Assembly (NCBI GenBank): GCA_965200315.1
Contig: OZ241362.1
Location: 1,088,001-1,152,000 of the forward strand
Direction: 5' to 3'
Origin: Candidatus Latescibacterota bacterium
Lineage (GTDB): Bacteria; Latescibacterota; UBA2968; UBA8231
DNA length: 64,000 nucleotides
Part shown: positions 1 through 64,000 of the stretch, piece by piece
Position numbering within the stretch: position 1 is the first letter of the stretch
Layout of the letters: every line of letters starts with the position of its first letter
Notes under the pieces: model-generated
What the model was told of the DNA's origin: nothing
Databases searched by the model: none
What the model saw: the letters and a program-made list of their open reading frames with translations, nothing else
Program-made: the position numbers and the translations under genes

Positions 1-531
1 GAAGAGCCAGTCCACCGCCAGCGCGCCGCGCAAGCCCTCGGCTACATCGGCGACGAAGGCGCAGCGGCCGCCCTAGCCGACCTGCTCGAAGACCCCAGCA
101 ATCAGGTGCGCTTTAGCACGGCTGCCGCCTTGGCCACCATGGAGAGCAGCCGAGGCATTGAGTTCCTCTTTGAGGCCCTGCGCAACACCGACTCCATCCT
201 CCGCGCCAATGCCGTCAAGTTTCTCACCAATGTCCAGCAACAATCCGGCGCAGTCGAAGCGCAACTCATAGCTGCCCTCAACGACGAGGATCCGCTCGCC
301 CGCGCCGGCGCAGCACAAGTCTTGGGCCAAGCGCGCGTGCAATCCGCCCTCAGCGCCCTACTGGCGGCCACCGCGGACGAGGTCGCCGATGTACGCGCCA
401 ATGCCGTCATTGCCCTCGGCCACATCGGCGGCGACCAAAGCCGCGCCCTGCTCGAAAAATTGCGCCACGATAGCGACGCCACCGTTTCCTACTACGCCGA
501 GTGGGCCTTAGGTCAGCTCGGATCGAGTTGA
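1..531 (+). CDS. HEAT/PBS-lyase repeat protein (5'-truncated by window edge)
   Basis: Frame 1 open from base 1; repeated 'VRxxAAxALGxIG...L..LL.D' helices (EEPVHRQRAAQALGYIGD..., DVRANAVIALGHIGG). Confidence 0.85.
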   Translation, partial: EEPVHRQRAAQALGYIGDEGAAAALADLLEDPSNQVRFSTAAALATMESSRGIEFLFEALRNTDSILRANAVKFLTNVQQQSGAVEAQLIAALNDEDPLARAGAAQVLGQARVQSALSALLAATADEVADVRANAVIALGHIGGDQSRALLEKLRHDSDATVSYYAEWALGQLGSS

Positions 532-554
532 CCCTAACCCCCCTTTTTAGCGCC

Positions 555-1469
555 ATGCAAAATGCAATCTACCTGTTGTTCGTCCTCTTGGCCCTGCCGC
601 CGTTTGTCGCGCCCAGCCGCGCCGGCGAAACGCCCGAGACCCTCCTCATCCGCCAAGCCCTTGCCAACGACATCTCCGGGTATCGCCGGGCCGATGCCGA
701 GCTAGCCCTCAAGGCGTACCACCCGCATTTCGTCGCCTATGAAGGCCACGCCAACGGCGACCCTCGCGCTTGGACGATCCTGCATGAAAACCAAGATGCA
801 TTCGCCAGCCAGCTAGCGGAGGATCTCAGCGCTCAGCGCTACGAGGTCACGCGCACGGTCCCCTTTATCGCGGTGCGCACCACCCACGCCATTGCCACCA
901 GCGTGGATTCCGGGCGCGTCGTCGATCGCCAGACCAGCGAGGCCACGCCGGTTGTCGTCCACCGCTTCTGGACTTTTCTCAAGGAAGAGGACGATTGGCT
1001 GGCCACAGGCATGGTCGCGGATTTGGGCGACACGCTCTTGCCTGCGGCTGGCACCCCCGCCAACAGCGAGGTCGCCGAATTATTGCAGCGCGAAAGCCAA
1101 GCGTGGGAAGCCGGCAGCGGCATCCTCGGCTTCTTCGACGCCAACTTCACCGGCTACGAGGCCCTCGGCGCTTTCAAGCCAGCCTCCTACAAAATCGCCT
1201 TCAGCGGCAGCGAGGAACTGGAAAAGTGGCTCGACAAGCGACTGCCCTACGTGCAGTACGACCTCGACCGCAAAGTGCTCCACACGGACATTGGCCCTGC
1301 CGGTGACGAAGCATTGGCTGTCACGCACGAAAAAGTGGCCGTCGAGCACGTCAAAGGGCCAGCCAAACACCACAAGGAACGCTACGTGTTCTGGACGTTG
1401 AGCCGTCGCTCTGGCTCGTGGAAGATCACCAATATGGTCTTCAACTTGGGGCTGGAACCTTCCGACTAA
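555..1469 (+). CDS. Exported protein with two tandem NTF2/SnoaL-like (DUF4440-like) domains
   Basis: Signal peptide MQNAIYLLFVLLALPPFVAPSRA; two halves each ending in 'FWT(F/L)xxxxxxW(L/K)xT', typical of NTF2-like folds. Confidence 0.6.
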   Translation: MQNAIYLLFVLLALPPFVAPSRAGETPETLLIRQALANDISGYRRADAELALKAYHPHFVAYEGHANGDPRAWTILHENQDAFASQLAEDLSAQRYEVTRTVPFIAVRTTHAIATSVDSGRVVDRQTSEATPVVVHRFWTFLKEEDDWLATGMVADLGDTLLPAAGTPANSEVAELLQRESQAWEAGSGILGFFDANFTGYEALGAFKPASYKIAFSGSEELEKWLDKRLPYVQYDLDRKVLHTDIGPAGDEALAVTHEKVAVEHVKGPAKHHKERYVFWTLSRRSGSWKITNMVFNLGLEPSD

Positions 1470-1472
1470 CTC

Positions 1473-3344
1473 ATGGAAAAACTGGTCTGGCTACTCCTCT
1501 TTACCGTCGGCTACTGGTCGTACTGCATCTTCTGGGGAGTCAAAGGCGCCCGCCAGTCTAAGACGGCCTCGGATTACTTTATTGCTGGCCGCGGCATTGG
1601 CCTATGGGTCTTCGTGCTGGCCGCCACCGCCACCTCTTTTAGCGGCTGGACTTTTGTCGGCCATCCCGGCACCATCTACAACGTCGGCCTGCCCTATGCC
1701 TTTGCCTCCTTCTACGCCATCACCATCCCCTTCACCGGGGTGTTGTTCCTCAAGCGACAGTGGCTTTTGGGCCAGCGCTTTGGCTATATCACGCCGGGCG
1801 AGATGTTCAGCGACTACTACCGCACTGACGCGATGCGCTTCCTCACCGTCATCGTCGCGCTCGTCTTCAGCGTACCCTATCTCGGAATCCAGCTCAAGGC
1901 ATCGGGCCTGCTTTTCAATCGCCTGACGACCGGCACGCCGCTGGAGGGCAGCTTCATCGGCTCTGTCGAGGGTGGGGCCATTGCACTTTCGGTCATCGTC
2001 TTTATCTACGTAGCATCGGGCGGGTTGCGTTCGGTCGCCTACGTGGACTGCGCCCAGTGCATCCTCTTGGCGTTCGGCATCGTCGTCCTCGGCTTTATTG
2101 CCCTCGACTTGGTCGGTGGCTGGACGGCCTTCAAGGGGGGGTTGGCCGGCCTCGCCGAGCAAAAGCCCGACATGGTCGCCATTCCGACCCGACCGGAGTC
2201 AGACTCTTTTCTAGAGCGAGCCGGCACCCTGTTTTTCGACTCCCAAGGCGGTCCTTGGACCGGCCTGATGATCCTGACCTATATGTTTGCCTTGATGGGT
2301 ATCCAGTCGGCTCCGGCTTTTTCGATGTGGGCTTTTGCCAACCGCGACCCTCGGCCTTTTCCCTGGCAACAGGTTTTCGCCTCTTCGCTGGTCATTGGCG
2401 GCATCTTGTTCTTTTTTACGGCCTTTCAAGGCTTAGGCGTCCGGCTGCTCGATATGGAACTGGTCCCAGGGACTAAACCCCTCGGCCTGCCCGCATCCGA
2501 CCACTTGATTCCCTACCTGATCGACACCTTAGCCGACAGCTTTCCTTTCCTCTTGGGGCTTTTGGCCGTTTGCGCGCTAGCCGCGATGCAATCGACCGGA
2601 GCCGCCTATATGTCCACGGCCAGCGGCATTATCACCCGCGATCTCTACCGCCATTTCTTCAACAAAGAAGCATCGCACTCGGCCCAAGTCTTTGTCGGTC
2701 GCTTGAGCGTGGCCATCGTCGTCAGCCTAGCCCTGCTAGTCGGACTAGCTTCCGGCGACCTGCTCGTCTTGCTGGGGGGGTTGGCCGTTTCTTATGGGTT
2801 CCAGATGTGGCCGGCGCTTTTAGGCATCTGTTACATCCGCTTTTTTACCCCCAAGGCCATCGTCGCCGGACTCATCGGCGGACTCATCGCCGTTACCTTC
2901 ACCTATATAACCGAGCTCGGCGGACTCATCGGCATTGGTCGCTATCCGCTCACACTCCACAGCGCCGGTTGGGGCATCCTCTTTAATATGGGCATTGTCG
3001 TTGTCGTCAGTTTGTTCACCCAGCCCAAGGAAGCCAACCATCTGGCCCACCGCGATCGCTACCACCACTTCCTCCAAGCGCACACGGCCCTACCTGAAGC
3101 CAAAAAGAAGTGGAAAACGCCAGTCTGGATTCTGACGATAGTTTGGTTCCTCTGCGCCATCGGCCCCTTTGCCGTCTTAGGCAATCAAACCGATCCCGTC
3201 CATTGGCCCTTGGGCATCCCCACGCTGTGGATATGGCAGATAGCCTGGTGGATCATCGGCTGTTTTATGATGTATTTGTTGGCCTTTAAGCTGGAAATGT
3301 CCACCGTCCCCACCAGCGAGGTCGACTCGCCACAAGACGCCTGA
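1473..3344 (+). CDS. Sodium:solute symporter family protein
   Basis: DYFIAGR, ATATSFSGWTFVGHPG, GGLRSVAYVD and AAMQST motifs; about 15 hydrophobic segments. Confidence 0.92.
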   Translation: MEKLVWLLLFTVGYWSYCIFWGVKGARQSKTASDYFIAGRGIGLWVFVLAATATSFSGWTFVGHPGTIYNVGLPYAFASFYAITIPFTGVLFLKRQWLLGQRFGYITPGEMFSDYYRTDAMRFLTVIVALVFSVPYLGIQLKASGLLFNRLTTGTPLEGSFIGSVEGGAIALSVIVFIYVASGGLRSVAYVDCAQCILLAFGIVVLGFIALDLVGGWTAFKGGLAGLAEQKPDMVAIPTRPESDSFLERAGTLFFDSQGGPWTGLMILTYMFALMGIQSAPAFSMWAFANRDPRPFPWQQVFASSLVIGGILFFFTAFQGLGVRLLDMELVPGTKPLGLPASDHLIPYLIDTLADSFPFLLGLLAVCALAAMQSTGAAYMSTASGIITRDLYRHFFNKEASHSAQVFVGRLSVAIVVSLALLVGLASGDLLVLLGGLAVSYGFQMWPALLGICYIRFFTPKAIVAGLIGGLIAVTFTYITELGGLIGIGRYPLTLHSAGWGILFNMGIVVVVSLFTQPKEANHLAHRDRYHHFLQAHTALPEAKKKWKTPVWILTIVWFLCAIGPFAVLGNQTDPVHWPLGIPTLWIWQIAWWIIGCFMMYLLAFKLEMSTVPTSEVDSPQDA

Positions 3345-3445
3345 GAAGCCCTCTTAACACTCCTGTCAAACCACTCTGTGGGGCGGTCGAACATCTTGCG
3401 TATCCCGCGTTTTTCGCGGGCGAGACACCCTCGATCCCGGCGGCT

Positions 3446-5188
3446 ATGAACCGAGTCAGAGACCAAAATCCTAGTTTTAAGACGGCTTCTCAGGTGCGCT
3501 CCACCTTCCCTGTTCTCCGCTTGGTGCTAGCGCTGAGCGCGGCCCTGCTCGGTGCGCTGCTCCTGCCCGATCGAGACGCAACGAGTGGGCTAAGCCTCTT
3601 TCCACCCGCCGCGGCCATCCTCGTCGCAGTCGCCACCGGCCGCCTGATCTTGGGGTTAGGGTTGGCCATCGTCGGCGGTGCGTTCATTTCCCTGCCGCCA
3701 GACGTCCCCCTCTACGCGATCCCGTTGCGCGGCTTAGAGCGCGCCCTCATAGACTTTGTTTGGGCTCCGCTGCGCGACTCCTTCCAGCTCTTCATCCTCG
3801 GATTTACGGCCTCGCTCATCGGCATGGTGCGCGTCATCTCGCTGGCTGGCGGCACTCGCGGCATCGCCGAATTGTTGGTCGCCCGCGCCGCGGGTGTGCG
3901 CTCGGCCCGGCTGGCCACCGCACTATTGGGGCTGGCGGTCTTTTTCGACGATTACGCCAACACGCTCGTCGTCGGCACCACCATGCGCCCCATTGCCGAT
4001 CGCTTTCGCATCTCGCGTGAAAAGCTGGCCTTTCTCGTGGATTCTACGGCCGCCCCCGTGGCCGGCATTGCCGTCGTCAGCACTTGGATCGGCTTTGAGG
4101 TGGGCCTGTTCGACAGCGCGATGGAGCAAGTCGGCGCGGGGATTTCTGGCTATGAACTGTTCTTCCGCGCTTTGCCGGGCCGCTTCTACTGCCTGCTAAC
4201 CCTCGCCTTTGTGCTGTGCTCCACCGTCGCCGGCCGCGATTTTGGCCCCATGCTCAAAGCCGAGCGCCGCGCCCGGCGAACGGGTCAAGTCCTCGCCCCG
4301 GGAGACCGCCCGATGACCGGCGACGCATCCCAACTCCCCGAGCACCCTGGCCTTCGCGCCCATTGGGCCGTGGCCGCAAGTCCTGTCCTCCTCGTGGTCG
4401 CTGGCGTACTCGGCGGGATGCACCTAGACGCCAGCCAAGCCCCGGCCGTGGTGGCAGCCCGCGCCGAACACGGCTTTTTCGCCCGGCTCTACTGGACACA
4501 AGTTTTCGCCCACTCCGACGGCGCCAAAGTGATGTTCCTATCCGCCTTAGCTGGCTCGGTACTGGCCGCAATTTTGGCCCTAACCCGCCGCGAAGAAGCA
4601 AGCCCCAAACGCCCGCTCGGGCTCGTGGAAGTCTGCAAGACTTGGGCAAGCGGCATTACGGGCTTTTCCTATGCGCTGGTGATATTGATCTTGGCTTGGG
4701 CGATCAAGGAAACCTGCGAGGCCGTCGGGACTTCGGCCTATATCATCGGTGCGCTCTCCGGCTTTCTCGACCCGCACTTCCTCCCCCTCCTCGTCTTTCT
4801 ACTCGCCGCGGTGGTCGCCTTTTCCATCGGCACCTCGTGGACGACGATGGCCGTACTGTTGCCTACCATGGTCCCAGTAGCCTACGACTTGGGCGGCTTG
4901 GCACTGACGGTCCTCGTGGCCGCTGCCGTATTAGACGGCGCGATCTTCGGCGACCATTGCTCCCCCATCAGCGACACTACGGTTCTTTCCAGCATTGCCG
5001 CGGCCTGCAACCACTTAGCCCACGTTCGCACCCAGATACCCTACGCCCTGACGACGATGACGATCGCCGGGCTGTGCGGCTACTTGGGCAGCACTCTGCT
5101 GTGGTCGCCGACCACTGGCTTGGTCGTGGGGCTGTGCCTAGTTGTCGTGGTGATCTTTACTGTGGGAAGAAAAACGGATGCCGACTGA
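3446..5188 (+). CDS. Na+/H+ antiporter NhaC family protein
   Basis: FFDDYAN, SREKLAFLVDSTAAP, GTSWTT and GAIFGDHCSPISDTT motifs. Confidence 0.92.
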   Translation: MNRVRDQNPSFKTASQVRSTFPVLRLVLALSAALLGALLLPDRDATSGLSLFPPAAAILVAVATGRLILGLGLAIVGGAFISLPPDVPLYAIPLRGLERALIDFVWAPLRDSFQLFILGFTASLIGMVRVISLAGGTRGIAELLVARAAGVRSARLATALLGLAVFFDDYANTLVVGTTMRPIADRFRISREKLAFLVDSTAAPVAGIAVVSTWIGFEVGLFDSAMEQVGAGISGYELFFRALPGRFYCLLTLAFVLCSTVAGRDFGPMLKAERRARRTGQVLAPGDRPMTGDASQLPEHPGLRAHWAVAASPVLLVVAGVLGGMHLDASQAPAVVAARAEHGFFARLYWTQVFAHSDGAKVMFLSALAGSVLAAILALTRREEASPKRPLGLVEVCKTWASGITGFSYALVILILAWAIKETCEAVGTSAYIIGALSGFLDPHFLPLLVFLLAAVVAFSIGTSWTTMAVLLPTMVPVAYDLGGLALTVLVAAAVLDGAIFGDHCSPISDTTVLSSIAAACNHLAHVRTQIPYALTTMTIAGLCGYLGSTLLWSPTTGLVVGLCLVVVVIFTVGRKTDAD

Positions 5189-5689
5189 CTACCACCCCGC
5201 CGTCGTCCGATCCACCAATTCCTCTAACACCATGCCCAGTGCCCGCTCCACCGCTGGATCCCGCCCCTCCTCCTCGGTCGCCGCGGCATCGTAGGTTCCC
5301 CAACCCTCTAGCTCGGCCAACGCCAACAGCACCTCCCCATCCTCCACCCTCACCAACTCGGCTGCCACCAAGACCGCAAACCGGTATTGCTCGGTCTGCT
5401 CGGCCGTCGTATAGGTATCGGGGCGGTCCTCAATCGAGATCACGTTGAGCTGCAAGAGGGCATCGGCGCTTTCTTCATCAACCACTCGCAACTGGCCATC
5501 CTCGGTGTAGAGAGAATCGGCGAGTTCAGTCAGGCGCTCGGCCACGGCAAAGTCCGAGATCTGGTTGTCGGCCACGGGGATGCCAATGCTGCGGATGCCG
5601 CCCAGCAGGCCGCCGGAGGTCGAGTAATAAGCGCATCCGCCAATGCAGAACGCGGCCAGCACAGCTCTAATCGTCTGACTTGCTCGCAT
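5189..5689 (-). CDS. LptE-like lipoprotein (LPS assembly)
   Basis: Lipobox-like IGGC then 'Y..S.G...GIRSIGIP', 'L.VVDEESADALL' and C-terminal 'TTAGW', typical of Bacteroidota-type LptE homologues; start chosen at the last repeat ATG (5689). Confidence 0.75.
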   Translation of the reverse strand: MRASQTIRAVLAAFCIGGCAYYSTSGGLLGGIRSIGIPVADNQISDFAVAERLTELADSLYTEDGQLRVVDEESADALLQLNVISIEDRPDTYTTAEQTEQYRFAVLVAAELVRVEDGEVLLALAELEGWGTYDAAATEEEGRDPAVERALGMVLEELVDRTTAGW

Positions 5690-6278
5690 CGCCCTCGACC
5701 GCCGGCTTGCTCCCGTCCTCCTTAGCGGCCGGCTTGCTCGCATCGCCCTCGACCACCGGCTTGCTCCCGTCCTCCTTAGCGGCCGGCTTGCTCGCATCGC
5801 CCTCGACCACCGGCTTGCTCCCGTCCTCCTCAGCGGCCGGCTTGCTCGCATCGTCCTCGACCGCCGCCAACGACCGCGCTCCATCGCCCACGGCAATGGG
5901 CTGGTTCTGGGGGCGCCCCTGCACGTCGGTTCCTCGCACTTCCAGCCGCTGCCACTGCTCTTGGCCCGGGGCGCGAGCCACCGAGTGCTCAACCATCATC
6001 GCGCTCAAAGGCCGGGTATCGCCCACCACCGGCACCTCGCCTACGACCGGAGCGCGCACCGTACACAGGCGAGGTTGCACATGGGTGGCGACTACCCGCG
6101 CCTTGACCGCTTCCCAGCGGCCCAGAGGCTGCCCGCTGTCTGGGTCTGCGATCTCCCTGTGCAAGGCGAAAATGGCAAAGGCCATGCCTTCCTCGACGCC
6201 CTGCTCGCTACCGACGTTGAGTACCAGCGTTGTGTCGTCGATAATGGCGGCTACCTTACCTTCAATAGGCGTGCTCAT
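5667..6278 (-). CDS. Hypothetical protein with FlgT-C-like beta domain and acidic repeat tail
   Basis: GKVAAIIDDTTLVLNVGSEQGVEEGMAF...DPDSGQPLG resembles FlgT C-terminal-like domains; tail ASKPAAxEDGSKPVVEGD repeats. Confidence 0.6.
   Translation of the reverse strand: MSTPIEGKVAAIIDDTTLVLNVGSEQGVEEGMAFAIFALHREIADPDSGQPLGRWEAVKARVVATHVQPRLCTVRAPVVGEVPVVGDTRPLSAMMVEHSVARAPGQEQWQRLEVRGTDVQGRPQNQPIAVGDGARSLAAVEDDASKPAAEEDGSKPVVEGDASKPAAKEDGSKPVVEGDASKPAAKEDGSKPAVEGDASKSDD
5679..5866. repeat. 54-bp tandem repeat (about 3.5 copies, built from 27-bp subunits)
   Basis: cttgctcgcatcgccctcgacc(g/a)ccggcttgctcccgtcctcct(t/c)agcggccgg recurs at 5679, 5733, 5787 and 5841 (partial). Confidence 0.95.
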
Positions 6279-6292
6279 AGGGCTGTGCTCCG

Positions 6293-6327
6293 AAAAAAAG
6301 ACCGGCCCGCGTTTGCTGGACCGGTCT
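6293..6327 (-). terminator. Rho-independent terminator after M23 gene
   Basis: Hairpin agaccggcccgc/gctggaccggtct with A7 on + strand (U-tract on -). Confidence 0.65.
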
Positions 6328-6351
6328 CTAGATACTTGGTAGATGTTTGAA

Positions 6352-7377
6352 TCACTCGCTTGCGGCCCACATATAGTTCCCACTGTTGTCGAAGATAAAA
6401 TCTTCTGGATTCTGGTATCCTCGGTTCTTGCTCAACTGTTGATCTCGCAAGCGCACCGCGTAGTGGAGGTGGGGGCCAGTCGAACGGCCCGAGTTACCCA
6501 TCGTCCCGATCTGCTGCCTGCGCTTTATCTGCTGACCTTGCTTGACCATAATTCTATCCAAGTGGCCGTATTCGGTCTGGTAGCCGCCTTGGCGCGCATA
6601 GGGCTGGCCTTGCTCGTCGCGTTCCTTTTTTCGATGGGCAACAATAATCGTATTGCCGAGGTATTTATCCTTCCCGGCGTAGTGTACAAAACCATCCGCC
6701 GTCGCGTAGATGGGCGTTCCTTTGCGGCCAGCGAAATCGATGCCACGGTGGAAGGCCCGACGCCCGGTAAAGGGATCAATACGCCATCCAAAGGGCGACG
6801 ACAGCCACGCCTTCTGCTCGGGGACTGGTAAAATCGTGGGCAAGTATTGGACGTTCGTCTCTTCAAATTTGCGCTCGATTTCCTCAAAGCTCTCGGCCTG
6901 TAGGTTGACCATCCTCTTTAGGTAGTCGATGCGCGAGCCCAGCTCGCGCATCATCAAGCGCTTTTGCGGCGGCAAGGACGCGAATTCCTCGGACAAATCT
7001 TCCACGCCCCCGACGCCGCCCAATTCCCCATCCGCAGCGAGTGGCTCTATATCCAGAGGTTTCATCTCGTGGTGGGCGCGCAATCTATTTTCCGTGGCCC
7101 TGAGCTGATCCATGGCCTCCCCGAGTTGCTGTACTTCCTCTTGGGTCTGCTCTAAGCTGTGCAAGAGGTTTTTGTTTTCTTCCAGCAAGGCCAGCAGGGT
7201 TTTTTGATCGCTCGGTTGATGAAAGCCCTGTGTGTAGGCGTAATAACCACCACCCACAAAACCCAGCACGCCCAACAGAATCAACCCTAAGACGCGAGGA
7301 GAAAAACCGTACTCGCGGATCTGACCGTCGCGCGGGGAAATGACGATAAAAGTTCTGCGCTTACCTAGTATTTTCAT
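6352..7377 (-). CDS. M23 family metallopeptidase (N-terminal TM + coiled coil)
   Basis: HRGIDFA, YGHL and GRSTGPHLHY Zn motifs. Confidence 0.95.
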   Translation of the reverse strand: MKILGKRRTFIVISPRDGQIREYGFSPRVLGLILLGVLGFVGGGYYAYTQGFHQPSDQKTLLALLEENKNLLHSLEQTQEEVQQLGEAMDQLRATENRLRAHHEMKPLDIEPLAADGELGGVGGVEDLSEEFASLPPQKRLMMRELGSRIDYLKRMVNLQAESFEEIERKFEETNVQYLPTILPVPEQKAWLSSPFGWRIDPFTGRRAFHRGIDFAGRKGTPIYATADGFVHYAGKDKYLGNTIIVAHRKKERDEQGQPYARQGGYQTEYGHLDRIMVKQGQQIKRRQQIGTMGNSGRSTGPHLHYAVRLRDQQLSKNRGYQNPEDFIFDNSGNYMWAASE

Positions 7378-7522
7378 AAAAACTATATTCCTCTGTCTGC
7401 TAGGCTGATAGCAAATTTTGAGGTATTCGCTAAATTGTGCTATGTAATTGGATATTGTTTTTTGAGTTAAACCTATTCAAGTTATAGATACCACGACGGA
7501 AAGTCAATCGTCAAACTTCCCC

Positions 7523-8272
7523 ATGCTCTTGGCCATCGACGTCGGCAACACCTGCATCGACATCGGTCTTTTGGCCGGGGATGCGTTCGTTTTTCGCCAC
7601 AAATTCCCCACGGCCCCGCCAGCCGATACCGACCTACAACGCCTTTTAGCAACGCTTGCCACACCTCCGATTGGCGCGGTCATCGGGTCGGTCGTCGCAG
7701 AATTGGGGGCTGCATACGCAGCGGCCTGTCGCGACTTCTCCTCCGGCCCCACCCTCCAAGCGGGCAGCACGTGGGATTGGGGCCTACAAATCGACTACGA
7801 CGATCCCGCTCGGATTGGCATTGACCGCCTCGCTGCGGCCTCAGCCGCCCATCGCGCAGCCCCGGCTGGCCAAGCCGTTGTGGTCGCGGATGCTGGCACC
7901 GCGCTAACGGTCGATGCCATCGACGCCGAGGGCACCTTCCGCGGCGGTGTTATCACCCCAGGGCTGCGCCTCGGATTAAATGCCCTCAGCGCGGGCACCA
8001 GCTTCCTACCCCAAGTCGAGCTAACGGCCACAACGCCCTTGCTGGGCAAAAGCACCCCGGACGGCCTGCGCTCGGGGGCACTGCACGGGTCGGCCGCACT
8101 CATCGAGGGCCTCTGCAAGCGCATGGCCGCAGCCTTAGACACCCCCGTCGTAGTCTTCCTCACCGGCGGCGATGCCCCCCTGCTCTACCCTCATATCGCC
8201 GCGGTCCACACTTGCGATCCAGACCTCGTATTACGCGGTTTAGCCCTCGCCTACCGGCGGCGCACTGCTTGA
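7523..8272 (+). CDS. coaX: Type III pantothenate kinase
   Basis: LAIDVGNT, GIDR, DAGTALTVD, GGVITPG and LTGGDA motifs. Confidence 0.95.
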   Translation: MLLAIDVGNTCIDIGLLAGDAFVFRHKFPTAPPADTDLQRLLATLATPPIGAVIGSVVAELGAAYAAACRDFSSGPTLQAGSTWDWGLQIDYDDPARIGIDRLAAASAAHRAAPAGQAVVVADAGTALTVDAIDAEGTFRGGVITPGLRLGLNALSAGTSFLPQVELTATTPLLGKSTPDGLRSGALHGSAALIEGLCKRMAAALDTPVVVFLTGGDAPLLYPHIAAVHTCDPDLVLRGLALAYRRRTA

Positions 8273-8322
8273 CGCGGTACAGGCTCGTTAATTATTTATA
8301 TCTCCTTTTATATCTCTAAGTC

Positions 8323-10245
8323 ATGTATGCTCAACGCCGTCAACGCGCCCTACTGACCAAGGAGTGTCGCTTGTCCACTTTGCGCATTTCGCTGCTGCTC
8401 GCTCTCGTCGCATCCGCCTCCGACTTGCGGGCTGAGCGCTCGGTTGAAGACGAATACAAAGCCCTGTTGTGGAAGACGGCCAAAATCATTCATCAGTACT
8501 ACTTTGAAGAAATACATCCCGATTCCCTAGCCCAAGCGGCTGCACGAGGGATATTCCATTCCTTAGACCCAGCCTCGGAACACACGTTCAACGCCCGTGC
8601 CCAGCTCGATAGTGCAGACACTGAAAGGCTGCTAAACCACCGCCTCTACACCCTCATGCAGATGGCTCAAGCCATCGACGCGAATGCCTTTTATCCGGTT
8701 GCTGCGGATACGCTAATCCGCTTTGGCATCGCCGGGATGATGGAAATTCTCGACCCCTATTCGGTGTTTTTGGAAAAGCGCAATCTCGACAATTTCAACA
8801 TCCAAAACCAAGGCAAATACGGGGGGCTGGGCTTCCGCATTCAAGTAGTATATCCCGACAGCGCAATTGCCGTGTGGAGACTCGTACACGATCGGACTCC
8901 AGCGGCCCTAGCGGGCGTCAAGTCGGGCGACCTCATCACCGCGATCAACAACACTTCTACCAAGGGCATGGCGGCTGGTGTGGCCGCCGACAGTATGCGT
9001 GGCGAGCCGGGCACCTCCGTAACCCTGACCTTAGAGCGCGCCGACCACCCCAATCCCTTTGATCTGACGATCGAGCGCCGAGAAGTGCAGATGAACAGCG
9101 TCTCCCTCGCCACCCTCTTCCCCGACGAAACCGGCTACATCAAGCTCGACAGCTTCCGAAAGGGGTCGAGCAGGGAGGTGTTCAACGCCATCGTCGAGCT
9201 AGAAGACCAAGGCATGGAGCGGCTGATCTTTGACCTGCGCGGCAATGGTGGCGGGTATCTTGAAGAAGCCGTGCAAATCGCCGACCTCTTCCTGCCTCGC
9301 GGTCGCCTCGTGGTCTTTACCGCAGGCCGCGCCTTCCGAGACACGGCTAGTTACGAAACTAGCGAGGACGCCCTGCTGCGCGACACACCCCTCATCGTCA
9401 TGGTCAACCACCTGTCCGCTTCCGCTTCCGAGATCGTCGCCGGTGCCATCCAAGACTGGGACCGCGGGCTGGTGCTGGGAACTACGACCGTGGGCAAGGG
9501 CTCCGTTCAGCAGATCGTCCAAATCGACGACCACGCCGAGCTCAAGCTGACCATGGCCGCTTGGCACACGCCTTCGGGGCGCTCCATTGACAAGCGCAGG
9601 CGCAAGGACTCTACCCTCGTCCGCGGGTACGACAAGGAGTTCAAGACCCTCCTCCTTGAACGCATCGTCCGCGGCAGTGGCGGCATCACCCCAGACATTG
9701 AGGCGTCTGGACGCAGTGGCAGCCGACTCTACGCGCAGCTCAGCGGCCTCTACAGCCTCAATAACCAATTCTTCTACTACGCCCGCGAGTACCGGCTCAA
9801 GTACCCCGATCTGACGCCAGCCTTCGTCGTTGGTCCAGCGGATCTAGCGGCCTTCCGCGCCTTTGCCGAAAACCGCGAGTTCAACTACATCAGCGAGCTC
9901 GAAGCCCAAGTCGAGGAATTGGACAAAGTCGCCGAAGGCGAGGAGTACGACCAACTCGCCAAGCCGCTCAGCCACCTGACCGACGAGATCGAAAAAATTG
10001 AGGAAAAACACTGGCAGGAGAACGAAGAGCTCATCGCTTGGCGGCTCACCTTCGATATCCTCGAAAAAGCATTCGGGGAGCCAGTGGCCGAAGCGTACAA
10101 TGTAACCGTGGATCCTCAAGTGCTGGAGGCGCGCCGCATTATCGCCGATCCGAGCGAGTACCAGATGTGGTTCGACAAGGGGGAAATAGGCACACCAGCA
10201 GAGGACTCTCTCGCCCAAGAAGCCGGCAGCGACGATCTCCAGTAG
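8323..10245 (+). CDS. ctpA: Carboxyl-terminal processing protease S41 (PDZ)
   Basis: YGGLG PDZ loop, DLRGNGGG, SASASEIVAG and GKGSVQ catalytic motifs; true start may be slightly downstream (TTG about 8371). Confidence 0.93.
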   Translation: MYAQRRQRALLTKECRLSTLRISLLLALVASASDLRAERSVEDEYKALLWKTAKIIHQYYFEEIHPDSLAQAAARGIFHSLDPASEHTFNARAQLDSADTERLLNHRLYTLMQMAQAIDANAFYPVAADTLIRFGIAGMMEILDPYSVFLEKRNLDNFNIQNQGKYGGLGFRIQVVYPDSAIAVWRLVHDRTPAALAGVKSGDLITAINNTSTKGMAAGVAADSMRGEPGTSVTLTLERADHPNPFDLTIERREVQMNSVSLATLFPDETGYIKLDSFRKGSSREVFNAIVELEDQGMERLIFDLRGNGGGYLEEAVQIADLFLPRGRLVVFTAGRAFRDTASYETSEDALLRDTPLIVMVNHLSASASEIVAGAIQDWDRGLVLGTTTVGKGSVQQIVQIDDHAELKLTMAAWHTPSGRSIDKRRRKDSTLVRGYDKEFKTLLLERIVRGSGGITPDIEASGRSGSRLYAQLSGLYSLNNQFFYYAREYRLKYPDLTPAFVVGPADLAAFRAFAENREFNYISELEAQVEELDKVAEGEEYDQLAKPLSHLTDEIEKIEEKHWQENEELIAWRLTFDILEKAFGEPVAEAYNVTVDPQVLEARRIIADPSEYQMWFDKGEIGTPAEDSLAQEAGSDDLQ

Positions 10246-10267
10246 GAGCTTGTATTTTGGCGGCGGT

Positions 10268-11485
10268 ATGAAGGGCTTTAAAGGGCCTGTTCCCTACCTC
10301 ATAGCGGGCCTTTTAATTCACGCCATTTTCCTCGCCGCCCTCGGCACCGACCTCCTCCGGCCTCTCTTTAACGACGCATCCCACACCCGCCGTGGCTTTG
10401 ACTTCGGGGTTTTCTATTTGGCGGGCCAATCCCTAGCCGAAGGCCGCGACATCTACTCGGTGTCGGGTGCCTTCGGCTTCCGCTATCTGCCGGCCTTTGC
10501 CTTGGTCGCCAGTCTTTTCGCGTACTTTCAGCCCCTCACTGCATACCTTCTGCATCTCTGCTGCACCGAGCTTTTTCTCGCGGCCAACCTCTATCTGACT
10601 TGGCAGTGGGTCGCAGGACTGCGCCGGGGCGTGGCCTTGTTTATGTGGCTGGCGTTTTCGCCTTACTTTCTCGAACTCTACATGGGGCAAGTCAGCTTCT
10701 GGGCGGCCTCGCTGCTCTTTTGGCTCGTCGTCGGCCTCCACAGCGGCCGGGAACGGGTGGCCGGCTTCTATTGGGCGGGTGCCCTCTTAGTCAAACCCAA
10801 CGCCTTAATCCTCACGCCCGCGCTTTTGCGGCTTCGCGCTTGGCGCGTCCTCGTTTTGGGACTGCTAGCCGGCTTGTTCACTTCGCTTCCCTACTTTCTT
10901 CTGCATCCAGATAGCTTGGCAACCTTTTTCGCCGCCAACATCCACGGTGCTCCCGTCCAAGGTGCCCTCACCCACGCGGGCAACCTCGGGCTGCAAGGCG
11001 GGCTAGTCAGCGTCGTGGCCCAACTAGCCGGGCGGCCCCTAGCCGAACTGACGACTCTCGCCGACCTCCCTTTGGCGGGCCGTGCGGTCATCTATTGCTC
11101 GCAGGCCACCATCCTCGTAGCGGCACTAGTGGCCACCTATCGCGGCCGCGATGTCCTGCCGCTGCTCTCGCTGTGGATGTGTACCTTTTTTCTCGTTTAC
11201 AAAGACGTTTGGGAGCATCACTACGTCTTTCTCCAGCCCGTACTCGTGGCTTTGTACGCGCACTCAGGCTCTCCTAAGTTCCTGTGGATATTTGCTCTTA
11301 TCGCGTTGCCGACGCCCTTTGTGTTCTTCGACCTTGAGCCGGGGGTCTATGGGCCGATTGACCCTGAGCGCACGTGGGGGCCGGTCACTTCCCTCGCCTA
11401 TCGCAGCACTAAACTCATTCCCCTTGGCTATCTGTGGTACGGGCTGTGCCGCACGTGCTTAGCCTCGGCACCCACCAAGTCTTGA
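10268..11485 (+). CDS. Glycosyltransferase family 87 (DUF2029-like) membrane protein
   Basis: DFGVFY, FRYLPAFA, ELYMGQV, VKP and WEHHYV motifs; polytopic. Confidence 0.8.
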   Translation: MKGFKGPVPYLIAGLLIHAIFLAALGTDLLRPLFNDASHTRRGFDFGVFYLAGQSLAEGRDIYSVSGAFGFRYLPAFALVASLFAYFQPLTAYLLHLCCTELFLAANLYLTWQWVAGLRRGVALFMWLAFSPYFLELYMGQVSFWAASLLFWLVVGLHSGRERVAGFYWAGALLVKPNALILTPALLRLRAWRVLVLGLLAGLFTSLPYFLLHPDSLATFFAANIHGAPVQGALTHAGNLGLQGGLVSVVAQLAGRPLAELTTLADLPLAGRAVIYCSQATILVAALVATYRGRDVLPLLSLWMCTFFLVYKDVWEHHYVFLQPVLVALYAHSGSPKFLWIFALIALPTPFVFFDLEPGVYGPIDPERTWGPVTSLAYRSTKLIPLGYLWYGLCRTCLASAPTKS

Positions 11486-11543
11486 TATTAACGTGCCGGC
11501 GTCGTATTATATTCTATTCTTTTAGTTTTTCCTCTTCTGTCCT

Positions 11544-12431
11544 ATGGCATCTAATTCCAAGCACCGACTTCCGACCTGGCTCAAGGCCAAAGCCCCAGGC
11601 CACCCCAATTACATCGCCCTAAAAAACCTGCTCGCCGATTTACAGCTTAACACGGTGTGCGAGAGTGCTCATTGCCCCAACATCGGCGAGTGCTGGAGCC
11701 AGCGCACGGCGACCTTTATGATTTTGGGCGATGTTTGTACCCGCAGTTGCGGATTTTGTGCGATCAAGACGGGACGCCCCCAATGGCTCGACGAAGGCGA
11801 GCCTGAGCGCGTTGCCGCTGCCATTGCCCGCCTCGGACTAGAGCACGCGGTGATTACCTCGGTCAATCGCGACGAACTGCTAGACGGCGGAGCACGCATC
11901 TTCGCCCGGACGATCGCGGCAGTACATCACCTTTGCCCCGAGACGAGCGTCGAAGTCTTGATCCCGGACTTCAAGGGCGACTGGCAGGCCCTAGCTACTG
12001 TCCTTGAAGCCGGCCCGGACATCCTCAATCACAACATCGAGACGCCGCCTCGCCTCTACCCCACCATGCGCCCGCAAGCCCGGTACGACCGCTCGCTGGA
12101 GCTCCTCGACCGAGCGCGCAAGATGAGTCCTGCCCCCACCAAGTCCGGCATGATGCTAGGGGCCGGCGAGACCAAAAGAGAAATAGCCCAGAGCATCCAA
12201 GATCTAGCGGATGTCGGCTGCGCCATTCTGACCTTGGGCCAATACCTAAGCCCGTCCGACCACCACGTACCCGTAGAGCGCTTCGTCCACCCCGACGAAT
12301 TCGCGGAGTGGCGGCGTCTTGCCCTCGGCTTGGGCTTTCGCCACGTCGAGTCTGGCCCATTAGTGCGCAGCTCGTACCATGCCGCCAGCCAAGTCGAACA
12401 GGTGCGAGCCGCCACCCCCACTACCTCCTGA
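11544..12431 (+). CDS. lipA: Lipoyl synthase
   Basis: CESAHCPNIGEC, CTRSCGFC and VRSSYHA. Confidence 0.98.
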   Translation: MASNSKHRLPTWLKAKAPGHPNYIALKNLLADLQLNTVCESAHCPNIGECWSQRTATFMILGDVCTRSCGFCAIKTGRPQWLDEGEPERVAAAIARLGLEHAVITSVNRDELLDGGARIFARTIAAVHHLCPETSVEVLIPDFKGDWQALATVLEAGPDILNHNIETPPRLYPTMRPQARYDRSLELLDRARKMSPAPTKSGMMLGAGETKREIAQSIQDLADVGCAILTLGQYLSPSDHHVPVERFVHPDEFAEWRRLALGLGFRHVESGPLVRSSYHAASQVEQVRAATPTTS

Positions 12432-12440
12432 GAGAAGCCC

Positions 12441-13445
12441 ATGAACTTAGAGAGAAAGGCTATATCCCAGTACCTGAAACGCAAAAAACTGCTCGCCGAC
12501 GAGGGCCCGATCCGCGTCCAGAGCTTGAGTGACGGGCTAAAAAACCGGATTTACTACGTAGAGGCGGCCAATCGGGCTTGGATCGTCAAGCAGGCGCACT
12601 CGCGCGCCCAAATCAAGGAGCGCTGGTGGATCGATCGGCGACGCATCTTCGCCGAGAAAAGCTGCATCGAGCGCCTAGGGCAATTTCTCGCTCCCGAGAT
12701 CTTGCCGGAAGTCCTGCTCGAAGACCGCACGGACTTCATCCTCGTGACGACTCCACCTCCGCACAATGCCCTGTCATGGGAGGGCGACTTGGTCAATGGC
12801 CGCATCGATCTGCAAATCGCCGTCCAGTGTGGCGAACTGCTGGCCACTGTCCACAACGAGACCGCCGGCTCGTCCGAGGTCGCCGACGAGTTTGCATCCA
12901 CTAAGGTATTTGAGCAACTGCGCATTGACCCTCACTACAACTATATCACCAACGCCTACCCCGACCTCAAAAAGGCCATTGCCGTCCATACCGATCGCCT
13001 GCTCAACGAGGGGTTTTGCCTCGTCTTAGGCGACTTGCGTCCCCGCAATATATGGGTCGCCAACGGTCATCCCTACTGGGTCGATTTTGCCACCGCCCAC
13101 TACGGTCACCCCACCTTTGACCTCGCCTTCTACACGGCTGATATGTGCGTCAAGGCCATGCAGAACACCGCCCAAAAAGCCGCCTATTTAGAGGCTGTCA
13201 ATGTATTTTGGAACAGCTATTTTCAGAGTGCGAACTACAAAGAGGTCGAGGAAGTCAAACACCAAGCCGTACATGATCTCGGCTGCCTGCTGTTGAGCGC
13301 GACCGATGGTCGCCAGCCGGTCGCGCTCTACGACGAGCGCATCATCGGGCTCTCGCGGCGCATCGCCCAGAGCCTGATTTTGACGGGGTTAGAGAAAATT
13401 GAGGACGTCACCGAGTTCGTCAATCGGACCCTGATCGACGGCTAG
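12441..13445 (+). CDS. APH/5-methylthioribose-kinase-like phosphotransferase
   Basis: IVKQA, FEQLRIDP, LGDLRPRN, VDF and GHPTFDLA. Confidence 0.75.
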   Translation: MNLERKAISQYLKRKKLLADEGPIRVQSLSDGLKNRIYYVEAANRAWIVKQAHSRAQIKERWWIDRRRIFAEKSCIERLGQFLAPEILPEVLLEDRTDFILVTTPPPHNALSWEGDLVNGRIDLQIAVQCGELLATVHNETAGSSEVADEFASTKVFEQLRIDPHYNYITNAYPDLKKAIAVHTDRLLNEGFCLVLGDLRPRNIWVANGHPYWVDFATAHYGHPTFDLAFYTADMCVKAMQNTAQKAAYLEAVNVFWNSYFQSANYKEVEEVKHQAVHDLGCLLLSATDGRQPVALYDERIIGLSRRIAQSLILTGLEKIEDVTEFVNRTLIDG

Positions 13446-14178
13446 CCCGCTGCAAATCTCCGCTGCTAGAGCGGATGTGCGCTGCCATCGCCTGCTGTGC
13501 GGCCTCCGCATCCCGACGCTGCAATGCCGCCAAGATCTGCTGGTGCTCCGCCAGCGATAGTTCGGCTCGGGGGCCAGCCAGCGACGGCTCTACTAAACTT
13601 TCCTTGATCCATTCTTGCAGATAGTTGCGCGTGGTTTCGAGCAAGCTGTAGAGAATGGAATTGTGAGTGCCCCGGGCAATGAGTAGGTGGAACTGCAAAT
13701 CGCTAGCGAGAAAGCGCCCCTCGTCAGAAAGCCCCCCGGCCATGCCAGCCAGCGCGTCGGCAATCGCCGCCAAATCCTCGGGCGTAGCCCGCTCAGCCGC
13801 CAAATAGGCGTTTTGCGACTCGAGCATCATCCGCGTCTCGCTCAGGTCTTGGAGCTTCTTGCCGTCGAGCAAAAACCCCCACTGCAACGCCCGCTCCACG
13901 TATTGGCTCTTGTCGCAGACAAACGTGCCCTCGCCCACGCGACCGTCGAGCAGGCCCATCATGGACAACGAGCGCAGGGCTTCGCGCAGCGAGGAGCGCC
14001 CAACCTGAAAGCGCTTGCACAACTCCCGTTCCGGCGGTAGCCTGTCGCCGGGCTTGAGAACATTGCGCTCAATTAAGTCGGTTATCTGCGCGATAATCTC
14101 GTCACTTACCGATGTGCGCTGCACCGGGCGCATGGCCGCGGCTGCGGCTTTTTTACTAGCGTGGACCAAGGTATTCAA
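13420..14178 (-). CDS. FadR/GntR family transcriptional regulator
   Basis: LKPGDRLPPERELCKRFQVGRSSLREAL wHTH; FCD domain (DLQFHLLIA, EHQQIL). Confidence 0.95.
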   Translation of the reverse strand: MNTLVHASKKAAAAAMRPVQRTSVSDEIIAQITDLIERNVLKPGDRLPPERELCKRFQVGRSSLREALRSLSMMGLLDGRVGEGTFVCDKSQYVERALQWGFLLDGKKLQDLSETRMMLESQNAYLAAERATPEDLAAIADALAGMAGGLSDEGRFLASDLQFHLLIARGTHNSILYSLLETTRNYLQEWIKESLVEPSLAGPRAELSLAEHQQILAALQRRDAEAAQQAMAAHIRSSSGDLQRASRRSGSD

Positions 14179-14199
14179 TCGCCGCTGGCGGAAAAATAT

Positions 14200-14263
14200 T
14201 TGCCGATGGTCTGACCATTAGCTATTTTGTCTAACAGTACTCAACTTAACGTTTTGCTGTCAA
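14200..14263. promoter_or_regulatory. Divergent promoters with FadR-type operator ATGGTCTGACCAT (14206-14218)
   Basis: Palindrome matches the TGGT-N3-ACCA FadR/LldR/PdhR box; it lies in the 17-bp spacer of TTGCCG(14200)-N17-TATTTT on +; opposite strand TTGACA(14263)-N18-TACTGT faces the regulator. Confidence 0.75.
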
Positions 14264-14269
14264 GAGGAA

Positions 14270-14911
14270 ATGCAGATGACACAGATTTTGGACCTCGGCC
14301 CGCGCATAGAGCTGGTCTCCATGGATTCCCACTGCCACCACATCTCCATCGCCCTCTATCGCCCCGGCCCGGATAACGCCCCGGCCTATAAAGTCCACAC
14401 CTACAGCCATCTTCCCGAAGCCGCCGAGCGCATCGCCGGGATCGCGGACGCCATGCAGATACTCGGGGGTATGGAGCAAACCAGCGATGGCCTACTTCGC
14501 TTCCCCTGTGGCCACGCGCATCTGTTCGCCGTCAAGCGGCTCTTCTTAGAGGCTTGTAAGCTGCCGCCAGCGCAACCCATAGAGCCGCGCCCGTTACACA
14601 TTTTCGACAAAAAAGCCAACGCCACCATTGCCGTCGCCAGCCGCGGGCAGGGCTTGTACGAGGCCCACGCCACCGAACAGGCCCTAGGCGCGGAACGCCG
14701 CGTCACCACCATCGCCCGCGGCCTAATCCGCCTCGGCGAAATGGAAGAAGTCGCCGATCAACCCAACCAAGTCCGCTTCGGCTGCGGCCACCCCCACGAC
14801 GCCCTAATCGGCCTCTTGCTCGTCCGCGCCCCCAACGTGCGCGCTGCCGTGCGCGAGGCCGAAGCCATGGCCAACCGCGGCGTGCTCTCAGCCCCTAGCG
14901 CCCAGGAATAA
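14270..14911 (+). CDS. Conserved-looking hypothetical protein with internal duplication (two RFxCGHxH motifs)
   Basis: First gene of the operon, 11 bp before the mtaA-like gene; LRFPCGHAH and VRFGCGHPH. Confidence 0.75.
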   Translation: MQMTQILDLGPRIELVSMDSHCHHISIALYRPGPDNAPAYKVHTYSHLPEAAERIAGIADAMQILGGMEQTSDGLLRFPCGHAHLFAVKRLFLEACKLPPAQPIEPRPLHIFDKKANATIAVASRGQGLYEAHATEQALGAERRVTTIARGLIRLGEMEEVADQPNQVRFGCGHPHDALIGLLLVRAPNVRAAVREAEAMANRGVLSAPSAQE

Positions 14912-14922
14912 AGGAGTCTATC

Positions 14923-15957
14923 ATGACCTCTTCGATGACCAGCCGCGAGCGCGTACTCGCCGCCCTTGCCCGCGAGCCTGTGGATCGCACCCCACTCTGC
15001 AACCCAACCTCGTTGGCCACCGTCGAATTGATGGACCTCGTCGATGCCCCCTTCCCCGCGGCCAATCGCGAGCCGGAGCTTATGGCGCGGCTGGCCGCCA
15101 CCGGCTACACCGAGCTGGGCTTTGACACCATCATGCCAGTCTTCACCATCATTCAAGAGTCCTCGGCCCTCGGGTGCAAAATCCAGTGGGAGCAGAAGGA
15201 CAACTGGCCCACCGTCCGCATGAGTCAGCCGATCTGGGACGAACCTGACGACATCAAAATCCCCGCCGACCTCTGCACCCACCCCGACACGGCCTGCGTC
15301 ACTGAGGCGATCAAAATTCTGCGCAGGGAATACGGCGACGAAGTCGCCATCGTCGGCAAGACCATGGGGCCTTGGTCGCTGGGTTACCACTGCTTCGGAG
15401 TCGAACCTTTTCTGCTGCTGTCGCTCGACGACCCCGGCAAGACCAAGCTCTGCCTCGACCGCATGAAAGAGATCACCATTGAGTTCGGGCAGGCGCAGAT
15501 CGAGGCCGGGGCCGACGCCCTGACCCTGCCCGACCACGCTACCGGCGACCTCGTCAGCGGCGAGTACTATGAGCGCTACTTGCGCGATTTGCACATCGAG
15601 TTTGCCGAGCGGCTTTCGGTGCCCATCATCCTCCACATCTGCGGCCGCACGGTTGACCGCATGGAGTACATCGCCCAAACCGGCATGGCGGCCTTCCACT
15701 ACGACTCCAAGAACACGCCCGAGGAATCCGTCCAAATCGTGCGCGACCGCATCTCGTTGGTAGGCAATATCAACAACCCCGAGACCCTCTTTGCCAAAGG
15801 GCCAGAAACCGTCGGCGCGGAAGTTGTGCGCAACCTCGAAGCCGGCGTCCAGCTCATCGGCCCAGAGTGCGCCATCCCCTTGCAGACCTCCATCGAAAAC
15901 CTCAAAACCATCCCCCGCACGGTGCACGAGTGGCACCGCGACCAAGATCGCAACTAA
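14923..15957 (+). CDS. MtaA/CmuA family methylcobamide methyltransferase (UroD fold)
   Basis: MTSRERVLAAL..EPVDR, LHICG (HxC Zn site), LVGNI and GPECAIP; RBS aaggag. Confidence 0.9.
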   Translation: MTSSMTSRERVLAALAREPVDRTPLCNPTSLATVELMDLVDAPFPAANREPELMARLAATGYTELGFDTIMPVFTIIQESSALGCKIQWEQKDNWPTVRMSQPIWDEPDDIKIPADLCTHPDTACVTEAIKILRREYGDEVAIVGKTMGPWSLGYHCFGVEPFLLLSLDDPGKTKLCLDRMKEITIEFGQAQIEAGADALTLPDHATGDLVSGEYYERYLRDLHIEFAERLSVPIILHICGRTVDRMEYIAQTGMAAFHYDSKNTPEESVQIVRDRISLVGNINNPETLFAKGPETVGAEVVRNLEAGVQLIGPECAIPLQTSIENLKTIPRTVHEWHRDQDRN

Positions 15958-15970
15958 AAGAAGAGACCCT

Positions 15971-16726
15971 ATGGCAGACATCACCGACATCGCCAACGAA
16001 TTTATCCACGACGAGATCGAAGAGTTCATCGAGCGCGACGAAGAGCGCGAGCGCATCATCAATCTCTTCGCCCAAGCCAGCGAGCAGATGCAGAACATCG
16101 CTGCGGCTCTCATCGACGGCGACCACCTAACGGTTGACGAATTGACCGGCCAAGCCATTGCCGCGGGCGTGGAGGCCCTCGAAGTCATGGACGACGGACT
16201 GATCGCCGGCATGGCCATCGTCGGCATCAAATTCCGCGAAAACTTTATCTTCGTCCCCGAAGTGTTGGCTTGCGCCCGCGCCATGAAGGCTGGCATGACC
16301 CACATCGAACCCATTCTCTCGGCCTCGGGCGTCGATCCCATCGGCATTGTGATCATGGGCACGGTCAAGGGCGACCTTCACGACATCGGCAAAAACTTGT
16401 GCATCATGATGCTGCGCGGGGCCGGTTTCGTCGTCCACGACCTAGGCGTAGATACCTCCGAAGACGAGTTCATCGACGCCGTCGAAGAGCACCAAGCCCC
16501 GCTCTTGGGCATGTCGGCCCTGTTGACCACCACCATGCCCAACATGGGCAAGACCATCGAGGCCTTCATCGACGCCGACTTGCGCGACGACGTCAAAATC
16601 ATGGTCGGCGGCGCGCCCGTGACTCAGGAATTTGCCGACGACATGGGGGCCGATGGCTACGGCAAGGACGCCCTCGCCTGCGTGGCCTTGGCCAAGGATT
16701 TGCTGAGCGAAGTTGAGGACGAGTAG
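15971..16726 (+). CDS. Corrinoid (B12-binding) protein, MtbC/MttC-like
   Basis: FVPEVL cap domain, GTVKGDLHDIGKN (DxHxxG), SALLTTTM and MVGGAPVT. Confidence 0.95.
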   Translation: MADITDIANEFIHDEIEEFIERDEERERIINLFAQASEQMQNIAAALIDGDHLTVDELTGQAIAAGVEALEVMDDGLIAGMAIVGIKFRENFIFVPEVLACARAMKAGMTHIEPILSASGVDPIGIVIMGTVKGDLHDIGKNLCIMMLRGAGFVVHDLGVDTSEDEFIDAVEEHQAPLLGMSALLTTTMPNMGKTIEAFIDADLRDDVKIMVGGAPVTQEFADDMGADGYGKDALACVALAKDLLSEVEDE

Positions 16727-16730
16727 CGGT

Positions 16731-17092
16731 GTGCAGATTGTCTTTCGAGCTATGAAAGAGGCCCCCAATGGCAACCCTCTAACGGGACGGTCAGCGAGAA
16801 CATTGGGCGTTCGCATCTGCGGGCCGCGAATCGACATCCCCATTCGCGCCGGAAGGGTCCACCCCCAGACAGGCGGAATGTCTGTAACTATACGATACTA
16901 AAGAGAAGTGGGTGAAATATGAGTGATGCCCTCCAGTGCAAGCGATCTCTGAGAAGCGGATCTGATTTACATCCGTTGGAAATATGCAGGCTGAATTTGC
17001 CCCTCAAACAGCTTGCATCATGGGGCGGCTTGGTTGTTTGCGATCAGTCGTCGCACACAAAAATCAAATGGCCTGAATTAAAGGAGCTATAG
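16731..17092 (+). pseudogene. Degraded two-gene cassette; first gene resembles a Tse2-like ADP-ribosyltransferase fold protein with internal deletion
   Basis: VFRAMK...GRSARTLGVR..DIPI..GRVHPQTGGMSV, then a shifted frame YDTKEKWVKYE*; an overlapping second short ORF at 16919-17092; AT-richer than flanks. Confidence 0.4.
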
Positions 17093-17127
17093 GCTCAACG
17101 CAGATGCGCCCAGCCTCACAATAATCC

Positions 17128-19005
17128 ATGACCCAAATCGACCCCGCCGAATACCAAAAGCGCCTCGACCGCCTGTCGGGCATCCTCGCCGGCATCGCCA
17201 CCCACGCCGATGTGCAGGCCACCTTTCGCTGCCCTTATAAGAACCGCTTCGACCAATGCACCGCCCACTTCGGCTGCCGCAACCAGCGCAAGCCGCAAAA
17301 GCCGGGCGAACTGCTCCAATGCGGCAGCGACGACCAGCTCGACTACCGCTCGGCTTGGGAGTCGGCCCAACGCCCGGCCACGCCTAACCGCGGCCACATC
17401 CGCTGCGACAGCACCTCCTACCCGCTGTCCACCGGCGGCACCCTCTTCGACTACGCGGATCAGCTCGGCACCCGCGTACCCACTTCCTGTGGGCGCACGG
17501 GCCATTGCCACGAGTGCATCGTCGAAGTAACAAGCGGCGCGCAAGCCCTCAGTGCGCCAACGCCGGCCGAGGACTTCCTCGGCGGTGAATTCCGGCTCGC
17601 CTGCCAAGCCAAAGTCGAAGACGCCGATGTCGATATCGAGTTCGCACCGCTTTTTCGTACGCCCCGGATACTGACCCACACCGTGGAGCGCCCCGCCGAG
17701 CTCGATCCCGTAGTCCAGCGGCGCGGGCAAACCATCTACTACGGCGACGAGGAAATCGACCAATACCGCGGGCATCTCTACGGCCTAGCCATCGACTTGG
17801 GCACCACCACCATTGTCCTCGACTTAGTCGATCTGGAGACGGGCCAGAGCGTGCATTTGAGCGCGTTTGAAAACCCGCAGCGCTTTGGCGGCAGCGACAT
17901 CATGCACCGCATTTCCTACGATGGGCAACACCCCGGCGAGCTGCGCCAAGCCCTCGTCAAGGCACTCAACCACGAGATCGCTGATCTGTGCCGGCGCGGC
18001 GGCTTTGTGCGGCAGGAGATTTACGAGATCGTGGTCGCTGGCAACTCGACGATGCGCGACATCCTCTTCCGCCTCGACGTGCAGAGCATCGGTCAAAAGC
18101 CCTACAAATCGCGCATTGAGCACGAATACCTAAGCGGCGAACGCACCGCGACCAGCCTAGTCGAAAAGACCCGTCGCCTCGGCCTGAAGGCCAATCCCAA
18201 AGCGCGCGCGTACTCGCTGCCGCTGATCGCCAGCCACGTCGGCGCGGATGTAGCCGCCGACTTAGTCGCCGTTGATATGGACCTTTCCAGTGAGAGCGCA
18301 ATGCTGGTCGATGTGGGCACCAACACCGAAGTAGTAGTCGCGCACCAAGGTCGCCTCGTCGCGGCTTCCTGCCCGGCCGGCCCGGCCTTTGAGGGCGGTG
18401 GCATCACCTATGGGATGCCCGGCTGCGACGGAGCCATTGAATCTATCCGCTGGGACGGCGCACGTTGGCAGTGGGAAACCATTGGCGACACCACACCAGC
18501 GGGGCTGTGCGGCTCCGGGCTAATCGACCTCCTCGCCGAGTTGCGCCGCCACGATTTAATGACCCCCAAGGGCGTCTTCGCGGCCAAAAAGCGCCTGTTT
18601 GAGCTAGTACCCGAGCACGGCATCACCTTCTCGCGCCTCGACGCTTCCAACCTAGCCCAAGCCAAAGCCGCCAATTTCTGCGGTCAGTACATCGTCTTGC
18701 GGACCTTGGGCCTCAATCCGGGCGATGTGCAACAGCTCTACCTCGCCGGCGGCTTTGCCAACTACGTCGATGTTCAAGCCGCCATCGACATCGGCTTTTT
18801 GGCCCCCGTGCCCACAGCGCGCATCGCCAAGGTGGGCAATGCCGCCGCCCAAGGGGCGCGCGAAGTGCTGCTCTCCGCCGGCAAACGCGCCCGCATCGAA
18901 GCGCTGGCCAAGCGCATTGAGCACGTCGAATTAGAGACGACCCCCGACTTTTTTGAACTCTTCGTCGAGGGCTGCCAATTCAAACCCATGCCCGCCGCAC
19001 TTTAA
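17128..19005 (+). CDS. ASKHA-domain corrinoid reductive activator (RamA/RACo, DUF4445) with 2Fe-2S domain
   Basis: SCGRTGHCHEC...RLACQ ferredoxin; AIDLGTTT, DVGTNTE, CPAGPAFEG, GLCGSG and YLAGGF. Confidence 0.93.
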   Translation: MTQIDPAEYQKRLDRLSGILAGIATHADVQATFRCPYKNRFDQCTAHFGCRNQRKPQKPGELLQCGSDDQLDYRSAWESAQRPATPNRGHIRCDSTSYPLSTGGTLFDYADQLGTRVPTSCGRTGHCHECIVEVTSGAQALSAPTPAEDFLGGEFRLACQAKVEDADVDIEFAPLFRTPRILTHTVERPAELDPVVQRRGQTIYYGDEEIDQYRGHLYGLAIDLGTTTIVLDLVDLETGQSVHLSAFENPQRFGGSDIMHRISYDGQHPGELRQALVKALNHEIADLCRRGGFVRQEIYEIVVAGNSTMRDILFRLDVQSIGQKPYKSRIEHEYLSGERTATSLVEKTRRLGLKANPKARAYSLPLIASHVGADVAADLVAVDMDLSSESAMLVDVGTNTEVVVAHQGRLVAASCPAGPAFEGGGITYGMPGCDGAIESIRWDGARWQWETIGDTTPAGLCGSGLIDLLAELRRHDLMTPKGVFAAKKRLFELVPEHGITFSRLDASNLAQAKAANFCGQYIVLRTLGLNPGDVQQLYLAGGFANYVDVQAAIDIGFLAPVPTARIAKVGNAAAQGAREVLLSAGKRARIEALAKRIEHVELETTPDFFELFVEGCQFKPMPAAL

Positions 19006-19007
19006 CC

Positions 19008-20618
19008 ATGTCGCTGCCCGCGCTCCATCCACCCGCCCGCTACTCGGGGGCTTGGCAGAAGAAACCCCTGCGCCATTTGCTCAAAACCACCGACACCTTC
19101 GTCCACATCGTCGAGTTGGTGACCTCGCGGGGCTTAATCACCGAGCGCGACGGCCGCAAGGTCCTCGCCCTCGCCCGCCGCCTCGCCGAGCACCCGCAAT
19201 TCCACGCTCTGAGCATCACCGATAACCCCGGCGGCAACGCCATGATCAACCCGGACACCCTCGGCACCGACCTGATCTCGCGCGGCCAAGACGTCATCAT
19301 CCACCTCTCCTGCAAGGACTGGAACCGCAACGCGCTGCAAGGCCGCGCTTGGCAACTTGCCAGCGAGGGCTTCAACAACATCCTCGCCCTTTCTGGCGAC
19401 TACCCCATCAGTGGCTATCAGGGCACAGCCGGTGGGGTCTTCGACCTCGACTCGGTCGGCCTGCTCGAAATGTTCGCCGCCATGAACGCTGGCTTAAAAA
19501 TAAAAAAGGGCAAGCGGACTCAGCGCATGGAGGCCACGGATTTTTATCTAGGGGCCGTAGTCAATAACCACAAGCGCTACGAGCGCGAGGTCATGCCTCA
19601 GTACTTCAAGCTGGCCAAAAAAATCCACGTTGGCGCAGCTTTTGTCATCAGCCAGATCGGCTACGACGCGCGCAAGCAGGACGAGTTGCTCAAATACATG
19701 GCCTTGTGCGACCTCGAGGTCCCGGTCATCGCCAACGTGTACGTGCTCTCGCGGCCGGCGGCGCGCTTCTTTCACAAGGGTCACATTCCCGGGGTTGAAG
19801 TCACCGACAAATTGATGGCCGTCGTCGAAAAGCAGGCCCAAGCCAACGACAAGGGGCGGGCGTTCTTCTTGGAACTGGCCGCTAAGCAGTGCGCCATCGC
19901 CAAGGGCCTCGGCTACCGGGGAGCTTATCTCGGCGGGCACCTGCAATACGGCGACTACGAAAAAATCCTCGCTCTCGCCGCGACCTACTCGGAAGACGAC
20001 TGGCGCGACTTCGCCAAGGAACTCTGCTTTTCCTTTGCCGACGAATTCTACTTTTTTGAACCCGATGGCGACACCGGCCTCAGCTCAACGACCATCAACC
20101 GCGCGTACCTCGCCTCCAAGGAGCAAGCCGCCCTCCACCAAGCACGCGGCCGCCTGCCGCTGAGCTACAAGTTAAACCGCCGCATCCACGACCAAGTATT
20201 TGCGCCTGAGAGCGCGGGTTTTCGCACCGGTGCTCATCTCGCCCGCGCCCTAACCGAGCACCCCAAGGCCGCCAAGCTCGTCCACGCGGCCGAGCACGCG
20301 CTCAAAATCGCTGCTTTTGACTGCCGCGACTGCGGCGATTGCTCGCTGCCAGACATCGCCTACTTGTGCCCGGAATCGCAGTGCGTCAAAAACCAGCGCA
20401 ACGGCCCCTGCGGCGGCACACGCCAAGGCAAGTGCGAAGTCGGCGACAAGGACTGCATTTGGGCACGCGCGTACGACCGCCTCAAAGCCTATGGCGAAGA
20501 GGAACAGATGCTCGGCGACGCAGCCGTTATCAAGGACGCGGACTTACAGGGGACCAGTGCTTGGACCAACGCCTTTTTGCAAAAAGATCACCGTGGGAAG
20601 AAGAAAGATTCGCGGTAA
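19008..20618 (+). CDS. Methylenetetrahydrofolate reductase (MetF-like) fused to C-terminal MetV-like Cys-rich domain
   Basis: SITDNPGG, HLSCKDWNR, ILALSGD and DLDSVGLL; C-terminal CRDCGDC..CPESQCVKNQRNGPCGG..GKCEV..DCIW. Confidence 0.9.
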   Translation: MSLPALHPPARYSGAWQKKPLRHLLKTTDTFVHIVELVTSRGLITERDGRKVLALARRLAEHPQFHALSITDNPGGNAMINPDTLGTDLISRGQDVIIHLSCKDWNRNALQGRAWQLASEGFNNILALSGDYPISGYQGTAGGVFDLDSVGLLEMFAAMNAGLKIKKGKRTQRMEATDFYLGAVVNNHKRYEREVMPQYFKLAKKIHVGAAFVISQIGYDARKQDELLKYMALCDLEVPVIANVYVLSRPAARFFHKGHIPGVEVTDKLMAVVEKQAQANDKGRAFFLELAAKQCAIAKGLGYRGAYLGGHLQYGDYEKILALAATYSEDDWRDFAKELCFSFADEFYFFEPDGDTGLSSTTINRAYLASKEQAALHQARGRLPLSYKLNRRIHDQVFAPESAGFRTGAHLARALTEHPKAAKLVHAAEHALKIAAFDCRDCGDCSLPDIAYLCPESQCVKNQRNGPCGGTRQGKCEVGDKDCIWARAYDRLKAYGEEEQMLGDAAVIKDADLQGTSAWTNAFLQKDHRGKKKDSR

Positions 20619-20694
20619 GACTGCATTGTTGAAACCAGAGTAAACAGTGGGCTGTCTTGCGAGCTTGACGTAGCACAAACCATCAAATGAATAG

Positions 20695-21111
20695 ATGGCA
20701 GCCATCCACCACATCCGGTTATCAGTCTCCGATCTAGATACTTCGACGCGATTTTACTCGCCCTTACTAGAAGAGCTTGGATTCCGAAAGTTGTCCCCGC
20801 GGCTGACAGAGAAGGGCGAGATCGACAGATTGCGATTTGAGAGGAATGGGATGATCCTGCTGATCGGCCACACTACAGAAGCAGGCCGCTACGATAGGGC
20901 CAAGCCGGGGCTACACCATATCGCCTTTTCTGTCGATTCACGGGCAGAAGTTGAAAAAATCTACGAATACGAAGAGGTAATCAAGAACCTAGAGCATGTG
21001 AATGTCGAAGACCCACCTATCGACTGTCCAGAATACGGCGAGGGATACTACGCGACTTTCTTCTTCGACCCCGACGGTATCAAGCTCGAAGTAACGTACA
21101 CCCCAGAATAA
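20695..21111 (+). CDS. VOC/glyoxalase family protein
   Basis: IHHIRLSVSD, GLHHIAF and YYATFFFDPDGIKLEV; AT-richer. Confidence 0.9.
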   Translation: MAAIHHIRLSVSDLDTSTRFYSPLLEELGFRKLSPRLTEKGEIDRLRFERNGMILLIGHTTEAGRYDRAKPGLHHIAFSVDSRAEVEKIYEYEEVIKNLEHVNVEDPPIDCPEYGEGYYATFFFDPDGIKLEVTYTPE

Positions 21112-21132
21112 CTTGGAGCGGAAAACACTAGC

Positions 21133-21852
21133 ATGATTCGCGACGTGCTGAATGATCTTTTTTCCAAAAAGTTCCTTGATGACCACTTAGATGAATGGGG
21201 AATCGTAGAGCACTGTGACCATCTGACCTCGTTGGGCTATTCGACCACGATTACTCCTAGGACGATCTATGAGGCAGTTGACCGCAGCGCAGATGTAATT
21301 GTGACTCATCACGATGCCTGGAACTTCATGTTTGAGCAAAGGGATGAGGTTTGTGGCTTACTCCAAGACAAAGGCTTAACGCATATCTGGGCTCATCTGC
21401 CGTTGGATCTAGCAGACTTTGGAACATCGTCCACACTGCTCACCAAAATCGGGTGTCACCATGTTTATAAACCCTCAGCATGTGAGGCTCGCATCGGCAA
21501 ACTGCCTACCCCGACGAGCTTCCAATCGGTTTGCTCGACATTGAATTCGCTCCTTCAAGAGCAACCACGCAGCATGTATGACGCGAATCGAACAGTCCAA
21601 CGTATAGGTTGCGTCACTGGAGCCGGTATCTACACCAGCTACATTCGGGACGCCATGTCCCATGACATCGACATGTACCTAACTGGAGAAACCAATCTTT
21701 ATCTACTCGAATACGCTCGGCACCACGAACTCAACGTGGCGGTGTATTCCCACAACTACACAGAGTTGCCCGGCGTTGAGACGTTCGCACATAGGCTCTG
21801 TCGTTCTCTAAAACTTGAGATGAAAGGACACTTGGGGGACGCCCACTTCTAA
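21133..21852 (+). CDS. NIF3-like dinuclear metal-centre protein
   Basis: IVTHH, HLPLD, VTGAG, YLTGE and HNYTE. Confidence 0.88.
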   Translation: MIRDVLNDLFSKKFLDDHLDEWGIVEHCDHLTSLGYSTTITPRTIYEAVDRSADVIVTHHDAWNFMFEQRDEVCGLLQDKGLTHIWAHLPLDLADFGTSSTLLTKIGCHHVYKPSACEARIGKLPTPTSFQSVCSTLNSLLQEQPRSMYDANRTVQRIGCVTGAGIYTSYIRDAMSHDIDMYLTGETNLYLLEYARHHELNVAVYSHNYTELPGVETFAHRLCRSLKLEMKGHLGDAHF

Positions 21853-22129
21853 TCGCAACCGAGAGGCATCGTCCTCAGAAACTAAGGCCCTGTGGTTGGA
21901 ACAATAAGAAGCTGGCTATGTTGGCTCCTCGTCCAAAAGTATGAGGACAACGGGGTTGACCAAGGGCAGGGGAGGCGATACCTTAAAAAAGTTTGGCTTC
22001 GTGGACGAAATGGCGGCGATTTTCTTGCCAGTAAATCGCATCCCATCCATAGAAGCCTATCTTATTTAACTTCGTGCAACAACGCCCGTCCTAAATCACT
22101 AATCCACGTACAAACAAATACGGAATCCA

Positions 22130-23158
22130 ATGAACATCCCCGGTACGGACCGTCCCTTCGTCGTCATCGGCGAAAACATCCACACCACCCGCGTCGTCTT
22201 GCGCAAGGGCAAGCTCATCGGCCCAGACCCCCAAGGCGTCGAATCAGTGCGCTTCCGCGATGCCAATAACAAGCGCCGCTTCCTCCAGATTCCCGAAGCA
22301 GTTAAAACAACCCAAGACTACGAGGAAGGCCGCGTCAAATACCTCAAAATCGCCGTGCAACAAGCCATGCTCGGCAACGTGGATGCCCTCGACTACCTCC
22401 GTCGCCAAGTACAGCGCCAAGAAGCGGCCGGCACCGATTTCCTCGACCTCAATGTCGATGAGATATCCCTCAAGCCCGCGGAGCGGCAAGAGGCCATGCG
22501 CTGGTTGGTACAGGCGGTATCGGCCATGTCGCAGACGGCACTGGCCATTGACTCCTCCCAGCTAGACACCCTCGCCGTCGGCCTCGAAGCCGGTGACGAC
22601 CACCCCCAGCGCCTACTGCTCAACTCCGCGTCCTTGGAGCGGCCTGAAGCCCTAGATCTGGCCAAACGGTACAACGCCCAAGTCATCATCACTGCGGCGG
22701 GCGAGTCCGGTATGCCACAAAATGCACAAGAACGGATCGATCACGCCCGGCAGATGGTCGACAAGGCCCTCGCCTTGGGGCTGTCGCTCGCCGACTTGTA
22801 CATTGACCCCCTGATCTTCCCCATCTCGGTTGATGCGCAATTCGGCCACCACGCTTTTGACGCCATCCGCCAACTGCGCGGCGAGTTAGGTGCCGAAATC
22901 CACATCACCGGAGGCTTCTCCAATGTCTCCTTCGGCCTGCCCTGTCGCCACTTGATCAACGATGTCTTCCTGCTGCTGGCCGTCGAAGCCGGTGCCGACA
23001 GCGCAATCATGGATCCGACTACCACCTCACTATCCGACCTCTTTGCCTTCGACCGCCAAGCCCGGCCCTACCAGCTAGCTGAGGATATGTTGCTGGGCCG
23101 AGACGAGTACTGCGCCGCCTTCCTGCGAGCCTATCGCAAGGGCGAACTCGCAGCCTAG
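22130..23158 (+). CDS. Methyltetrahydrofolate:corrinoid methyltransferase (pterin-binding, AcsE/MetH-folate-domain-like)
   Basis: IGENIH, FLDLNVD, AIDSS, LLNSAS, YIDPL and GFSNVSFGLP. Confidence 0.9.
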   Translation: MNIPGTDRPFVVIGENIHTTRVVLRKGKLIGPDPQGVESVRFRDANNKRRFLQIPEAVKTTQDYEEGRVKYLKIAVQQAMLGNVDALDYLRRQVQRQEAAGTDFLDLNVDEISLKPAERQEAMRWLVQAVSAMSQTALAIDSSQLDTLAVGLEAGDDHPQRLLLNSASLERPEALDLAKRYNAQVIITAAGESGMPQNAQERIDHARQMVDKALALGLSLADLYIDPLIFPISVDAQFGHHAFDAIRQLRGELGAEIHITGGFSNVSFGLPCRHLINDVFLLLAVEAGADSAIMDPTTTSLSDLFAFDRQARPYQLAEDMLLGRDEYCAAFLRAYRKGELAA

Positions 23159-23261
23159 TCCGTTGGTCATTTTTGGCCTTATCGCGTAGATTAAAAACTG
23201 AGCTTAGGGCGACCTTTGTCGCCATCGGTCCCGTAGATCGCCAACGGAAAGGAGGGTCAAT

Positions 23262-24188
23262 ATGCGAAACGACAGAATCTCTATTCTTGCTGCTCTGCTG
23301 TCGTTGACCCTCACCGCCTGCGGCGAAATATCCGATACCGAGTCGGTCGCCGAGTCGGTCGCCAATTTGAGCAAGGATCACACCGTCCACTCATTGGGCG
23401 GCCAACGCCCAGCCTTCTTGGTCCTCCCAGCCGATCACGACCCCAAGACGCCTATTCCGCTCGTCCTCAGTCTGCACGGCTTCACCAGCCATTTAGCTGA
23501 GCACGACCGCTATTTTGGTCTCTCGCAGCGGGTGAATGCTGAGCACTTCGCCCTCATTATGGCCAACGGTACGCACGACCCCGATGGCAGGCGCTTTTGG
23601 AACGCCACGGACTTCTGCTGCGACCTCCACAACACTCAGGTCGATGACGTGCAGTACCTTTCCGGGCTATTAGAAGAAGCCGCCACGCATATCGCCGTAG
23701 AGCGCATCTTCGTCCTCGGGCACTCCAACGGCGGCTTTATGTCCTACCGACTCGCCTGCGAAGGCATCCCGGGCTTAGTCGCCATTGCTAGCCTCGCCGG
23801 TACTTCCTTTAGCGACCCCTCCCGTTGCGCTTTTGCATCCCCAGTCTCGGTGCTGCAAATCCACGGCACAGCCGACAAGGTCATAGCCTACGACGGCAGC
23901 ACGGGTGAGCATGAGTACGCAGGCGCACAAGAAGTCGCGCTGCGCTGGGCGGCACTCGCCCGCTGCGACCTCACCGATCCAGAAACCCTTCCTCCGCTCG
24001 ACCTCGACCAAAAACTCGACGGCCCCGAGACGGTCCGCGCCCGCTACCGCACGGGCTGCCGCAACGACGTCACCATCGAGTTGTGGACCATAGAGCAAGG
24101 CGCGCACGTACCGAACTTTGCGCCCGACTTCGGCCAACGCTTGCTCAAATGGCTGTTCAGCGACTCCCGCGCCGACACCCTGTCCTAA
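23262..24188 (+). CDS. LpqP/PHB-depolymerase-like esterase lipoprotein
   Basis: Lipobox LTAC; LHGF, WNA..CC, VDDV.YL, GHSNGGFM and IHGTAD. Confidence 0.85.
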   Translation: MRNDRISILAALLSLTLTACGEISDTESVAESVANLSKDHTVHSLGGQRPAFLVLPADHDPKTPIPLVLSLHGFTSHLAEHDRYFGLSQRVNAEHFALIMANGTHDPDGRRFWNATDFCCDLHNTQVDDVQYLSGLLEEAATHIAVERIFVLGHSNGGFMSYRLACEGIPGLVAIASLAGTSFSDPSRCAFASPVSVLQIHGTADKVIAYDGSTGEHEYAGAQEVALRWAALARCDLTDPETLPPLDLDQKLDGPETVRARYRTGCRNDVTIELWTIEQGAHVPNFAPDFGQRLLKWLFSDSRADTLS

Positions 24189-24203
24189 GACGGAGACAAG
24201 CCT

Positions 24204-25193
24204 GTGTCCCTTTTCCTTCAGCGCCTTAATGACCCGCGGCCTCTCTTGTACGACGGTGGTTTTGGCTCCGAGCTTTTCGCCCGTCACATCGAACTAACCA
24301 ACTCCACCCTCGCCAACGAAAGCCATCCAGAGGCGGTCGTCGATATCCACACCGACTATATCACCGCAGGTGCTGACTGCATTGGCACCAACACCTTTGT
24401 CGCCTCTGAGTTACACCTCGCCATGGCCGATAAAGACCCGACTCAAGCCGGTGCGCTGGCCCGACGCGGGGCCGAACTGGCACAGCGCGCCCGGGAGCGC
24501 TGCGGACGTGACGTCTTCATCGCCGGCTCCATCGGCCCCTCCCCCGGGGCCATCGAAGCCGACGCAGGCAGTACGGATTTCGGCATCGCCAACGACAAGG
24601 TCCGCGCTGCACATCAGCGCATCATCGACGCGCTCTGCGAAGGCGGGGTCGATTTTTTCTCCGTTGAAACCCAGTTTTCAGCCGTCGAAGCGGCCATGGT
24701 CTGCGACATCGCCCGCCAGACCGGCCTGCCCATTGCCGTCAACCTCGCGCTCAAATACACGCAAGACCGCAAAAGCAAGCAGGTCGTCTATCGCACCGAT
24801 TGGGGACATTCGGTCGCCGACCTGTTGGACATGCTCGCCTCGGGCCAATACTCCAGCGGCGACAACCTCCTCGACCACGTCCACCTCGTCGGGATCAACT
24901 GCGGCGCTGAAACTCGGCGCAGCGAGCACACCGGCATGCCATACGCCCTCCACGGCGTTGAGCAGCTTAAGGCCGCCATGCAGGAGCGCGGCCTCGACAA
25001 GAAGCTGATGACCTATCCCAACGCCGGTATGCCGCAGCTCAACAGCGCCCTCCGCACCATCTACTCGCAAAGCCCCGAGGAAATGGCCACGTACGTCCCA
25101 TATTTAGCGGCGGCCGGCGTCCAGATCATTGGCGGCTGCTGCGGCACCACGCCGGAGCACATCCGCGCCTTTCGCCAAGCACTCGACTCATGA
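24204..25193 (+). CDS. Homocysteine S-methyltransferase domain protein (stand-alone MetH Hcy module / BHMT-like)
   Basis: YDGGFGSEL, TNTF, GINCG, YPNAGMP and IIGGCCGTTPEHI. Confidence 0.92.
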   Translation: MSLFLQRLNDPRPLLYDGGFGSELFARHIELTNSTLANESHPEAVVDIHTDYITAGADCIGTNTFVASELHLAMADKDPTQAGALARRGAELAQRARERCGRDVFIAGSIGPSPGAIEADAGSTDFGIANDKVRAAHQRIIDALCEGGVDFFSVETQFSAVEAAMVCDIARQTGLPIAVNLALKYTQDRKSKQVVYRTDWGHSVADLLDMLASGQYSSGDNLLDHVHLVGINCGAETRRSEHTGMPYALHGVEQLKAAMQERGLDKKLMTYPNAGMPQLNSALRTIYSQSPEEMATYVPYLAAAGVQIIGGCCGTTPEHIRAFRQALDS

Positions 25194-25471
25194 CTCAATA
25201 CCAAGTCCTTTACTGGCGCGACATCCCCGTGCAGATCAAGCTCTTTGCCGGCCGCCGGCCGAGTTCACACACCCTACCCGCCCGCTTCCAACTCGCGATC
25301 GACCGCATCGCCATGCAGGAAGGGCTCGTGGGCACCGACGCCTATTTGGACCAGTGGCATTGGTCCGCAAAGCAAGAGCGCGCCGGCACCCCCGAAGACG
25401 TGCTGCAGACGCTCTTGCGCGAAACCGAAGAGGAAGGCGACCGCATCCTCGCCGCGTATAAACAATCGTGA
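25190..25471 (+). CDS. Virulence-factor-domain small protein (associated with split methionine synthases)
   Basis: [32 protein letters not shown] signature; ATGA overlap with the upstream gene. Confidence 0.8.
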
Positions 25472-27342
25472 TTTTCTACGACAAAGAGTACCAAGTCATC
25501 GTCGTCGGCGGCGGCCACGCCGGCACCGAGGCCGCACTCGCCGCGGCGCGCATGGGAGCCGAGACCCTGCTCCTGACCATGAACTTGGACACCATTGGCC
25601 AGCTATCCTGTAACCCGGCTATCGGCGGGATCGGCAAGGGGCACATCGTCAAGGAAATCGACGCGCTTGGCGGCCAGATGGCCGTCAACATCGACCGCAC
25701 CGGCATCCAATTCCGCCGCCTCAACACCTCGCGCGGGCCAGCCGTGCGCGCCTCGCGCGCCCAAGCCGACAAAAAGGACTACCAATTCGAGCTGAAGTAC
25801 ACCTGCGAACAGCAAGAGCATCTCGACATCCGCCAGGGCCTGATGGAGAGCTTGCTAATCGAGGATGGAGCCGTCCAAGGCGTCGGCATCAAGGGCGGCA
25901 TCGCCTACCGCGGGCGCACCGTCATCCTCACGACCGGCACCTTCCTGCGCGGCAAAATTCACGTCGGCGATTTTTCTTATAGCGCCGGGCGCACCGGCGA
26001 GACTGCCGCCGAAAAAGCCGCCGAGGGCTTGGTCGCGCTCGGCTTTGAAACCGGACGCCTCAAAACCGGCACTCCACCGCGCATCAACGGTCGCACCCTC
26101 GACTTTGCCGCGTTTGAAGAACAGCCCGGCGACGACCCACCGCGCCCCTTTTCATATTCGGTGCCCAAAATCACCCAGCCGCAAATGCCCTGTTGGATCA
26201 CCTACACCAACGCCCACACCCACGAAATCGTCCAAGAGAACCTGTCGCGCTCGGCCATGTACAGCGGGCGCATCGAGGGCATCGGCCCGCGCTATTGCCC
26301 CTCCATAGAGGACAAAATCGCACGCTTTGCCGACAAGGAGCGGCACCAAGTTTTCGTCGAGCCAGAGGGGCGGCGCACCCTCGAGTTTTATCTCAACGGC
26401 CTGTCGATGAGCCTGCCGGAAGCCCTGCAACCCCAGATCGTGCGCTCCCTGCCCGGCCTCGAACGGGCCGAGATTCTGCGCCCGGCGTACGCGGTCGAAT
26501 ACGATTACGCCCCGCCGACCCAACTCTACCCGCACCTAGAGACCAAGCGCGTGGCCAATCTCTTCTTCGCCGGCCAAATAAACGGCACCACTGGCTACGA
26601 AGAAGCTGCGGCCCAAGGGATTATGGCCGGCATCAACGCCGTGCTCAAGGCTCGCGGCGACGACCCGCTCGTGCTCACGCGCGCCGATGCGTACATCGGC
26701 GTCCTAATTGACGACCTCGTGACCAAAGGTACGCTGGAGCCGTACCGCATCTTCACCTCGCGCGCCGAGCACCGCCTGCTCTTGCGCGAGGACAATGCCG
26801 ATGACCGCCTGATGGCCAAGGGCCGGGCGCTAGGGCTGATCGACGACGACCTGTGGCACCAGTTTCAAACCAAGCAGCAACAAGTCGCCGCCGAGCGCGA
26901 ACGCCTACAGCACGAGCGCGTCAAACCGACCGAAAAGGTGCAAGAGGTCTTGGCGCGCCAAGGTACCACTCCCATCACTGAATCGACCTCGCTCGCCGAG
27001 TTGCTGCGTCGCCCCCAACTCAACTACGACCACCTCTGCGAATTCGCCCCACCACCACAGCCTCTCTCGCCAAACGCGGCCGAACACGTCGAGGCCGAGA
27101 TTAAATACGCGGGGTACATCAAGCGCCAAGAGACCCAAGCGCAAAAGCTCAAGCGCCTCGAATCCCTGCGCCTGCCAGTCGATTTTGACTTCGCCGCTTC
27201 CAGCCTGAACATTTCAACCGAGGCGCGCCAAAAGCTCGCGGCGATCCGCCCACAGACGCTAGGACAGGCGTCGCGCATTTCCGGGGTCTCACCTGCGGAC
27301 CTCGCTTCGCTCATGGTCTTCTTGCACGCCCGCTCCCAATGA
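25468..27342 (+). CDS. mnmG: tRNA U34 carboxymethylaminomethyl modification enzyme MnmG/GidA
   Basis: [39 protein letters not shown] and [17 protein letters not shown]. Confidence 0.98.
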
Positions 27343-27477
27343 CGATAAAACGATGAGTACATTATACAGCCCAATCGGGGCGTGTATGAGCTTGACGCTG
27401 TTTCGCACCTTTGTTAAGCTCGATTGGTTCGCTCCTGAGGCGTTCATTGTATCATTACCAACTCCACAACCGAAGGA

Positions 27478-28535
27478 GTGAATGCTATGGGCAATAGTCT
27501 AATAATTCAGCAAGTCATAGATGGACAACGAGACCTTGGATTATTGAAAGGAAACTGCCGAGAAGTTATTAAAACGATACCGGACGATAGCATTGACTGC
27601 GTAATAACGTCGCCTCCCTACTGGCAATTAAGAGAGTACGACATAAGTGAAGACACAGATCAGCTAATAGGCACAGAGAAAACTCCCGAGGAATACGTAA
27701 ATCACATTACAGAAGTTTTTAAGCAAATCAAAAGAATTCTGAAAAAGACGGGATCGGTATGGCTAAATCTCGGAGACAAATACCACAATAAAAATCTAAT
27801 GGGGATGCCTTGGCGCGTTGCTCTGGCTATGCAGGACGATGGTTGGATTTTGCGAAACGATGTAATTTGGTCGCAAATGAAGGGGACGCAAAGTGCTAAA
27901 GACAGATTGCGGGATATGTACGAACATATTTTCCACTTTGTAAAAAACAAGAAATACTACTACGACGCAGATAGCATAAGAATTAAACCTACGAAACTCC
28001 CTAAAGTAACAGGTAACGAGACTATATCAGCGACTGGTGTGAGTGGCAAAAAATACCGTCAGCAAATTATCGACTCGGATGCCTTAACTCAAAGCGAAAA
28101 AACGCCGCCATAAAAGCACTCGACGAGACGCTAGGAAGAATTCGCTCCGGCGAACTCGTCGATTTCAGAATGACAATTCGAGGAACGCAACGCACGTACC
28201 ACAGCAACAACGGTAAAGTGAGTGGACGAGCGAAAGAACTGGAGAATAAAGGGTATTTTATTTTAACGAGTAAATCCAAGGGATACATTCCATCCGATAT
28301 ATGGAATATAGTGCCAGAGGATGAGTGGAGGAAAGATGCCCATTACGCCGTGTTTCCCATTGAATTATTGCAAATTCCGATCAAAGCTACCAGTCGCAAA
28401 AAAGGTATAGTTCTCGATCCATTTATGGGAACTGGCAGTACCCTAGTCGCCGCTAATCAAATTGAATTGAGTGACGACTACATAAAGGTCGCTAATCAAA
28501 GATTAGAAAAAATCCAGTTGAGTTTCAGAATGTAG
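27478..28535 (+). pseudogene. Beta-class N4-cytosine DNA methyltransferase, frameshifted
   Basis: TSPPY in ORF 27478-28113; HYAVFP and VLDPFMGTGST in 28170-28535; one extra A in the A6 run at 28097-28102 restores EKNAAIKALDETLGRIRSG...FRMTIRG. Confidence 0.85.
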
Positions 28536-29390
28536 GTTCAACCTAGAACTTATATTTCTTTTGAATTCACCGACGGTTGGAAATTTATCCTTGGTGGCTC
28601 CCCCTAGAATTTTTCGTATTCCTTCAGTATTAGTTCCCATCCTCTTATCAAAAACCAATTTCCATGTAGAGCTATTTTCTCGCCAAATCATTTTGAACGT
28701 ACAGAAGTGAACAGAATAATCGTCAGTTGCTTCGTGTAAATCACTAGCATCAGTGGTACTTACTATATAATCGAGACCTACATCTTGTAGTACGAATACT
28801 ATTTTCTTAACCCAAGATTCTACCACCATCCCCTTTTTATAGATCTGTTGCATCATCGTCTTCGTAAACTCATTCGCCCAATTTATACCGTATCCATAGG
28901 TTTTCTTTGTAAATCCTTCTGTCCTCTGAAAGTCTAAAAATGCTTCCCAAGGCGTTCCCGTGGTGCCGGCTGCTTGAAATTCAACGCAAACAAAATCCTC
29001 GATTCCTTCATCGCTAACTTTTGCCGCGACAAAGTCGATACTACCTGCCACACCACATGACACTTCTGATGTCCATAGTATTTTGCTCTCTGATATCTGG
29101 CCTTCAAAATACAATTTTTCAATAGTTTCATAGATGATCTCCTCTAGCCGATGAGGACAAATGATAATAGGGGAAGTCTTTTCTAGAAATGTCCCCTTAT
29201 AGCCCACTGAACAAACACCTATTTTAATTTCTGGTTGACTCTTTCGCGGCTTTTTACATTCGCCGTCAAGAAACGGACAGAACTGTTCTTGCCGTGCCGC
29301 TTGAGCACTTGAAGAAACATCTACAAAAGAGTAGCCGAATATCTCTGTTGGATGATTGGTAATTTTTGGTTCTTGCACAGTATATTTCAC
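28503..29390 (-). CDS. NotI-family restriction endonuclease
   Basis: Four-Cys N-domain CPF..ECKK..GVCSV..ICPHR; IDFV..CVEFQAAGTTG; GINW; convergent with the MTase; AT-rich. Confidence 0.8.
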   Translation of the reverse strand: MKYTVQEPKITNHPTEIFGYSFVDVSSSAQAARQEQFCPFLDGECKKPRKSQPEIKIGVCSVGYKGTFLEKTSPIIICPHRLEEIIYETIEKLYFEGQISESKILWTSEVSCGVAGSIDFVAAKVSDEGIEDFVCVEFQAAGTTGTPWEAFLDFQRTEGFTKKTYGYGINWANEFTKTMMQQIYKKGMVVESWVKKIVFVLQDVGLDYIVSTTDASDLHEATDDYSVHFCTFKMIWRENSSTWKLVFDKRMGTNTEGIRKILGGATKDKFPTVGEFKRNISSRLNLHSETQLDFF

Positions 29391-29417
29391 CGAATTAAGG
29401 TGTCCGGGTTGCTATAT

Positions 29418-29457
29418 AAAAAACGCCCCTGCACGGCAACAGCAGTGCAAGAGCGTC
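29418..29457 (-). terminator. Rho-independent terminator
   Basis: Minus strand acgctcttgcac-loop-gtgcaggggcgt followed by a T-run. Confidence 0.7.
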
Positions 29458-29483
29458 CAAGCGCGGCGCGGCGAAAGCAACTT

Positions 29484-30176
29484 TTAGCTTTCAGATTCTA
29501 GCTCGCTGATGCGGTCGCGGACCTGGGCCGCCTGCTCGTAGGCCTCTTGGGCGATGAGCCAGTCCAAGTGCGCCTTGAGCTGTTCCAATCGGCTTATCGG
29601 CTCGCCCGTCTCCGGATCCACGAACGCCTCCGACTTCTTCGCGACTTGCTCGCGCTCGGCCTCTTCGTCCTCTACCGGCACATCCGGTGGCACAGCGGCT
29701 TGTTCGTCCTCGACCGCTGTGCGCTCGTCGGAGTGTTCCAGCGGCTGGCCGGCCGCCTCCATGACCTCTGGGGTCAAAAAGAGCGGCACACCCAAGAGCG
29801 TGGCCACAATCATGCCATCGCTGGGACGACAGTCGAGGTAGAAGGACTGGCCCTGAGCTTGGACCAGCAGGTACGCGTGGAAAACATCCTCTTTGAGCGT
29901 GTGAACCACCAGCTTGTGGACCACGGCGTCGATTCGCTTGAGCAGGTTGCACAACAGGTCGTGCGGCAGGGGCCGCGGCAAGGAGATTTTGCGGAGCGCC
30001 ATGGCGAGAGCTTGGCCCTCAAAGTGGCCGATCGTGATGGGCACCACGATGTTTTCCGTACCCTTGAGCAACACCAAGAATTTCTGCGGCATGCCCAAGC
30101 CCTGTTCCGAGTCTGGGTAGGGGTACATGTCGAAAATGTACACTGGAATTAAATGGCTTCCTTCGTCTTTCATCAC
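29484..30176 (-). CDS. Bifunctional nuclease (DUF151) with C-terminal UVR domain
   Basis: PITIGHFEGQA, RPLPHDL and DCRPSDG; EAYEQAAQVRDRI. Confidence 0.92.
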   Translation of the reverse strand: MMKDEGSHLIPVYIFDMYPYPDSEQGLGMPQKFLVLLKGTENIVVPITIGHFEGQALAMALRKISLPRPLPHDLLCNLLKRIDAVVHKLVVHTLKEDVFHAYLLVQAQGQSFYLDCRPSDGMIVATLLGVPLFLTPEVMEAAGQPLEHSDERTAVEDEQAAVPPDVPVEDEEAEREQVAKKSEAFVDPETGEPISRLEQLKAHLDWLIAQEAYEQAAQVRDRISELESES

Positions 30177-30253
30177 TTAGCGAACCCTTGCCTTATATAA
30201 ATTGCTGTATTTGTTCAGTAATATAGGCTTTTGCCGAGCAAATACAATTTTCT

Positions 30254-30973
30254 TTAAATCAAGCCGCGCTCCTTCAAGCTGAGAAAATCGTCGCTGCCGA
30301 TGATGAGGTGGTCTAGCACGTCAATGCCCATGATTTCGCCGGCCTGCACTAAGCGCCGCGTCAGGTTGATGTCGTCTTGGCTGGGCGACACGTCACCAGA
30401 GGGGTGATTGTGTGCCAAGATCACGCTGGCCGCAGCCTGCGCTACAGCCGTGCGAAAGACCTCGCGCGGATGCACGATGGCCGAAGATAGACTGCCGATG
30501 GACACGATTTCCTTGTGGATCACCTGATTGCGGGCGTTGAGATACAGGCAGAGAAAGTGCTCGCGCTGCTGATCCTTGATGTCGGACAGCATGGACAGCG
30601 CGTCGCCAGGCGCACTAATCACCGGCCGCACCCCCAAGCCCTTGTGCAATCCGCGGCGCGCCAATTCAAACGCCGCGACCAAAACCCCGGCCTTGGCCTT
30701 GCCCAGCCCTTTGATCCGGCTCAATTCCCCCAAATCCATATCTACCAGTGATTCCTTGGGGTAATCGGCGAGGATGCCCTCGGCCAAGTCCAGCACGTGC
30801 CGACCGCGATACCCCGTCCCCAAGGCTATGGCCAACAATTCTTGGTCTTTGAGCGCCTGCGGCCCCAAGCGCGCGAGCCGCTCCCTTGGCAGTTCGTCGC
30901 GGTGGACAGGCGGGCCCTCGCCCACTGTGCGGGTGGCAAAGTTGTAGTCAATGGGCTGAATTTGCGTTGGCAC
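30254..30973 (-). CDS. radC: RadC family JAB-domain protein
   Basis: PRERL...ELLAI, VHPREVF, AHNHPSG and VLDHLII; GTG start with RBS aaggagg. Confidence 0.95.
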   Translation of the reverse strand: MPTQIQPIDYNFATRTVGEGPPVHRDELPRERLARLGPQALKDQELLAIALGTGYRGRHVLDLAEGILADYPKESLVDMDLGELSRIKGLGKAKAGVLVAAFELARRGLHKGLGVRPVISAPGDALSMLSDIKDQQREHFLCLYLNARNQVIHKEIVSIGSLSSAIVHPREVFRTAVAQAAASVILAHNHPSGDVSPSQDDINLTRRLVQAGEIMGIDVLDHLIIGSDDFLSLKERGLI

Positions 30974-31071
30974 GGTGCGTTCCTCCTTAGGCAAAGCTGT
31001 AGCAAAAAAACCACGCGAATGTAGCACCTAGCCCCCACAAGCCGCTCGGCACTAGACGCAATCAACATACA

Positions 31072-31087
31072 AGCACAATCTGTGCCA
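31072..31087 (-). promoter_or_regulatory. Putative sigma54 (-24/-12) promoter of radC
   Basis: Minus strand TGGCACAGATTGTGCT = GG-N10-GC. Confidence 0.5.
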
Positions 31088-31143
31088 GCCTTGCTCCACC
31101 CCAGCCCCCCTCCTATATTTTTGTGCATTACCCTCCACTGCCG

Positions 31144-33576
31144 ATGTCTAACCCTCGCTTCGTCTTGGCCCTAACCCCGCTTTCCCGCCTGCTGCTGGCC
31201 GCACTGAGTGGGGTCTTGCTCTCGCTGGCTTTTCCCAGTCACCCAGATCACCCGCTCGCCTTTCTCTATCATCCGCTCTGGGCCCATTGTGCGCTGGTGC
31301 CTTTGCTGCTGGTGCTGAAAGATCGCGGCTTCAAAGCCGGCTTTGCCGCGGGCTGGATCAGCGGCTTGGTTTGGAACCTACTATCCCTGTACTGGGTCGC
31401 CTATACCCAAGGCGGGGGGCTTGCCGTCGTCGGGGGCACCGGGCTGATGGCCGCTTATTTGGGCCTTTTTACCGGCCTCTGCACTGGGCTGTTCAACGCG
31501 CTCGCCGCGCGGTGGGGTGCAAAGGCGCTCGCGCTGCTGCCTTTGTTGTGGACCGGGCAGGAATATCTGCTCTCGCTCGGGGAGTTGGGATTTCCTTGGC
31601 TCCTATTGGGGCACAGCCAAGCGGCCCTGCCACACTTCATCCAGTACGCCACTTGGACCGGCGTCTTTGGCGTCTCCTGCTGGGTCGTCGGCCTCAACGC
31701 GCTGTTTTACTTGGCGCTCGTCGAGCGGCGCGTTTTTCTCGTGGGTGTTGCCTTGAGCTATCTCTTGCCTTGGGTTCACGCTCAGAGCGCGATGGCGACC
31801 ACCGTCCCGGACGAGAGCCTGCGCATCGGCCTGATCCAGCCGAACACTACATACGCCGACAAGTGGGGTCCCAACGGACTGGAGCGCACTTTCTCAGCTC
31901 TAGCCACACTCTCGCGCCAAGCGGCCAAGCGCGATCCCGAGCTGCTAGTCTGGCCCGAGACTGCCGTGCCGTGCGATCCTGTGCGCCGGGCTGGTTGCCG
32001 AGCCCGCGTCCAAGCACTCGTCGAGGAGCTGGACATCCCCTTGCTGACCGGCGCGCCGCACACCAACTACAACGCGGCCTTCTTCGTCCAGCCCGGAGCC
32101 GTAACTCTGCCCTCATACGCCAAGATGCACTTAGTGCCCTTTGGCGAGCGGACGCCTTACCGAGACGCCATCCCCCTGCTGCGCGACATCGACTGGACCC
32201 GCCTGACCGGTGACCTCGGCCCGGCCGAATTCGCGCGCGGCACAGAGCACGCGGTTTTTGCTCATCCCCGGCACCCCTTTGCCGTGCTCATCTGCTTTGA
32301 GTCCATCTTTCCCGATCTGGTGCGCCAGCACGTGGCGGCCGGAGCGCACCTGCTGGTCAACATCACCAATGACTCGTGGTTTGGCCGCAGCGCAGGGCCC
32401 TATCAGCACGCGCTCATCAACGCCATGCGCGCCGTTGAAAACCGCACGGCCATCGCCCGCGCCGCCACCACCGGCATCTCCCTGTTCATCGACCCGTTTG
32501 GCCGCACCTACGAAGCGACCGACCTTTTCACGCCTGCGGTCGCGGTCGCCACCGTGCCAGTCGGCCAACCCGCGACCTTTTACACTCGGCACGGCAACAT
32601 CTTCGCCTACGGCTGCCTGCTAGTCGTCCTAGGCGCTTTCGTCTCCCGCTTTCGCAAGCCGCGATCCACCCGCGAGACAGTAGAAACCAACCATGAACCG
32701 GAAGCTGATCACGACCCAGCAGCCCCCTACGACTCAGACTCGCCCCGAGAAGTCAACATGCCCTTTCTCGACCACCTCGAAGAACTCCGCTGGCGCATTC
32801 TCAAAGCCCTAGCCGCGCTCGTCGTGGGCGCGGCAATTTGCTTCGCCTTCTCCGATTCGATTATGCAGATCTTGACCCAGCCATACGAAGAGGCCGTCTT
32901 CAGCTTGGAGAGCGAGCAATCCTCGAGCGTGGTACGGGCGGTCAAAAAGCTGGTGAGCCAGTGGTTGGGCCAGCCCGATGCTGCACCGGCACCGGACGCG
33001 CCCACAGCCGACTTGCCCCCAGCGCGCCGACTACAAGCCCTCCGACCCATGACCTACTTCTTCATCAGCCTGCAAATCGCCTTTGTCGGCGGGCTACTGT
33101 TGGCGCTGCCGGTCATCTTCTACCAAGCTTGGTGCTTTGTTGCCCCGGGGCTTTTACAGCGCGAGAAACGGCTCACGCTGCCCATTATCTCGCTGAGCGT
33201 CCTCTGCTTCTCGGTCGGCGCACTGATCGCCTATTACATCGTCCTCCCGCTCGGGCTGCGCTTTTTCCTCGCGCTAGAGCCGCCCGACATGACCTCGCAA
33301 TGGGCGGCCGACGAGTACATCGGCTTTGTGCTGCGGCTGATCGCCGGCTTTGGCATCGTCTTTGAGATGCCGGTGCTGTCGCTCTTTTTGGCCAAGGTCG
33401 GAGTGCTGACCGCCGCGCGGATGCGCCATATCCGCCGCTACGCCATCATCGGAATCTTCGTCCTCGGCGCGATCTTCACGCCGCCCGATCCGGTCTCCCA
33501 ACTCCTGATGGCCCTGCCCTTGCTCCTGCTCTACGAAATCAGCATCTGGGTCTGCAAAATCGCCGAGCGCAAATAG
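31144..33576 (+). CDS. lnt-tatC: Apolipoprotein N-acyltransferase Lnt fused in frame to Tat translocase TatC
   Basis: Lnt motifs GFPW, WPETA, KMHLVPFGE, ICFE, NITNDSWF and RAVEN; TatC motifs MPFLDHLEELR, APGL, FEMP and TPPDPVSQ; no stop codon between them. Confidence 0.9.
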   Translation: MSNPRFVLALTPLSRLLLAALSGVLLSLAFPSHPDHPLAFLYHPLWAHCALVPLLLVLKDRGFKAGFAAGWISGLVWNLLSLYWVAYTQGGGLAVVGGTGLMAAYLGLFTGLCTGLFNALAARWGAKALALLPLLWTGQEYLLSLGELGFPWLLLGHSQAALPHFIQYATWTGVFGVSCWVVGLNALFYLALVERRVFLVGVALSYLLPWVHAQSAMATTVPDESLRIGLIQPNTTYADKWGPNGLERTFSALATLSRQAAKRDPELLVWPETAVPCDPVRRAGCRARVQALVEELDIPLLTGAPHTNYNAAFFVQPGAVTLPSYAKMHLVPFGERTPYRDAIPLLRDIDWTRLTGDLGPAEFARGTEHAVFAHPRHPFAVLICFESIFPDLVRQHVAAGAHLLVNITNDSWFGRSAGPYQHALINAMRAVENRTAIARAATTGISLFIDPFGRTYEATDLFTPAVAVATVPVGQPATFYTRHGNIFAYGCLLVVLGAFVSRFRKPRSTRETVETNHEPEADHDPAAPYDSDSPREVNMPFLDHLEELRWRILKALAALVVGAAICFAFSDSIMQILTQPYEEAVFSLESEQSSSVVRAVKKLVSQWLGQPDAAPAPDAPTADLPPARRLQALRPMTYFFISLQIAFVGGLLLALPVIFYQAWCFVAPGLLQREKRLTLPIISLSVLCFSVGALIAYYIVLPLGLRFFLALEPPDMTSQWAADEYIGFVLRLIAGFGIVFEMPVLSLFLAKVGVLTAARMRHIRRYAIIGIFVLGAIFTPPDPVSQLLMALPLLLLYEISIWVCKIAERK

Positions 33577-33749
33577 ACTGTATTCCTCCGCCGCGGCGAG
33601 CGGCTGCCATCCAAAACGCGATCCGTATCTGAATAAGACCTGACCTGTGGACGGGATTTCCAAACTGGGCATATAGCCGCAAACTCAACTATATTTATGC
33701 CCTCGAAATGGCCAAATTCCAATCTACAAACCACCCGAAAGGATTTTTC

Positions 33750-34766
33750 ATGGATGCCAAAGCACTCATCTGCGACGAGCAGCAAAACTTCGCGTTGACT
33801 GAGGTCGTACTGAACGATCCCGCCCCGGACCAAGTCGCGATCCGCACTCATTTCACTGGGGTCAGTATCGGCACTGAGTTCGGACTGATCAGCGGCAAGA
33901 TCAGCAAGATGGACCGCCACCCCTTTCCGCTGTGTACCGGCTATCAAGGCACGGGTACAATAGAAGCCGTCGGGGCCGATATCGACAATTTTGCGGTCGG
34001 CGACGAGGTGTACTTTCGCGGCAATGACGCGATGCGGCTGGCCGACGGAACGGAGGTTGGGTGCGTTTCCGGCGGGCATTGCAGCCGCGTCGTGACCCAG
34101 CCCAATACCACGCATGGCGTGGCCAAGATGGTGCCCGGAGCGGGGATGGATGTGGCGAGTTTGTTTGTGATGCCGGCCGTGGGGCTCTATGGAGTCGATA
34201 TGGCCAATCCGCGGATGGGAGATACGGTAGTGGTACACGGGGTGGGGATGATTGGCTTAGGGGTGGTGGCGGCTTGCGCACAGCGGGGGTGCATAGTGGT
34301 GGCGGTGGATATTGACGAAAAACCACTAGCGGTCGCCAAGGCGCTGGGCGCGGATTGTGCAATCAATGGCAAAAAGCAGGACGTAGCTGCTGTAGTAAGG
34401 GAGCTCGCGCCCGAAGGTGCCGATGTGGTATTCGAGTGCACCGGACATCCGCAGTGCATCGATTCGGCGATTGCCCTCTGTCGGCGGTTTGGGTCTTTCG
34501 TCTGGCAGGGCCACTACGGGGACGAGCCGGTCTCTCTGGACTTTCCTGTGCCGCACGGCAAACGGCTACAGATGTTCTTTCCCTGCGACGATGGCTGGCA
34601 GCCCTGCCGCCGCGCTGTGATCAAGAACATGGCGATGGAAGTGCTCAAGTGGGAACACTGCATTACCCATCGGATAGGGTGCGCCGAGATGCCAGCGATG
34701 TACGAGCGCATTAAGCAGGAGCGGGATGGGGATATCGTCGGGGTGGTCGTCGATTGGCGGGATTGA
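33750..34766 (+). CDS. Zinc-binding dehydrogenase (MDR) family protein
   Basis: SIGTE, GYQGTG, GVGMIGLG and DVVFECTG. Confidence 0.9.
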   Translation: MDAKALICDEQQNFALTEVVLNDPAPDQVAIRTHFTGVSIGTEFGLISGKISKMDRHPFPLCTGYQGTGTIEAVGADIDNFAVGDEVYFRGNDAMRLADGTEVGCVSGGHCSRVVTQPNTTHGVAKMVPGAGMDVASLFVMPAVGLYGVDMANPRMGDTVVVHGVGMIGLGVVAACAQRGCIVVAVDIDEKPLAVAKALGADCAINGKKQDVAAVVRELAPEGADVVFECTGHPQCIDSAIALCRRFGSFVWQGHYGDEPVSLDFPVPHGKRLQMFFPCDDGWQPCRRAVIKNMAMEVLKWEHCITHRIGCAEMPAMYERIKQERDGDIVGVVVDWRD

Positions 34767-34816
34767 GGCCGCTTGCAACACCGACACGGCATTCTAGCAA
34801 GGAGAAGAGAGCAGCA

Positions 34817-35027
34817 ATGCTGGGTAGGTTGGTTGTCGCCGGGTTGTTCGCATTCCTCCTGACTGGAGATGCGGATGCAGGTGCTACCGGACGGCGTACT
34901 TTTGGCAACCGGCGAGATCGACAGTAGCACGGTAGAAGTGGGTGCTTTTGTCGTGGTCGTCTATGAACGGAAAGAGCAGCCGCAGCCTTCGGGGGCTTGG
35001 GCACGACGGGATACGGCGAGCGGCTAA
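34817..35027 (+). pseudogene. Frameshifted remnant of an exported protein
   Basis: RBS plus signal-like MLGRLVVAGLFAFLL; continues in a shifted frame DGVLLATGEIDSSTVEVGAFVVVVYERKE...*. Confidence 0.35.
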
Positions 35028-35175
35028 TTAATCAGAATGGTCAATGGCAATCAACCTCCACAGTCGATCCGGGTGGACAAAATAGCATTGATCCGACGCG
35101 CCCTTTGTTCGCCATATCTACGGCGAGTGCATATATTCGCTACCTGCGATTTCACCCCCCTTGAGGAGCCAGATC

Positions 35176-35973
35176 ATGCGCCAAAAATCGACCCGTATCG
35201 GCCTAATCGGCTATGGCCAGATCGGCCAAGCGGTCCACAAGATGATAGACGCTGACGCCGACAACGGCATGGAGGTCGTCTTCGTCCACGACCAAATGGC
35301 CGCGGCCGTCCAAAACCTCCCCGCCGACCTCTGCCTAGCGGATTTGAGCGACTTCGAATCGCGGCAGCCCGACCTCGTCGTCGAGATGGCCCACCCGGAC
35401 GTCACCCGCCAGTGGGGACAGACGATCCTCGAAAAAACCAACTACATGTTCATCTCAGTGACCGCCCTCGCCGACCGAGCCGTCGAAGCCACCCTTGAGG
35501 AGACGACCCGCCGCGCTGGCACCCGCGCCTTCGTCCCGCACGGAGGCGTGGTCGGCATGGACGCGCTGTTGGAAAACCGCGACGTATGGGAGTCGGTCGA
35601 TGTGGTGATGAAGAAGCCCCCGCACAACGTCGATTGCGCGGCCGCCGGCCTCGATCCCGACGACATCAAGGAAGAAACGGTCCTCTACGACGGCCCGACA
35701 CGCGGCATCTGCCCGCTCTTCCCGCGCAACGTCAACACGCACGCGGCCATCGCGTACGCCGGCATAGGCTTCGACCGCACGCACTCGCTGCTGCTCGTAA
35801 GCCCAAAGTGGAGCGAAGCCGTCGTCGAAATCCACGCCCAAGGCCCAGGCCTCGACCTCAAGGTCGCGCGCAGCGAGGGGATCACCGGCGTCACCGGGGC
35901 CTCGACGCCAGCTTCCATCTACAACACCGTGCAGATGATCGGCGCGACCGGCCCGGGCATCCACATCCGATGA
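35176..35973 (+). CDS. Aspartate dehydrogenase-like (NadX/DUF108) protein
   Basis: IGLIGYGQIG, DLVVEMAH, GGVVGMD and FPRNVN. Confidence 0.85.
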   Translation: MRQKSTRIGLIGYGQIGQAVHKMIDADADNGMEVVFVHDQMAAAVQNLPADLCLADLSDFESRQPDLVVEMAHPDVTRQWGQTILEKTNYMFISVTALADRAVEATLEETTRRAGTRAFVPHGGVVGMDALLENRDVWESVDVVMKKPPHNVDCAAAGLDPDDIKEETVLYDGPTRGICPLFPRNVNTHAAIAYAGIGFDRTHSLLLVSPKWSEAVVEIHAQGPGLDLKVARSEGITGVTGASTPASIYNTVQMIGATGPGIHIR

Positions 35974-37133
35974 AACCTTTTGCCCGCATCCCCGCGGCTA
36001 TTCCCCGCTCGGGCATCCGCGAGATCATGGACTTGGCCTGGGCTGTCGAAAAGACGGGCGAGGTCATCCACCTCGAAGTCGGGCAACCCGACTTTGCCAC
36101 GCCGGCACCCATTGTCGAAGCTACCTGTCGCTACGTACGCGCCGGCCACACCAAGTACGTGCCCAACGCCGGCGTCGATGCTTTGCGCACAGCCGCGGCT
36201 CGCTACTTCGAGCGCCGCACCGGCGTACCGACCACCAGCGAAAACATCCTCGTCACCCCCGGGGCCGTCATGAGCGTGGCGACCGCTTTCCTCGCCTTGC
36301 TCGAACCGGGCGACGAAGTCCTATTGCCCGATCCAGGCTGGCCCAACTACGAAATGGCCATCTCCATCGTCCACGGCCGCCCCGTCTTTTACAATTTGCG
36401 GGCGGAAAACCACTTTCTGCCCGACCTCGACGAGATCGACCGCCTAGTCAGCCCCCGCACCAAGCTCCTCCTCCTCTGCACGCCCTCCAACCCCACCGGC
36501 CAAGTGTACGACGAGTCCCTGATGCGCCAGCTCATGGACTTGGCCCAGCACCGCGACTTGTGGGTGCTGTCCGACGAGATCTACGGCCAGATCGTCTTCG
36601 ACCAACCTCATCAGAGCGCATTGCCATACGACGCGGATGGACGCACCATCGTCGTCTCCGGTATGTCCAAAAGCTACGCCATGACCGGCTACCGAGTCGG
36701 CTTTACTCGCGCCAATCCCGAGTACATCGAACTAGCCTCCAAGCTCCAAGAGCCCTTTATCTCGTGTGGCACGGGCTTTTCCCAGCTAGCGTCAGCCGAC
36801 GCGCTCGATGGCCCGCAAGACGACGTAGCCGCCATGTGCCGCGCCTATGCGCGCCGCCGCGACATCGCCCTTGATGTCCTGAGAGAATACGACTTATACC
36901 GCTACACCCCAGGCGGCGCGATCTACCTGATGATCGACATCTCCACAGCCAGCATGGACTCCGGCGAATTCGCCATCCGGCTGCTCAAAGAACAGCGCGT
37001 GGCCGTGGCCCCGGGCAGCACCTTCGGCCAGATGTGCCGCGACCACGTGCGCATCTCCATCGCCGCCTCCGAAGAACACATCCGCCGAGGCGTAACTACC
37101 ATCTGCGAATTCGCACAACAAGCCGGCAGCTAA
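35970..37133 (+). CDS. PLP-dependent aminotransferase class I/II
   Basis: VGQPDF, PSNPTG, SDEIY and SKSYAMTGYRVG; ATGA overlap. Confidence 0.95.
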   Translation: MKPFARIPAAIPRSGIREIMDLAWAVEKTGEVIHLEVGQPDFATPAPIVEATCRYVRAGHTKYVPNAGVDALRTAAARYFERRTGVPTTSENILVTPGAVMSVATAFLALLEPGDEVLLPDPGWPNYEMAISIVHGRPVFYNLRAENHFLPDLDEIDRLVSPRTKLLLLCTPSNPTGQVYDESLMRQLMDLAQHRDLWVLSDEIYGQIVFDQPHQSALPYDADGRTIVVSGMSKSYAMTGYRVGFTRANPEYIELASKLQEPFISCGTGFSQLASADALDGPQDDVAAMCRAYARRRDIALDVLREYDLYRYTPGGAIYLMIDISTASMDSGEFAIRLLKEQRVAVAPGSTFGQMCRDHVRISIAASEEHIRRGVTTICEFAQQAGS

Positions 37134-37150
37134 GCGAAGGAACATCCGTT

Positions 37151-37909
37151 TTGGACCGCGAATTGTTGCAACGGGGGTTCGTCCCCCAGCCACTGACGTC
37201 CGCACAATGCAGCGCGCTAGACGCCAACGGCTTCATCCTCTTGGAAAAAGTCATCGCGCCCGCCTGGCTGGCCGAGTTGCGCCGTGCTTTTGACGCGATT
37301 TTTGCCCGCGAAGGCGACCAAGCCGGCGCTGAGGTATCCCAAGTGGAGGGCGTACGCCGCCTCGCCGATTTGGTCAACAAGGGGACGGTTTTCGACGCGG
37401 TGTACCTACAGCCAGCACTGCTGACGGCGGTCTTCCACGTCTTGCAGCGGCCGTTTAAGCTGCACTCGCTCAACGGGCACGCCCCACTGCCCGGCCGCGG
37501 CTTACAGACCCTACATGCGGATTGGGGGCAACCCACCGTGCCCGGCGGGCCGTACCACGTCGTCAACTCCATGTGGATGCTCGACGATTTCACCGCAGCC
37601 AACGGCGCGACCCGCTGCGTCCCCGGCAGCCACCGCAAACCCGGCCGGGTTGCCGACTACGTGGCCGACCGCTTGGCCGATCATCCCGAGCAAGTGCATC
37701 TGACGGGCCGCGCCGGCTCGATCGCCGTGTTCAACGGCAGCCTCTGGCACAGCTCGTATCGCAACCAGAGCAACGCCCCCCGCCGCACTCTGCACTGCGC
37801 CTTTATCGCCCGCGAGCACCCGCAACAGACCAACCAGCGCGAGTACTTGCAGCCCGCCACCGCCCAGCGGCTCTCGCCACTAGCGCACTACATTCTCGAC
37901 GTGGAGTGA
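37151..37909 (+). CDS. Phytanoyl-CoA dioxygenase (PhyH) family protein
   Basis: LHAD (HxD), NGATRCVPGSH, LWH and N.S..PRR. Confidence 0.92.
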   Translation: MDRELLQRGFVPQPLTSAQCSALDANGFILLEKVIAPAWLAELRRAFDAIFAREGDQAGAEVSQVEGVRRLADLVNKGTVFDAVYLQPALLTAVFHVLQRPFKLHSLNGHAPLPGRGLQTLHADWGQPTVPGGPYHVVNSMWMLDDFTAANGATRCVPGSHRKPGRVADYVADRLADHPEQVHLTGRAGSIAVFNGSLWHSSYRNQSNAPRRTLHCAFIAREHPQQTNQREYLQPATAQRLSPLAHYILDVE

Positions 37910-37911
37910 AC

Positions 37912-38991
37912 CTAGAGGTATTTCTCGTACCCCTGCTTTTCTTTGAGATGGTCCACCGCGTCTTTCACCTGCTGAGCCGCCCCCTTCGCGCACACCAGCA
38001 GCGCGTCTTCGGTATCCACCACCACCAAGTCCTCCACTCCCAACAGCAGCACGACTTTGTCGGCTTGTCCGTACACCGTCGAACGGGCCGCGTCCAACGC
38101 CACCACCTCGCCCGACAGCAAATTGCCCGCGTCATCCGTCGGCAACACGTCCGTCAGCGCCGACCAAGAGCCGATGTCCCCCCAGGCGATATCCGCCTCT
38201 AGCGTGGCCACCTTGGAGGTGCGCTCAACCAAGGAGTGGTCGATGGAGATCGGCTTGAGTTTTGGATACTCGCGGGCGATAACCGCTTCCTCTTCCGGCG
38301 TACCAATGGCTGCTTGGATGCGCCGCAACCCAGCGTGCATTTCCGGCTCAAAGCGGGCGAAAAGCTCCAGCACGGTCGCCGCCTTCCAGACAAACATATT
38401 GCTGTTCCACAAATAGTGACCGCTCGCCACGTACTCAGCCGCCTGTTGTGCGGCGGGCTTTTCAGTAAACTCGGCAACCGCGTACACCGGCCTCCCGCGC
38501 ACCTGTGCCAGCACGGGACCGCGGCGGATGTAGCCATAACCAGTTTCAGCGCGCGTCGGCTTGACCCCGAGCGTGAACAAGTAGTCGGGCCGATCATTTA
38601 GGGCTTGGTCGGCGACCTGCAACAAGCGGCAGAACTCATCGGGCCGGCCTATGTAGTGGTCCGATCCCAAGCTAGCGACCGTGCAGCCCGGATGGCGGGC
38701 CTCTAACAGCGCACATTCCAAGCCGATGGCCGGTCCGGTATTGCGCAGCGCTGGCTCGACGATGAGCTGCTCCGGCGGCAGCGTCGGCACTTGGTCCCTC
38801 ACCAGCGACTGCAACGAGCCTCCGGTCGAGATGTACACATCGGTCGGCGCGGCAATCGCACCAATGCGGGCGACCGCGTCTTGGAGCATGGTCTGCTCGC
38901 CGGCCATGCAGTGGAACTGTTTGGGCTTGCGCGCTCGGCTATAGGGCCACAGCCGCGTACCGACCCCTCCAGCGCGAATGACGAATTTCAT
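37912..38991 (-). CDS. Mannose-1-phosphate guanylyltransferase
   Basis: AGGVGTRLWPYSR..PKQF, RNTGPA, ETGYGYI, EKP and WGDIGSW. Confidence 0.93.
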   Translation of the reverse strand: MKFVIRAGGVGTRLWPYSRARKPKQFHCMAGEQTMLQDAVARIGAIAAPTDVYISTGGSLQSLVRDQVPTLPPEQLIVEPALRNTGPAIGLECALLEARHPGCTVASLGSDHYIGRPDEFCRLLQVADQALNDRPDYLFTLGVKPTRAETGYGYIRRGPVLAQVRGRPVYAVAEFTEKPAAQQAAEYVASGHYLWNSNMFVWKAATVLELFARFEPEMHAGLRRIQAAIGTPEEEAVIAREYPKLKPISIDHSLVERTSKVATLEADIAWGDIGSWSALTDVLPTDDAGNLLSGEVVALDAARSTVYGQADKVVLLLGVEDLVVVDTEDALLVCAKGAAQQVKDAVDHLKEKQGYEKYL

Positions 38992-39116
38992 TGGTTGACA
39001 CTCCCGTGATGAATTCAGCGTCGAGCAATATAACCAATTGCCGACCCCTAGCAGAGTGGACTATTGTTTAACCTGATGCTGTTATGTATCTTTAGAAATT
39101 TTACAAGGAACTTCGC

Positions 39117-40373
39117 ATGGCCTATTCGCAATTCGACCGGGTTCCCAATCACTACACCGGCCCCCTCATCCAGCGCATCAAGGACTTCCGCCTGAAAAAC
39201 GGCAAGCGTTCGCTGTACCCGACGCTCCTGCAAGTCGGCCAGCTACAGGTCTTAATCCCCCGGCACTTTGGCTTTTGCTTTGGAGTCGAGCGGGCCATTC
39301 ACATGGCCTTTTCAGCCCTAAAAAAGCACCCGGAGCGCAACACGTACCTCGTCAGCGAGATCATCCACAACCCCTTGGTCAACAACGACCTCAAAAAGCA
39401 AGGCATCCGCTTTATTTACGCTCCCGAGGGGGACCGCCAAGTCTCCGAAGAGGAGCTAAACAGCGACGACATCGCGCTCATCCCGGCCTTCGGCACCACC
39501 ATGCAGACCGAAGAATCGCTCCGCCAAAGCGGCATCGACATCGAATCCGAGGAATACCGAGAAAATTACGATACCACGTGCCCTTTTGTGTCCAAAGTGT
39601 GGAAGCGCGGCGAGGAGCTAGGCCGCCAAGGCTATACCATCATCATCCACGGCAAGTACAACCACGCAGAGACCCAAGCGACTCATTCGCATACCGAGGA
39701 ACACACCAAAACCCTAGTGGTATTCGACGAAGCCGAAGCCGAAAAGGTGGCCGCGTACATCACGGGTGCGCTGCCACTAGCCGACTTCGAGCGCATCTTT
39801 GCCAGCAAAAGTTCAGCGGGTTTCGACCCACAAAAGGACCTAACGCGGGTGGCCGTGGTCAACCAGACGACCATGCTCGCTGAGGAAACGCAAGCAGTGG
39901 CCGCAATTTTGCGCCGCGCCATGCGCCAGCGCTATGGCGATGACAACCTCGACTACCACTGCGCCGACACCAATGACACCCTGTGCTACGCCACTCATCA
40001 AAACCAGAACGCCATGCGGACCCTGCTAAGCTCTGGTGCCGATTTGGCTTTGATCTTGGGTGGTTACAATAGCTCAAACACCTCGCATTTAGTCGAGCTG
40101 TGCCTCCAATCCATGCCGAGCTTCCTCATCGCCGACAGCGACGAGATCCTATCGGATCAGCGCATCCGCCATTTTGATATTCACGCCAAAAAAATAGTCG
40201 AGAGCGAGAGCTGGCTGCCGCACACCCTACCCGTGCGGCTAATCATTACCTCGGGCGCATCCTGCCCGGATATCCTCATGGACCGAGTGCTGGAAAAGGT
40301 CGCCGGCTTGTACGGGTACGGCGCACAAGAAATTGACGCTGCCCACTTGCAGATCTTTGAGGATAGCCTGTGA
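39117..40373 (+). CDS. ispH: 4-hydroxy-3-methylbut-2-enyl diphosphate reductase (long form)
   Basis: GFCFGV, IIHNP, TTCPFV, NQTT, TLCYAT, SSNT and TSGASCP. Confidence 0.96.
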   Translation: MAYSQFDRVPNHYTGPLIQRIKDFRLKNGKRSLYPTLLQVGQLQVLIPRHFGFCFGVERAIHMAFSALKKHPERNTYLVSEIIHNPLVNNDLKKQGIRFIYAPEGDRQVSEEELNSDDIALIPAFGTTMQTEESLRQSGIDIESEEYRENYDTTCPFVSKVWKRGEELGRQGYTIIIHGKYNHAETQATHSHTEEHTKTLVVFDEAEAEKVAAYITGALPLADFERIFASKSSAGFDPQKDLTRVAVVNQTTMLAEETQAVAAILRRAMRQRYGDDNLDYHCADTNDTLCYATHQNQNAMRTLLSSGADLALILGGYNSSNTSHLVELCLQSMPSFLIADSDEILSDQRIRHFDIHAKKIVESESWLPHTLPVRLIITSGASCPDILMDRVLEKVAGLYGYGAQEIDAAHLQIFEDSL

Positions 40374-40672
40374 TACTCGGCCTCGTCAAAGGGCATGTGG
40401 TCTCCAGCGCCAAGGTAGATGCGCTCGAAGGCGAGAAACTCTTAATCGTCGAGATCCTCACCGCCACGCCCGAAAGTTTGCAGCGCACGCAAAAGCACAT
40501 CGTCTGCATCGACGGTGTGCAAGCGGGCGAGGGCGAACTCGTCGTCGTCGTGCAGGGGAGTTCAGCGCGGCAGGCACCGGGCATGGATCAAATGCCAGTA
40601 GATGCGCTGATCATCGGCATTGTGGATTCGCTACAGGCGTTTGGGCGCACCCTAGAAAAGCAAGTCGCATGA
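40370..40672 (+). CDS. EutN/CcmL microcompartment vertex protein (BMC-P) 1
   Basis: G.VVSSAK..LEG.KLLIV, DGVQAGEGE.V, GSSAR and DALIIGIVD; GTGA overlap with ispH. Confidence 0.93.
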   Translation: MILGLVKGHVVSSAKVDALEGEKLLIVEILTATPESLQRTQKHIVCIDGVQAGEGELVVVVQGSSARQAPGMDQMPVDALIIGIVDSLQAFGRTLEKQVA

Positions 40673-40929
40673 GGATCTGCCGCGTCATTGGCCACGTAGT
40701 CGCCAGCAGCAAACATCCCTTGCTCGCTGGCCAGAAGATCATGGTGGTACGCCCCGAAGACGAGGAGGACGGTGCTTTGCAGGTGGCGGTTGATGGGAGC
40801 CAAGCAGGGATCGGCAGCAAAGTGCTGGTCGTTCAGTCGGGAGCCGCCGGGGCCGCGGTGACCGGGGCCGAGCGGCCGCCGTGCAGGAGCGTAATCGTGG
40901 GAATTATCGACGAAGAGGCTGCCGAGTGA
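40669..40929 (+). CDS. EutN/CcmL microcompartment vertex protein (BMC-P) 2
   Basis: MRICRVIGHVVASSKHPLLAGQKIMVV..VAVDGSQAGIGSKVLV..IVGIIDE; ATGA overlap. Confidence 0.9.
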   Translation: MRICRVIGHVVASSKHPLLAGQKIMVVRPEDEEDGALQVAVDGSQAGIGSKVLVVQSGAAGAAVTGAERPPCRSVIVGIIDEEAAE

Positions 40930-41189
40930 AGCTAGCCAAGGTAGTGGGCACCGTAGTGCTCTCGCAGTGCATTGAGCCGTTCCGCGGCCAGATATTGCAC
41001 CTGACCCAAGACCTCGACGAGCACTTAGAACCTATGGGCGAGGCCGAGGTCTGCGCGACGTGGGCAGCCCTGCGCGAGGGAGACGCGGCCATCGTCGAGG
41101 TCGCACGCGAAGCCTGCAATGCCTTCGCCCCTCCGCTGCCTACGGACGCGGCCATCGTCGGCAAGGTGGACGAGATACACCTCGGCTAA
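40926..41189 (+). CDS. Divergent EutN/CcmL microcompartment vertex protein (BMC-P) 3
   Basis: VKLAKVVGTVV...REA..AF..PLPTDAAIVGKVDEI; GTGA overlap. Confidence 0.8.
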   Translation: MKLAKVVGTVVLSQCIEPFRGQILHLTQDLDEHLEPMGEAEVCATWAALREGDAAIVEVAREACNAFAPPLPTDAAIVGKVDEIHLG

Positions 41190-41482
41190 GCCGCATGGCG
41201 CTCGGCCCGAGCACTGCGCAGCCTTTCTAGCTCTAGCATCCAAGCATCTTCGTACTGACGCAGCACCCGATACCACGCGCTCAGATCCGCTTCGCCGCGC
41301 AGGAGCTGACGGGCGGTTTGATCGATGACTTTCTCGGCCTGCTGAACTTGGGGGCGGGCGGCCGAGCTGCACATGGGAATGGGGCCGAAAGCACTTCGCA
41401 CCCGATTGATGACCGCGCTGAGCTCGCCGCCTAGGCGGGATATGGATGGGGATGTGGGGAATGATGCGCGCTGCCTGTGCAT
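41186..41482 (-). CDS. Hypothetical 98-aa helical protein
   Basis: Strong RBS aggagg and a dedicated sigma70-like promoter upstream. Confidence 0.65.
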   Translation of the reverse strand: MHRQRASFPTSPSISRLGGELSAVINRVRSAFGPIPMCSSAARPQVQQAEKVIDQTARQLLRGEADLSAWYRVLRQYEDAWMLELERLRSARAERHAA

Positions 41483-41547
41483 TGGAAACCTCCTAAGGGA
41501 GTGCTGGCGCTTGGGGATGCGCCAGAGAGGACTTGGGGAATCGCTTT

Positions 41548-41599
41548 ACTGCACTTGTGTTCACTAATTAAACATACTGAACACAAGTGCAGTTGTCAA
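41548..41599 (-). promoter_or_regulatory. Sigma70 promoter overlapped by a perfect 16-bp inverted repeat
   Basis: ACTGCACTTGTGTTCA (41548-41563) N14 TGAACACAAGTGCAGT (41578-41593); minus strand TTGACA-N17-TATGTT. Confidence 0.8.
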
Positions 41600-41632
41600 G
41601 CAATTTAACCCCTTGCAGCGCGTTTTTTTCTC

Positions 41633-42001
41633 TCAAACTCTCCATCGCCGCAGGCTAAACTCGCCGTTGTCCAGCCACCTCCAGCCCACGTAGAGCATCG
41701 CCAGCATCAAGGCAACTTTCAGCAGCAAAAACACAGCCCCAAAGACGCCGGACACCAAGCCCCACGCGGCCCAAAATGCCAGCCAGACCCCAGCGAGTAG
41801 GACCAAAGCTCCGACGACCCGGCCCAAGATGCTCTCGCCGCGCAACCAGCGCAGACCTATGTAGAGTGCCCCGGCAGCCAAGGCCCCGACCGCGACCGCG
41901 CCGAGCAAACCAAAGAGGCTGCCGAACAAGGGCCAAATCAGCTTGATCCCCCAAGCAACGCCCCCAATTAGCAATAGTACACCTAGTATTCTGGCCAACA
42001 T
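41633..42001 (-). CDS. Small membrane protein of psp-like operon (about 4 TM, internal duplication)
   Basis: Hydrophobic 122 aa; two ALYxGxRWL-type repeats; RBS aggagg 12 bp after pspA. Confidence 0.75.
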   Translation of the reverse strand: MLARILGVLLLIGGVAWGIKLIWPLFGSLFGLLGAVAVGALAAGALYIGLRWLRGESILGRVVGALVLLAGVWLAFWAAWGLVSGVFGAVFLLLKVALMLAMLYVGWRWLDNGEFSLRRWRV

Positions 42002-42013
42002 GACCGGCCTCCT

Positions 42014-42679
42014 TTACGATGTCTTTGCCGCTTTCAGCGCGGCTAGTTCCTCTGCGACCTTGTGGTCGCGCTCGGCGCGGTGCTTGGCGGCTAGCCCGCG
42101 CAGTACTTCGGCCTCAGCGACGGCCTGATCCACCTGTTGCTCAAAGCGCGCCAGTTCGCGCTCGCTTTGCTGTACCCGCTGCGCGATCGCGTCAAAGCGG
42201 AGCGCGGGCGTGTCTTCGCCGAATGCTACACCGCGCTCGCGCTCGGCGCAACAGCGGGCGATTAGCTGACCCCGCCGAGCGCGGATATCGCGCAGTTTTT
42301 GGCGCAGGAGCTCGACTTGCTCCTCTAGCTGGACCACGGTGTCGCAGCTTTCTGCGAGGGCCGGTTCCAGCCGCCCGTGCGCTTGGTCCAGCTCCGCCTT
42401 CTGTACCAAGGCGAGCCGTGCGTCTTCGTCGTTTCCGGCCTCCACCGCGGCGGCGGCCTTCGCTTGCCATAGCTGCATCTGCTCGGCGTTGCGCTGGCGG
42501 GTGCGCTCTAGACGCCGCTTGGTGGCCCGCGCCTTGACCAAAGAATCTACGGCTTGGTCAACGGCCCGCTCGGCGTCGCGGACGATTTGATCCACCATCT
42601 TCGCCGGATCCTCGATCCGGTCCAGCACCTCGTTGAGGTTCGCCTTCCAGATGGTAGCGATTCGCTCTATTGCTCCCAT
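42014..42679 (-). CDS. pspA: PspA/IM30 family protein
   Basis: N-terminal ERI..IWKANLNEVLDRIEDPAKM.DQ; A..AVEAGNDEDARLAL; coiled coil. Confidence 0.9.
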   Translation of the reverse strand: MGAIERIATIWKANLNEVLDRIEDPAKMVDQIVRDAERAVDQAVDSLVKARATKRRLERTRQRNAEQMQLWQAKAAAAVEAGNDEDARLALVQKAELDQAHGRLEPALAESCDTVVQLEEQVELLRQKLRDIRARRGQLIARCCAERERGVAFGEDTPALRFDAIAQRVQQSERELARFEQQVDQAVAEAEVLRGLAAKHRAERDHKVAEELAALKAAKTS

Positions 42680-42700
42680 GATATGTCTCCTATGTCACGC

Positions 42701-42910
42701 CTAAAGGCGCTGTGAAGTGGGGTTGGTGTTTTGGGCCGCCCGACCGCGCTGCCGCTGCCGCCGCGCAAAAGGCGATTCAATGTCGTATTTGCGGCAGAGC
42801 CGGCTAAAACTGCGAATCGTGATCCCCAGTGCCCGGCTGGCGTCCTGATTGCATTTGTACATCCGCGCTACGCGCTCGATCTGCTCCCTGCTAAATCCTT
42901 TGTTCACCAA
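42701..42910 (-). CDS. Stand-alone Fis/TyrR-type HTH protein
   Basis: IERVARMYKCNQDASRALGITIRSFSRLCRKYDI resembles the C-terminal HTH of enhancer-binding proteins; RBS aaggagg. Confidence 0.7.
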   Translation of the reverse strand: MVNKGFSREQIERVARMYKCNQDASRALGITIRSFSRLCRKYDIESPFARRQRQRGRAAQNTNPTSQRL

Positions 42911-42950
42911 GGTATCCTCCTTGTTGGGGTACGAGATTTACCCCGTTTAT

Positions 42951-42968
42951 TAGCAAAGGGCGTACCGC
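42951..42968 (-). promoter_or_regulatory. Putative sigma54 promoter of HTH-pspA operon
   Basis: Minus strand GCGGTACGCCCTTTGCTA = GG-N10-GC, with TTGC at -12. Confidence 0.65.
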
Positions 42969-43329
42969 CGCTTTGCGCCGTGTACAACTTGTTTGTAGGC
43001 AACCAGATAGGATTCTAAGAGAAGAGTGGAGCACCGCCCGCGTCTACGGCGGCATTCGCCACTTCTGGCGCGAGCCGCCAGCCGCTCGCACACATCGCGG
43101 CGCACGTTGACGAGCTAAAAGAGCATGTTTAGTTTATATTATCCTCCAATTGTTTTATATACAAAACAAATGTTTTATAACATAGTCATAATTGGCATCA
43201 AAAGGCTCATCGTGGAAAAACCGCTTGAATCGCTAGCTTAACTTGTCCATTTTCTCTTATATTTTGTATTTATAAATAAAACCATGCCGCCCGTGTATCT
43301 TTCAATCACTCAGTGATGGAGAATCTCAG

Positions 43330-44319
43330 TTGAATCCGCACAAGAGAGAAGTCATTGCGAGCATGGAGGATTTTGTCAGGGACCAGCTCCAGCTACTCAA
43401 ATCCGTAGAAGACAGTTGGCAGCCCGACGATTTTCTCCCCAATGTGGGCGCGGAAAACTGGGAAGACTCCATCCGCGAATTCCGCACCCGCGCCCAAGCG
43501 CTTCCCGACGATGTCCTCGTCGTCCTCGTCGGCGACATGATTACCGAGGAAGCCCTGCCCACCTATCAGACCTTGCTCAACAGCTTTGAAGGCGTGTCGG
43601 ACACCACCGGCACGGATCCCAGCCCGTGGGCCCAGTGGTCGCGCGGTTGGACGGCCGAGGAAAATCGCCACGGCGACCTGCTCAACAAATACCTCTTCCT
43701 CACCGGCCGCGTCGATATGCGCGCCATCGAAACGACCATCCAACATCTGCTGCGCAATGGCTTCAACCCGCAAGCCGCCCAAGATCCCTACAAAGGCTTC
43801 GTCTATACGTCTTTTCAAGAGCGGGCGACCCGCATCTCCCATAGCAACGTGGCCCGCTTGGCGCAAAAGGCCGGCGATTCTCACCTCAAGACCATCTGCG
43901 GCGTCGTGGCCGGCGACGAAGCCCGCCACGAAAGAGCGTACACGAACTTTATCAAGAAAATTTTCGAGCTAGACCCCAACGGCGCGGTATTGGCCTTCCG
44001 CGACCTGATGAAACGCCAAGTCGTCATGCCCGCTCACCTGATGACCGACGGGCAGGACCCCAACCTCTTTGAACATTTCTCGCTGGTGGCCCAGCGGCTC
44101 GGGGTGTACACGGCCAAGCACTACTCAGAAATCACCCAGCACCTAGTCCGCCAGTGGGGATTGGATTCGCTCAGCGGCCTCACCGGCGAAGCGGCCGCCG
44201 CCCAAGACTACTTGTGCTCGCTCGGGCCGCGCTACGCTAAGCTAGCCGAGCGCAACGAGCGACGGCTAAAGGACACCTCACCATTGAGGTTTAGTTGGAT
44301 CCACAACCGCTGCGTCTAA
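43330..44319 (+). CDS. Soluble acyl-ACP desaturase (ferritin-like, plant/DesA-type)
   Basis: SWQPDDFLP, ITEEALPTY, WTAEENRHG, YTSFQERAT, DEARHE and MPAHLM. Confidence 0.95.
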   Translation: MNPHKREVIASMEDFVRDQLQLLKSVEDSWQPDDFLPNVGAENWEDSIREFRTRAQALPDDVLVVLVGDMITEEALPTYQTLLNSFEGVSDTTGTDPSPWAQWSRGWTAEENRHGDLLNKYLFLTGRVDMRAIETTIQHLLRNGFNPQAAQDPYKGFVYTSFQERATRISHSNVARLAQKAGDSHLKTICGVVAGDEARHERAYTNFIKKIFELDPNGAVLAFRDLMKRQVVMPAHLMTDGQDPNLFEHFSLVAQRLGVYTAKHYSEITQHLVRQWGLDSLSGLTGEAAAAQDYLCSLGPRYAKLAERNERRLKDTSPLRFSWIHNRCV

Positions 44320-44336
44320 CCGGGGCCGCAGCCAGC

Positions 44337-45179
44337 ATGCGTCCACGGCCTTCCGACCCTTTTTTCGCCCTCGTCCAAAAAGCGCGCGACTCCTCCGGCG
44401 AGATCGACCTCGCCCGCGGAGCCTTGCTCATTGCCCTGCAAGCGTATCCCGACCTCGATATCGAGCACTACCTGCGGCAGCTCGACGCGCTAAGCGAGGG
44501 CTTTCGCGCCCGCTATGCCGCGGCCGACACCTTGCCGGCCGCACTGGCTAACCTGAGCCAATACGTGTTCGGCGACCTCGGCTTCCGCGGCGACCACACC
44601 CACTACGACGATCCCCGCAACAGCTACCTCAACGAGGTCCTCGACCGCCGCCTCGGCATTCCCATCACCCTAGCGGTCGTCTATCTAGAACTGGGCAAGC
44701 GGCTGTCCTTCCCCCTCGCAGGGGTCAATTTTCCGCATCACTTCCTCGTGCGCAGCACCCAAGGCGATGATCCGCTCTTCGTCGATCCCTTTGCCGACGG
44801 CACTTTTGTCGATGGCGAGTCCTTGGGCGAGCGGCTACCGGTCATTGAGGGGCGTCGGCTCGAATTGGCCCCCGAGTTCATTGAGCCGACCTCGTCGCTG
44901 CACATCTTAGCGCGGATGCTCCGCAACCTCAAACGCCTCCACTTCCAAGCCCGCGAGTTTTCCACCGCCATCCGCTGGGCCGAGAAAATCGCGTATCTAC
45001 TGCCAGCCGAAGCCGAAAACTACCGAGACCTCGGCTTTCTCTACCACCACACCCGCGAGTACCTCAAGGCCATTGAGGCCTTTAGCGAGTATCTCCGCCA
45101 AACCGGCGACGCCCCGGACGCCCCCACCATCGAGCACAACATCCGCGTTCTTGCCAATCGCCTGATTCCGCTCAACTGA
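44337..45179 (+). CDS. SirB1/transglutaminase-like protein with TPR
   Basis: YDDPRNSYLNEVLDRRLGIPITL, GVNFPHHFL, ILARMLRNLK and RDLG. Confidence 0.9.
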   Translation: MRPRPSDPFFALVQKARDSSGEIDLARGALLIALQAYPDLDIEHYLRQLDALSEGFRARYAAADTLPAALANLSQYVFGDLGFRGDHTHYDDPRNSYLNEVLDRRLGIPITLAVVYLELGKRLSFPLAGVNFPHHFLVRSTQGDDPLFVDPFADGTFVDGESLGERLPVIEGRRLELAPEFIEPTSSLHILARMLRNLKRLHFQAREFSTAIRWAEKIAYLLPAEAENYRDLGFLYHHTREYLKAIEAFSEYLRQTGDAPDAPTIEHNIRVLANRLIPLN

Positions 45180-45180
45180 C

Positions 45181-46704
45181 CTAGTCCGCTTCGCGCTCTG
45201 CCGGGCTGACGTCTTCTTTGGCCGTCAACCAACGCATGACCTCTCCCAGCCGCGGCGGCTTACCCGTCATCAAGATGCCGATGCGGAAGACCTTGCTCGC
45301 CCCCTGTACCGCAAAGTAGATAGACAAAAGAAGCAGCACCGTAGTGGTCAAATACTCCCACAGCGGCGGCGAGCCAGCGGCCCGATTCATCATGACAAAA
45401 GGGGTGAAGGGCGGGATGTAGGACATAATCCGCGCCAAGGTGCCGTTGGGGTCTTGGGTTATGGGGACCATCATAAGCAACGGCACGATCAGCGGTACGA
45501 GGAGCGGCAACATCAGGCTCTGCGCGTCTTTTAAGCTATTGCACAGCGAGCCGGCTCCCACCAGCAAGCAGGCGTACAACAGGAATCCAGCCAAAAAGTA
45601 AAAGACAAAGGACCACAAATACAGCGGAGTGCTAGCAATGCCGACAATGGAAGCCACCTCGTCCCCCACTGCGACCGGCGCGACCACTACCCCCACCACA
45701 ACGCACACGACCCAAGTAAAGACCAAAGTCAGCCCAACCGCGGCCGTACCGGCGATTTTGCCAGTCATCAACTCAAAGGGCGAGAGCGCGGACAGCAGCA
45801 CTTCGATAAGGCGCGACGATTTCTCCTCCACCGTATTGGTCATAAGCGTCTGCGCGTTGATAAATATCGCCATCCACAATAGATAAACGAACGGTACTAC
45901 AGCCCACTGTTGGACCCTATCGGCTGTGGAAACCTCGGCCTCGCCGCCGCGCTTATCGACCTTGCGTTCCGCAAAATGCAGTGGGGTCTGCAACCAGTCG
46001 CTCGTTTCTGCGTCGAGGCCCGCCTGTTCAATGCGCCGCGCCCGCACCACTTGGAATACCTGGTCTGCAAACCAATGGCGCAAGTCCTGGTCGGTCCGGT
46101 TCAAAGAGATGTATTTGCACCCCTCGTCGCTGGCGACGGGATCTGGGGAGATGACGAAGTAAGCAAAGAGCGAGCCGTCGTTCACCATGCGATTGAGCGC
46201 GGCTGGCTCATCGTCGCCGCTGGGCACCTCCACCCGGACATAGCGGCTGCGCGAGAGTTCCAAGTCGAGTCCCTCCAACTCTTCAGCCGACACCTGCTGC
46301 CACCACTCGACGAGGCCAGCCGCGACCTCATCTCCGCCTGCAGCGAGGTCTTGGACCAGCGCCGGCCGCTCCGCTTCCGCCAAGCTCACATAGACCTCCG
46401 CGGCGGCCCGGACCGCACCCGGCAAGCGCTCCCAAGCCCGACCACCAGCGCGATAGCGCTCGGCCGCATCCCGCAGCACTATGCCCAGATCTTCGGCCAA
46501 AATGCCCTTTTCCACCTCCTCTTGCACAAAACCCGAATGGTCGATCACCGCATAGGTACGCGCCTGTTTGGTCTCGCTCAATAGAATGGGCACCACAACG
46601 CTCAACGCGAGGATGAGCGGGAAGGCCAAGACTCCAATCCAAAACCCCTTGGTGCGGACATGCTCCATGTATTCGCGGTGTGCAACCAAAGCAATTTTAC
46701 GCAT
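45181..46704 (-). CDS. ABC-2 transporter permease (NatB/YhaP-like)
   Basis: REY..VRTKGF, EEKSSRLIEVLLS..ELMTGKI and IPPFTPFVM. Confidence 0.92.
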   Translation of the reverse strand: MRKIALVAHREYMEHVRTKGFWIGVLAFPLILALSVVVPILLSETKQARTYAVIDHSGFVQEEVEKGILAEDLGIVLRDAAERYRAGGRAWERLPGAVRAAAEVYVSLAEAERPALVQDLAAGGDEVAAGLVEWWQQVSAEELEGLDLELSRSRYVRVEVPSGDDEPAALNRMVNDGSLFAYFVISPDPVASDEGCKYISLNRTDQDLRHWFADQVFQVVRARRIEQAGLDAETSDWLQTPLHFAERKVDKRGGEAEVSTADRVQQWAVVPFVYLLWMAIFINAQTLMTNTVEEKSSRLIEVLLSALSPFELMTGKIAGTAAVGLTLVFTWVVCVVVGVVVAPVAVGDEVASIVGIASTPLYLWSFVFYFLAGFLLYACLLVGAGSLCNSLKDAQSLMLPLLVPLIVPLLMMVPITQDPNGTLARIMSYIPPFTPFVMMNRAAGSPPLWEYLTTTVLLLLSIYFAVQGASKVFRIGILMTGKPPRLGEVMRWLTAKEDVSPAEREAD

Positions 46705-47608
46705 CGTTGGCCTCCCCTATGGCGCGGATGAAGATCTCGTGCAAAGAGGCCGTGCGCAGGGCAAAGCCCCGTATCTGCACCTTGGGGACGAGCGCGGCCA
46801 ACAGTGCCTGCGAGTCCGCGTCCTTGGCCAGAAAAAGCTCGGCCCGCTTGCCCGAGTCGTTGACCCGGACAACGCCCGGCAGACCGCGCAGCAGACGCCC
46901 GTCGCCATCGTAGTCGAGCACTGCGGCTCGCCCCCCGCTGGCGAGCACTTGGCCCAACGCGCCATCGACGACCTTCTGACCCTTGTTGATCAGCGCGACA
47001 AAGTCGCATAGCTGCTCGGCCTGCTCCATCAGGTGGGTCGAAAAAATCACGGTCTTGCCGTCGCGGGGCATCTGCAAGATGACGTCCCGCATCAGATCGC
47101 GGTTGACCGGGTCCAGCCCGGAAAAAGGCTCGTCGAGAATGACTAGCTCAGGCTCGTGGATCAGCGCTGCGAGCAATTGTACCTTTTGCTCCATGCCCTT
47201 GGAAAGCACCTCGCAGCGTCGGTCTTGATAGTCGCCGAGGCCATAGCGCTGCAACAACTCGGCGGCCCGCTGCTGCGCCACATCCGCGGCAACCCCCTTG
47301 AGCCGGGCAAAATAAATCATCAACTCGGCGACCTTCATCTTCTTGTACAAACCCTTTTCCTCGGGCAGGTAACCGAGTTGGTCCTTGACCGCAAGGGCCT
47401 GTTGCCCGTCGAGCAGGCCGATGCGCCCGGAGTCGGCGAAGAAAATGCTCATCATCATGCGGATGAGGGTCGTCTTGCCCGCGCCATTGGGACCCAACAG
47501 GCCGTAGATACACCCGGCGGGCACGCGCAGCGACACCCCGCGCACGGCCTCGACCGTGCCGAAACGCTTCCACACATCTTCGAGCTGTACTGCCGTTGAA
47601 AAAGCCAT
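46697..47608 (-). CDS. ABC transporter ATP-binding protein
   Basis: GPNGAGKTT, LSKGMEQK and ILDEPFSGLDP. Confidence 0.95.
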   Translation of the reverse strand: MAFSTAVQLEDVWKRFGTVEAVRGVSLRVPAGCIYGLLGPNGAGKTTLIRMMMSIFFADSGRIGLLDGQQALAVKDQLGYLPEEKGLYKKMKVAELMIYFARLKGVAADVAQQRAAELLQRYGLGDYQDRRCEVLSKGMEQKVQLLAALIHEPELVILDEPFSGLDPVNRDLMRDVILQMPRDGKTVIFSTHLMEQAEQLCDFVALINKGQKVVDGALGQVLASGGRAAVLDYDGDGRLLRGLPGVVRVNDSGKRAELFLAKDADSQALLAALVPKVQIRGFALRTASLHEIFIRAIGEANDA

Positions 47609-47725
47609 GCCTTTTGCGCTCCTTTCTCATGGGTTCGGGTTGGCAAGAAAAATCTATATGTATTGTTTTACCGTTCAAAGCCTATCTCTGCGATAGCCCA
47701 AACCGCATCTTATAGGAGGTTTCTC

Positions 47726-48814
47726 ATGCCCAAGCTCTTCGGCCGCAACTTCACCCGCCGCCAGCTTCTCAGTCGCGTCGGCGACATCAGCCAACTCATA
47801 TACGCCCGCCGCGCCGAGCGCCGCGAAGGATTCGAGCGCGGGGCCGACCTCATCGACGTGTTCAACGCTTCGGGCTTGGGGTTTTCCGTGTTACCCGGCC
47901 GCGCCCTCGACATTGCCTCGGCCCACTACAAGGGCCAGTCGCTGTGCTTCCGCTCCGGCCCCGGCGACGTCGGACCGGCCTTCTACGAGCCAGAGGGCTT
48001 CAAATGGGGGCGCGGCTGGTTCGGCGGGCTAGTCACCTCGTGCGGCCTCGATTTTGTCGGCCACCCAGAAGTCGATCCCGAAGAAGAAAACGCCGAAATG
48101 CCGCTGCACGGCCGCCTCTCGTACATACCGGCGAAGAACGTCGGCATTGAGGCCGGCTGGGAGGGCGCCGATTACGTCGTGCGCATCCGCGGCCAAATGC
48201 GCCAAGCCGAGGTCTTTGCCGAGAATTTAGAGCTGTCGCGCGAAATTTCGACCGTGCTCGGCGAGCGGAGTATCCGCATCCGAGACCGCATCGAAAACCT
48301 CGCGGCCGACCGCTCGCCGCTCATGTTCGTGTATCACTGCAACCCCGGCTTCCCCCTCCTCGACGAAGGAACGCGCCTCGTCCTCCACAGCCGCGAGAGC
48401 ACCGAGTGGACCGAGGACCGCCCCGTCGGTCCCGAGGCCTACACCGTGGCCAAAGGGCCGCAACCGCGCCCCCACGACGATGTGTACGTGCATCGGCCCC
48501 GCACCGACCGCCAAGGGCGCGTCCACATCGGCCTGCTCAACGAAAAGCTCGGCTTGGGATTGTATTGGCAGTTCAAGCACAGCGAGATCCCCATCGTCAA
48601 CCATTGGCAGCACTTCCACAAGGGCACTTACGTCACCGGCATTGAGCCGGGCAACTGCTCGGTGCTCGGCCGCGCTTGGAACCGCAAGCACGGGACCTTG
48701 CAGTACATCGAGCCGGGCGAGGTGCGCGAGTTCAACATGGAAATCGGTGTGCTAGACGGGGCGGACGAGATGCGCGAGTTTGAGCGGAAGGTCGAGCGAG
48801 GATTGGCCAAGTAG
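47726..48814 (+). CDS. Aldose-1-epimerase-like DUF4432 family protein
   Basis: RALDI, GGLVTSCG, PLHGR, YHCNPGFPL and YVTGIEPG. Confidence 0.85.
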   Translation: MPKLFGRNFTRRQLLSRVGDISQLIYARRAERREGFERGADLIDVFNASGLGFSVLPGRALDIASAHYKGQSLCFRSGPGDVGPAFYEPEGFKWGRGWFGGLVTSCGLDFVGHPEVDPEEENAEMPLHGRLSYIPAKNVGIEAGWEGADYVVRIRGQMRQAEVFAENLELSREISTVLGERSIRIRDRIENLAADRSPLMFVYHCNPGFPLLDEGTRLVLHSRESTEWTEDRPVGPEAYTVAKGPQPRPHDDVYVHRPRTDRQGRVHIGLLNEKLGLGLYWQFKHSEIPIVNHWQHFHKGTYVTGIEPGNCSVLGRAWNRKHGTLQYIEPGEVREFNMEIGVLDGADEMREFERKVERGLAK

Positions 48815-48940
48815 GGAGCCAGGGATTTCGTCCCGTATGCCGACCACTGGGTGCCCTGAGCAACGCAGGGCTAGCGGCCGCGCTAGCCTGAGGGAGCATA
48901 CCTTTATCGGGGACCATCCCAAAACAAAAGGCGAGTGACC

Positions 48941-50826
48941 ATGGCAGGCTCCCTAGAGGCACGCGAATTGACCCAAACCCCACCTAAGTGGGCCCTGCTT
49001 CAGCGCCAGCTATTCGACGCGATCGAGTACGCCGCTCCGCAGGCACTCGAGAGATACACCCATCGAGATGGACGCCTGCTCTGGCCTCCCAGCTCCGACT
49101 TCGAGAGCATCGATGCGCTCGACGACTGCTACGAAAGCTTCCACAACTGGCCACTCTTCTACCTTCTTGGCGGTAGCGACCAGTTCTTAGCCGACGCCCA
49201 GCGGGAGTTCGACGTCATCAATGAGCAGATGAGCCAGCACGGCACGGGACACGGTTACCCCATGGTGGTGCGGGAGTACCAGCCGGGCTACGACTGGTTC
49301 CATCAGGGCGAGGGCAACTACCTGTTCTACATGCTCTGCATGGCCGATCCGACCAACAGAGCCAACATCGAGCGCGCCCGGCGCTTCGCCGGGCTGTTCC
49401 TCGGCGAGGATCCAGCGGTGCCCAACTACGACCCGGAACACCGGATCATCCGCTGCGCGAGAAACGGCAGCAAGGGGCCGGCCTACTGGGCCTTTGAGGA
49501 AGGTCCGCATTGGCCCTATGAGGGGTACAACCTGCCCTTCTACGACGTGCCGGGATGCACCAATCACGAGGCGGTGCGAGGCCGTCCCGAGTTGGCCGAG
49601 CGGCTGGGCCTAGCCATGCGCGATCGCATGGGCCGCGGCGACGCCGTGGTCAACCTCTTGGCGACCACTTTGGCGGCCAACGCCTACCTGCTGACGGCGG
49701 ATGAGAAATACCGCGACTGGGTCTTGGAATACACCGAGGCCTGGATGGAGCGCACCGACGCCAACGGCGGCATCGTACCCGACAACGTCGGCCTCTCCGG
49801 TGTCGTGGGCGAACACACCAACGGCAAGTGGTATGGGTCGAGCTACGGCTGGGCTTGGCCCCACGGTTGGCACAGCGTGGGGCAGGCCGTGGGGGTTGCA
49901 GCCCAAAACTGCGCCCTGTTGACGCGCCGACTTGAATACATGGACTTTCCGCGGTCGCAAATCGACGTCCTCATTTCCCGCGGGATTGAGCGCGACGATC
50001 AGCTCTACGTACCCCACAAGTACGATGATTCCGGCGAGTCGACTACGAGCCGGGCGAGTGGATGTGGTACCCGATCCGCAAGGAGGACGGCACGGCCCTA
50101 CAGCAGGACGGCTGGTTCGAGTTCATGCCCATGTACCCGTCCGACATCGCCCATCTGTGGTGCATGTCGATGGCCCGGTCCGATTCGCGGCGCTTCGAGC
50201 AGACCCGCAAGCGATCGGGGGATCCGTTCGCCGTCAACTCGTGGCACCACACCAAGGATCAGGGCGGGCACGACTGGGGCTGGATGGCCTACCTGCACGG
50301 CGAGTTCCCCGAGTATCCAGAGCGGATCCTCGAACACAATCTGGCCCAAGTGCGGGCGCGCCTCGACTTCATGGCGCAGGACGAGCAAGACCCGGCGACC
50401 TACGGCGACGCCTATTTCCAGCAGCGAAATCCCGTTACCTGCGAAGGCCTAGTGCAGCTCACCATGGGGGCCCCTCTCCCTCATTACAACGGGGGCCTGC
50501 TAGTCGCGAGCCTGCGCCACTTCGACGCCCAGCGCCGTCGTCCGGGGCTTCCGCCCGATGTGGCCGCGCTGGTGTCGGGGCTGAGCGACGACCGGGCCGA
50601 ACTGACCGTGGTGAACGCAAGCCCCACGGAGCGCCGGGAGGTGCTGATCCAAGCAGGGGGCATGGGGGAACACGAGTTCACCGAGGTCGAGGTCGGCGGG
50701 GCGTCCCAGCGCGTTTCGGTGAGCGGCAAGACGCTCGCGCTGGCTCTGCCGCCGCGCACTCAGGCCCGACTCGTGCTGGGCATGAAGCGCTTCATCCACG
50801 AGCCGAGTCTGGCCCCGCCGTGGTGA
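48941..50826 (+). pseudogene. Large conserved hypothetical (probable alpha/alpha-barrel enzyme) split by a 1-nt frameshift near 50038
   Basis: ORF 48941 reads DDCYESFHNWPL, YDWFHQGEG...VPHKYDDSGE; adding one base gives VDYEPGEWMWY, joining ORF 50062-50826 (NPVTCEGLVQL, RRPGLPPDVAALV). Confidence 0.7.
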
Positions 50827-50837
50827 GAGTCGAAGCA

Positions 50838-51560
50838 CTATAGTTCGGACGCCCATTCCTCATACGCCCGCCGCACCGCTTCCCGATCGCCGAACGGCCG
50901 GTACAGGAGCCGCGCCCGGTAGCGGTAGGTCCGGCCGATCTCCGGGGCGCGGATGACGTACTGCCAGTCCCAAGCCGGGCTGTGTGGGTCCGGCCGGCCG
51001 CGCTCGTCCCGGATGAAGTTCCACAGGGCGAAGCGGATGGGTGCCTCCTGATCGAACATCATCGCATAGACCATCTGGTCGTCCGCGCTCGACAGGTCGC
51101 CGTCGCCATCCGCCAGACCATAGTAGAACGGCAGGAGGAAGCACTTGCGGGGATCTTCGACGATGTTGAGGGTTTCGGCCCCTTCTTCGTACGGGAGGGG
51201 ATCGACCGAGGCGTGGGCGACGGTGCCGGTCTCAAAGTGGCCGTCCGCAAGGTCTTCACCGAAGCGGACCCAGCCTTCCTCCCCTTCGCAGGTCCCGTAG
51301 AAATGGATCGCCCGGCCGCCGGTGCGGTTCATGTAGGAGGCCCACATGAAGACGACGTACCCGAGCGGGGCGCATCGTTCGTCGGTCAGGCGGGCGGTGA
51401 ACTCCATATCGACGCAGTCTGGCCCGAAGCAATAGCGCATCGCGCTCTCGATCCCCCAAGAGGAGTCCGCGGCCGGGTGGCAGACCGACGCTTCGCCGGG
51501 CGCATGGGAGAGGAGGAAGCCCCTGAAGGAGCCGCCACTCAGTTCGATGGTCGCGGCCAT
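50838..51560 (-). CDS. Hypothetical beta-sandwich protein
   Basis: WASYM, PFYYG, MMFD and PAWDWQYVI; RBS gaggg; possibly N-terminally shortened. Confidence 0.65.
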   Translation of the reverse strand: MAATIELSGGSFRGFLLSHAPGEASVCHPAADSSWGIESAMRYCFGPDCVDMEFTARLTDERCAPLGYVVFMWASYMNRTGGRAIHFYGTCEGEEGWVRFGEDLADGHFETGTVAHASVDPLPYEEGAETLNIVEDPRKCFLLPFYYGLADGDGDLSSADDQMVYAMMFDQEAPIRFALWNFIRDERGRPDPHSPAWDWQYVIRAPEIGRTYRYRARLLYRPFGDREAVRRAYEEWASEL

Positions 51561-51585
51561 GCCGCTGTCTCCCTCATCTCAAACC

Positions 51586-51797
51586 TCATCGGTGCGCTCC
51601 ATCTGTATGGCCCTCAGCACCGCGCCCCTTCCGGGCCCGGAGGCCGGCCCATATCCAACAGGCACCCAAGGTCGCGAAGAACGCGAGCAACGGAAAGAGA
51701 GGGGCTCGGTAGCGGGCCGTCGGGAAGAAGGCGACTACCGAGAGGCAATACACGCCGACGAAGGCGGTGAAGAGAACGAGCTCCGGCCGCCGCCCGG
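51586..51797 (-). pseudogene. C-terminal fragment of a GT-C/ArnT-like membrane glycosyltransferase
   Basis: Minus frame ...LFTAFVGVYCLSVVAFFPTARYRAPLFPLLAFFA...*; no start codon. Confidence 0.55.
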
Positions 51798-51807
51798 GCT
51801 CCTATCC

Positions 51808-51913
51808 ATGATGATCTTTATCGGCATCACTCGGATCATCGCCGAAGCCGGGCTGGCGACGCTGCTGACGCCCGTCAACGCCCCTGACTTCATCGTCATG
51901 GGTCTCGGATCAA
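51808..51913 (+). pseudogene. Internal fragment of DUF6785-like membrane protein
   Basis: IFIGITRIIAEAGLATLLTP..APDF...LGS; ends at the tRNA fragment. Confidence 0.45.
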
Positions 51914-51956
51914 TGGTGCCGAAGCGGGGATTCAAACTCCGACGCCCATAGGCACT
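51914..51956 (-). other. tRNA-Leu 3'-half remnant (att-like scar)
   Basis: Minus strand AGTGCCTATGGGCGT CGGAG TTTGAAT CCCCG CTTCGGC ACCA: variable arm, degenerate T-arm, acceptor 3' strand and ACCA; no 5' half. Confidence 0.7.
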
Positions 51957-52035
51957 GAGCGAACCAAGCCGAGCTCCATCTGGTTCCGGTCAACTGCGAG
52001 TTTGCTGGAAGGGCGTCATACACAGGAGAAAACGC

Positions 52036-52980
52036 ATGATTCAGACCTGGCACCGCGACGAAGGCCCCTGCATCTCCCTAGGTCCTGAGGGGGCCTTCGA
52101 CGACATGCACCTCTTCGCCCCCTGCGTCGCCTACGAGGATGGGGTGTACTCGATGTGGTACAGCGGCTCGCGTCACAACGTCAGCGACCGCGACCGCGTG
52201 GACAATCGCGCCTTCACCTTAGGCTTGGCTACTTCCACCGACGGCATCCGCTTTACCAAAGATCCGCGCTCGCCGGTGTGCCGCTTCACGGGCACGCGCT
52301 CGATTTTGACCCCGACCCTCCTCCGCCACCCCGACGGCTCGGCGTGCAGGGAGCAAGGCCGCCTGCGTCTGTGGTTTTCCTCCTGCAACTTCCCCTCCGG
52401 CGACCGGATGCACACCTTGCACGAAACCGCCAGCGACGACGGCATCGAGTGGGATGCGCCATCGGCTCCGCAACTCAAACACGCGTACGCACCGACTCTT
52501 ATCAAAGGAGCCGACCACTACAAACTCTGGTACACCGACGTCCGGGCTTTGCCTTGGAGCATACGTTATGCCCAAAGCACCGACGGGTGCGACTGGCAGG
52601 TCGCGGCCGACCCGGTCCTGACGCTCGACCAATCCTGGGAACACGACCGCCTCGTCTATCCCACGGTTGTCACCATCGGCGGCCAGTACTGGATGTGGTA
52701 CGGCAGCTATAGCCAGCACGGCAGCGAGGAAATGAAAACCGCTATTGGCTGCGCCTACAGCGAAGACGGCTTGCGTTGGCAAAAGGACCCCAACAACCCC
52801 GTTTTCGCTCCCGAGCCGTCGCGCACCTGGGAATCCCACTACACTACCAGCCAATCCATACTGCGCCTTGACGACGGCTCCTTCCGCATCTGGTACGCCT
52901 CGCGCCCGGCCCCTCCTTTCGTACACAAGTATTACGCCATCGGCACCGCCCACTGGAAAGCCCCATTGAGCGGGACCTAA
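52036..52980 (+). CDS. Five-bladed beta-propeller glycoside-hydrolase-like protein (GH32/43/130 clan-like)
   Basis: Repeated Y.MWY.G...GLATSTDGI.F / S.DG..W blades; RBS aggag. Confidence 0.75.
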   Translation: MIQTWHRDEGPCISLGPEGAFDDMHLFAPCVAYEDGVYSMWYSGSRHNVSDRDRVDNRAFTLGLATSTDGIRFTKDPRSPVCRFTGTRSILTPTLLRHPDGSACREQGRLRLWFSSCNFPSGDRMHTLHETASDDGIEWDAPSAPQLKHAYAPTLIKGADHYKLWYTDVRALPWSIRYAQSTDGCDWQVAADPVLTLDQSWEHDRLVYPTVVTIGGQYWMWYGSYSQHGSEEMKTAIGCAYSEDGLRWQKDPNNPVFAPEPSRTWESHYTTSQSILRLDDGSFRIWYASRPAPPFVHKYYAIGTAHWKAPLSGT

Positions 52981-53078
52981 GTATTGTCCTATCTTGCCCC
53001 CACCCCTCTGCTACACGGGCTCTGGCTTGACGGCCCGTCTAAGGCGGCCACACCTCCCCCGGACGGACAGAAAATAGA

Positions 53079-53422
53079 TATAGCAAGCCGACATCATTCC
53101 TATAGCCATCCGACACGACGGGCGCGGCGGGCAGGAGCGCACCCGGTTCGGTCGAGCACCCGGCGCAACCTCCCCGGGATCGAGAGCATCCTGCCCTCGA
53201 AATACGCCACACCCCAAGCGACACGACCAACCCGAAAAGCCGACCGACGGAAGCGGTAAAAGTGCTCCTGATGGCCCCTATAGCAAGCCTACCTGACTTG
53301 CGGCGCTTGCCGCGTTGTGCTCTAATCGACTTAGCGCCGCCGGTGGCTGGTGGTCCGTACGTGCGTCCTTGGGAGGGCCGCCCGCGCACCCAGCATCTCA
53401 CGAGTGATGTAGGATTGCTATA
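53079..53422. mobile_element. Nested IS630-like MITE ends
   Basis: TATAGCAAGCC(G/T)AC at 53079 and 53279 (+); inverted copy TATAGCAATCCTACATCACTCGTGAG ending at 53422; TA termini; no transposase. Confidence 0.5.
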
Positions 53423-53430
53423 GCATGACC

Positions 53431-54255
53431 ATGAGCCGCCTTGTTGTTCTAATCGCTTTTGTTGCGTGTGCCAATCGCGCCAACACCACGCCGGGCAATG
53501 CGACCGACTGTACCACCGAGGAAATCGCCGAACTAGCCGCCCGTGCAGCATCAAGTGCCTATCAAAACCTCAAGGAAGCCGGGGCCGTTGCCGATACCCT
53601 TGCTGATTCCATTGCCATTGCCGTCGTCGATTCGGTCGCCTATGCTGCCTACGACTCGCTCTTTGCCTCTTTGCGCCCCATCTTCGGCCCCGCGGCCGCG
53701 GCGGCTTTCGATCAATATATGGATGCCAAACAGGCTTTCTACTCAGTAGGCACTCCCATTGACGAAACCGCGTTGAGCGGCGCTTTTGCAGTCGGCAAAT
53801 ACCTTTTTAACGCCGCTGGCGTTATGCACCGTCTAACCGCACCGGAAATAGTCATCTGGGGCAACGAGTATTACCCAGCTTGGGCTCGGTTTAACGCGGC
53901 GGGAAAAGAGATAACCGAGCAAGCCGCCGCGGCCGCACACAAGGCCAACTGCGCTTTCTACAACGACGCCATTTTGTCTTTGGATGCCCCAGATGCTTCC
54001 GTTGGATACCGAGCCGCTATCTCGGCCTTCTCTGGTGCATATCTCGAAATGTGTGCCCCAATGCCGTCCTCGCAATTTTTCGGCTTCGCGTACGGACTAG
54101 CTGGCCGCCTAGATCAGGCGGCTCGCTATAACGTGTTTCGGACCGCATTGAATACAAGCTACTACACGAGCAGCATTTATTGGGGCTTGGAGGCCGTCTC
54201 AGAAACAGCCGAACAGGCTGCCCTGATTGCCCTAACCTTGGATTGTAGTCAATAA
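53431..54255 (+). CDS. Hypothetical Ala-rich helical (lipo)protein
   Basis: MSRLVVLIAFVAC lipobox-like; 274 aa; no recognisable family. Confidence 0.65.
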   Translation: MSRLVVLIAFVACANRANTTPGNATDCTTEEIAELAARAASSAYQNLKEAGAVADTLADSIAIAVVDSVAYAAYDSLFASLRPIFGPAAAAAFDQYMDAKQAFYSVGTPIDETALSGAFAVGKYLFNAAGVMHRLTAPEIVIWGNEYYPAWARFNAAGKEITEQAAAAAHKANCAFYNDAILSLDAPDASVGYRAAISAFSGAYLEMCAPMPSSQFFGFAYGLAGRLDQAARYNVFRTALNTSYYTSSIYWGLEAVSETAEQAALIALTLDCSQ

Positions 54256-54287
54256 GACGGTGGTGGGCTAGTTTGAAAATAATTTAT

Positions 54288-54363
<76 letters not shown>

Positions 54364-54396
54364 TCACTCCCAAATTATACGCCATCAGATTACCCT

Positions 54397-56148
54397 TTAC
54401 AAATGCTGCGCCATCCGGTGCGCCAAGTCCCCGCGCGTTATGAGATCGCGGCCCGCCAGATCCGGCGACAGCCCCGCAGCGCGTAGGCACTCGGCAGGCG
54501 CGTAGGCCAAGGCATCTGGGTCGAAGCGCAAATGGTCGGCGCAGCCCGGCCATATCCCCTCCACCCCCAGCATCTGCACAGCCGCAAAGGCCGGATGCCC
54601 CAGCGGCACGTCCTCGTACCAATACAGCGGTACGCCAGCCGCCAGCAAGGTCTGCTGGTACTGGCGGCGCAAAGCTGGGCGGCTGCACACATCCGCTGGG
54701 GTCCGTTGCTGGCCCAAGCAAAAAGCAGCCAACCCACCGGCGGCCTCGCCGATGTTCCACTCCACGGGATGCAGACGGTAGCAGCCATTGGTGATGTGCG
54801 TGGTGCCGATGTTCTTGCAGGCCGCCAGCAAGTTGTCCAAGTGCTGCGACACGAGCGCACCCAACGGGATCTGGAAGGGCTTGGTGGGCGCGGTGTACAC
54901 CACGTCAGTGGCTTGGCCGTGGATATCGATGGCGTACCAGCCCACGCCAACGCTGTCGCTAAAAGGAGCGGCGCGCGCATGGGGCTGGTGTGGAGCGGCG
55001 ACCTCTTGCTCGACAATGGTCTTGCGCGCTTGGATGCGCCGGGACTCGCGGATGTAGGGATACTGGGAGAAGCCGTCAGCCGTCCCCATGATGTCGGGGC
55101 GCAGCCGCAGTTCGGGATAACCGCGACCGCCGCCGTCGCGCGGCACCTCCGTTTGTAGCCAGTACAACAAGCCCAAGCTCAGTTCCTTAGCCGCTGCTAT
55201 CTGCTGAGCTCGCTCGGCAGGTGGTACGTCGATGAGGGTGCCGCCTGTGTAGTCGTTGCCCGGCCAGTTGATCAACGCCACGTCCCCAGGCACTTGTCCC
55301 TCGGCGAATTGAGCGGCGCACAACAGGCGGCGGTAGGCCCAAAAGGAGCCGGGCAAGTCGCCAGCGGTCTCAAAGAATCGGTACGTGCGCTGGCCGCGGG
55401 CGTACTGCAAGGTCAGGGTGTAGGGCTGCTGAGCGCGGTGGTGCTCGTAGTTCGGCGGGCGCGGTATGGTGTGGTCTTGACCGGGGCAGAAATCGACCGC
55501 AAACGGGCAGGTAAAAGACTGGGTCAGCTGCCGGGCAGGGCCTTCAGCGCGGGCGTGCGGCTCGCCGGTCTGGTCGCGGCTTTCAGCACCGGAGACGTAA
55601 GGGACCGGCAACAAGGGCAGCAGGTCGCCCAGCTCCGTGGCGTCGAGCACATAGGCCGGGGCAAAGCGCAAGAGGTGCGTACCGCCGTCTTGGACGACAT
55701 CTACGGTGCGGATGGACGGGCCTTGGACGTGGGCAGCAGACGCACGGGCACGGTAAAACAGCAGCAGGCGCCCGGCCTCGACTTGGGGTACGACTAAGGA
55801 CAGCAGGGCCGTTAGGCCAGCGCGCGGCTCAAAGCACAGGGCAGAGACCCAGCCGGCTCCGGGGTTGAAGTGCGGGGCGTCTGGGTCTTTCAGTTTGTAT
55901 TTGCGGCGATAGTATGCGCGGATGCCGGCGCGGAATTCGCCGTACAGGGCCGTGCCGCCAAAGTGCTCTATGAGCGGGTGTTCGTCTAAGGCGGCGACGC
56001 CTTGGCTGGTGGCTTGGCCGCCGATCCACGGGTTCTCTTCGGTCAGGCAGACGCGATAGCCCAAGCGGGCGGCGCGCACGGCCGCGGCCACGCCGCCCAA
56101 GCCGCCGCCCAAGACCAAGATGTCGCATTCAATGGTGCGGGTTTCCAC
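54397..56148 (-). CDS. FAD-dependent oxidoreductase (FAD_oxidored family)
   Basis: ILVLGGGLGGVAAA, GGQATSQG, DATELGDL, PYIRESRR, PFQIPLG and CYRLHPVEWNIGEAAG. Confidence 0.92.
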   Translation of the reverse strand: METRTIECDILVLGGGLGGVAAAVRAARLGYRVCLTEENPWIGGQATSQGVAALDEHPLIEHFGGTALYGEFRAGIRAYYRRKYKLKDPDAPHFNPGAGWVSALCFEPRAGLTALLSLVVPQVEAGRLLLFYRARASAAHVQGPSIRTVDVVQDGGTHLLRFAPAYVLDATELGDLLPLLPVPYVSGAESRDQTGEPHARAEGPARQLTQSFTCPFAVDFCPGQDHTIPRPPNYEHHRAQQPYTLTLQYARGQRTYRFFETAGDLPGSFWAYRRLLCAAQFAEGQVPGDVALINWPGNDYTGGTLIDVPPAERAQQIAAAKELSLGLLYWLQTEVPRDGGGRGYPELRLRPDIMGTADGFSQYPYIRESRRIQARKTIVEQEVAAPHQPHARAAPFSDSVGVGWYAIDIHGQATDVVYTAPTKPFQIPLGALVSQHLDNLLAACKNIGTTHITNGCYRLHPVEWNIGEAAGGLAAFCLGQQRTPADVCSRPALRRQYQQTLLAAGVPLYWYEDVPLGHPAFAAVQMLGVEGIWPGCADHLRFDPDALAYAPAECLRAAGLSPDLAGRDLITRGDLAHRMAQHL

Positions 56149-56149
56149 T

Positions 56150-56995
56150 TCACACGAGTCCGGCTTGCTCCCACACGCGGCCCAGCGCGGCCGCCGTAGC
56201 CGCCACCGCTTCTTCCCGCTCCATGGCGCGCACCCGCTCGCTGAACGGCTCGACCATGACCGGCCCTTCGTAGCCAATGTGCTGCAAGGCGTTTAGAAAC
56301 GCCGCGATGTCGATCACGCCGGTCGCCCCGGGCAAATCGCGCACATTGTCGAGCTGGTCGTCAATTGCTACGCCGGCCGGGGCGTCGTTGACGTGGACCT
56401 CCACCACTTGCTGAGGACGCAAGCGGCGCACAGCCTCAGCAGTCTCGCGAGCTGTGTACCAATGCCAGCTATCGAGCAAAAAGCCCACATTCTCGCCCAC
56501 GGCTTGGCACAACTCCTCCATTTGTTCCATCGTGTGGACAAACTCGTGTTTTTTGCTCGACCACAGCGTTTTTGGCGCGACGTATTCCAAGCCCAACCAC
56601 ACGCCTTTGTCGGCGAGTATGGCGGCGGCCGGCCGCAACCGCTCGACGTGCAAGGCAAAGTTCTCTTGGTACGTCAGCTCGTCCGAGGCTGGCATGATCC
56701 ACGTCGCCGTCCGCCGCACCCCCAAGGCCGCGGCCACCTGTGCCAACTCCGGCAACTCGGCCAAGCTCGCTTGGTAGGCGGCCGCCGCCCCGCGAAAATC
56801 AACGGGAAACCCCCACGCCGACAGGCGCACGCCCTTGCGCTCGGCTAATGAGAGAGCCTCTTCCGCACCCATGGCCGCGACTTCTCCTATGCTAAAGTGA
56901 TACCCAGCGAACCCGTGCCGAGCGGACAAGTCGAGCCCGTCTGCGAGGTTTTCCACGCTTGCGCCAATAGCCCCCGGTGATAGCGAGCGAAACAT
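56150..56995 (-). CDS. Sugar phosphate isomerase/epimerase (xylose-isomerase-like TIM barrel)
   Basis: LGLEY, LLDSWHW, VHVND, PG.G.ID and VMVEPF. Confidence 0.9.
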   Translation of the reverse strand: MFRSLSPGAIGASVENLADGLDLSARHGFAGYHFSIGEVAAMGAEEALSLAERKGVRLSAWGFPVDFRGAAAAYQASLAELPELAQVAAALGVRRTATWIMPASDELTYQENFALHVERLRPAAAILADKGVWLGLEYVAPKTLWSSKKHEFVHTMEQMEELCQAVGENVGFLLDSWHWYTARETAEAVRRLRPQQVVEVHVNDAPAGVAIDDQLDNVRDLPGATGVIDIAAFLNALQHIGYEGPVMVEPFSERVRAMEREEAVAATAAALGRVWEQAGLV

Positions 56996-57036
56996 AGCTT
57001 CTCCTTTTTGGATCGATGGTTGGCGAGCCGAAGCGG

Positions 57037-58716
57037 CTATCTGAAGGTGAAGGGCAAGTTGACCCAGACCTTGACGGGCCTGTCGTCTTTCATTGCCGGC
57101 GTAAATTCCGTCTGGCGTGCGGCGGCTTTGGCAACCTCGTGGAAGACCTTGGGGCCTGTAACCTTGCCGATCTGCTCAACCTTGCCGTCTTCGCCGACGA
57201 GCGCCGTGACAAACACTCTGCCGGTGATGTTGGCCTTCTGGGCCGTAGTCGGATACTCAGGTGCTACTTTTTTCGTGAGCACAGGTTTTTTTTCGACCTG
57301 CGATAACTCGACGATCTCCTCTTCCTCAGCCGCATCCCTAGCGATCACATGCAGCGTATGGCCAGCCTTGGCGTGGACATCCGCACCATGGCGCAGCAAC
57401 ACCTCGGCCACCCCAGCCGCATCCCTAGAGATCGCATAGTCCAGCGGCGTATCGCCAGCGTTGGCCTTGGCGTGGACAGCCGCCCCGCTGCCCAGCAACA
57501 CCTCGGCCACCCCAGCCGCATCCGCAATGGCCGCCAAGTGCAGCGGCGTCCAGCCAGCGTTGGCCTTAGCGTGAACATCAGCCCCGCTGCCCAGCAACAC
57601 CGCCGCCACCCCAGCCGCATCCGCAATGGCCGCCAAGTGCAGCGGCGTCCTACCATCGTTGGCCTTGACGTGGACATCCGCCCCGCTGCCCAGCAACACC
57701 GCCGCCACTCCGGCCGCATTCTTTTCCGCGGCCGCGTGTAGCGGCGTCCTACCATCGCTGGCCTTAGCGTGAACATCAGCCCCGCTGCCCAGCAACACCT
57801 CGGCCACCCTAGCCGCATCCGCAATGGCCGCCAAGTCCAGCGGCGTCCGGCCATTGTTGTCCGTCGCATCAACATCCGCCCCGCTGCCCAGCAACACCGC
57901 CGCCACCCCAGCCGCATTCTTTTCCGCGGCCGCGTGTAGCGGCGTCCTACCATCCCTGGCCTTGGCGTGGACGGCCGCCCCGCTGCCCAGCAACACCTCG
58001 GCCACCCCAGCCGCATCCCGGAATACTGCCAAGTCCAGCGGTGTCCGGCCATTATTATCCGTCGCACCAACAGCCGCGCCGCTACCCAACAACACCTCGG
58101 CCACCCCAACCCCAGCCTTCCACGCTGCCACATGCAGCGGCGTCCAACCAGCGGCGTCTTTGGCCCGGACATTCGCCCCGTTGCCCAGCAACACCGCCGC
58201 CACCTCAGCCGCATCCGCGATGGAAGCCAAGTGCAGCGGCGTCCAACCAGCGGCGTCCTTGGCCCGGACATTCGCCCCGTTGCCCAGCAACGCCGCCGCC
58301 ACCTCAGCCGCATCCGCGATGGAAGCCAAGTGCAGCGGCGTCCAACCAGCGGCGTCCTTGGCCCGGACATCCGCCCCTTGCTCGATCAAGGTTATCGTCA
58401 GCACGGGTAGGTTCAGTCTCGCGACAATGTGCAGGTCGGTCTCACCCTCGTTCACTTCCCCCGGATGTGGCATGCGCCCCACCGCTGCGACAAATGCCTG
58501 CTCCTGACGCTGCTTTTCTGATTCCTCCTGCTCCTGACAAATGCCTGTACTGCTACTGCCCACAACCAAAAAGACCGCACCCAAAATCGCGGCCAACCGT
58601 TTTTTTCGCTCACCCAGATAGGTGCCAACGCCGCCGTGGCCGAGGACTCGGTGGAACGCAACAGCCCAGATGCGCGTCCTCTGTGGCCGTGCCAAGCGAT
58701 GCTGTTTGTCGGTCAT
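57037..58716 (-). CDS. Ankyrin-repeat protein (about 11 repeats) with C-terminal TonB_C domain
   Basis: G(W/R/D)TPLHxAA...A.VLL..GA.V repeats; PEYP..A....ITGRVFV..LVGEDGKV...FTPA......V.V.VNLPFTF; N-terminal hydrophobic segment. Confidence 0.92.
   Translation of the reverse strand: MTDKQHRLARPQRTRIWAVAFHRVLGHGGVGTYLGERKKRLAAILGAVFLVVGSSSTGICQEQEESEKQRQEQAFVAAVGRMPHPGEVNEGETDLHIVARLNLPVLTITLIEQGADVRAKDAAGWTPLHLASIADAAEVAAALLGNGANVRAKDAAGWTPLHLASIADAAEVAAVLLGNGANVRAKDAAGWTPLHVAAWKAGVGVAEVLLGSGAAVGATDNNGRTPLDLAVFRDAAGVAEVLLGSGAAVHAKARDGRTPLHAAAEKNAAGVAAVLLGSGADVDATDNNGRTPLDLAAIADAARVAEVLLGSGADVHAKASDGRTPLHAAAEKNAAGVAAVLLGSGADVHVKANDGRTPLHLAAIADAAGVAAVLLGSGADVHAKANAGWTPLHLAAIADAAGVAEVLLGSGAAVHAKANAGDTPLDYAISRDAAGVAEVLLRHGADVHAKAGHTLHVIARDAAEEEEIVELSQVEKKPVLTKKVAPEYPTTAQKANITGRVFVTALVGEDGKVEQIGKVTGPKVFHEVAKAAARQTEFTPAMKDDRPVKVWVNLPFTFR
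57330..58380. repeat. 99-bp near-identical tandem units encoding ankyrin repeats
   Basis: e.g. tgcagcggcgtccaaccagcggcgtc(t/c)ttggcccggaca recurs at 99-bp spacing (about 58133, 58232, 58331). Confidence 0.9.
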
Positions 58717-58943
58717 CGCTATGCCTCCTTAAAAGACGGGTAATTAGCCAATTATTGAGATTCCCCAAACTTGGTTTACAACTTTCTCGTATTGGGCTCA
58801 AAGATGTAAATCTACTTGATCGCCGCTGTGGCCAAAAGGTGCCGCGCACACGTGCATACTGCCGATACTGATTTCGCACGCTTCCGCGGCGTGCGGTGGA
58901 AGAATCCCCTTCTCTGACAACAAGGCTCTACGGAGGGCGGCCT

Positions 58944-59186
58944 TTGACCTCGGAACGTCTCTCAGCACTCATCGAGGGCGGCGAAACGCTGGCCGTTGAA
59001 TTCAAAAGCAAGAGGCCGCCTCGCTCATCGACCGCCCTCGCCGAAACGGTCGTCTGTCTTGCCAACCGGAGCGGCTCTCGTTCCACTTCCACTATATACA
59101 GGCACTCCAAGTCGATCGCGGCCTACTCAACTACTCTCTGCCCTGCGGGATGCGCCCTCTTCAGCGGGTTCAACAGCAGTTGCTGA
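58944..59186 (+). pseudogene. Truncated AlbA_2/Schlafen-domain protein
   Basis: LIEGGETLAVEFKS...LAETVVCLANRSG; similarity ends near 59075. Confidence 0.7.
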
Positions 59187-59285
59187 TGGCGTCTCAATTG
59201 CCGCATCCGCATCCGTTCCCGCCGCAACACTCCTAACAAGACGACTCATAACAGCCAAGCTCCGCGTTTCAAGCGCGGCTCGCCC

Positions 59286-60062
59286 TCAGCCGCTCGCTGG
59301 CGCGTACAACAAAACGGTCGCATTGTCCTGCTGGATATGGTCAGCCGCTTCCACCGCTGCGATAAGGGCCGCGACACTATCCTCCAATGACGCATCGCGC
59401 ATCTCCTCGAGAACATCCGCGATCTCCTGCTCGCTGAGGGTCATCACGCCATCGCTCGCCACTACCACCCGGTCGCCTTGCTCCACTGCCACCGACTGTG
59501 ACGACACATCGATCAGATGGATGTCGTCGCCCATGATGGCCGAGCGCAGCGAATGCCGACTTGGGTCCCGAGCCGCTTCCTCGGCGGTCATGCGTCCAGC
59601 CGCCACAAGATCTGCAAGAACTGGTGCCATGGAATGATCGGCATTCAAACGGCTCAACTGCCCTGAGCGGAACAACCACAACGGGGAGTCGCCCACGCTG
59701 ATCCAGTTCAGCCCTTCGCTGGAAACAACAGCCGCAACCAAGGTCGAACCCATGCTGTCGAGTGCCGGATTTTCGCCAATGGCCGCGGCGATGGCTTTAT
59801 TAGCTGCTTCAAGGCAGTCCCGCAGCCGAGCGACGATGGGTCCAGAAGCCTGCGGATACGCCTCGACAAAGGTCTGGCTTAAAAGGCCGCTGGCCGTCGC
59901 ACCGCCAACATGGCCGCCCATGCCATCGGCGACCAACAACATGGTGTGCTCGCTGCCGTCTAGGCCGAGGTCGCGCCCATCCAACAGGCCGTAAGCATCC
60001 TCTTGATAGGCCCGTTTGCCGGGAATCTGCCGCGCGGCAAAGCACCTGTCTAATTCATTCAT
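59286..60062 (-). CDS. PP2C/PrpC-type Ser/Thr protein phosphatase
   Basis: R.YQED, VADGMGGH, MGST, VGDS, ASDG and QDNAT. Confidence 0.95.
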   Translation of the reverse strand: MNELDRCFAARQIPGKRAYQEDAYGLLDGRDLGLDGSEHTMLLVADGMGGHVGGATASGLLSQTFVEAYPQASGPIVARLRDCLEAANKAIAAAIGENPALDSMGSTLVAAVVSSEGLNWISVGDSPLWLFRSGQLSRLNADHSMAPVLADLVAAGRMTAEEAARDPSRHSLRSAIMGDDIHLIDVSSQSVAVEQGDRVVVASDGVMTLSEQEIADVLEEMRDASLEDSVAALIAAVEAADHIQQDNATVLLYAPASG

Positions 60063-60190
60063 CTCGACTTATTGGACCTTCCCCTGATAATTGGCGTAAC
60101 ATCAGCATCCTTAAACGCCGCCCAGTGCAGCGGCGTCCTGCCACCGTTGGTTTTGGCATCTACAGTCGCCCCACCACCCAGCAGGGATAG
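60059..60190 (-). pseudogene. C-terminal fragment of a second ankyrin-repeat gene
   Basis: Minus frame LLGGGATVDAKTNGGRTPLHWAAFKDA...R*; its stop overlaps the PP2C ATG (ATGA). Confidence 0.7.
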
Positions 60191-60196
60191 AGTCAC

Positions 60197-60271
60197 TTAG
60201 TAGGGTTCCTCGCGCATCTTGCGGAAGGTCTGAATGCCGATGGGCAGTCGGCGTTGGCCGGCTGAGCGCAT
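60197..60271 (-). pseudogene. N-terminal stub of AAA-ATPase-like / PD-(D/E)XK nuclease family protein
   Basis: MRSAGQRRLPIGIQTFRKMREEPY* carries the hallmark LPIGIQxF start; RBS gaggggag. Confidence 0.7.
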
Positions 60272-60329
60272 GGTGCTCCCCTCGTTCTGATAGGTCGTTA
60301 GGCGTGGCCGCTTACCACCGCGCCCGACG

Positions 60330-61292
60330 TCACACCGCCACATTGTTTTGCGGCCGCCCCTGCAAAAACGCAATCACATTGTCCACCGCGCCCTCGTTGA
60401 GCAAATCCACCCCCTCGGGCGTCTGATCCGCTGCATGCGGCGTCAGCACCACCTGATCGCAATCGAGGATGGGATCGTCGCTCGGCAGCGGCTCCTCGGG
60501 AAATACGTCTAGCCCGGCCCCACCCAAATGCCCGCACAACAAGGCATCGCGCAAGGCGTTGATGTCCAGCACATCGCCGCGTGCGCCGTTCAACAACAGC
60601 GCCCCCTCCTTCATCAGGCCAAACTCGCGTGCCCCGAGCAAGTGCCGGGTATCCTCGGTCAACTTCACGTGCAGGCTGACCACATCCGCCGCCTGCAACA
60701 GCGCGTCGAGCTCGACGAAACGCACCCCGTATTCGGCCGCACGCTCAGGCGACGGATTGAAAGTCCACGCGATGACCTCCATGCCGATGGCCCGCCCCAA
60801 CCGCGCCATCTCCGCGCCAATCGGCCCCGTCCCCACCACGCCCAACACCTTGCCCTGTAGCATGGTGTTCATCTTGCGCGTCCAGCGGCCAGCCTTTAGC
60901 TCGGCGGTCTGGAAATAGGCGCGCTTGGACAGGGCGAACATCAGCCCAAACATGTGCTCGGCCACCACCGGCGCAGTGCGGCCGGGCTGGTTCGACACCA
61001 CGATCCCGAGCTGTTTGGCCAGCGCCAAGTCGATCATGTCCGTGCCGATGGAGCAAGTGGCAATCATCTTGAGTGCGGGCAAGTGGCGCATTTCCTCGCG
61101 CCAAGTGACGACGCCGCGCGTATTTATAATGACCTGCGCGCCCTCGGCCCGTACGATCTTCTCATCCGAGCTTTGCGGCGTATCCTCAAAGAGAGTGACC
61201 TCCCCGTAAGGAGCGAGCCGCTGCAAATGCGGCGAACCGGCGATCTGGATTGGGTTGTCGCCGGGCACTACGATCTGTACGCGTTCTGTCAT
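60330..61292 (-). CDS. D-isomer-specific 2-hydroxyacid dehydrogenase (SerA-like)
   Basis: VAEH, GTGPIG, N.ARG, GLDVFPEEP and LTPH. Confidence 0.93.
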   Translation of the reverse strand: MTERVQIVVPGDNPIQIAGSPHLQRLAPYGEVTLFEDTPQSSDEKIVRAEGAQVIINTRGVVTWREEMRHLPALKMIATCSIGTDMIDLALAKQLGIVVSNQPGRTAPVVAEHMFGLMFALSKRAYFQTAELKAGRWTRKMNTMLQGKVLGVVGTGPIGAEMARLGRAIGMEVIAWTFNPSPERAAEYGVRFVELDALLQAADVVSLHVKLTEDTRHLLGAREFGLMKEGALLLNGARGDVLDINALRDALLCGHLGGAGLDVFPEEPLPSDDPILDCDQVVLTPHAADQTPEGVDLLNEGAVDNVIAFLQGRPQNNVAV

Positions 61293-61371
61293 GGCATATC
61301 CTCGCTTGGAAGTGTATATTTTTGCTCGCAATAAACCCCAAAAACGCGCTCAACGTCAAGCGAGTTGCCCC

Positions 61372-62394
61372 ATGCCCCGCGCCCTCATCGCCCCGGCCGC
61401 CGAACAAGTGGCCTTTCAGGAATACGCATCCCGCCCCCTCGCCCAAGGCCAAGTCCGCGTCAAAAGCCTGTACGCGGCCGCCAAGCACGGCACTGAAATG
61501 TCGCTGTTTAAGGGGTACGCCGGCCCGCGCGGCCGCTTCGACTCCGCACGGCGCATCTTCGACTATCAGGGTGAGGGCGTCCAATACCCGGTGCCGCTGG
61601 GCAACATGGGCGTCGGCGAAGTTGTCGAGCTGGGGCCGGGCGTCACGCGGCTTGCAGAAGGCGACCGCGTCTTCGACTACGGGCCGTTCCGCGAGGAACA
61701 CGTCTGGCCCGAAACCGCGCGGCGCTTGCCCGCAGACATCCCTTGGCAAGCCGCGGTCTGCCTCGACCCGGCGGATTTTGCCCTCGGCGCAGTGCGCGAC
61801 GGGCACGTCCGCATTGGCGACTCCGTAGCCGTCTCGGGCCTCGGGGCCATCGGCCTGATCGCCGTGCAATTCTGCCGCTTGGCCGGTGCCCACCCCATCA
61901 TCGCCCTCGACCCACTGGCCAACCGGCGCACAGTGGCCCGCGCCTGCGGTGCCGACCTCGTCCTCGACCCCACCCAATGCGATGCCGGCGCGGAGATTAA
62001 GCAGGCCACGGCCCACCGCGGCGCGGACGTGATTATTGAGTACAGCGGGCATCCAGCGGCCATGCAGCAAGCACTGCGCGGGGTCGCTTATCAAGGCACG
62101 ATTGTGGCCGGCGCGTATCCCGGCGCGTGGACGACGGGGCTGGACTTGGGTGCCGAAGCTCACATGAACCGGCCGCACATCGTGTTCTCGCGCGCCAACA
62201 GCGAGCCCAACCCCGACCACCCCAATTGGGACAACGCCCGCATCTACGACGTCTGCTGGCGCCTGCTCGCGGCCGGTCTAGTCGATTGCCGGCCCATCGT
62301 GCAGCCTATCGTATCCTTTGACGACCTGCTCGAAGCGTACCCCCAAATCGCTACCCAACCCGAAGCAAACATCAAGCTCGGCGTCCGGTTTTAA
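61372..62394 (+). CDS. Zinc-binding dehydrogenase, YcjQ-like
   Basis: KHGTE, LGNMGVG, DPADFALGAVRD, GLGAIG and IKLGV. Confidence 0.85.
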   Translation: MPRALIAPAAEQVAFQEYASRPLAQGQVRVKSLYAAAKHGTEMSLFKGYAGPRGRFDSARRIFDYQGEGVQYPVPLGNMGVGEVVELGPGVTRLAEGDRVFDYGPFREEHVWPETARRLPADIPWQAAVCLDPADFALGAVRDGHVRIGDSVAVSGLGAIGLIAVQFCRLAGAHPIIALDPLANRRTVARACGADLVLDPTQCDAGAEIKQATAHRGADVIIEYSGHPAAMQQALRGVAYQGTIVAGAYPGAWTTGLDLGAEAHMNRPHIVFSRANSEPNPDHPNWDNARIYDVCWRLLAAGLVDCRPIVQPIVSFDDLLEAYPQIATQPEANIKLGVRF

Positions 62395-62421
62395 CGCTGG
62401 ACAGCCGACGGAAAGGACGCC

Positions 62422-63225
62422 ATGAAAATCGCCTTACAGGAAGGGCTGTTGCCCGGTGAAAGCCTCGCGGAAAAGCTCGATTTCGCCGAGTCGCTGGCCA
62501 TCGAGGGGCTAGAGGTCAGCGGCCGCTCGCGCCTGTACGACCACAGCGAAAAATACGAAAAGGCCCTCGCCGGCCGCTCCATCCAAATCGCTTCCATCTG
62601 CGGCCAAGAAACCTTTGACTGGCTCGATCCAGACCCGCGCAAGCGCGCCAACAGCCTCGCCGAGACCCGCCGCCAATTGGAAGCCTGCGGGCACTTTCAA
62701 GCCGTCGGCCAAATAGTCCCTCCCATCTTTGGGCCGCCGCGCATCCCCGACCTGTCGCCGCTGCAAGACGCCATTTCCCTAGAGAAAGCCCTGCTCGTCG
62801 AGCTGGTCCAAGAACTCGCCGCCCATGCCGCCAGCCAAGGTACCCTGCTCCTTTTGGAACCTCTCAACCGCTACGAGCAACACCTCTTGCGCCGCCAAGC
62901 CGACGGCGTCGAAATCATCGAGCGCGCCGGCAGCCCCCAAGGCGTAGCCCTGCTCAGCGACTTCTTCCACATGCACATCGAAGAAACCGACACCCCCGCC
63001 GCCTTCCGCCAAGCCGGCAAACACGTAGCCCACGTCCATATGGCCGACAACACGCGCATGCAGCCGGGCACCGGCGACATCGATTGGCGCGCCGGCTTAC
63101 AGGCCCTCAAGGACATCGGCTTTAGCGGATATTTAGCCTACGAGTGCGGCCTAGCGGGCGACCCCAAAGACGCGCTGACAAGATCGGTGCAATTCGTGCG
63201 AGAAACCATCGCCCAACTCGACTGA
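62422..63225 (+). CDS. Sugar phosphate isomerase/epimerase, YcjR-like
   Basis: LEPLNRYE, DFFHMHIEE, HVHMADN.R.QPG.G and YECG. Confidence 0.88.
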   Translation: MKIALQEGLLPGESLAEKLDFAESLAIEGLEVSGRSRLYDHSEKYEKALAGRSIQIASICGQETFDWLDPDPRKRANSLAETRRQLEACGHFQAVGQIVPPIFGPPRIPDLSPLQDAISLEKALLVELVQELAAHAASQGTLLLLEPLNRYEQHLLRRQADGVEIIERAGSPQGVALLSDFFHMHIEETDTPAAFRQAGKHVAHVHMADNTRMQPGTGDIDWRAGLQALKDIGFSGYLAYECGLAGDPKDALTRSVQFVRETIAQLD

Positions 63226-63226
63226 C

Positions 63227-64000
63227 ATGAGCGAAATCGCCCCGCTACCCACGTACGAACGTCCCGAGCTGTACATCAACCGCGAACTCTCGTGGCTCGA
63301 CTTCAACGCCCGCGTACTCGAAGAGGCCCAAGACGAGCGCAACCCCCTGTTAGAGCGCGTCAAGTTCATGGCCATCGTCGCCAGCAATCTCGACGAGTTC
63401 TACGAAATCCGGGTAGCCGGCTTGCTGCAATTGCACGAGTCCGGGGCCAATCCGAGTCGCCCCGACGGCCTGACCCCGGCCGAACAGCTCGAGCGCATCG
63501 CCCAACAAGCTCACGATCAGGTCGCCGAACAGTACCGCTGCTGGAACGAGGACCTCATACCGGCCCTAGCCGCCGAGGGCATCTACCTGTGGGAGGCGCG
63601 CCAGCTAGCAGGCGAGCACCTCGACTTCGTGCGCCAGTACTGGCGGGAAGAACTCGAACCAATCCTCACGCCCATTGTAGTCGATCCAGCCCATCCTTTC
63701 CCCCGCGTCCTCAACAAGGCCCTGTGCATTGGTGCCCTCCTCGAAGGACAGGGGCAGTCCATGATGGGGGTGGCAACCGTGCCTCGGGTATTGCCGCGCA
63801 TCCTGCGCATGCCGAGCCAAGCCGACGAACTACACTTTGTGACGCTGGCCGGGATCATGGATTTGCAGGCCAGCGAGCTTTTTCGCGGCTATCAGGTACT
63901 CGGGTCGGCCCCCTTCCGCATCACCCGCAACAGCGAGCTGTACGTCAACGAAGAAGACGCCGACAATTTGCTGGAAGAAATCGAGGAGCAGGTCACCAAG
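63227..64000 (+). CDS. ppk1: Polyphosphate kinase 1 (3'-truncated by window edge)
   Basis: YINRELSWLDFNARVL..PLLERVKF.AIVASNLDEFYEIRVAGL; LTPIVVDPAHPFP; FRITRNS. Absent from the ORF track because the window contains no stop for it. Confidence 0.96.
   Translation, partial: MSEIAPLPTYERPELYINRELSWLDFNARVLEEAQDERNPLLERVKFMAIVASNLDEFYEIRVAGLLQLHESGANPSRPDGLTPAEQLERIAQQAHDQVAEQYRCWNEDLIPALAAEGIYLWEARQLAGEHLDFVRQYWREELEPILTPIVVDPAHPFPRVLNKALCIGALLEGQGQSMMGVATVPRVLPRILRMPSQADELHFVTLAGIMDLQASELFRGYQVLGSAPFRITRNSELYVNEEDADNLLEEIEEQVTK

Follow-up and report, generated by a model that had tools for sequence, protein, structure and literature searches.

Split methionine synthase or MtgCDE-type hubs, composed of a corrinoid protein, a pterin-binding methyltransferase, a homocysteine methyltransferase, a RamA/RACo activase and a MetF paralogue, are known (Price 2018; Mausz 2025). 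As far as the available text of the respective papers goes, the MtgBCDE hub of Ruegeria pomeroyi includes MetF2 and RamA (PMC12478193), and Phaeobacter inhibens has a three-part split MetH with RamA (PMC5764234). For the MtaA family, excerpts of a preprint describe MtpA as an enzyme using a methyl thioether as donor (10.1101/548461), and the accessible part of PMC10418091 describes type 1 mlp clusters, which occur in obligate anaerobes and by definition encode two or more different MtaA-like proteins (Mlp2 and Mlp3); these clusters often lack a folate methyltransferase, and a methyl-sulfur or methyl-selenide substrate is proposed for them.

Here we describe a cluster within a 64,000-nucleotide stretch of DNA (the window), part of a 5.36-Mb single-contig genome that was searched whole for the absences listed below. 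Based on sequence comparisons, we lean slightly towards reading the whole cluster as a modular cobalamin methyl-transfer hub with an MtaA-like enzyme and a 213-aa protein as its donor side. The hub concept itself is already published (MtgBCDE; PMC12478193), while a donor-side module of this composition appears not to have been described previously. The cluster listed in a preliminary description is genuine: all eight proteins named there are present (8/8), all encoded on the forward strand 3' of a divergent regulator. That inventory did omit three non-conserved genes inside the cluster, included below as variable inserts.

13420-14178, reverse strand: GntR-family regulator with an FCD ligand domain (Pfam GntR 66 bits, FCD 92 bits)
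14206-14218, no strand: operator-like palindrome ATGGTCTGACCAT (13 bases; from sequence)
14270-14911, forward strand: 213-aa protein without family assignment; two-halved repeat
14923-15957, forward strand: MtaA/CmuA-family zinc methyltransferase, URO-D fold (URO-D 208.8 bits)
15971-16726, forward strand: corrinoid protein, MtgC/MtbC type (B12-binding_2 70.9 bits, B12-binding 95.1 bits)
17128-19005, forward strand: RamA/RACo ATP-dependent reductive activase with an N-terminal 2Fe-2S ferredoxin domain (Fer2, Raco_middle and RACo_C_ter)
19008-20618, forward strand: methylenetetrahydrofolate reductase (MTHFR, MetF) fused to a MetV-like C-terminal domain (MTHFR 46.5 bits; DUF5981/PF12225 92.4 bits)
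20695-21111, forward strand: VOC/glyoxalase-fold protein (Pfam); variable insert
21133-21852, forward strand: NIF3-like protein (Pfam); variable insert
22130-23158, forward strand: methyl-THF:corrinoid methyltransferase, a pterin-binding MtgD/split-MetH module (Pterin_bind 71.7 bits; NF005719 199 bits)
23262-24188, forward strand: esterase/PHB-depolymerase-like alpha/beta hydrolase (weak Pfam hydrolase matches; NF050058 97 bits, below cut-off); variable insert
24204-25193, forward strand: stand-alone homocysteine S-methyltransferase (HcyMT), an MtgE/split-MetH module (S-methyl_trans 191.4 bits)
25190-25471, forward strand: 93-aa PF13769 ("Virulence_fact") protein (PF13769 64.7 bits)

Genes of the cluster recur together elsewhere: in a neighbourhood survey seeded with the protein encoded at 14270 (80 related loci, the relatives labelled Latescibacterota), the MtaA-like gene lay immediately 3' of the 213-aa gene in 78 loci; in the remaining two it was 8 kb away in one and not found in the other. 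The inserts were rare (VOC in 3/80, NIF3-like in 2/80 and esterase-like in 3/80), and the VOC and NIF3-like genes probably stand outside the system. Contigs from RNA libraries cover the cluster region and could equally be DNA carry-over.

The same association was found across 151 genomes of one phylum, for which hit tables were compared by eye. A high-scoring MtaA-like gene (at least 573 bits) was present in 108 of the 109 genomes with the 213-aa protein, the sole exception being a fragment at a contig end, and all 108 genomes with such an MtaA-like gene also had the 213-aa protein. Of 13 genomes whose sole MtaA-like gene was a lower-scoring paralogue (306-355 bits), not one had the 213-aa protein. 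A point against the donor-side reading is that two genomes of one family (f6) carry a 65%-identical MtaA-like gene about 0.7 Mb from a divergent homologue of the 213-aa protein. A Poribacteria genome has the pair alone, about 4.4 Mb from a cluster of corrinoid, RACo, MetFV, pterin and PF13769 genes, and the pair can thus be regarded as a detachable module. Taken together, these comparisons support the view that the MtaA-like enzyme and the 213-aa protein form a conserved unit. It is linked to the corrinoid protein and the activase, the genes for which occur in 56/80 loci, mostly directly after the pair.

This proximity could also mean that the pair acts on no separate substrate and instead assists the split methionine synthase, perhaps by standing in for DUF1638, with carrier priming or re-methylation, metal insertion or module docking as possible tasks. 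DUF1638 was not found in the window genome, and it is needed for methionine synthesis in Phaeobacter according to the available text of PMC5764234. We nevertheless consider an accessory role rather improbable, as the 213-aa protein stays with the MtaA-like gene where this and the corrinoid gene are encoded apart, a full MtaA-type catalytic site and 76-97% identity of the MtaA-like protein across related loci exceed what a scaffold needs, and a complete MetH is also present in 14 of the 15 genomes with the compact arrangement discussed below.

The 213-aa protein retrieved no match in Pfam or NCBIfam. It is an internal duplication, each half of which contains a Cys-x3-His pair (C80/H84 and C172/H176), and C80, H84, C96, C172 and H176 are invariant in 11 sequences. 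In homologues the start corresponds to the second Met (14276), for a length of 211 aa. The AF2 model (pLDDT 79.8) has two alpha/beta repeats and yielded no fold match in structure comparison. Among 1.84 billion representatives, 271 homologue clusters were retrieved at E<=1e-3, the best 150 of which range from 61 to 359 aa, and in six homologues scanned against Pfam the sole extra domain was in one frameshift-like gene call. We infer that the Cys/His pairs bind metal and that this protein and the MtaA-like enzyme are physical partners.

The MtaA-like protein exceeds the cut-offs of TIGR01463 (249.8 bits against 235.4) and NF004889 (257.6 against 244) and falls below the equivalog cut-offs for MtaA (229 against 400) and MtbA (196 against 600). 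Its best solved relative is Methanosarcina mazei MtaA (4AY7, 179 bits), with whose LHICG and PGCGI its LHICG and PECAI align; we take these HxC and C stretches of 4AY7 to be the zinc ligands of MtaA. Methanogen MtaA, the closest characterised relative, works on the acceptor side, carrying methyl groups from methyl-corrinoid to coenzyme M, which is a point against a donor-side role. A further such point is that other MtaA-like paralogues occur alone. The kinship with MtaA and the shared HxC and C stretches would suit an arrangement in which the MtaA-like enzyme and its partner move the methyl group from methyl-corrinoid, loaded from methyl-THF, to a small thiol, sulfide, selenide or metalloid, for detoxification or for production of methylated sulfur compounds. 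The window genome has a pterin methyltransferase to load the carrier, and Kountz and Balskus propose methyl-sulfur/methyl-selenide metabolism for bacterial MtaA-like clusters (available text of PMC10418091). We regard this acceptor branch as unlikely in view of a compact arrangement found in 15 genomes, in which the gene order is HcyMT, PF13769, 213-aa protein, MtaA, corrinoid and RACo.

The argument for a donor side starts from the two half-reactions that a corrinoid carrier requires, of which HcyMT covers the acceptor half. In the compact genomes, neither a stand-alone pterin methyltransferase (0/15; the pterin-binding matches are FolP only) nor MttB (0/15) was found, leaving the pair as the only evident corrinoid loader. 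An acceptor branch would there have no methyl source, unless the 213-aa protein loads the carrier or HcyMT runs in reverse. The latter would amount to a methionine demethylation route, in which HcyMT moves the methyl group from methionine (or S-methylmethionine) to the carrier and on to the MtaA-like enzyme or the folate module. The compact six-gene arrangement does have exactly HcyMT and MtaA-like methyltransferases, and methyl transfer from a thioether to a thiol is nearly isoenergetic, but we know of no PF02574 enzyme that loads a corrinoid from methionine. The same HcyMT module is moreover needed for methionine synthesis in Phaeobacter and Ruegeria (available text of PMC5764234 and PMC12478193), and we consider reverse flow very improbable. 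The absence of other loaders fits a donor-side role of the pair, although absences in MAGs fall short of proof, and these 15 MAGs, 14 of which also carry a long MetH (1254-1287-aa frames), belong mostly to one lineage by size and MetH length and represent perhaps three independent cases. The donor-side reading of the preliminary description is partly supported by the conservation of the pair with corrinoid and activase and by the lack of another loader in 15/15 compact genomes, while the direction of transfer, from donor to corrinoid, is our inference from sequence.

The remaining modules are more familiar. The corrinoid protein, whose likely start is 15971 and not the ORF start at 15791, carries the D-x-H-x-x-G motif (GDLHDIG), has MtgC_2 as its top NCBIfam match (202 bits, short of the 370-bit cut-off), and is the only strong B12-binding match in the window genome. 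A second MTHFR (G000:C1:56162-57046) lies inside a 639-aa frame encoding a YitJ-like HcyMT-MTHFR fusion, so that the MetF-MetV of the cluster is a paralogue, as MetF2 is in Ruegeria. Such a paralogue fits the idea that methyl groups are divided between methionine synthesis and oxidation via folate. A separate metH or metE, which the preliminary description had left to be checked, can be addressed in part: the whole genome has no MetH activation domain, and its second HcyMT, like its second MTHFR, exists only as the YitJ-like fusion. The reported lack of an MttB-type substrate methyltransferase extends to the whole 5.36-Mb genome, in which no PF06253 member was found. The pterin methyltransferase was within the flank in 15/80 loci, HcyMT in 30/80 and the PF13769 protein in 28/80. 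The PF13769 gene, which here runs over both the HcyMT stop and the start of mnmG, was directly 3' of HcyMT in the loci inspected and adjoins the pterin module in the Poribacteria genome; it is a constant companion of one or the other. The AF2 model of its product (pLDDT 95.6) gave no fold match in structure comparison.

The claim that a catabolic FadR controls the cluster proved groundless. FadR orthologue identity was rejected, the GntR/FCD regulator scoring 23-24 bits where the two equivalog models for FadR require 189 and 249; it scores higher against the NanR, LldR and PdhR models without reaching the cut-off of any of them. By sequence it is of the FadR subfamily only in the broad GntR/FCD sense. 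The "FadR box" is genuine as an element, with ATGGTCTGACCAT at 14206-14218 inside the 17-nt spacer between TTGCCG (14200-14205) and TATTTT (14223-14228); these hexamers were read by eye and were not flagged by a consensus promoter scan. The regulator is present and divergent in 38/80 loci, and (A/T)TGGTC(T/A)GACCAT was found upstream of the 213-aa gene in 37 of these, the other having Ns there, and in 0/6 loci without the regulator. The conserved operator suggests that the operon may be inducible. A B12 or SAM riboswitch had been reported absent, correctly for known families: an Rfam search of 12000-28000 at E<=1 gave nothing but a spurious miRNA match.

We propose that the RamA/RACo activase would keep the single corrinoid protein (15971-16726) in the Co(I) state, and that this carrier may trade methyl groups with three methyltransferase modules. 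The pterin-binding enzyme, beside the MetF-MetV paralogue, would join the carrier to methyl-THF, and HcyMT with its small PF13769 companion would form methionine; together with the carrier and activase, these two modules make up the split MetH/MtgCDE system already known. In the third, the MtaA-type zinc methyltransferase and the 2x(Cys-x3-His) protein encoded directly upstream would act as the donor side, passing a methyl group from a small compound to the corrinoid and thence to homocysteine or folate. MtsA acts on methyl thioethers as donors, and the likeliest candidates here would be a methyl thioether or thiol (DMS, methanethiol, MMPA), or else a methyl halide. The divergent regulator probably represses the operon via the palindrome inside the promoter spacer.

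Compared with known systems, the locus shares with MtgBCDE/split MetH the separate corrinoid protein, pterin methyltransferase, HcyMT and Fer2-RamA/RACo, the second MetF beside the pterin module, the lack of a MetH activation domain, and, as proposed here, the use of one carrier for methionine synthesis and methyl-group catabolism. It differs in that its presumed donor module is an MtaA/CmuA-family enzyme with a 213-aa partner instead of a member of the MttB superfamily, DUF1638 was not found, MetF carries a fused MetV-like domain, a single regulated cluster holds all parts, and the lineage is another (Latescibacterota-labelled relatives). The soluble coenzyme M methyltransferases of methanogens (MtaA, MtbA, MtsA and MtpA) resemble the enzyme here in their URO-D fold, in the HxC and C stretches (by alignment with MtaA) and in working alongside a small B12-binding protein and an activase that depends on ATP (RamA), whereas here the system is coupled to homocysteine and folate and paired with the 213-aa protein. 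We know of no such partner in the methanogen systems and of no evidence for coenzyme M in this one. In contrast to the type 1 mlp clusters, there is one MtaA-like protein, with the 213-aa partner and HcyMT, and the module occurs in MAGs that bear Latescibacterota, Poribacteria and Gemmatimonadota labels and whose run records are marked as sponge metagenome. A tblastn search of a plasmid collection, which may lack the cmu plasmid, gave no cmuA and at most about 27% identity among the 25 of 26 records listed. The Cmu chloromethane pathway of aerobic methylotrophs (CmuA, CmuB, MetF2) has the same flow into folate: besides an MtaA/CmuA-family methyltransferase and corrinoid domain, it uses a methyl-corrinoid:THF methyltransferase of the pterin type and a MetF paralogue. 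In CmuA the methyltransferase and corrinoid domains are fused, whereas the two are separate genes here, joined by the homocysteine branch and partner protein that the Cmu pathway lacks.

The cluster occupies positions 14270-25471, with all genes co-oriented on the plus strand and a regulator gene divergent from it. Its genome is a single contig of 5.36 Mb, in which the window corresponds to G000:C1:1088001-1152000, from an organism known from assembled DNA only; the MAGs nearest to it in the genome collection carry the label Candidatus Latescibacterota, and the public runs that best hold this DNA include records labelled "sponge metagenome". Related loci, 80 in number, were found with the 213-aa product of the first gene as the query.

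Genes of the cluster and the divergent regulator, in order along the window
13420-14178, divergent from the cluster: GntR + FCD regulator
Gene 1, 14270-14911, plus strand: 213-aa protein
Gene 2, 14923-15957, plus strand: MtaA/CmuA-family URO-D methyltransferase (the MtaA-like enzyme)
Gene 3, start probably 15971, plus strand: corrinoid protein, 251 aa, with the motif GDLHDIG
Gene 4, plus strand: Fer2-RACo/RamA activase
Gene 5, plus strand: MTHFR fused to a PF12225 MetV-like domain
Gene 6, plus strand: VOC protein (in 3/80 related loci)
Gene 7, plus strand: NIF3-like protein (in 2/80 related loci)
Gene 8, plus strand: pterin-binding methyltransferase
Gene 9, plus strand: esterase-like protein (in 3/80 related loci)
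Gene 10, plus strand: homocysteine S-methyltransferase (HcyMT)
Gene 11, end at 25471, plus strand: PF13769 protein, 93 aa, its end overlapping the mnmG start

All genes named in the preliminary description are present, though its list was incomplete in omitting the VOC, NIF3-like and esterase-like genes, which are variable inserts. The split-MetH genes are separate, with matches to PF02574 for HcyMT (191.4 bits), PF00809 for the pterin-binding methyltransferase (71.7 bits) and PF02607 plus PF02310 for the corrinoid protein (70.9 and 95.1 bits). The activase has the Fer2, Raco_middle and RACo_C_ter domains, and thus the ferredoxin plus DUF4445/RACo combination, while MTHFR (46.5 bits) and PF12225 (92.4 bits) lie within one 536-aa protein, which is predicted from these domains to be a methylene-THF reductase of the MetF-MetV type. 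An MttB-type substrate methyltransferase and a B12 or SAM riboswitch had both been described as missing, and this was borne out: PF06253 has 0 matches in the window genome, and an Rfam search at E<=1 over 12000-28000 returned a spurious miRNA match alone. Nor did a search at E<=1 match DUF1638 (PF07796) anywhere in the 5.36 Mb of the genome.

The preliminary description had also asked whether the genome has a separate metH or metE. The MetH activation domain PF02965 has no match in the window genome, while a control search matched seven named genomes; MetE-like genes are represented by three short paralogues far below every NCBIfam cut-off. There is a single strong B12-binding corrinoid protein, one YitJ-like HcyMT-MTHFR fusion, and two URO-D genes, namely the MtaA-like gene of the cluster and a hemE-like gene (388.7 bits). 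From these absences and paralogues, the clustered genes are therefore the only MetH-type methionine synthase of the window genome, and the clustered MetF-MetV is a paralogue. The three MetE-like (PF01717) paralogues are located at G000:C1:2514228-2515250, 3447229-3447825 and 2573089-2573592 of the same genome, and the best scores 134 bits against an NCBIfam methionine-synthase cut-off of 406. These might be core-MetE type enzymes with a corrinoid protein as methyl donor, in which case they would be further clients for the hub.

The surroundings of the cluster are partly conserved. Upstream of the regulator, a lipoyl synthase and an APH-family phosphotransferase (11544-13445) keep their synteny in 33/80 loci, and mnmG follows the PF13769 gene in 10/80, with a stop/start overlap in the window. 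The predicted fold of the PF13769 protein is confident (pLDDT 95.6); Foldseek gave no match to it at E<=1e-3, the best VIA Z was 4.0, and a full-text literature search for "PF13769" found no paper. Further downstream, an N6_N4_Mtase DNA methylase is split into two ORFs (27478-28113 and 28170-28535), convergent with a NotI-like restriction endonuclease on the minus strand (28503-29390), and G+C is 0.47 at 28001-30000 versus about 0.60 elsewhere. Possibly this is a restriction-modification system gained by transfer, its methylase broken or split.

The gene-neighbourhood survey called for in the preliminary description, seeded with the 213-aa protein, placed an MtaA-like gene directly after it in 78 of the 80 loci. 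In one of the other two (L065) the MtaA-like gene is 8 kb away, and in the other (L049) there is none within the flank. Across a phylum sample of 151 genomes, compared by eye between two tables and including kin that are not independent, the 213-aa protein occurs in 109, of which 108 have a high-scoring (>=573 bits) MtaA-like gene, the lone other genome having a fragment at a contig end. Conversely, the protein is present in 108/108 genomes with a high-scoring MtaA-like gene and in 0/13 genomes that have nothing better than a lower-scoring paralogue (306-355 bits). One Poribacteria genome has the two genes by themselves between mraW and Rieske/cytochrome b genes, about 4.4 Mb from a corrinoid-RACo-MetFV-pterin-PF13769 cluster. 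By gene order and co-occurrence, the 213-aa protein and the MtaA-like gene are thus best taken as one unit. Against strict linkage, two genomes from a single family have a 65%-identical MtaA-like gene ~0.7 Mb from a divergent homologue of the 213-aa protein, and remoter MtaA-like paralogues occur alone. We would also note a divergent homologue (29% identity) on the minus strand of related locus L096 (G025:C1, 7820-8455), which has no adjoining MtaA-like gene and has as neighbours a gamma-glutamyltranspeptidase gene and an NAD-binding oxidoreductase fragment. Three complex predictions for the MtaA-like enzyme with the 213-aa protein were spread (0.81, 0.00 and 0.00) and speak neither for nor against a complex. 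A literature search found no description of the pair.

The 213-aa protein has no Pfam or NCBIfam match, and relaxing the Pfam search to E<=10 added only a zinc-binding DUF, at 7 bits. Its sequence is internally duplicated, and C80, H84, C96, C172 and H176 are invariant among 11 sequences down to 55% identity, giving two Cys-x3-His pairs that are mostly kept in more distant members and lost in one examined. The AlphaFold model (pLDDT 79.8, pTM 0.79) consists of two alpha/beta repeats. Foldseek against the PDB retrieved nothing at E<=1e-3, the wide VIA-align search peaked at Z 6.7 over 88 residues (a urea carboxylase segment), which is inside the noise range of the tool, and the ESM Atlas gave no usable match. 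A profile search of 1.84 billion representatives retrieved 271 clusters at E<=1e-3, with lengths of 61-359 aa among the best 150, and one of six scanned members had an extra Pfam domain, in what resembles a frameshifted gene call. Two kinds of apparent fusion were set aside. A 345-aa database protein joining the 213-aa family to the start of a URO-D protein has a linker rich in Arg, Pro and Ala and looks like a gene call with a frameshift, and open frames of 724-725 aa over the 213-aa gene in two genomes are spurious because the GHL10 gene upstream sits in another frame.

The MtaA-like enzyme scores above the cut-offs of TIGR01463 (249.8 bits, cut-off 235.4) and NF004889 (257.6 vs 244), and below those of the methylcobamide:CoM methyltransferase equivalogs (MtaA proper) NF040654 (228.9 vs 400) and NF041608 (196.4 vs 600). 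Its best solved relative is Methanosarcina mazei MtaA (179 bits), and its LHICG and PECAI stretches align with LHICG and PGCGI of that structure (4AY7). The zinc ligands of MtaA are a His-x-Cys and a distal Cys; H238, C240 and C316 are invariant among 14 sequences of the MtaA-like enzyme. Across related loci, the MtaA-like enzyme (76-97% identity) and the corrinoid protein (80-98%) are far more conserved than their neighbours (213-aa protein 54-90%, activase 58-96%, HcyMT 55-93%). The sources named for homologues of more than 80% identity include Acidobacteriota and Bryobacteraceae MAGs. A CmuA-like relative was also sought by tblastn in a plasmid collection that may lack the cmu plasmid; among the matches listed (25 of 26 records), identity was at most about 27% and all were hemE or URO-D-family hits.

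The regulator had been described as a catabolic FadR, and neither part of this name could be kept: the FadR equivalogs score 23.9 bits against 189 and 23.2 against 249, so that the generic GntR + FCD architecture alone fits, and nothing shows control to be catabolic. A palindrome, ATGGTCTGACCAT, lies at 14206-14218 between TTGCCG and TATTTT (17-base spacing), which we read as putative promoter hexamers; a consensus promoter scan did not flag this site. The search for an operator covered 44 of the 80 loci, 38 with the divergent regulator and six without. The consensus (A/T)TGGTC(T/A)GACCAT was found upstream of the 213-aa gene at a similar distance in 37 of the 38, including loci labelled Gemmatimonadota, Planctomycetota and Poribacteria, and the 38th has Ns. 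It was found in 0/6 loci without the regulator; in one of the six, an unrelated sequence fitted the loose search pattern only. As phylogenetic footprinting, this is good evidence for a regulator with its predicted operator, and the conserved palindrome would fit repression. A second conserved element, GCTGTCAAG(A/G)GGAA, is at about 14248-14262, ~30 bases downstream of the operator, and also in related loci, where it is kept even if the start codon is further off (L053, L055 and L079). It may be a 5'-UTR element or a second regulatory site, beyond a ribosome-binding site alone.

RNA-library contigs from one study covered all 30 bins, with a 7,464-base contig crossing the divergent regulator; DNA carry-over is possible. 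In a second study, short RNA contigs (117-282 bases, 95-99% alike) fell on the MtaA-like, corrinoid, pterin, HcyMT and mnmG genes. These contigs are compatible with expression, and no operon is visible from them. Between the corrinoid and activase genes lie 401 bases (16727-17127), which were considered as a repeat and rejected, their sequence being unique in the window genome. Some relatives have about 20 bases at this point and others 3 to 6.6 kb, and the gap is an insertion hot spot in the lineage (the window and related loci L011, L017, L028 and L036).

The second common gene order, HcyMT-PF13769-213-aa protein-MtaA-like-corrinoid-RACo, bears on the direction of methyl transfer. It was followed in 15 genomes, which are MAGs, mostly of one lineage by look and perhaps three independent cases. 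FolP is present in 15/15 and a long MetH (frames of 1254-1287 aa) in 14/15, with a stand-alone pterin methyltransferase and MttB (PF06253) each in 0/15, and the only candidates for loading or unloading the corrinoid protein are HcyMT and the pair (the MtaA-like enzyme plus the 213-aa protein). In the available text of two studies, HcyMT is the established unloader in Phaeobacter and Ruegeria (PMC5764234; PMC12478193). The pair is the most economical loader, because a carrier needs both a loader and an unloader, and the preliminary description had come to the same view. We lean slightly towards the pair acting on the donor side and loading the corrinoid protein. A caveat is that MtaA, the closest characterised relative, works in the other direction, as would suit an acceptor branch in which the MtaA-like enzyme unloads the corrinoid; this alternative seems rather unlikely. 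An accessory role of the pair in methionine synthesis is improbable, and reverse flow from methionine is very improbable.

Returning to the donor-side reading, the pair could, as a tentative possibility, be a new two-subunit metal-dependent methyltransferase of oxygen-tolerant bacteria in many phyla, passing methyl groups from methyl-sulfur compounds (DMS, methanethiol or MMPA) or a methyl halide to a B12 protein. Physiological reports of corrinoid-dependent, oxygenase-independent demethylation of DMS and MMPA are decades old, and to our knowledge this activity has never been assigned to genes; the pair would then be the enzyme behind it. In a bolder variant, the 213-aa protein itself would be a new kind of substrate-activating (MT1) subunit. 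Identification of the substrate would add a sulfur- or halocarbon-cycle route in sponge-associated bacteria and, by the names in the protein search, also in Acidobacteriota, and would show what a protein family without any match by fold or family does. The components are small, soluble proteins.

By its architecture, the cluster belongs to the split MetH / MtgCDE kind. The available text of Price et al. 2018 (PMC5764234) describes a three-part split MetH in Phaeobacter inhibens, with reactivation by a RamA-like protein and DUF1638. For Ruegeria pomeroyi, that of Mausz et al. 2025 (PMC12478193) describes a corrinoid protein, MtgC, and a pterin module, MtgD, that serve both methionine synthesis via MtgE and glycine betaine demethylation via the MttB-family MtgB, with MetF2 strongly induced. 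A hub dividing methyl groups between methionine and folate-linked oxidation, as the preliminary description had proposed, thus stands as a concept and is not new, since this dual role of MtgC and MtgD has been published. The main text and searchable supplements of PMC12478193 contain no "MtaA". Unlike the described systems, the window cluster is without MtgB and DUF1638, and its extra module is of the MtaA/CmuA family, outside the MtaA and MtbA equivalogs. Type 1 mlp clusters, per the available text of PMC10418091, must combine a corrinoid protein and Ram/RACE with two or more distinct MtaA-like proteins (Mlp2 and Mlp3) and occur in anaerobes only, whereas the window cluster has one MtaA-like URO-D gene; its likeness to a disassembled Cmu pathway is one of logic only. 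The recognised corrinoid hubs joining methionine synthesis to methyl catabolism are recent findings from marine aerobes, all with MttB-type donors for betaines, and the window cluster would be a hub of that sort built around another donor-type module, one that is widespread and strongly conserved.

Follow-up and report, generated by a model that had tools for sequence, protein, structure and literature searches.

A conserved and apparently undescribed gene of Candidatus Latescibacterota that joins apolipoprotein N-acyltransferase to the Tat receptor TatC

The locus studied here raises the question of whether two well-known membrane proteins, the apolipoprotein N-acyltransferase Lnt and the Tat receptor TatC, are joined in one gene and, if so, how the junction arose and what the joined product does. 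The gene lies in the window, i.e. the whole stretch of 64,000 nucleotides of contig OZ241362.1 that was analysed. A first-pass annotation, made from the letters alone, had described a complete Lnt with an intact E-K-C triad, a hydrophilic linker of about 38 residues and a complete TatC within a single ORF, and had read this arrangement as a Rosetta-stone sign that the translocon is where folded Tat lipoproteins mature. The structural description was borne out, and the functional reading stood only in part.

The ORF encodes 817 residues from the GTG codon or 810 residues from the ATG at 31144, and the 810-residue form is 100% identical to the entry P0002 of the public protein collection. The features of the gene are collected in Table 1. 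Pfam and NCBIfam matches were obtained for both halves: the TatC match (PF00902) covers residues 550-799 and profile positions 1-208 of 208, with 238.3 bits, and the equivalog models of lnt (TIGR00546, 318.5 bits for a cut-off of 132.9) and of tatC (TIGR00945, 213.4 bits for a cut-off of 132.7) both match above their thresholds. Among the Pfam matches of the fused protein (LNT_N, CN_hydrolase, TatC and a sub-threshold DUF7534), a domain of the polyprenol-phosphate-mannose synthase (Ppm) type is absent.

Table 1 Features of the lnt-tatC gene, in positions of the window and residues of the 817-residue form
Feature	Positions	Residues	Strand	Basis and remarks
lnt-tatC fusion gene	31123..33576		+	stop codon 33574-33576; ORF list, Pfam, NCBIfam
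LNT_N transmembrane domain	31207..31704	29-194	+	PF20154, 98.8 bits; helices in AF2 model
CN_hydrolase domain of Lnt (nitrilase-fold, periplasmic)	31825..32562	235-480	+	PF00795, 99.7 bits
Catalytic codons of Lnt	31957-31959; 32122-32124; 32293-32295	E279; K334; C391	+	alignment to solved Lnt chains
Final Lnt transmembrane helix	32599..32649	493-509	+	AF2 model; alignment to solved Lnt reaches residue 496
Acidic hydrophilic linker (SRFRKPRS...SPREVN)	32644..32757	508-545	+	translation; pLDDT; relatives
Complete TatC, starting MPFLDHLEELR	32758..33573	546-817	+	Pfam, NCBIfam, alignment to Aquifex TatC
Insertion of ~40 residues in TatC periplasmic loop 1	32890..33018	~590-632	+	gap in alignment to Aquifex TatC; low pLDDT; family f1 only

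The solved Lnt chains 6NWR, 5VRG and 5N6H match residues 22-496 of the Lnt half (E ~1e-33). In this alignment the WPE, K-x-HLVPFGE, C-F-E and ND-x-WFG motifs are all kept, and E279, K334 and C391 line up with the WPE, K-HLVPFGE and C-Y-E motifs of the solved enzymes. The TatC half aligns with the TatC of Aquifex aeolicus (4B4A, 4HTS; E ~1e-44) from its residue 1 onwards, MPFLDHLEELR standing opposite MPLTEHLRELR, so that M546 corresponds to the native start methionine of the Aquifex protein. The helices of the model together with the 4B4A alignment fit the six-helix core of TatC, the HLEELR motif is present and E554, which we take to be the counterpart of the signal-binding glutamate of E. coli, is invariant. 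The TatC match measures 272 residues in the family of the window (f1), compared with ~232 residues in the families f2, f3 and f4 and in other classes. Across 24 diverse fused proteins (41-93% identity), E279, K334, E342 and C391 are invariant in all 24, as are the TatC N-terminus from M546 to L552 and E554, and the catalytic triad is kept in 53/53 Lnt sequences compared. Both halves look competent; the enzyme half would N-acylate apolipoproteins, and the receptor half would recognise twin-arginine signals.

The topological coherence that had been claimed for the junction agrees with the alignments, since Lnt homology runs through the last helix and TatC homology begins at TatC residue 1. By homology, the helix of residues 493-509 would bring the chain back to the cytoplasm. 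An AlphaFold2 model computed with a 24-row alignment has a mean pLDDT of 72.9, with a confident Lnt half and a moderate TatC half; the full-length model carries no inter-domain confidence, and the packing of the domains lies outside its scope. A complex prediction for Lnt 1-520 and TatC 546-817 gave a score of 0.00, which weighs neither for nor against binding.

The linker is exactly 38 residues long and free of stop codons, as the first-pass annotation had it. The pLDDT is below 50 across residues 514-547, and the linker is thus predicted to be disordered. Within the genus its length ranges from ~21 to 62 residues (counted by hand, with boundaries set as for the 38-residue linker), and despite these changes it is in frame in 39/39 fused loci, which are not all independent, some genomes having been fetched twice. 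The linkers of the genus are built of hexapeptide units resembling PEADHD or PEVDHD, and the copy in the window holds degenerate repeats of the PEADHD type. Tandem Repeats Finder called no repeats over 32500-32900, the repeats there being too few and too degenerate, and the repeat nature of the linker is visible only through the comparison of relatives. The linkers of f2, of f4 and of the genera g21/g22 are unrelated in sequence.

The occurrence of the fusion was surveyed with the TatC half in 168 genomes of the phylum, of which 161 gave a match, a long frame being defined as one that stays open for more than 700 residues. TatC lies in such a long, Lnt-TatC-type frame in 84 of the 161 genomes. 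The long frame was found in 25/29 genomes of this genus (one being cut by a contig end), 7/44 of the rest of family f1, 31/31 of family f2, 21/22 of family f4 (the remaining one being at a contig edge) and 0/3 of family f3. Two separate genes suffice for 4/29 genomes of the genus and for 37/44 of the rest of f1, and the fusion is therefore not required. All three Pfam domains recur in about 50 clusters of the protein database at 85-100% identity, and also in a further set of proteins of 844-975 residues at 50-55% identity. Where a public name is given, it is only "apolipoprotein N-acyltransferase", so that a search by name would score the genomes with the fusion as lacking TatC. The carriers are metagenome-assembled genomes of Candidatus Latescibacterota, some of them deposited under Gemmatimonad- names, although the genome collection groups them in the same genus. 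Among the matches listed by a profile scan of all species genomes, which kept the best 80 of 585 relatives, the two halves go together only in this lineage, other phyla matching one half only. The ESM Atlas holds one 53-member cluster of the same architecture, commonest in Latescibacterota.

The relatives with two genes show the anatomy from which the fusion can be understood. Within the genus, split forms have an in-frame ATG one codon beyond the stop of lnt, and in a neighbouring genus the ATG of tatC overlaps the lnt stop as ATGA. The TatC of the split form begins with a hydrophilic N-terminal extension of 24-33 residues, which is followed by an invariant (N/D)M(P/A)FLDHLEELR; the linker of the fused proteins is the counterpart of this extension. 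The fusion therefore came about in a translationally coupled pair whose lnt stop codon was lost. Within ~4 kb of DNA around tatC, lnt was found immediately upstream in 20 of the 23 loci sampled in the class; the three exceptions have lnt ~2 kb off (G131), ~7 kb off (G127) or far off (G030). A lnt gene near tatC was seen in 0/17 sampled genomes of other classes.

A tree of 48 Lnt domains was built by quick maximum likelihood; its only branch support is SH-aLRT, and it is rooted at the midpoint. In it the tatC-linked Lnts cluster with those of other classes, where Lnt is single, while a long branch (length 1.19, support 100) sets the free-standing Lnts of f1 and f3 apart as a clade. The fused state changes at least three times on well-supported branches, namely for the clade of f2 and f4, for g21/g22 and for most of this genus, and the fusion thus appears to have been gained or reverted at least three times. 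We propose that the linkage of lnt and tatC has a single origin in this class and that it points to a tie of some kind between the maturation of lipoproteins and export by Tat. A fusion by stop-codon loss was possible because the termini of Lnt and TatC that are joined face the same side of the membrane.

The window belongs to a closed genome of 5.36 Mb, which contains a single TatC, the fused one, and a single gene of the TatA family (PF02416, 74.4 bits; C1:4967332-4967484), far from the fusion. A second, divergent and free-standing Lnt, of which the first-pass annotation had not known, is encoded at C1:563869-565317 (337-338 bits), so that this genome has one TatC and two Lnts. By their motifs both Lnts are catalytically intact, which allows a division of labour. 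The fused Lnt is the sole Lnt above the cut-off in 7/7 genomes of f2 and 6/6 of f4, several of them closed, and must there also serve the lipoproteins of the Sec pathway. One Lnt per genome was found in 13/14 genomes of other classes. The lspA gene and an lgt-like gene (97.6 bits, under the cut-off of 118.9) are both distant from lnt-tatC.

The analysis shows how the gene is built and conserved, how it arose, that its motifs are intact and how many copies of Lnt and TatC there are; what follows on the product is inferred. We consider it probable that the gene encodes a genuine bifunctional Lnt-TatC protein, derived from the coupled pair, in which both halves keep their usual jobs. The product would then be a single polypeptide of the inner membrane in vivo, active in both lipoprotein N-acylation and twin-arginine signal recognition, with the catalytically intact Lnt at its N-terminus and TatC at its C-terminus. 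The Lnt part would comprise seven helices, the periplasmic nitrilase-fold domain and an eighth helix ending in the cytoplasm, where a disordered acidic tether would lead to the cytoplasmic N-terminus of TatC. This TatC would be the only Tat receptor of the cell, partnered by the single TatA encoded elsewhere. The tether would enforce synthesis in a 1:1 ratio and proximity in the membrane, and it is this proximity that may be of benefit. The fusion step itself was most likely a tolerated, perhaps mildly advantageous, by-product of tight coupling and not the making of a precise machine. TatC functions as an oligomer according to PMC5102672, which counts against this reading in so far as an eight-helix Lnt on each protomer may not fit into the assembly.

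The reading offered by the first-pass annotation goes further. It would have Lnt kept at the Tat translocon to N-acylate folded Tat-exported lipoproteins at the point where they emerge. In the family of the window, Sec lipoproteins would then fall to the free-standing Lnt and Tat lipoproteins to the fused one. The linkage of lnt and tatC throughout the class and its repeated fusion do speak for some association of Lnt and TatC, and the two intact Lnts of this genome permit the labour to be divided in this way. Candidate substrates exist as well. Twin-arginine signals were sought with a strict regular expression over all ORFs and read by eye, which is not a validated predictor, and ~12-14 credible signals were retained in the genome, three with a canonical and two with a non-canonical lipobox. 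An earlier expression had been discarded, as its 415 matches were mostly spurious GC-rich ORFs. The five carriers of both signals are an ActB-type protein (an Fe-S protein of 969 residues; TIGR04519, 41.3 bits for a cut-off of 20.6), MsrP (400 bits), a DctP binding protein, a SorA-like molybdenum enzyme and a FAD oxidase. A triacylated cysteine has been reported on the ActB of alternative complex III (PMC8396450). The ActB-type, MsrP and DctP candidates are a point in favour of maturation at the translocon.

The same count can be read the other way. Candidate Tat lipoproteins number at most five, whereas a generic lipoprotein pattern, which over-counts, is matched by 204 ORFs. As described in PMC3850990, the lipoprotein pathway runs from Lgt through LspA to Lnt, which acts last, and the genes for the two earlier steps are unlinked here. 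Where the fused Lnt is the only one, as in f2 and f4, it cannot be specific for Tat substrates; the linker length varies freely, two genes are retained in many relatives, and Tat lipoproteins are reported from organisms in which the genes are separate (PMC3850990, PMC2945643). Of the Rosetta-stone proposal, an association between Lnt and TatC is thus supported, and the maturation of Tat lipoproteins at the translocon, against which the second Lnt of this genome also counts, is not. We regard this dedicated maturation as unlikely, though it keeps some weight.

A stronger form of coupling can be imagined, in which Lnt and TatC of this Latescibacterota class would be physically joined as an obligate unit. 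Each protomer of the Tat receptor would then carry an N-acyltransferase, so that cofactor lipoproteins of the ActB or MsrP type would be triacylated on leaving TatC; or else, given the one TatA-family gene, the membrane domain of Lnt would act as a scaffold in the manner of TatB. We hold this to be doubtful. If true, either version would be the first case in nature of a protein translocase coupled to a lipoprotein-modifying enzyme.

The opposite reading would confine the fusion to the gene. The ORF would then give two proteins, through a second start of translation at M546 or through proteolysis of the linker, and would functionally still be an lnt-tatC operon. The invariance of M546 and its flanks in every fused lineage, its correspondence to the Aquifex start and the predicted disorder of the linker are all consistent with this. 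The same methionine, however, is kept in the split relatives, whose actual ATG lies 24-33 codons upstream, adjoining the lnt stop, and M546 may therefore be a structural residue. An obvious ribosome-binding site before MPFLDHL had been noted as missing, and none of the cores GGAG, GAGG or AGGA is found 5-18 nucleotides before the ATG at 32758, which counts against initiation there; likewise none precedes the gene's own start. In this genome such a core stands at 37% of first starts compared with 10% of internal ATGs, and since 63% of first starts lack it, its absence before 32758 says little and initiation there stays compatible with it. Also against two products, the frame survives many changes of linker length and at least three independent origins. 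We judge the production of two separate proteins to be quite improbable, and retain the bifunctional protein as the preferred reading.

The sequence of the junction was also checked in independent assemblies. Contigs of two other sequencing runs (X2 and X5), one of them from a different study, span 32300-33100 with one and two substitutions and zero indels, and none of the variants among the contigs from other runs (V→A, one synonymous, P→S) makes a stop. Two RNA libraries also gave contigs here, over 32682-32932 and 32719-32909, and both include the ATG of TatC at 32758; this coverage is no proof of transcription, as such libraries can contain DNA. Relatives with two genes combined with a stop or an indel in the linker had been named beforehand as the outcome that would speak against the fusion; some relatives do have two genes, but the contigs over the linker contain neither stop nor indel. 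The idea that a missed stop or frameshift in assembly or sequencing joined two ordinary genes, for which no support was found although the window derives from a metagenome-assembled genome, is refuted for practical purposes by the same in-frame fusion in the 84 genomes, many of them closed single contigs, by the ~50 protein clusters with all three domains and by the indel-free contigs of other runs and another study.

Each half of the protein is a full-length homologue of the separate proteins of known structure, Lnt (5N6H, 5VRG, 6NWR) and TatC (4B4A, 4HTS), and what sets it apart from them is the single polypeptide, the acidic linker and the family-specific insertion in loop 1 of TatC. The closest precedent is the two-domain Lnt-Ppm1 protein of mycobacteria (Rv2051c / BCG_2070c), correctly named by the first-pass annotation and described in PMC3850990, in which Lnt is likewise N-terminal and carries a partner of envelope biogenesis at its cytoplasmic C-terminus. 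According to the same source, fused and split versions occur among relatives, with split ppm2(lnt)-ppm1 in M. smegmatis and C. glutamicum, and some genomes have a second Lnt homologue. The partner there is a cytoplasmic polyprenol-phosphate-mannose synthase, whereas here it is a six-helix membrane receptor. A second likeness is the engineered TatB-TatC of E. coli, in which the loss of an upstream stop places a membrane protein on the cytoplasmic N-terminus of TatC and Tat transport is reported to be retained (PMC5102672); a membrane passenger on the N-terminus of TatC is thus tolerated. That construct was made in the laboratory and joins TatC to a genuine Tat subunit, whereas the fusion described here is natural and brings in an enzyme of another pathway.

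In the literature searched (listings and abstracts, largely outside subscription journals), no description of a natural Lnt-TatC fusion was found, in agreement with the first-pass annotation, which knew of none. Lnt and TatC are each well understood, and a link between them is absent from this literature. The fusion is thus a real, conserved and apparently undescribed architecture of two well-known proteins, maintained in 84 genomes and, in the families f2 and f4, the sole copy of both functions. It offers a ready test of whether lipoprotein N-acylation is spatially coupled to Tat export, and of whether TatC oligomers can hold a large membrane passenger. If it is merely tolerated, it would be a clean case of the passage from operon to fusion, in which the genes of two polytopic membrane proteins lost the stop codon that had parted them.

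The first periplasmic loop of TatC carries an insertion of ~40 residues in the members of family f1, to which the genome of the window (G000) belongs, and it is present in fused and split forms alike. The insertion is absent in the other families of the class (f2, f3 and f4) and in other classes, as judged by match length (272 versus about 232 aa). In some other Latescibacterota classes, TatC lies within open frames of 553-653 aa (L077 of G042, L078 of G065 and L083 of G058), with no Lnt near TatC at these three loci. These frames may represent other N-terminal extensions, or they may be open by chance.

The catalytic E-K-C triad is complete in the second, free-standing Lnt of G000. The clade of this protein forms a long branch and is found in families f1 and f3 only. 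The loop insertion and the extra free-standing Lnt were both observed in family f1. The open frames of the free-standing Lnt of two relatives, G127 and G157, greatly exceed the length of Lnt, which could reflect another Lnt fusion or merely a GC-rich frame that stays open.

Stretches of 18-21 bases at window 32449-32479 recur in an unrelated contig of the sequencing runs X2 and X5, probably as a chance GC-rich match. In the read alignment, this recurrence produces loose ends and a bump in local depth. None of the four genes flanking lnt-tatC, two divergent and two downstream, shows a tie to protein export.

Features in the window and in related loci
Feature	Location	Details
TatC loop insertion, ~40 aa	window 32890-33018	residues about 590-632
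RadC-like JAB protein and bifunctional-nuclease-domain protein with UVR motif	window 29484-31027	- strand, divergent from lnt-tatC
Zn-dependent dehydrogenase and aspartate-dehydrogenase-like gene		downstream of lnt-tatC
Second, free-standing Lnt	G000:C1:563869-565317 (L002 1327-2838)	outside window; 503 aa, 337 bits
Free-standing Lnt of G127	G127:C1:1726990-1728192 (L097)	open frame 812 aa
Free-standing Lnt of G157	G157:C96:19389-20573 (L119)	open frame 791 aa
Sole Lgt-like gene of G000	C1:4350348-4351088 (L145)	TIGR00544
MsrP	G000:C1:1821125-1822114 (L229)	twin-arginine motif, canonical lipobox LAGC
DctP-type TRAP binding protein	G000:C1:1251510-1252631 (L228)	twin-arginine motif, canonical lipobox LAAC

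The Lgt-like protein scores 97.6 bits, below the model cut-off of 118.9, and is a divergent Lgt. A twin-arginine motif together with a lipobox, as found in the MsrP and the DctP-type protein of this genome, is unusual for both families.
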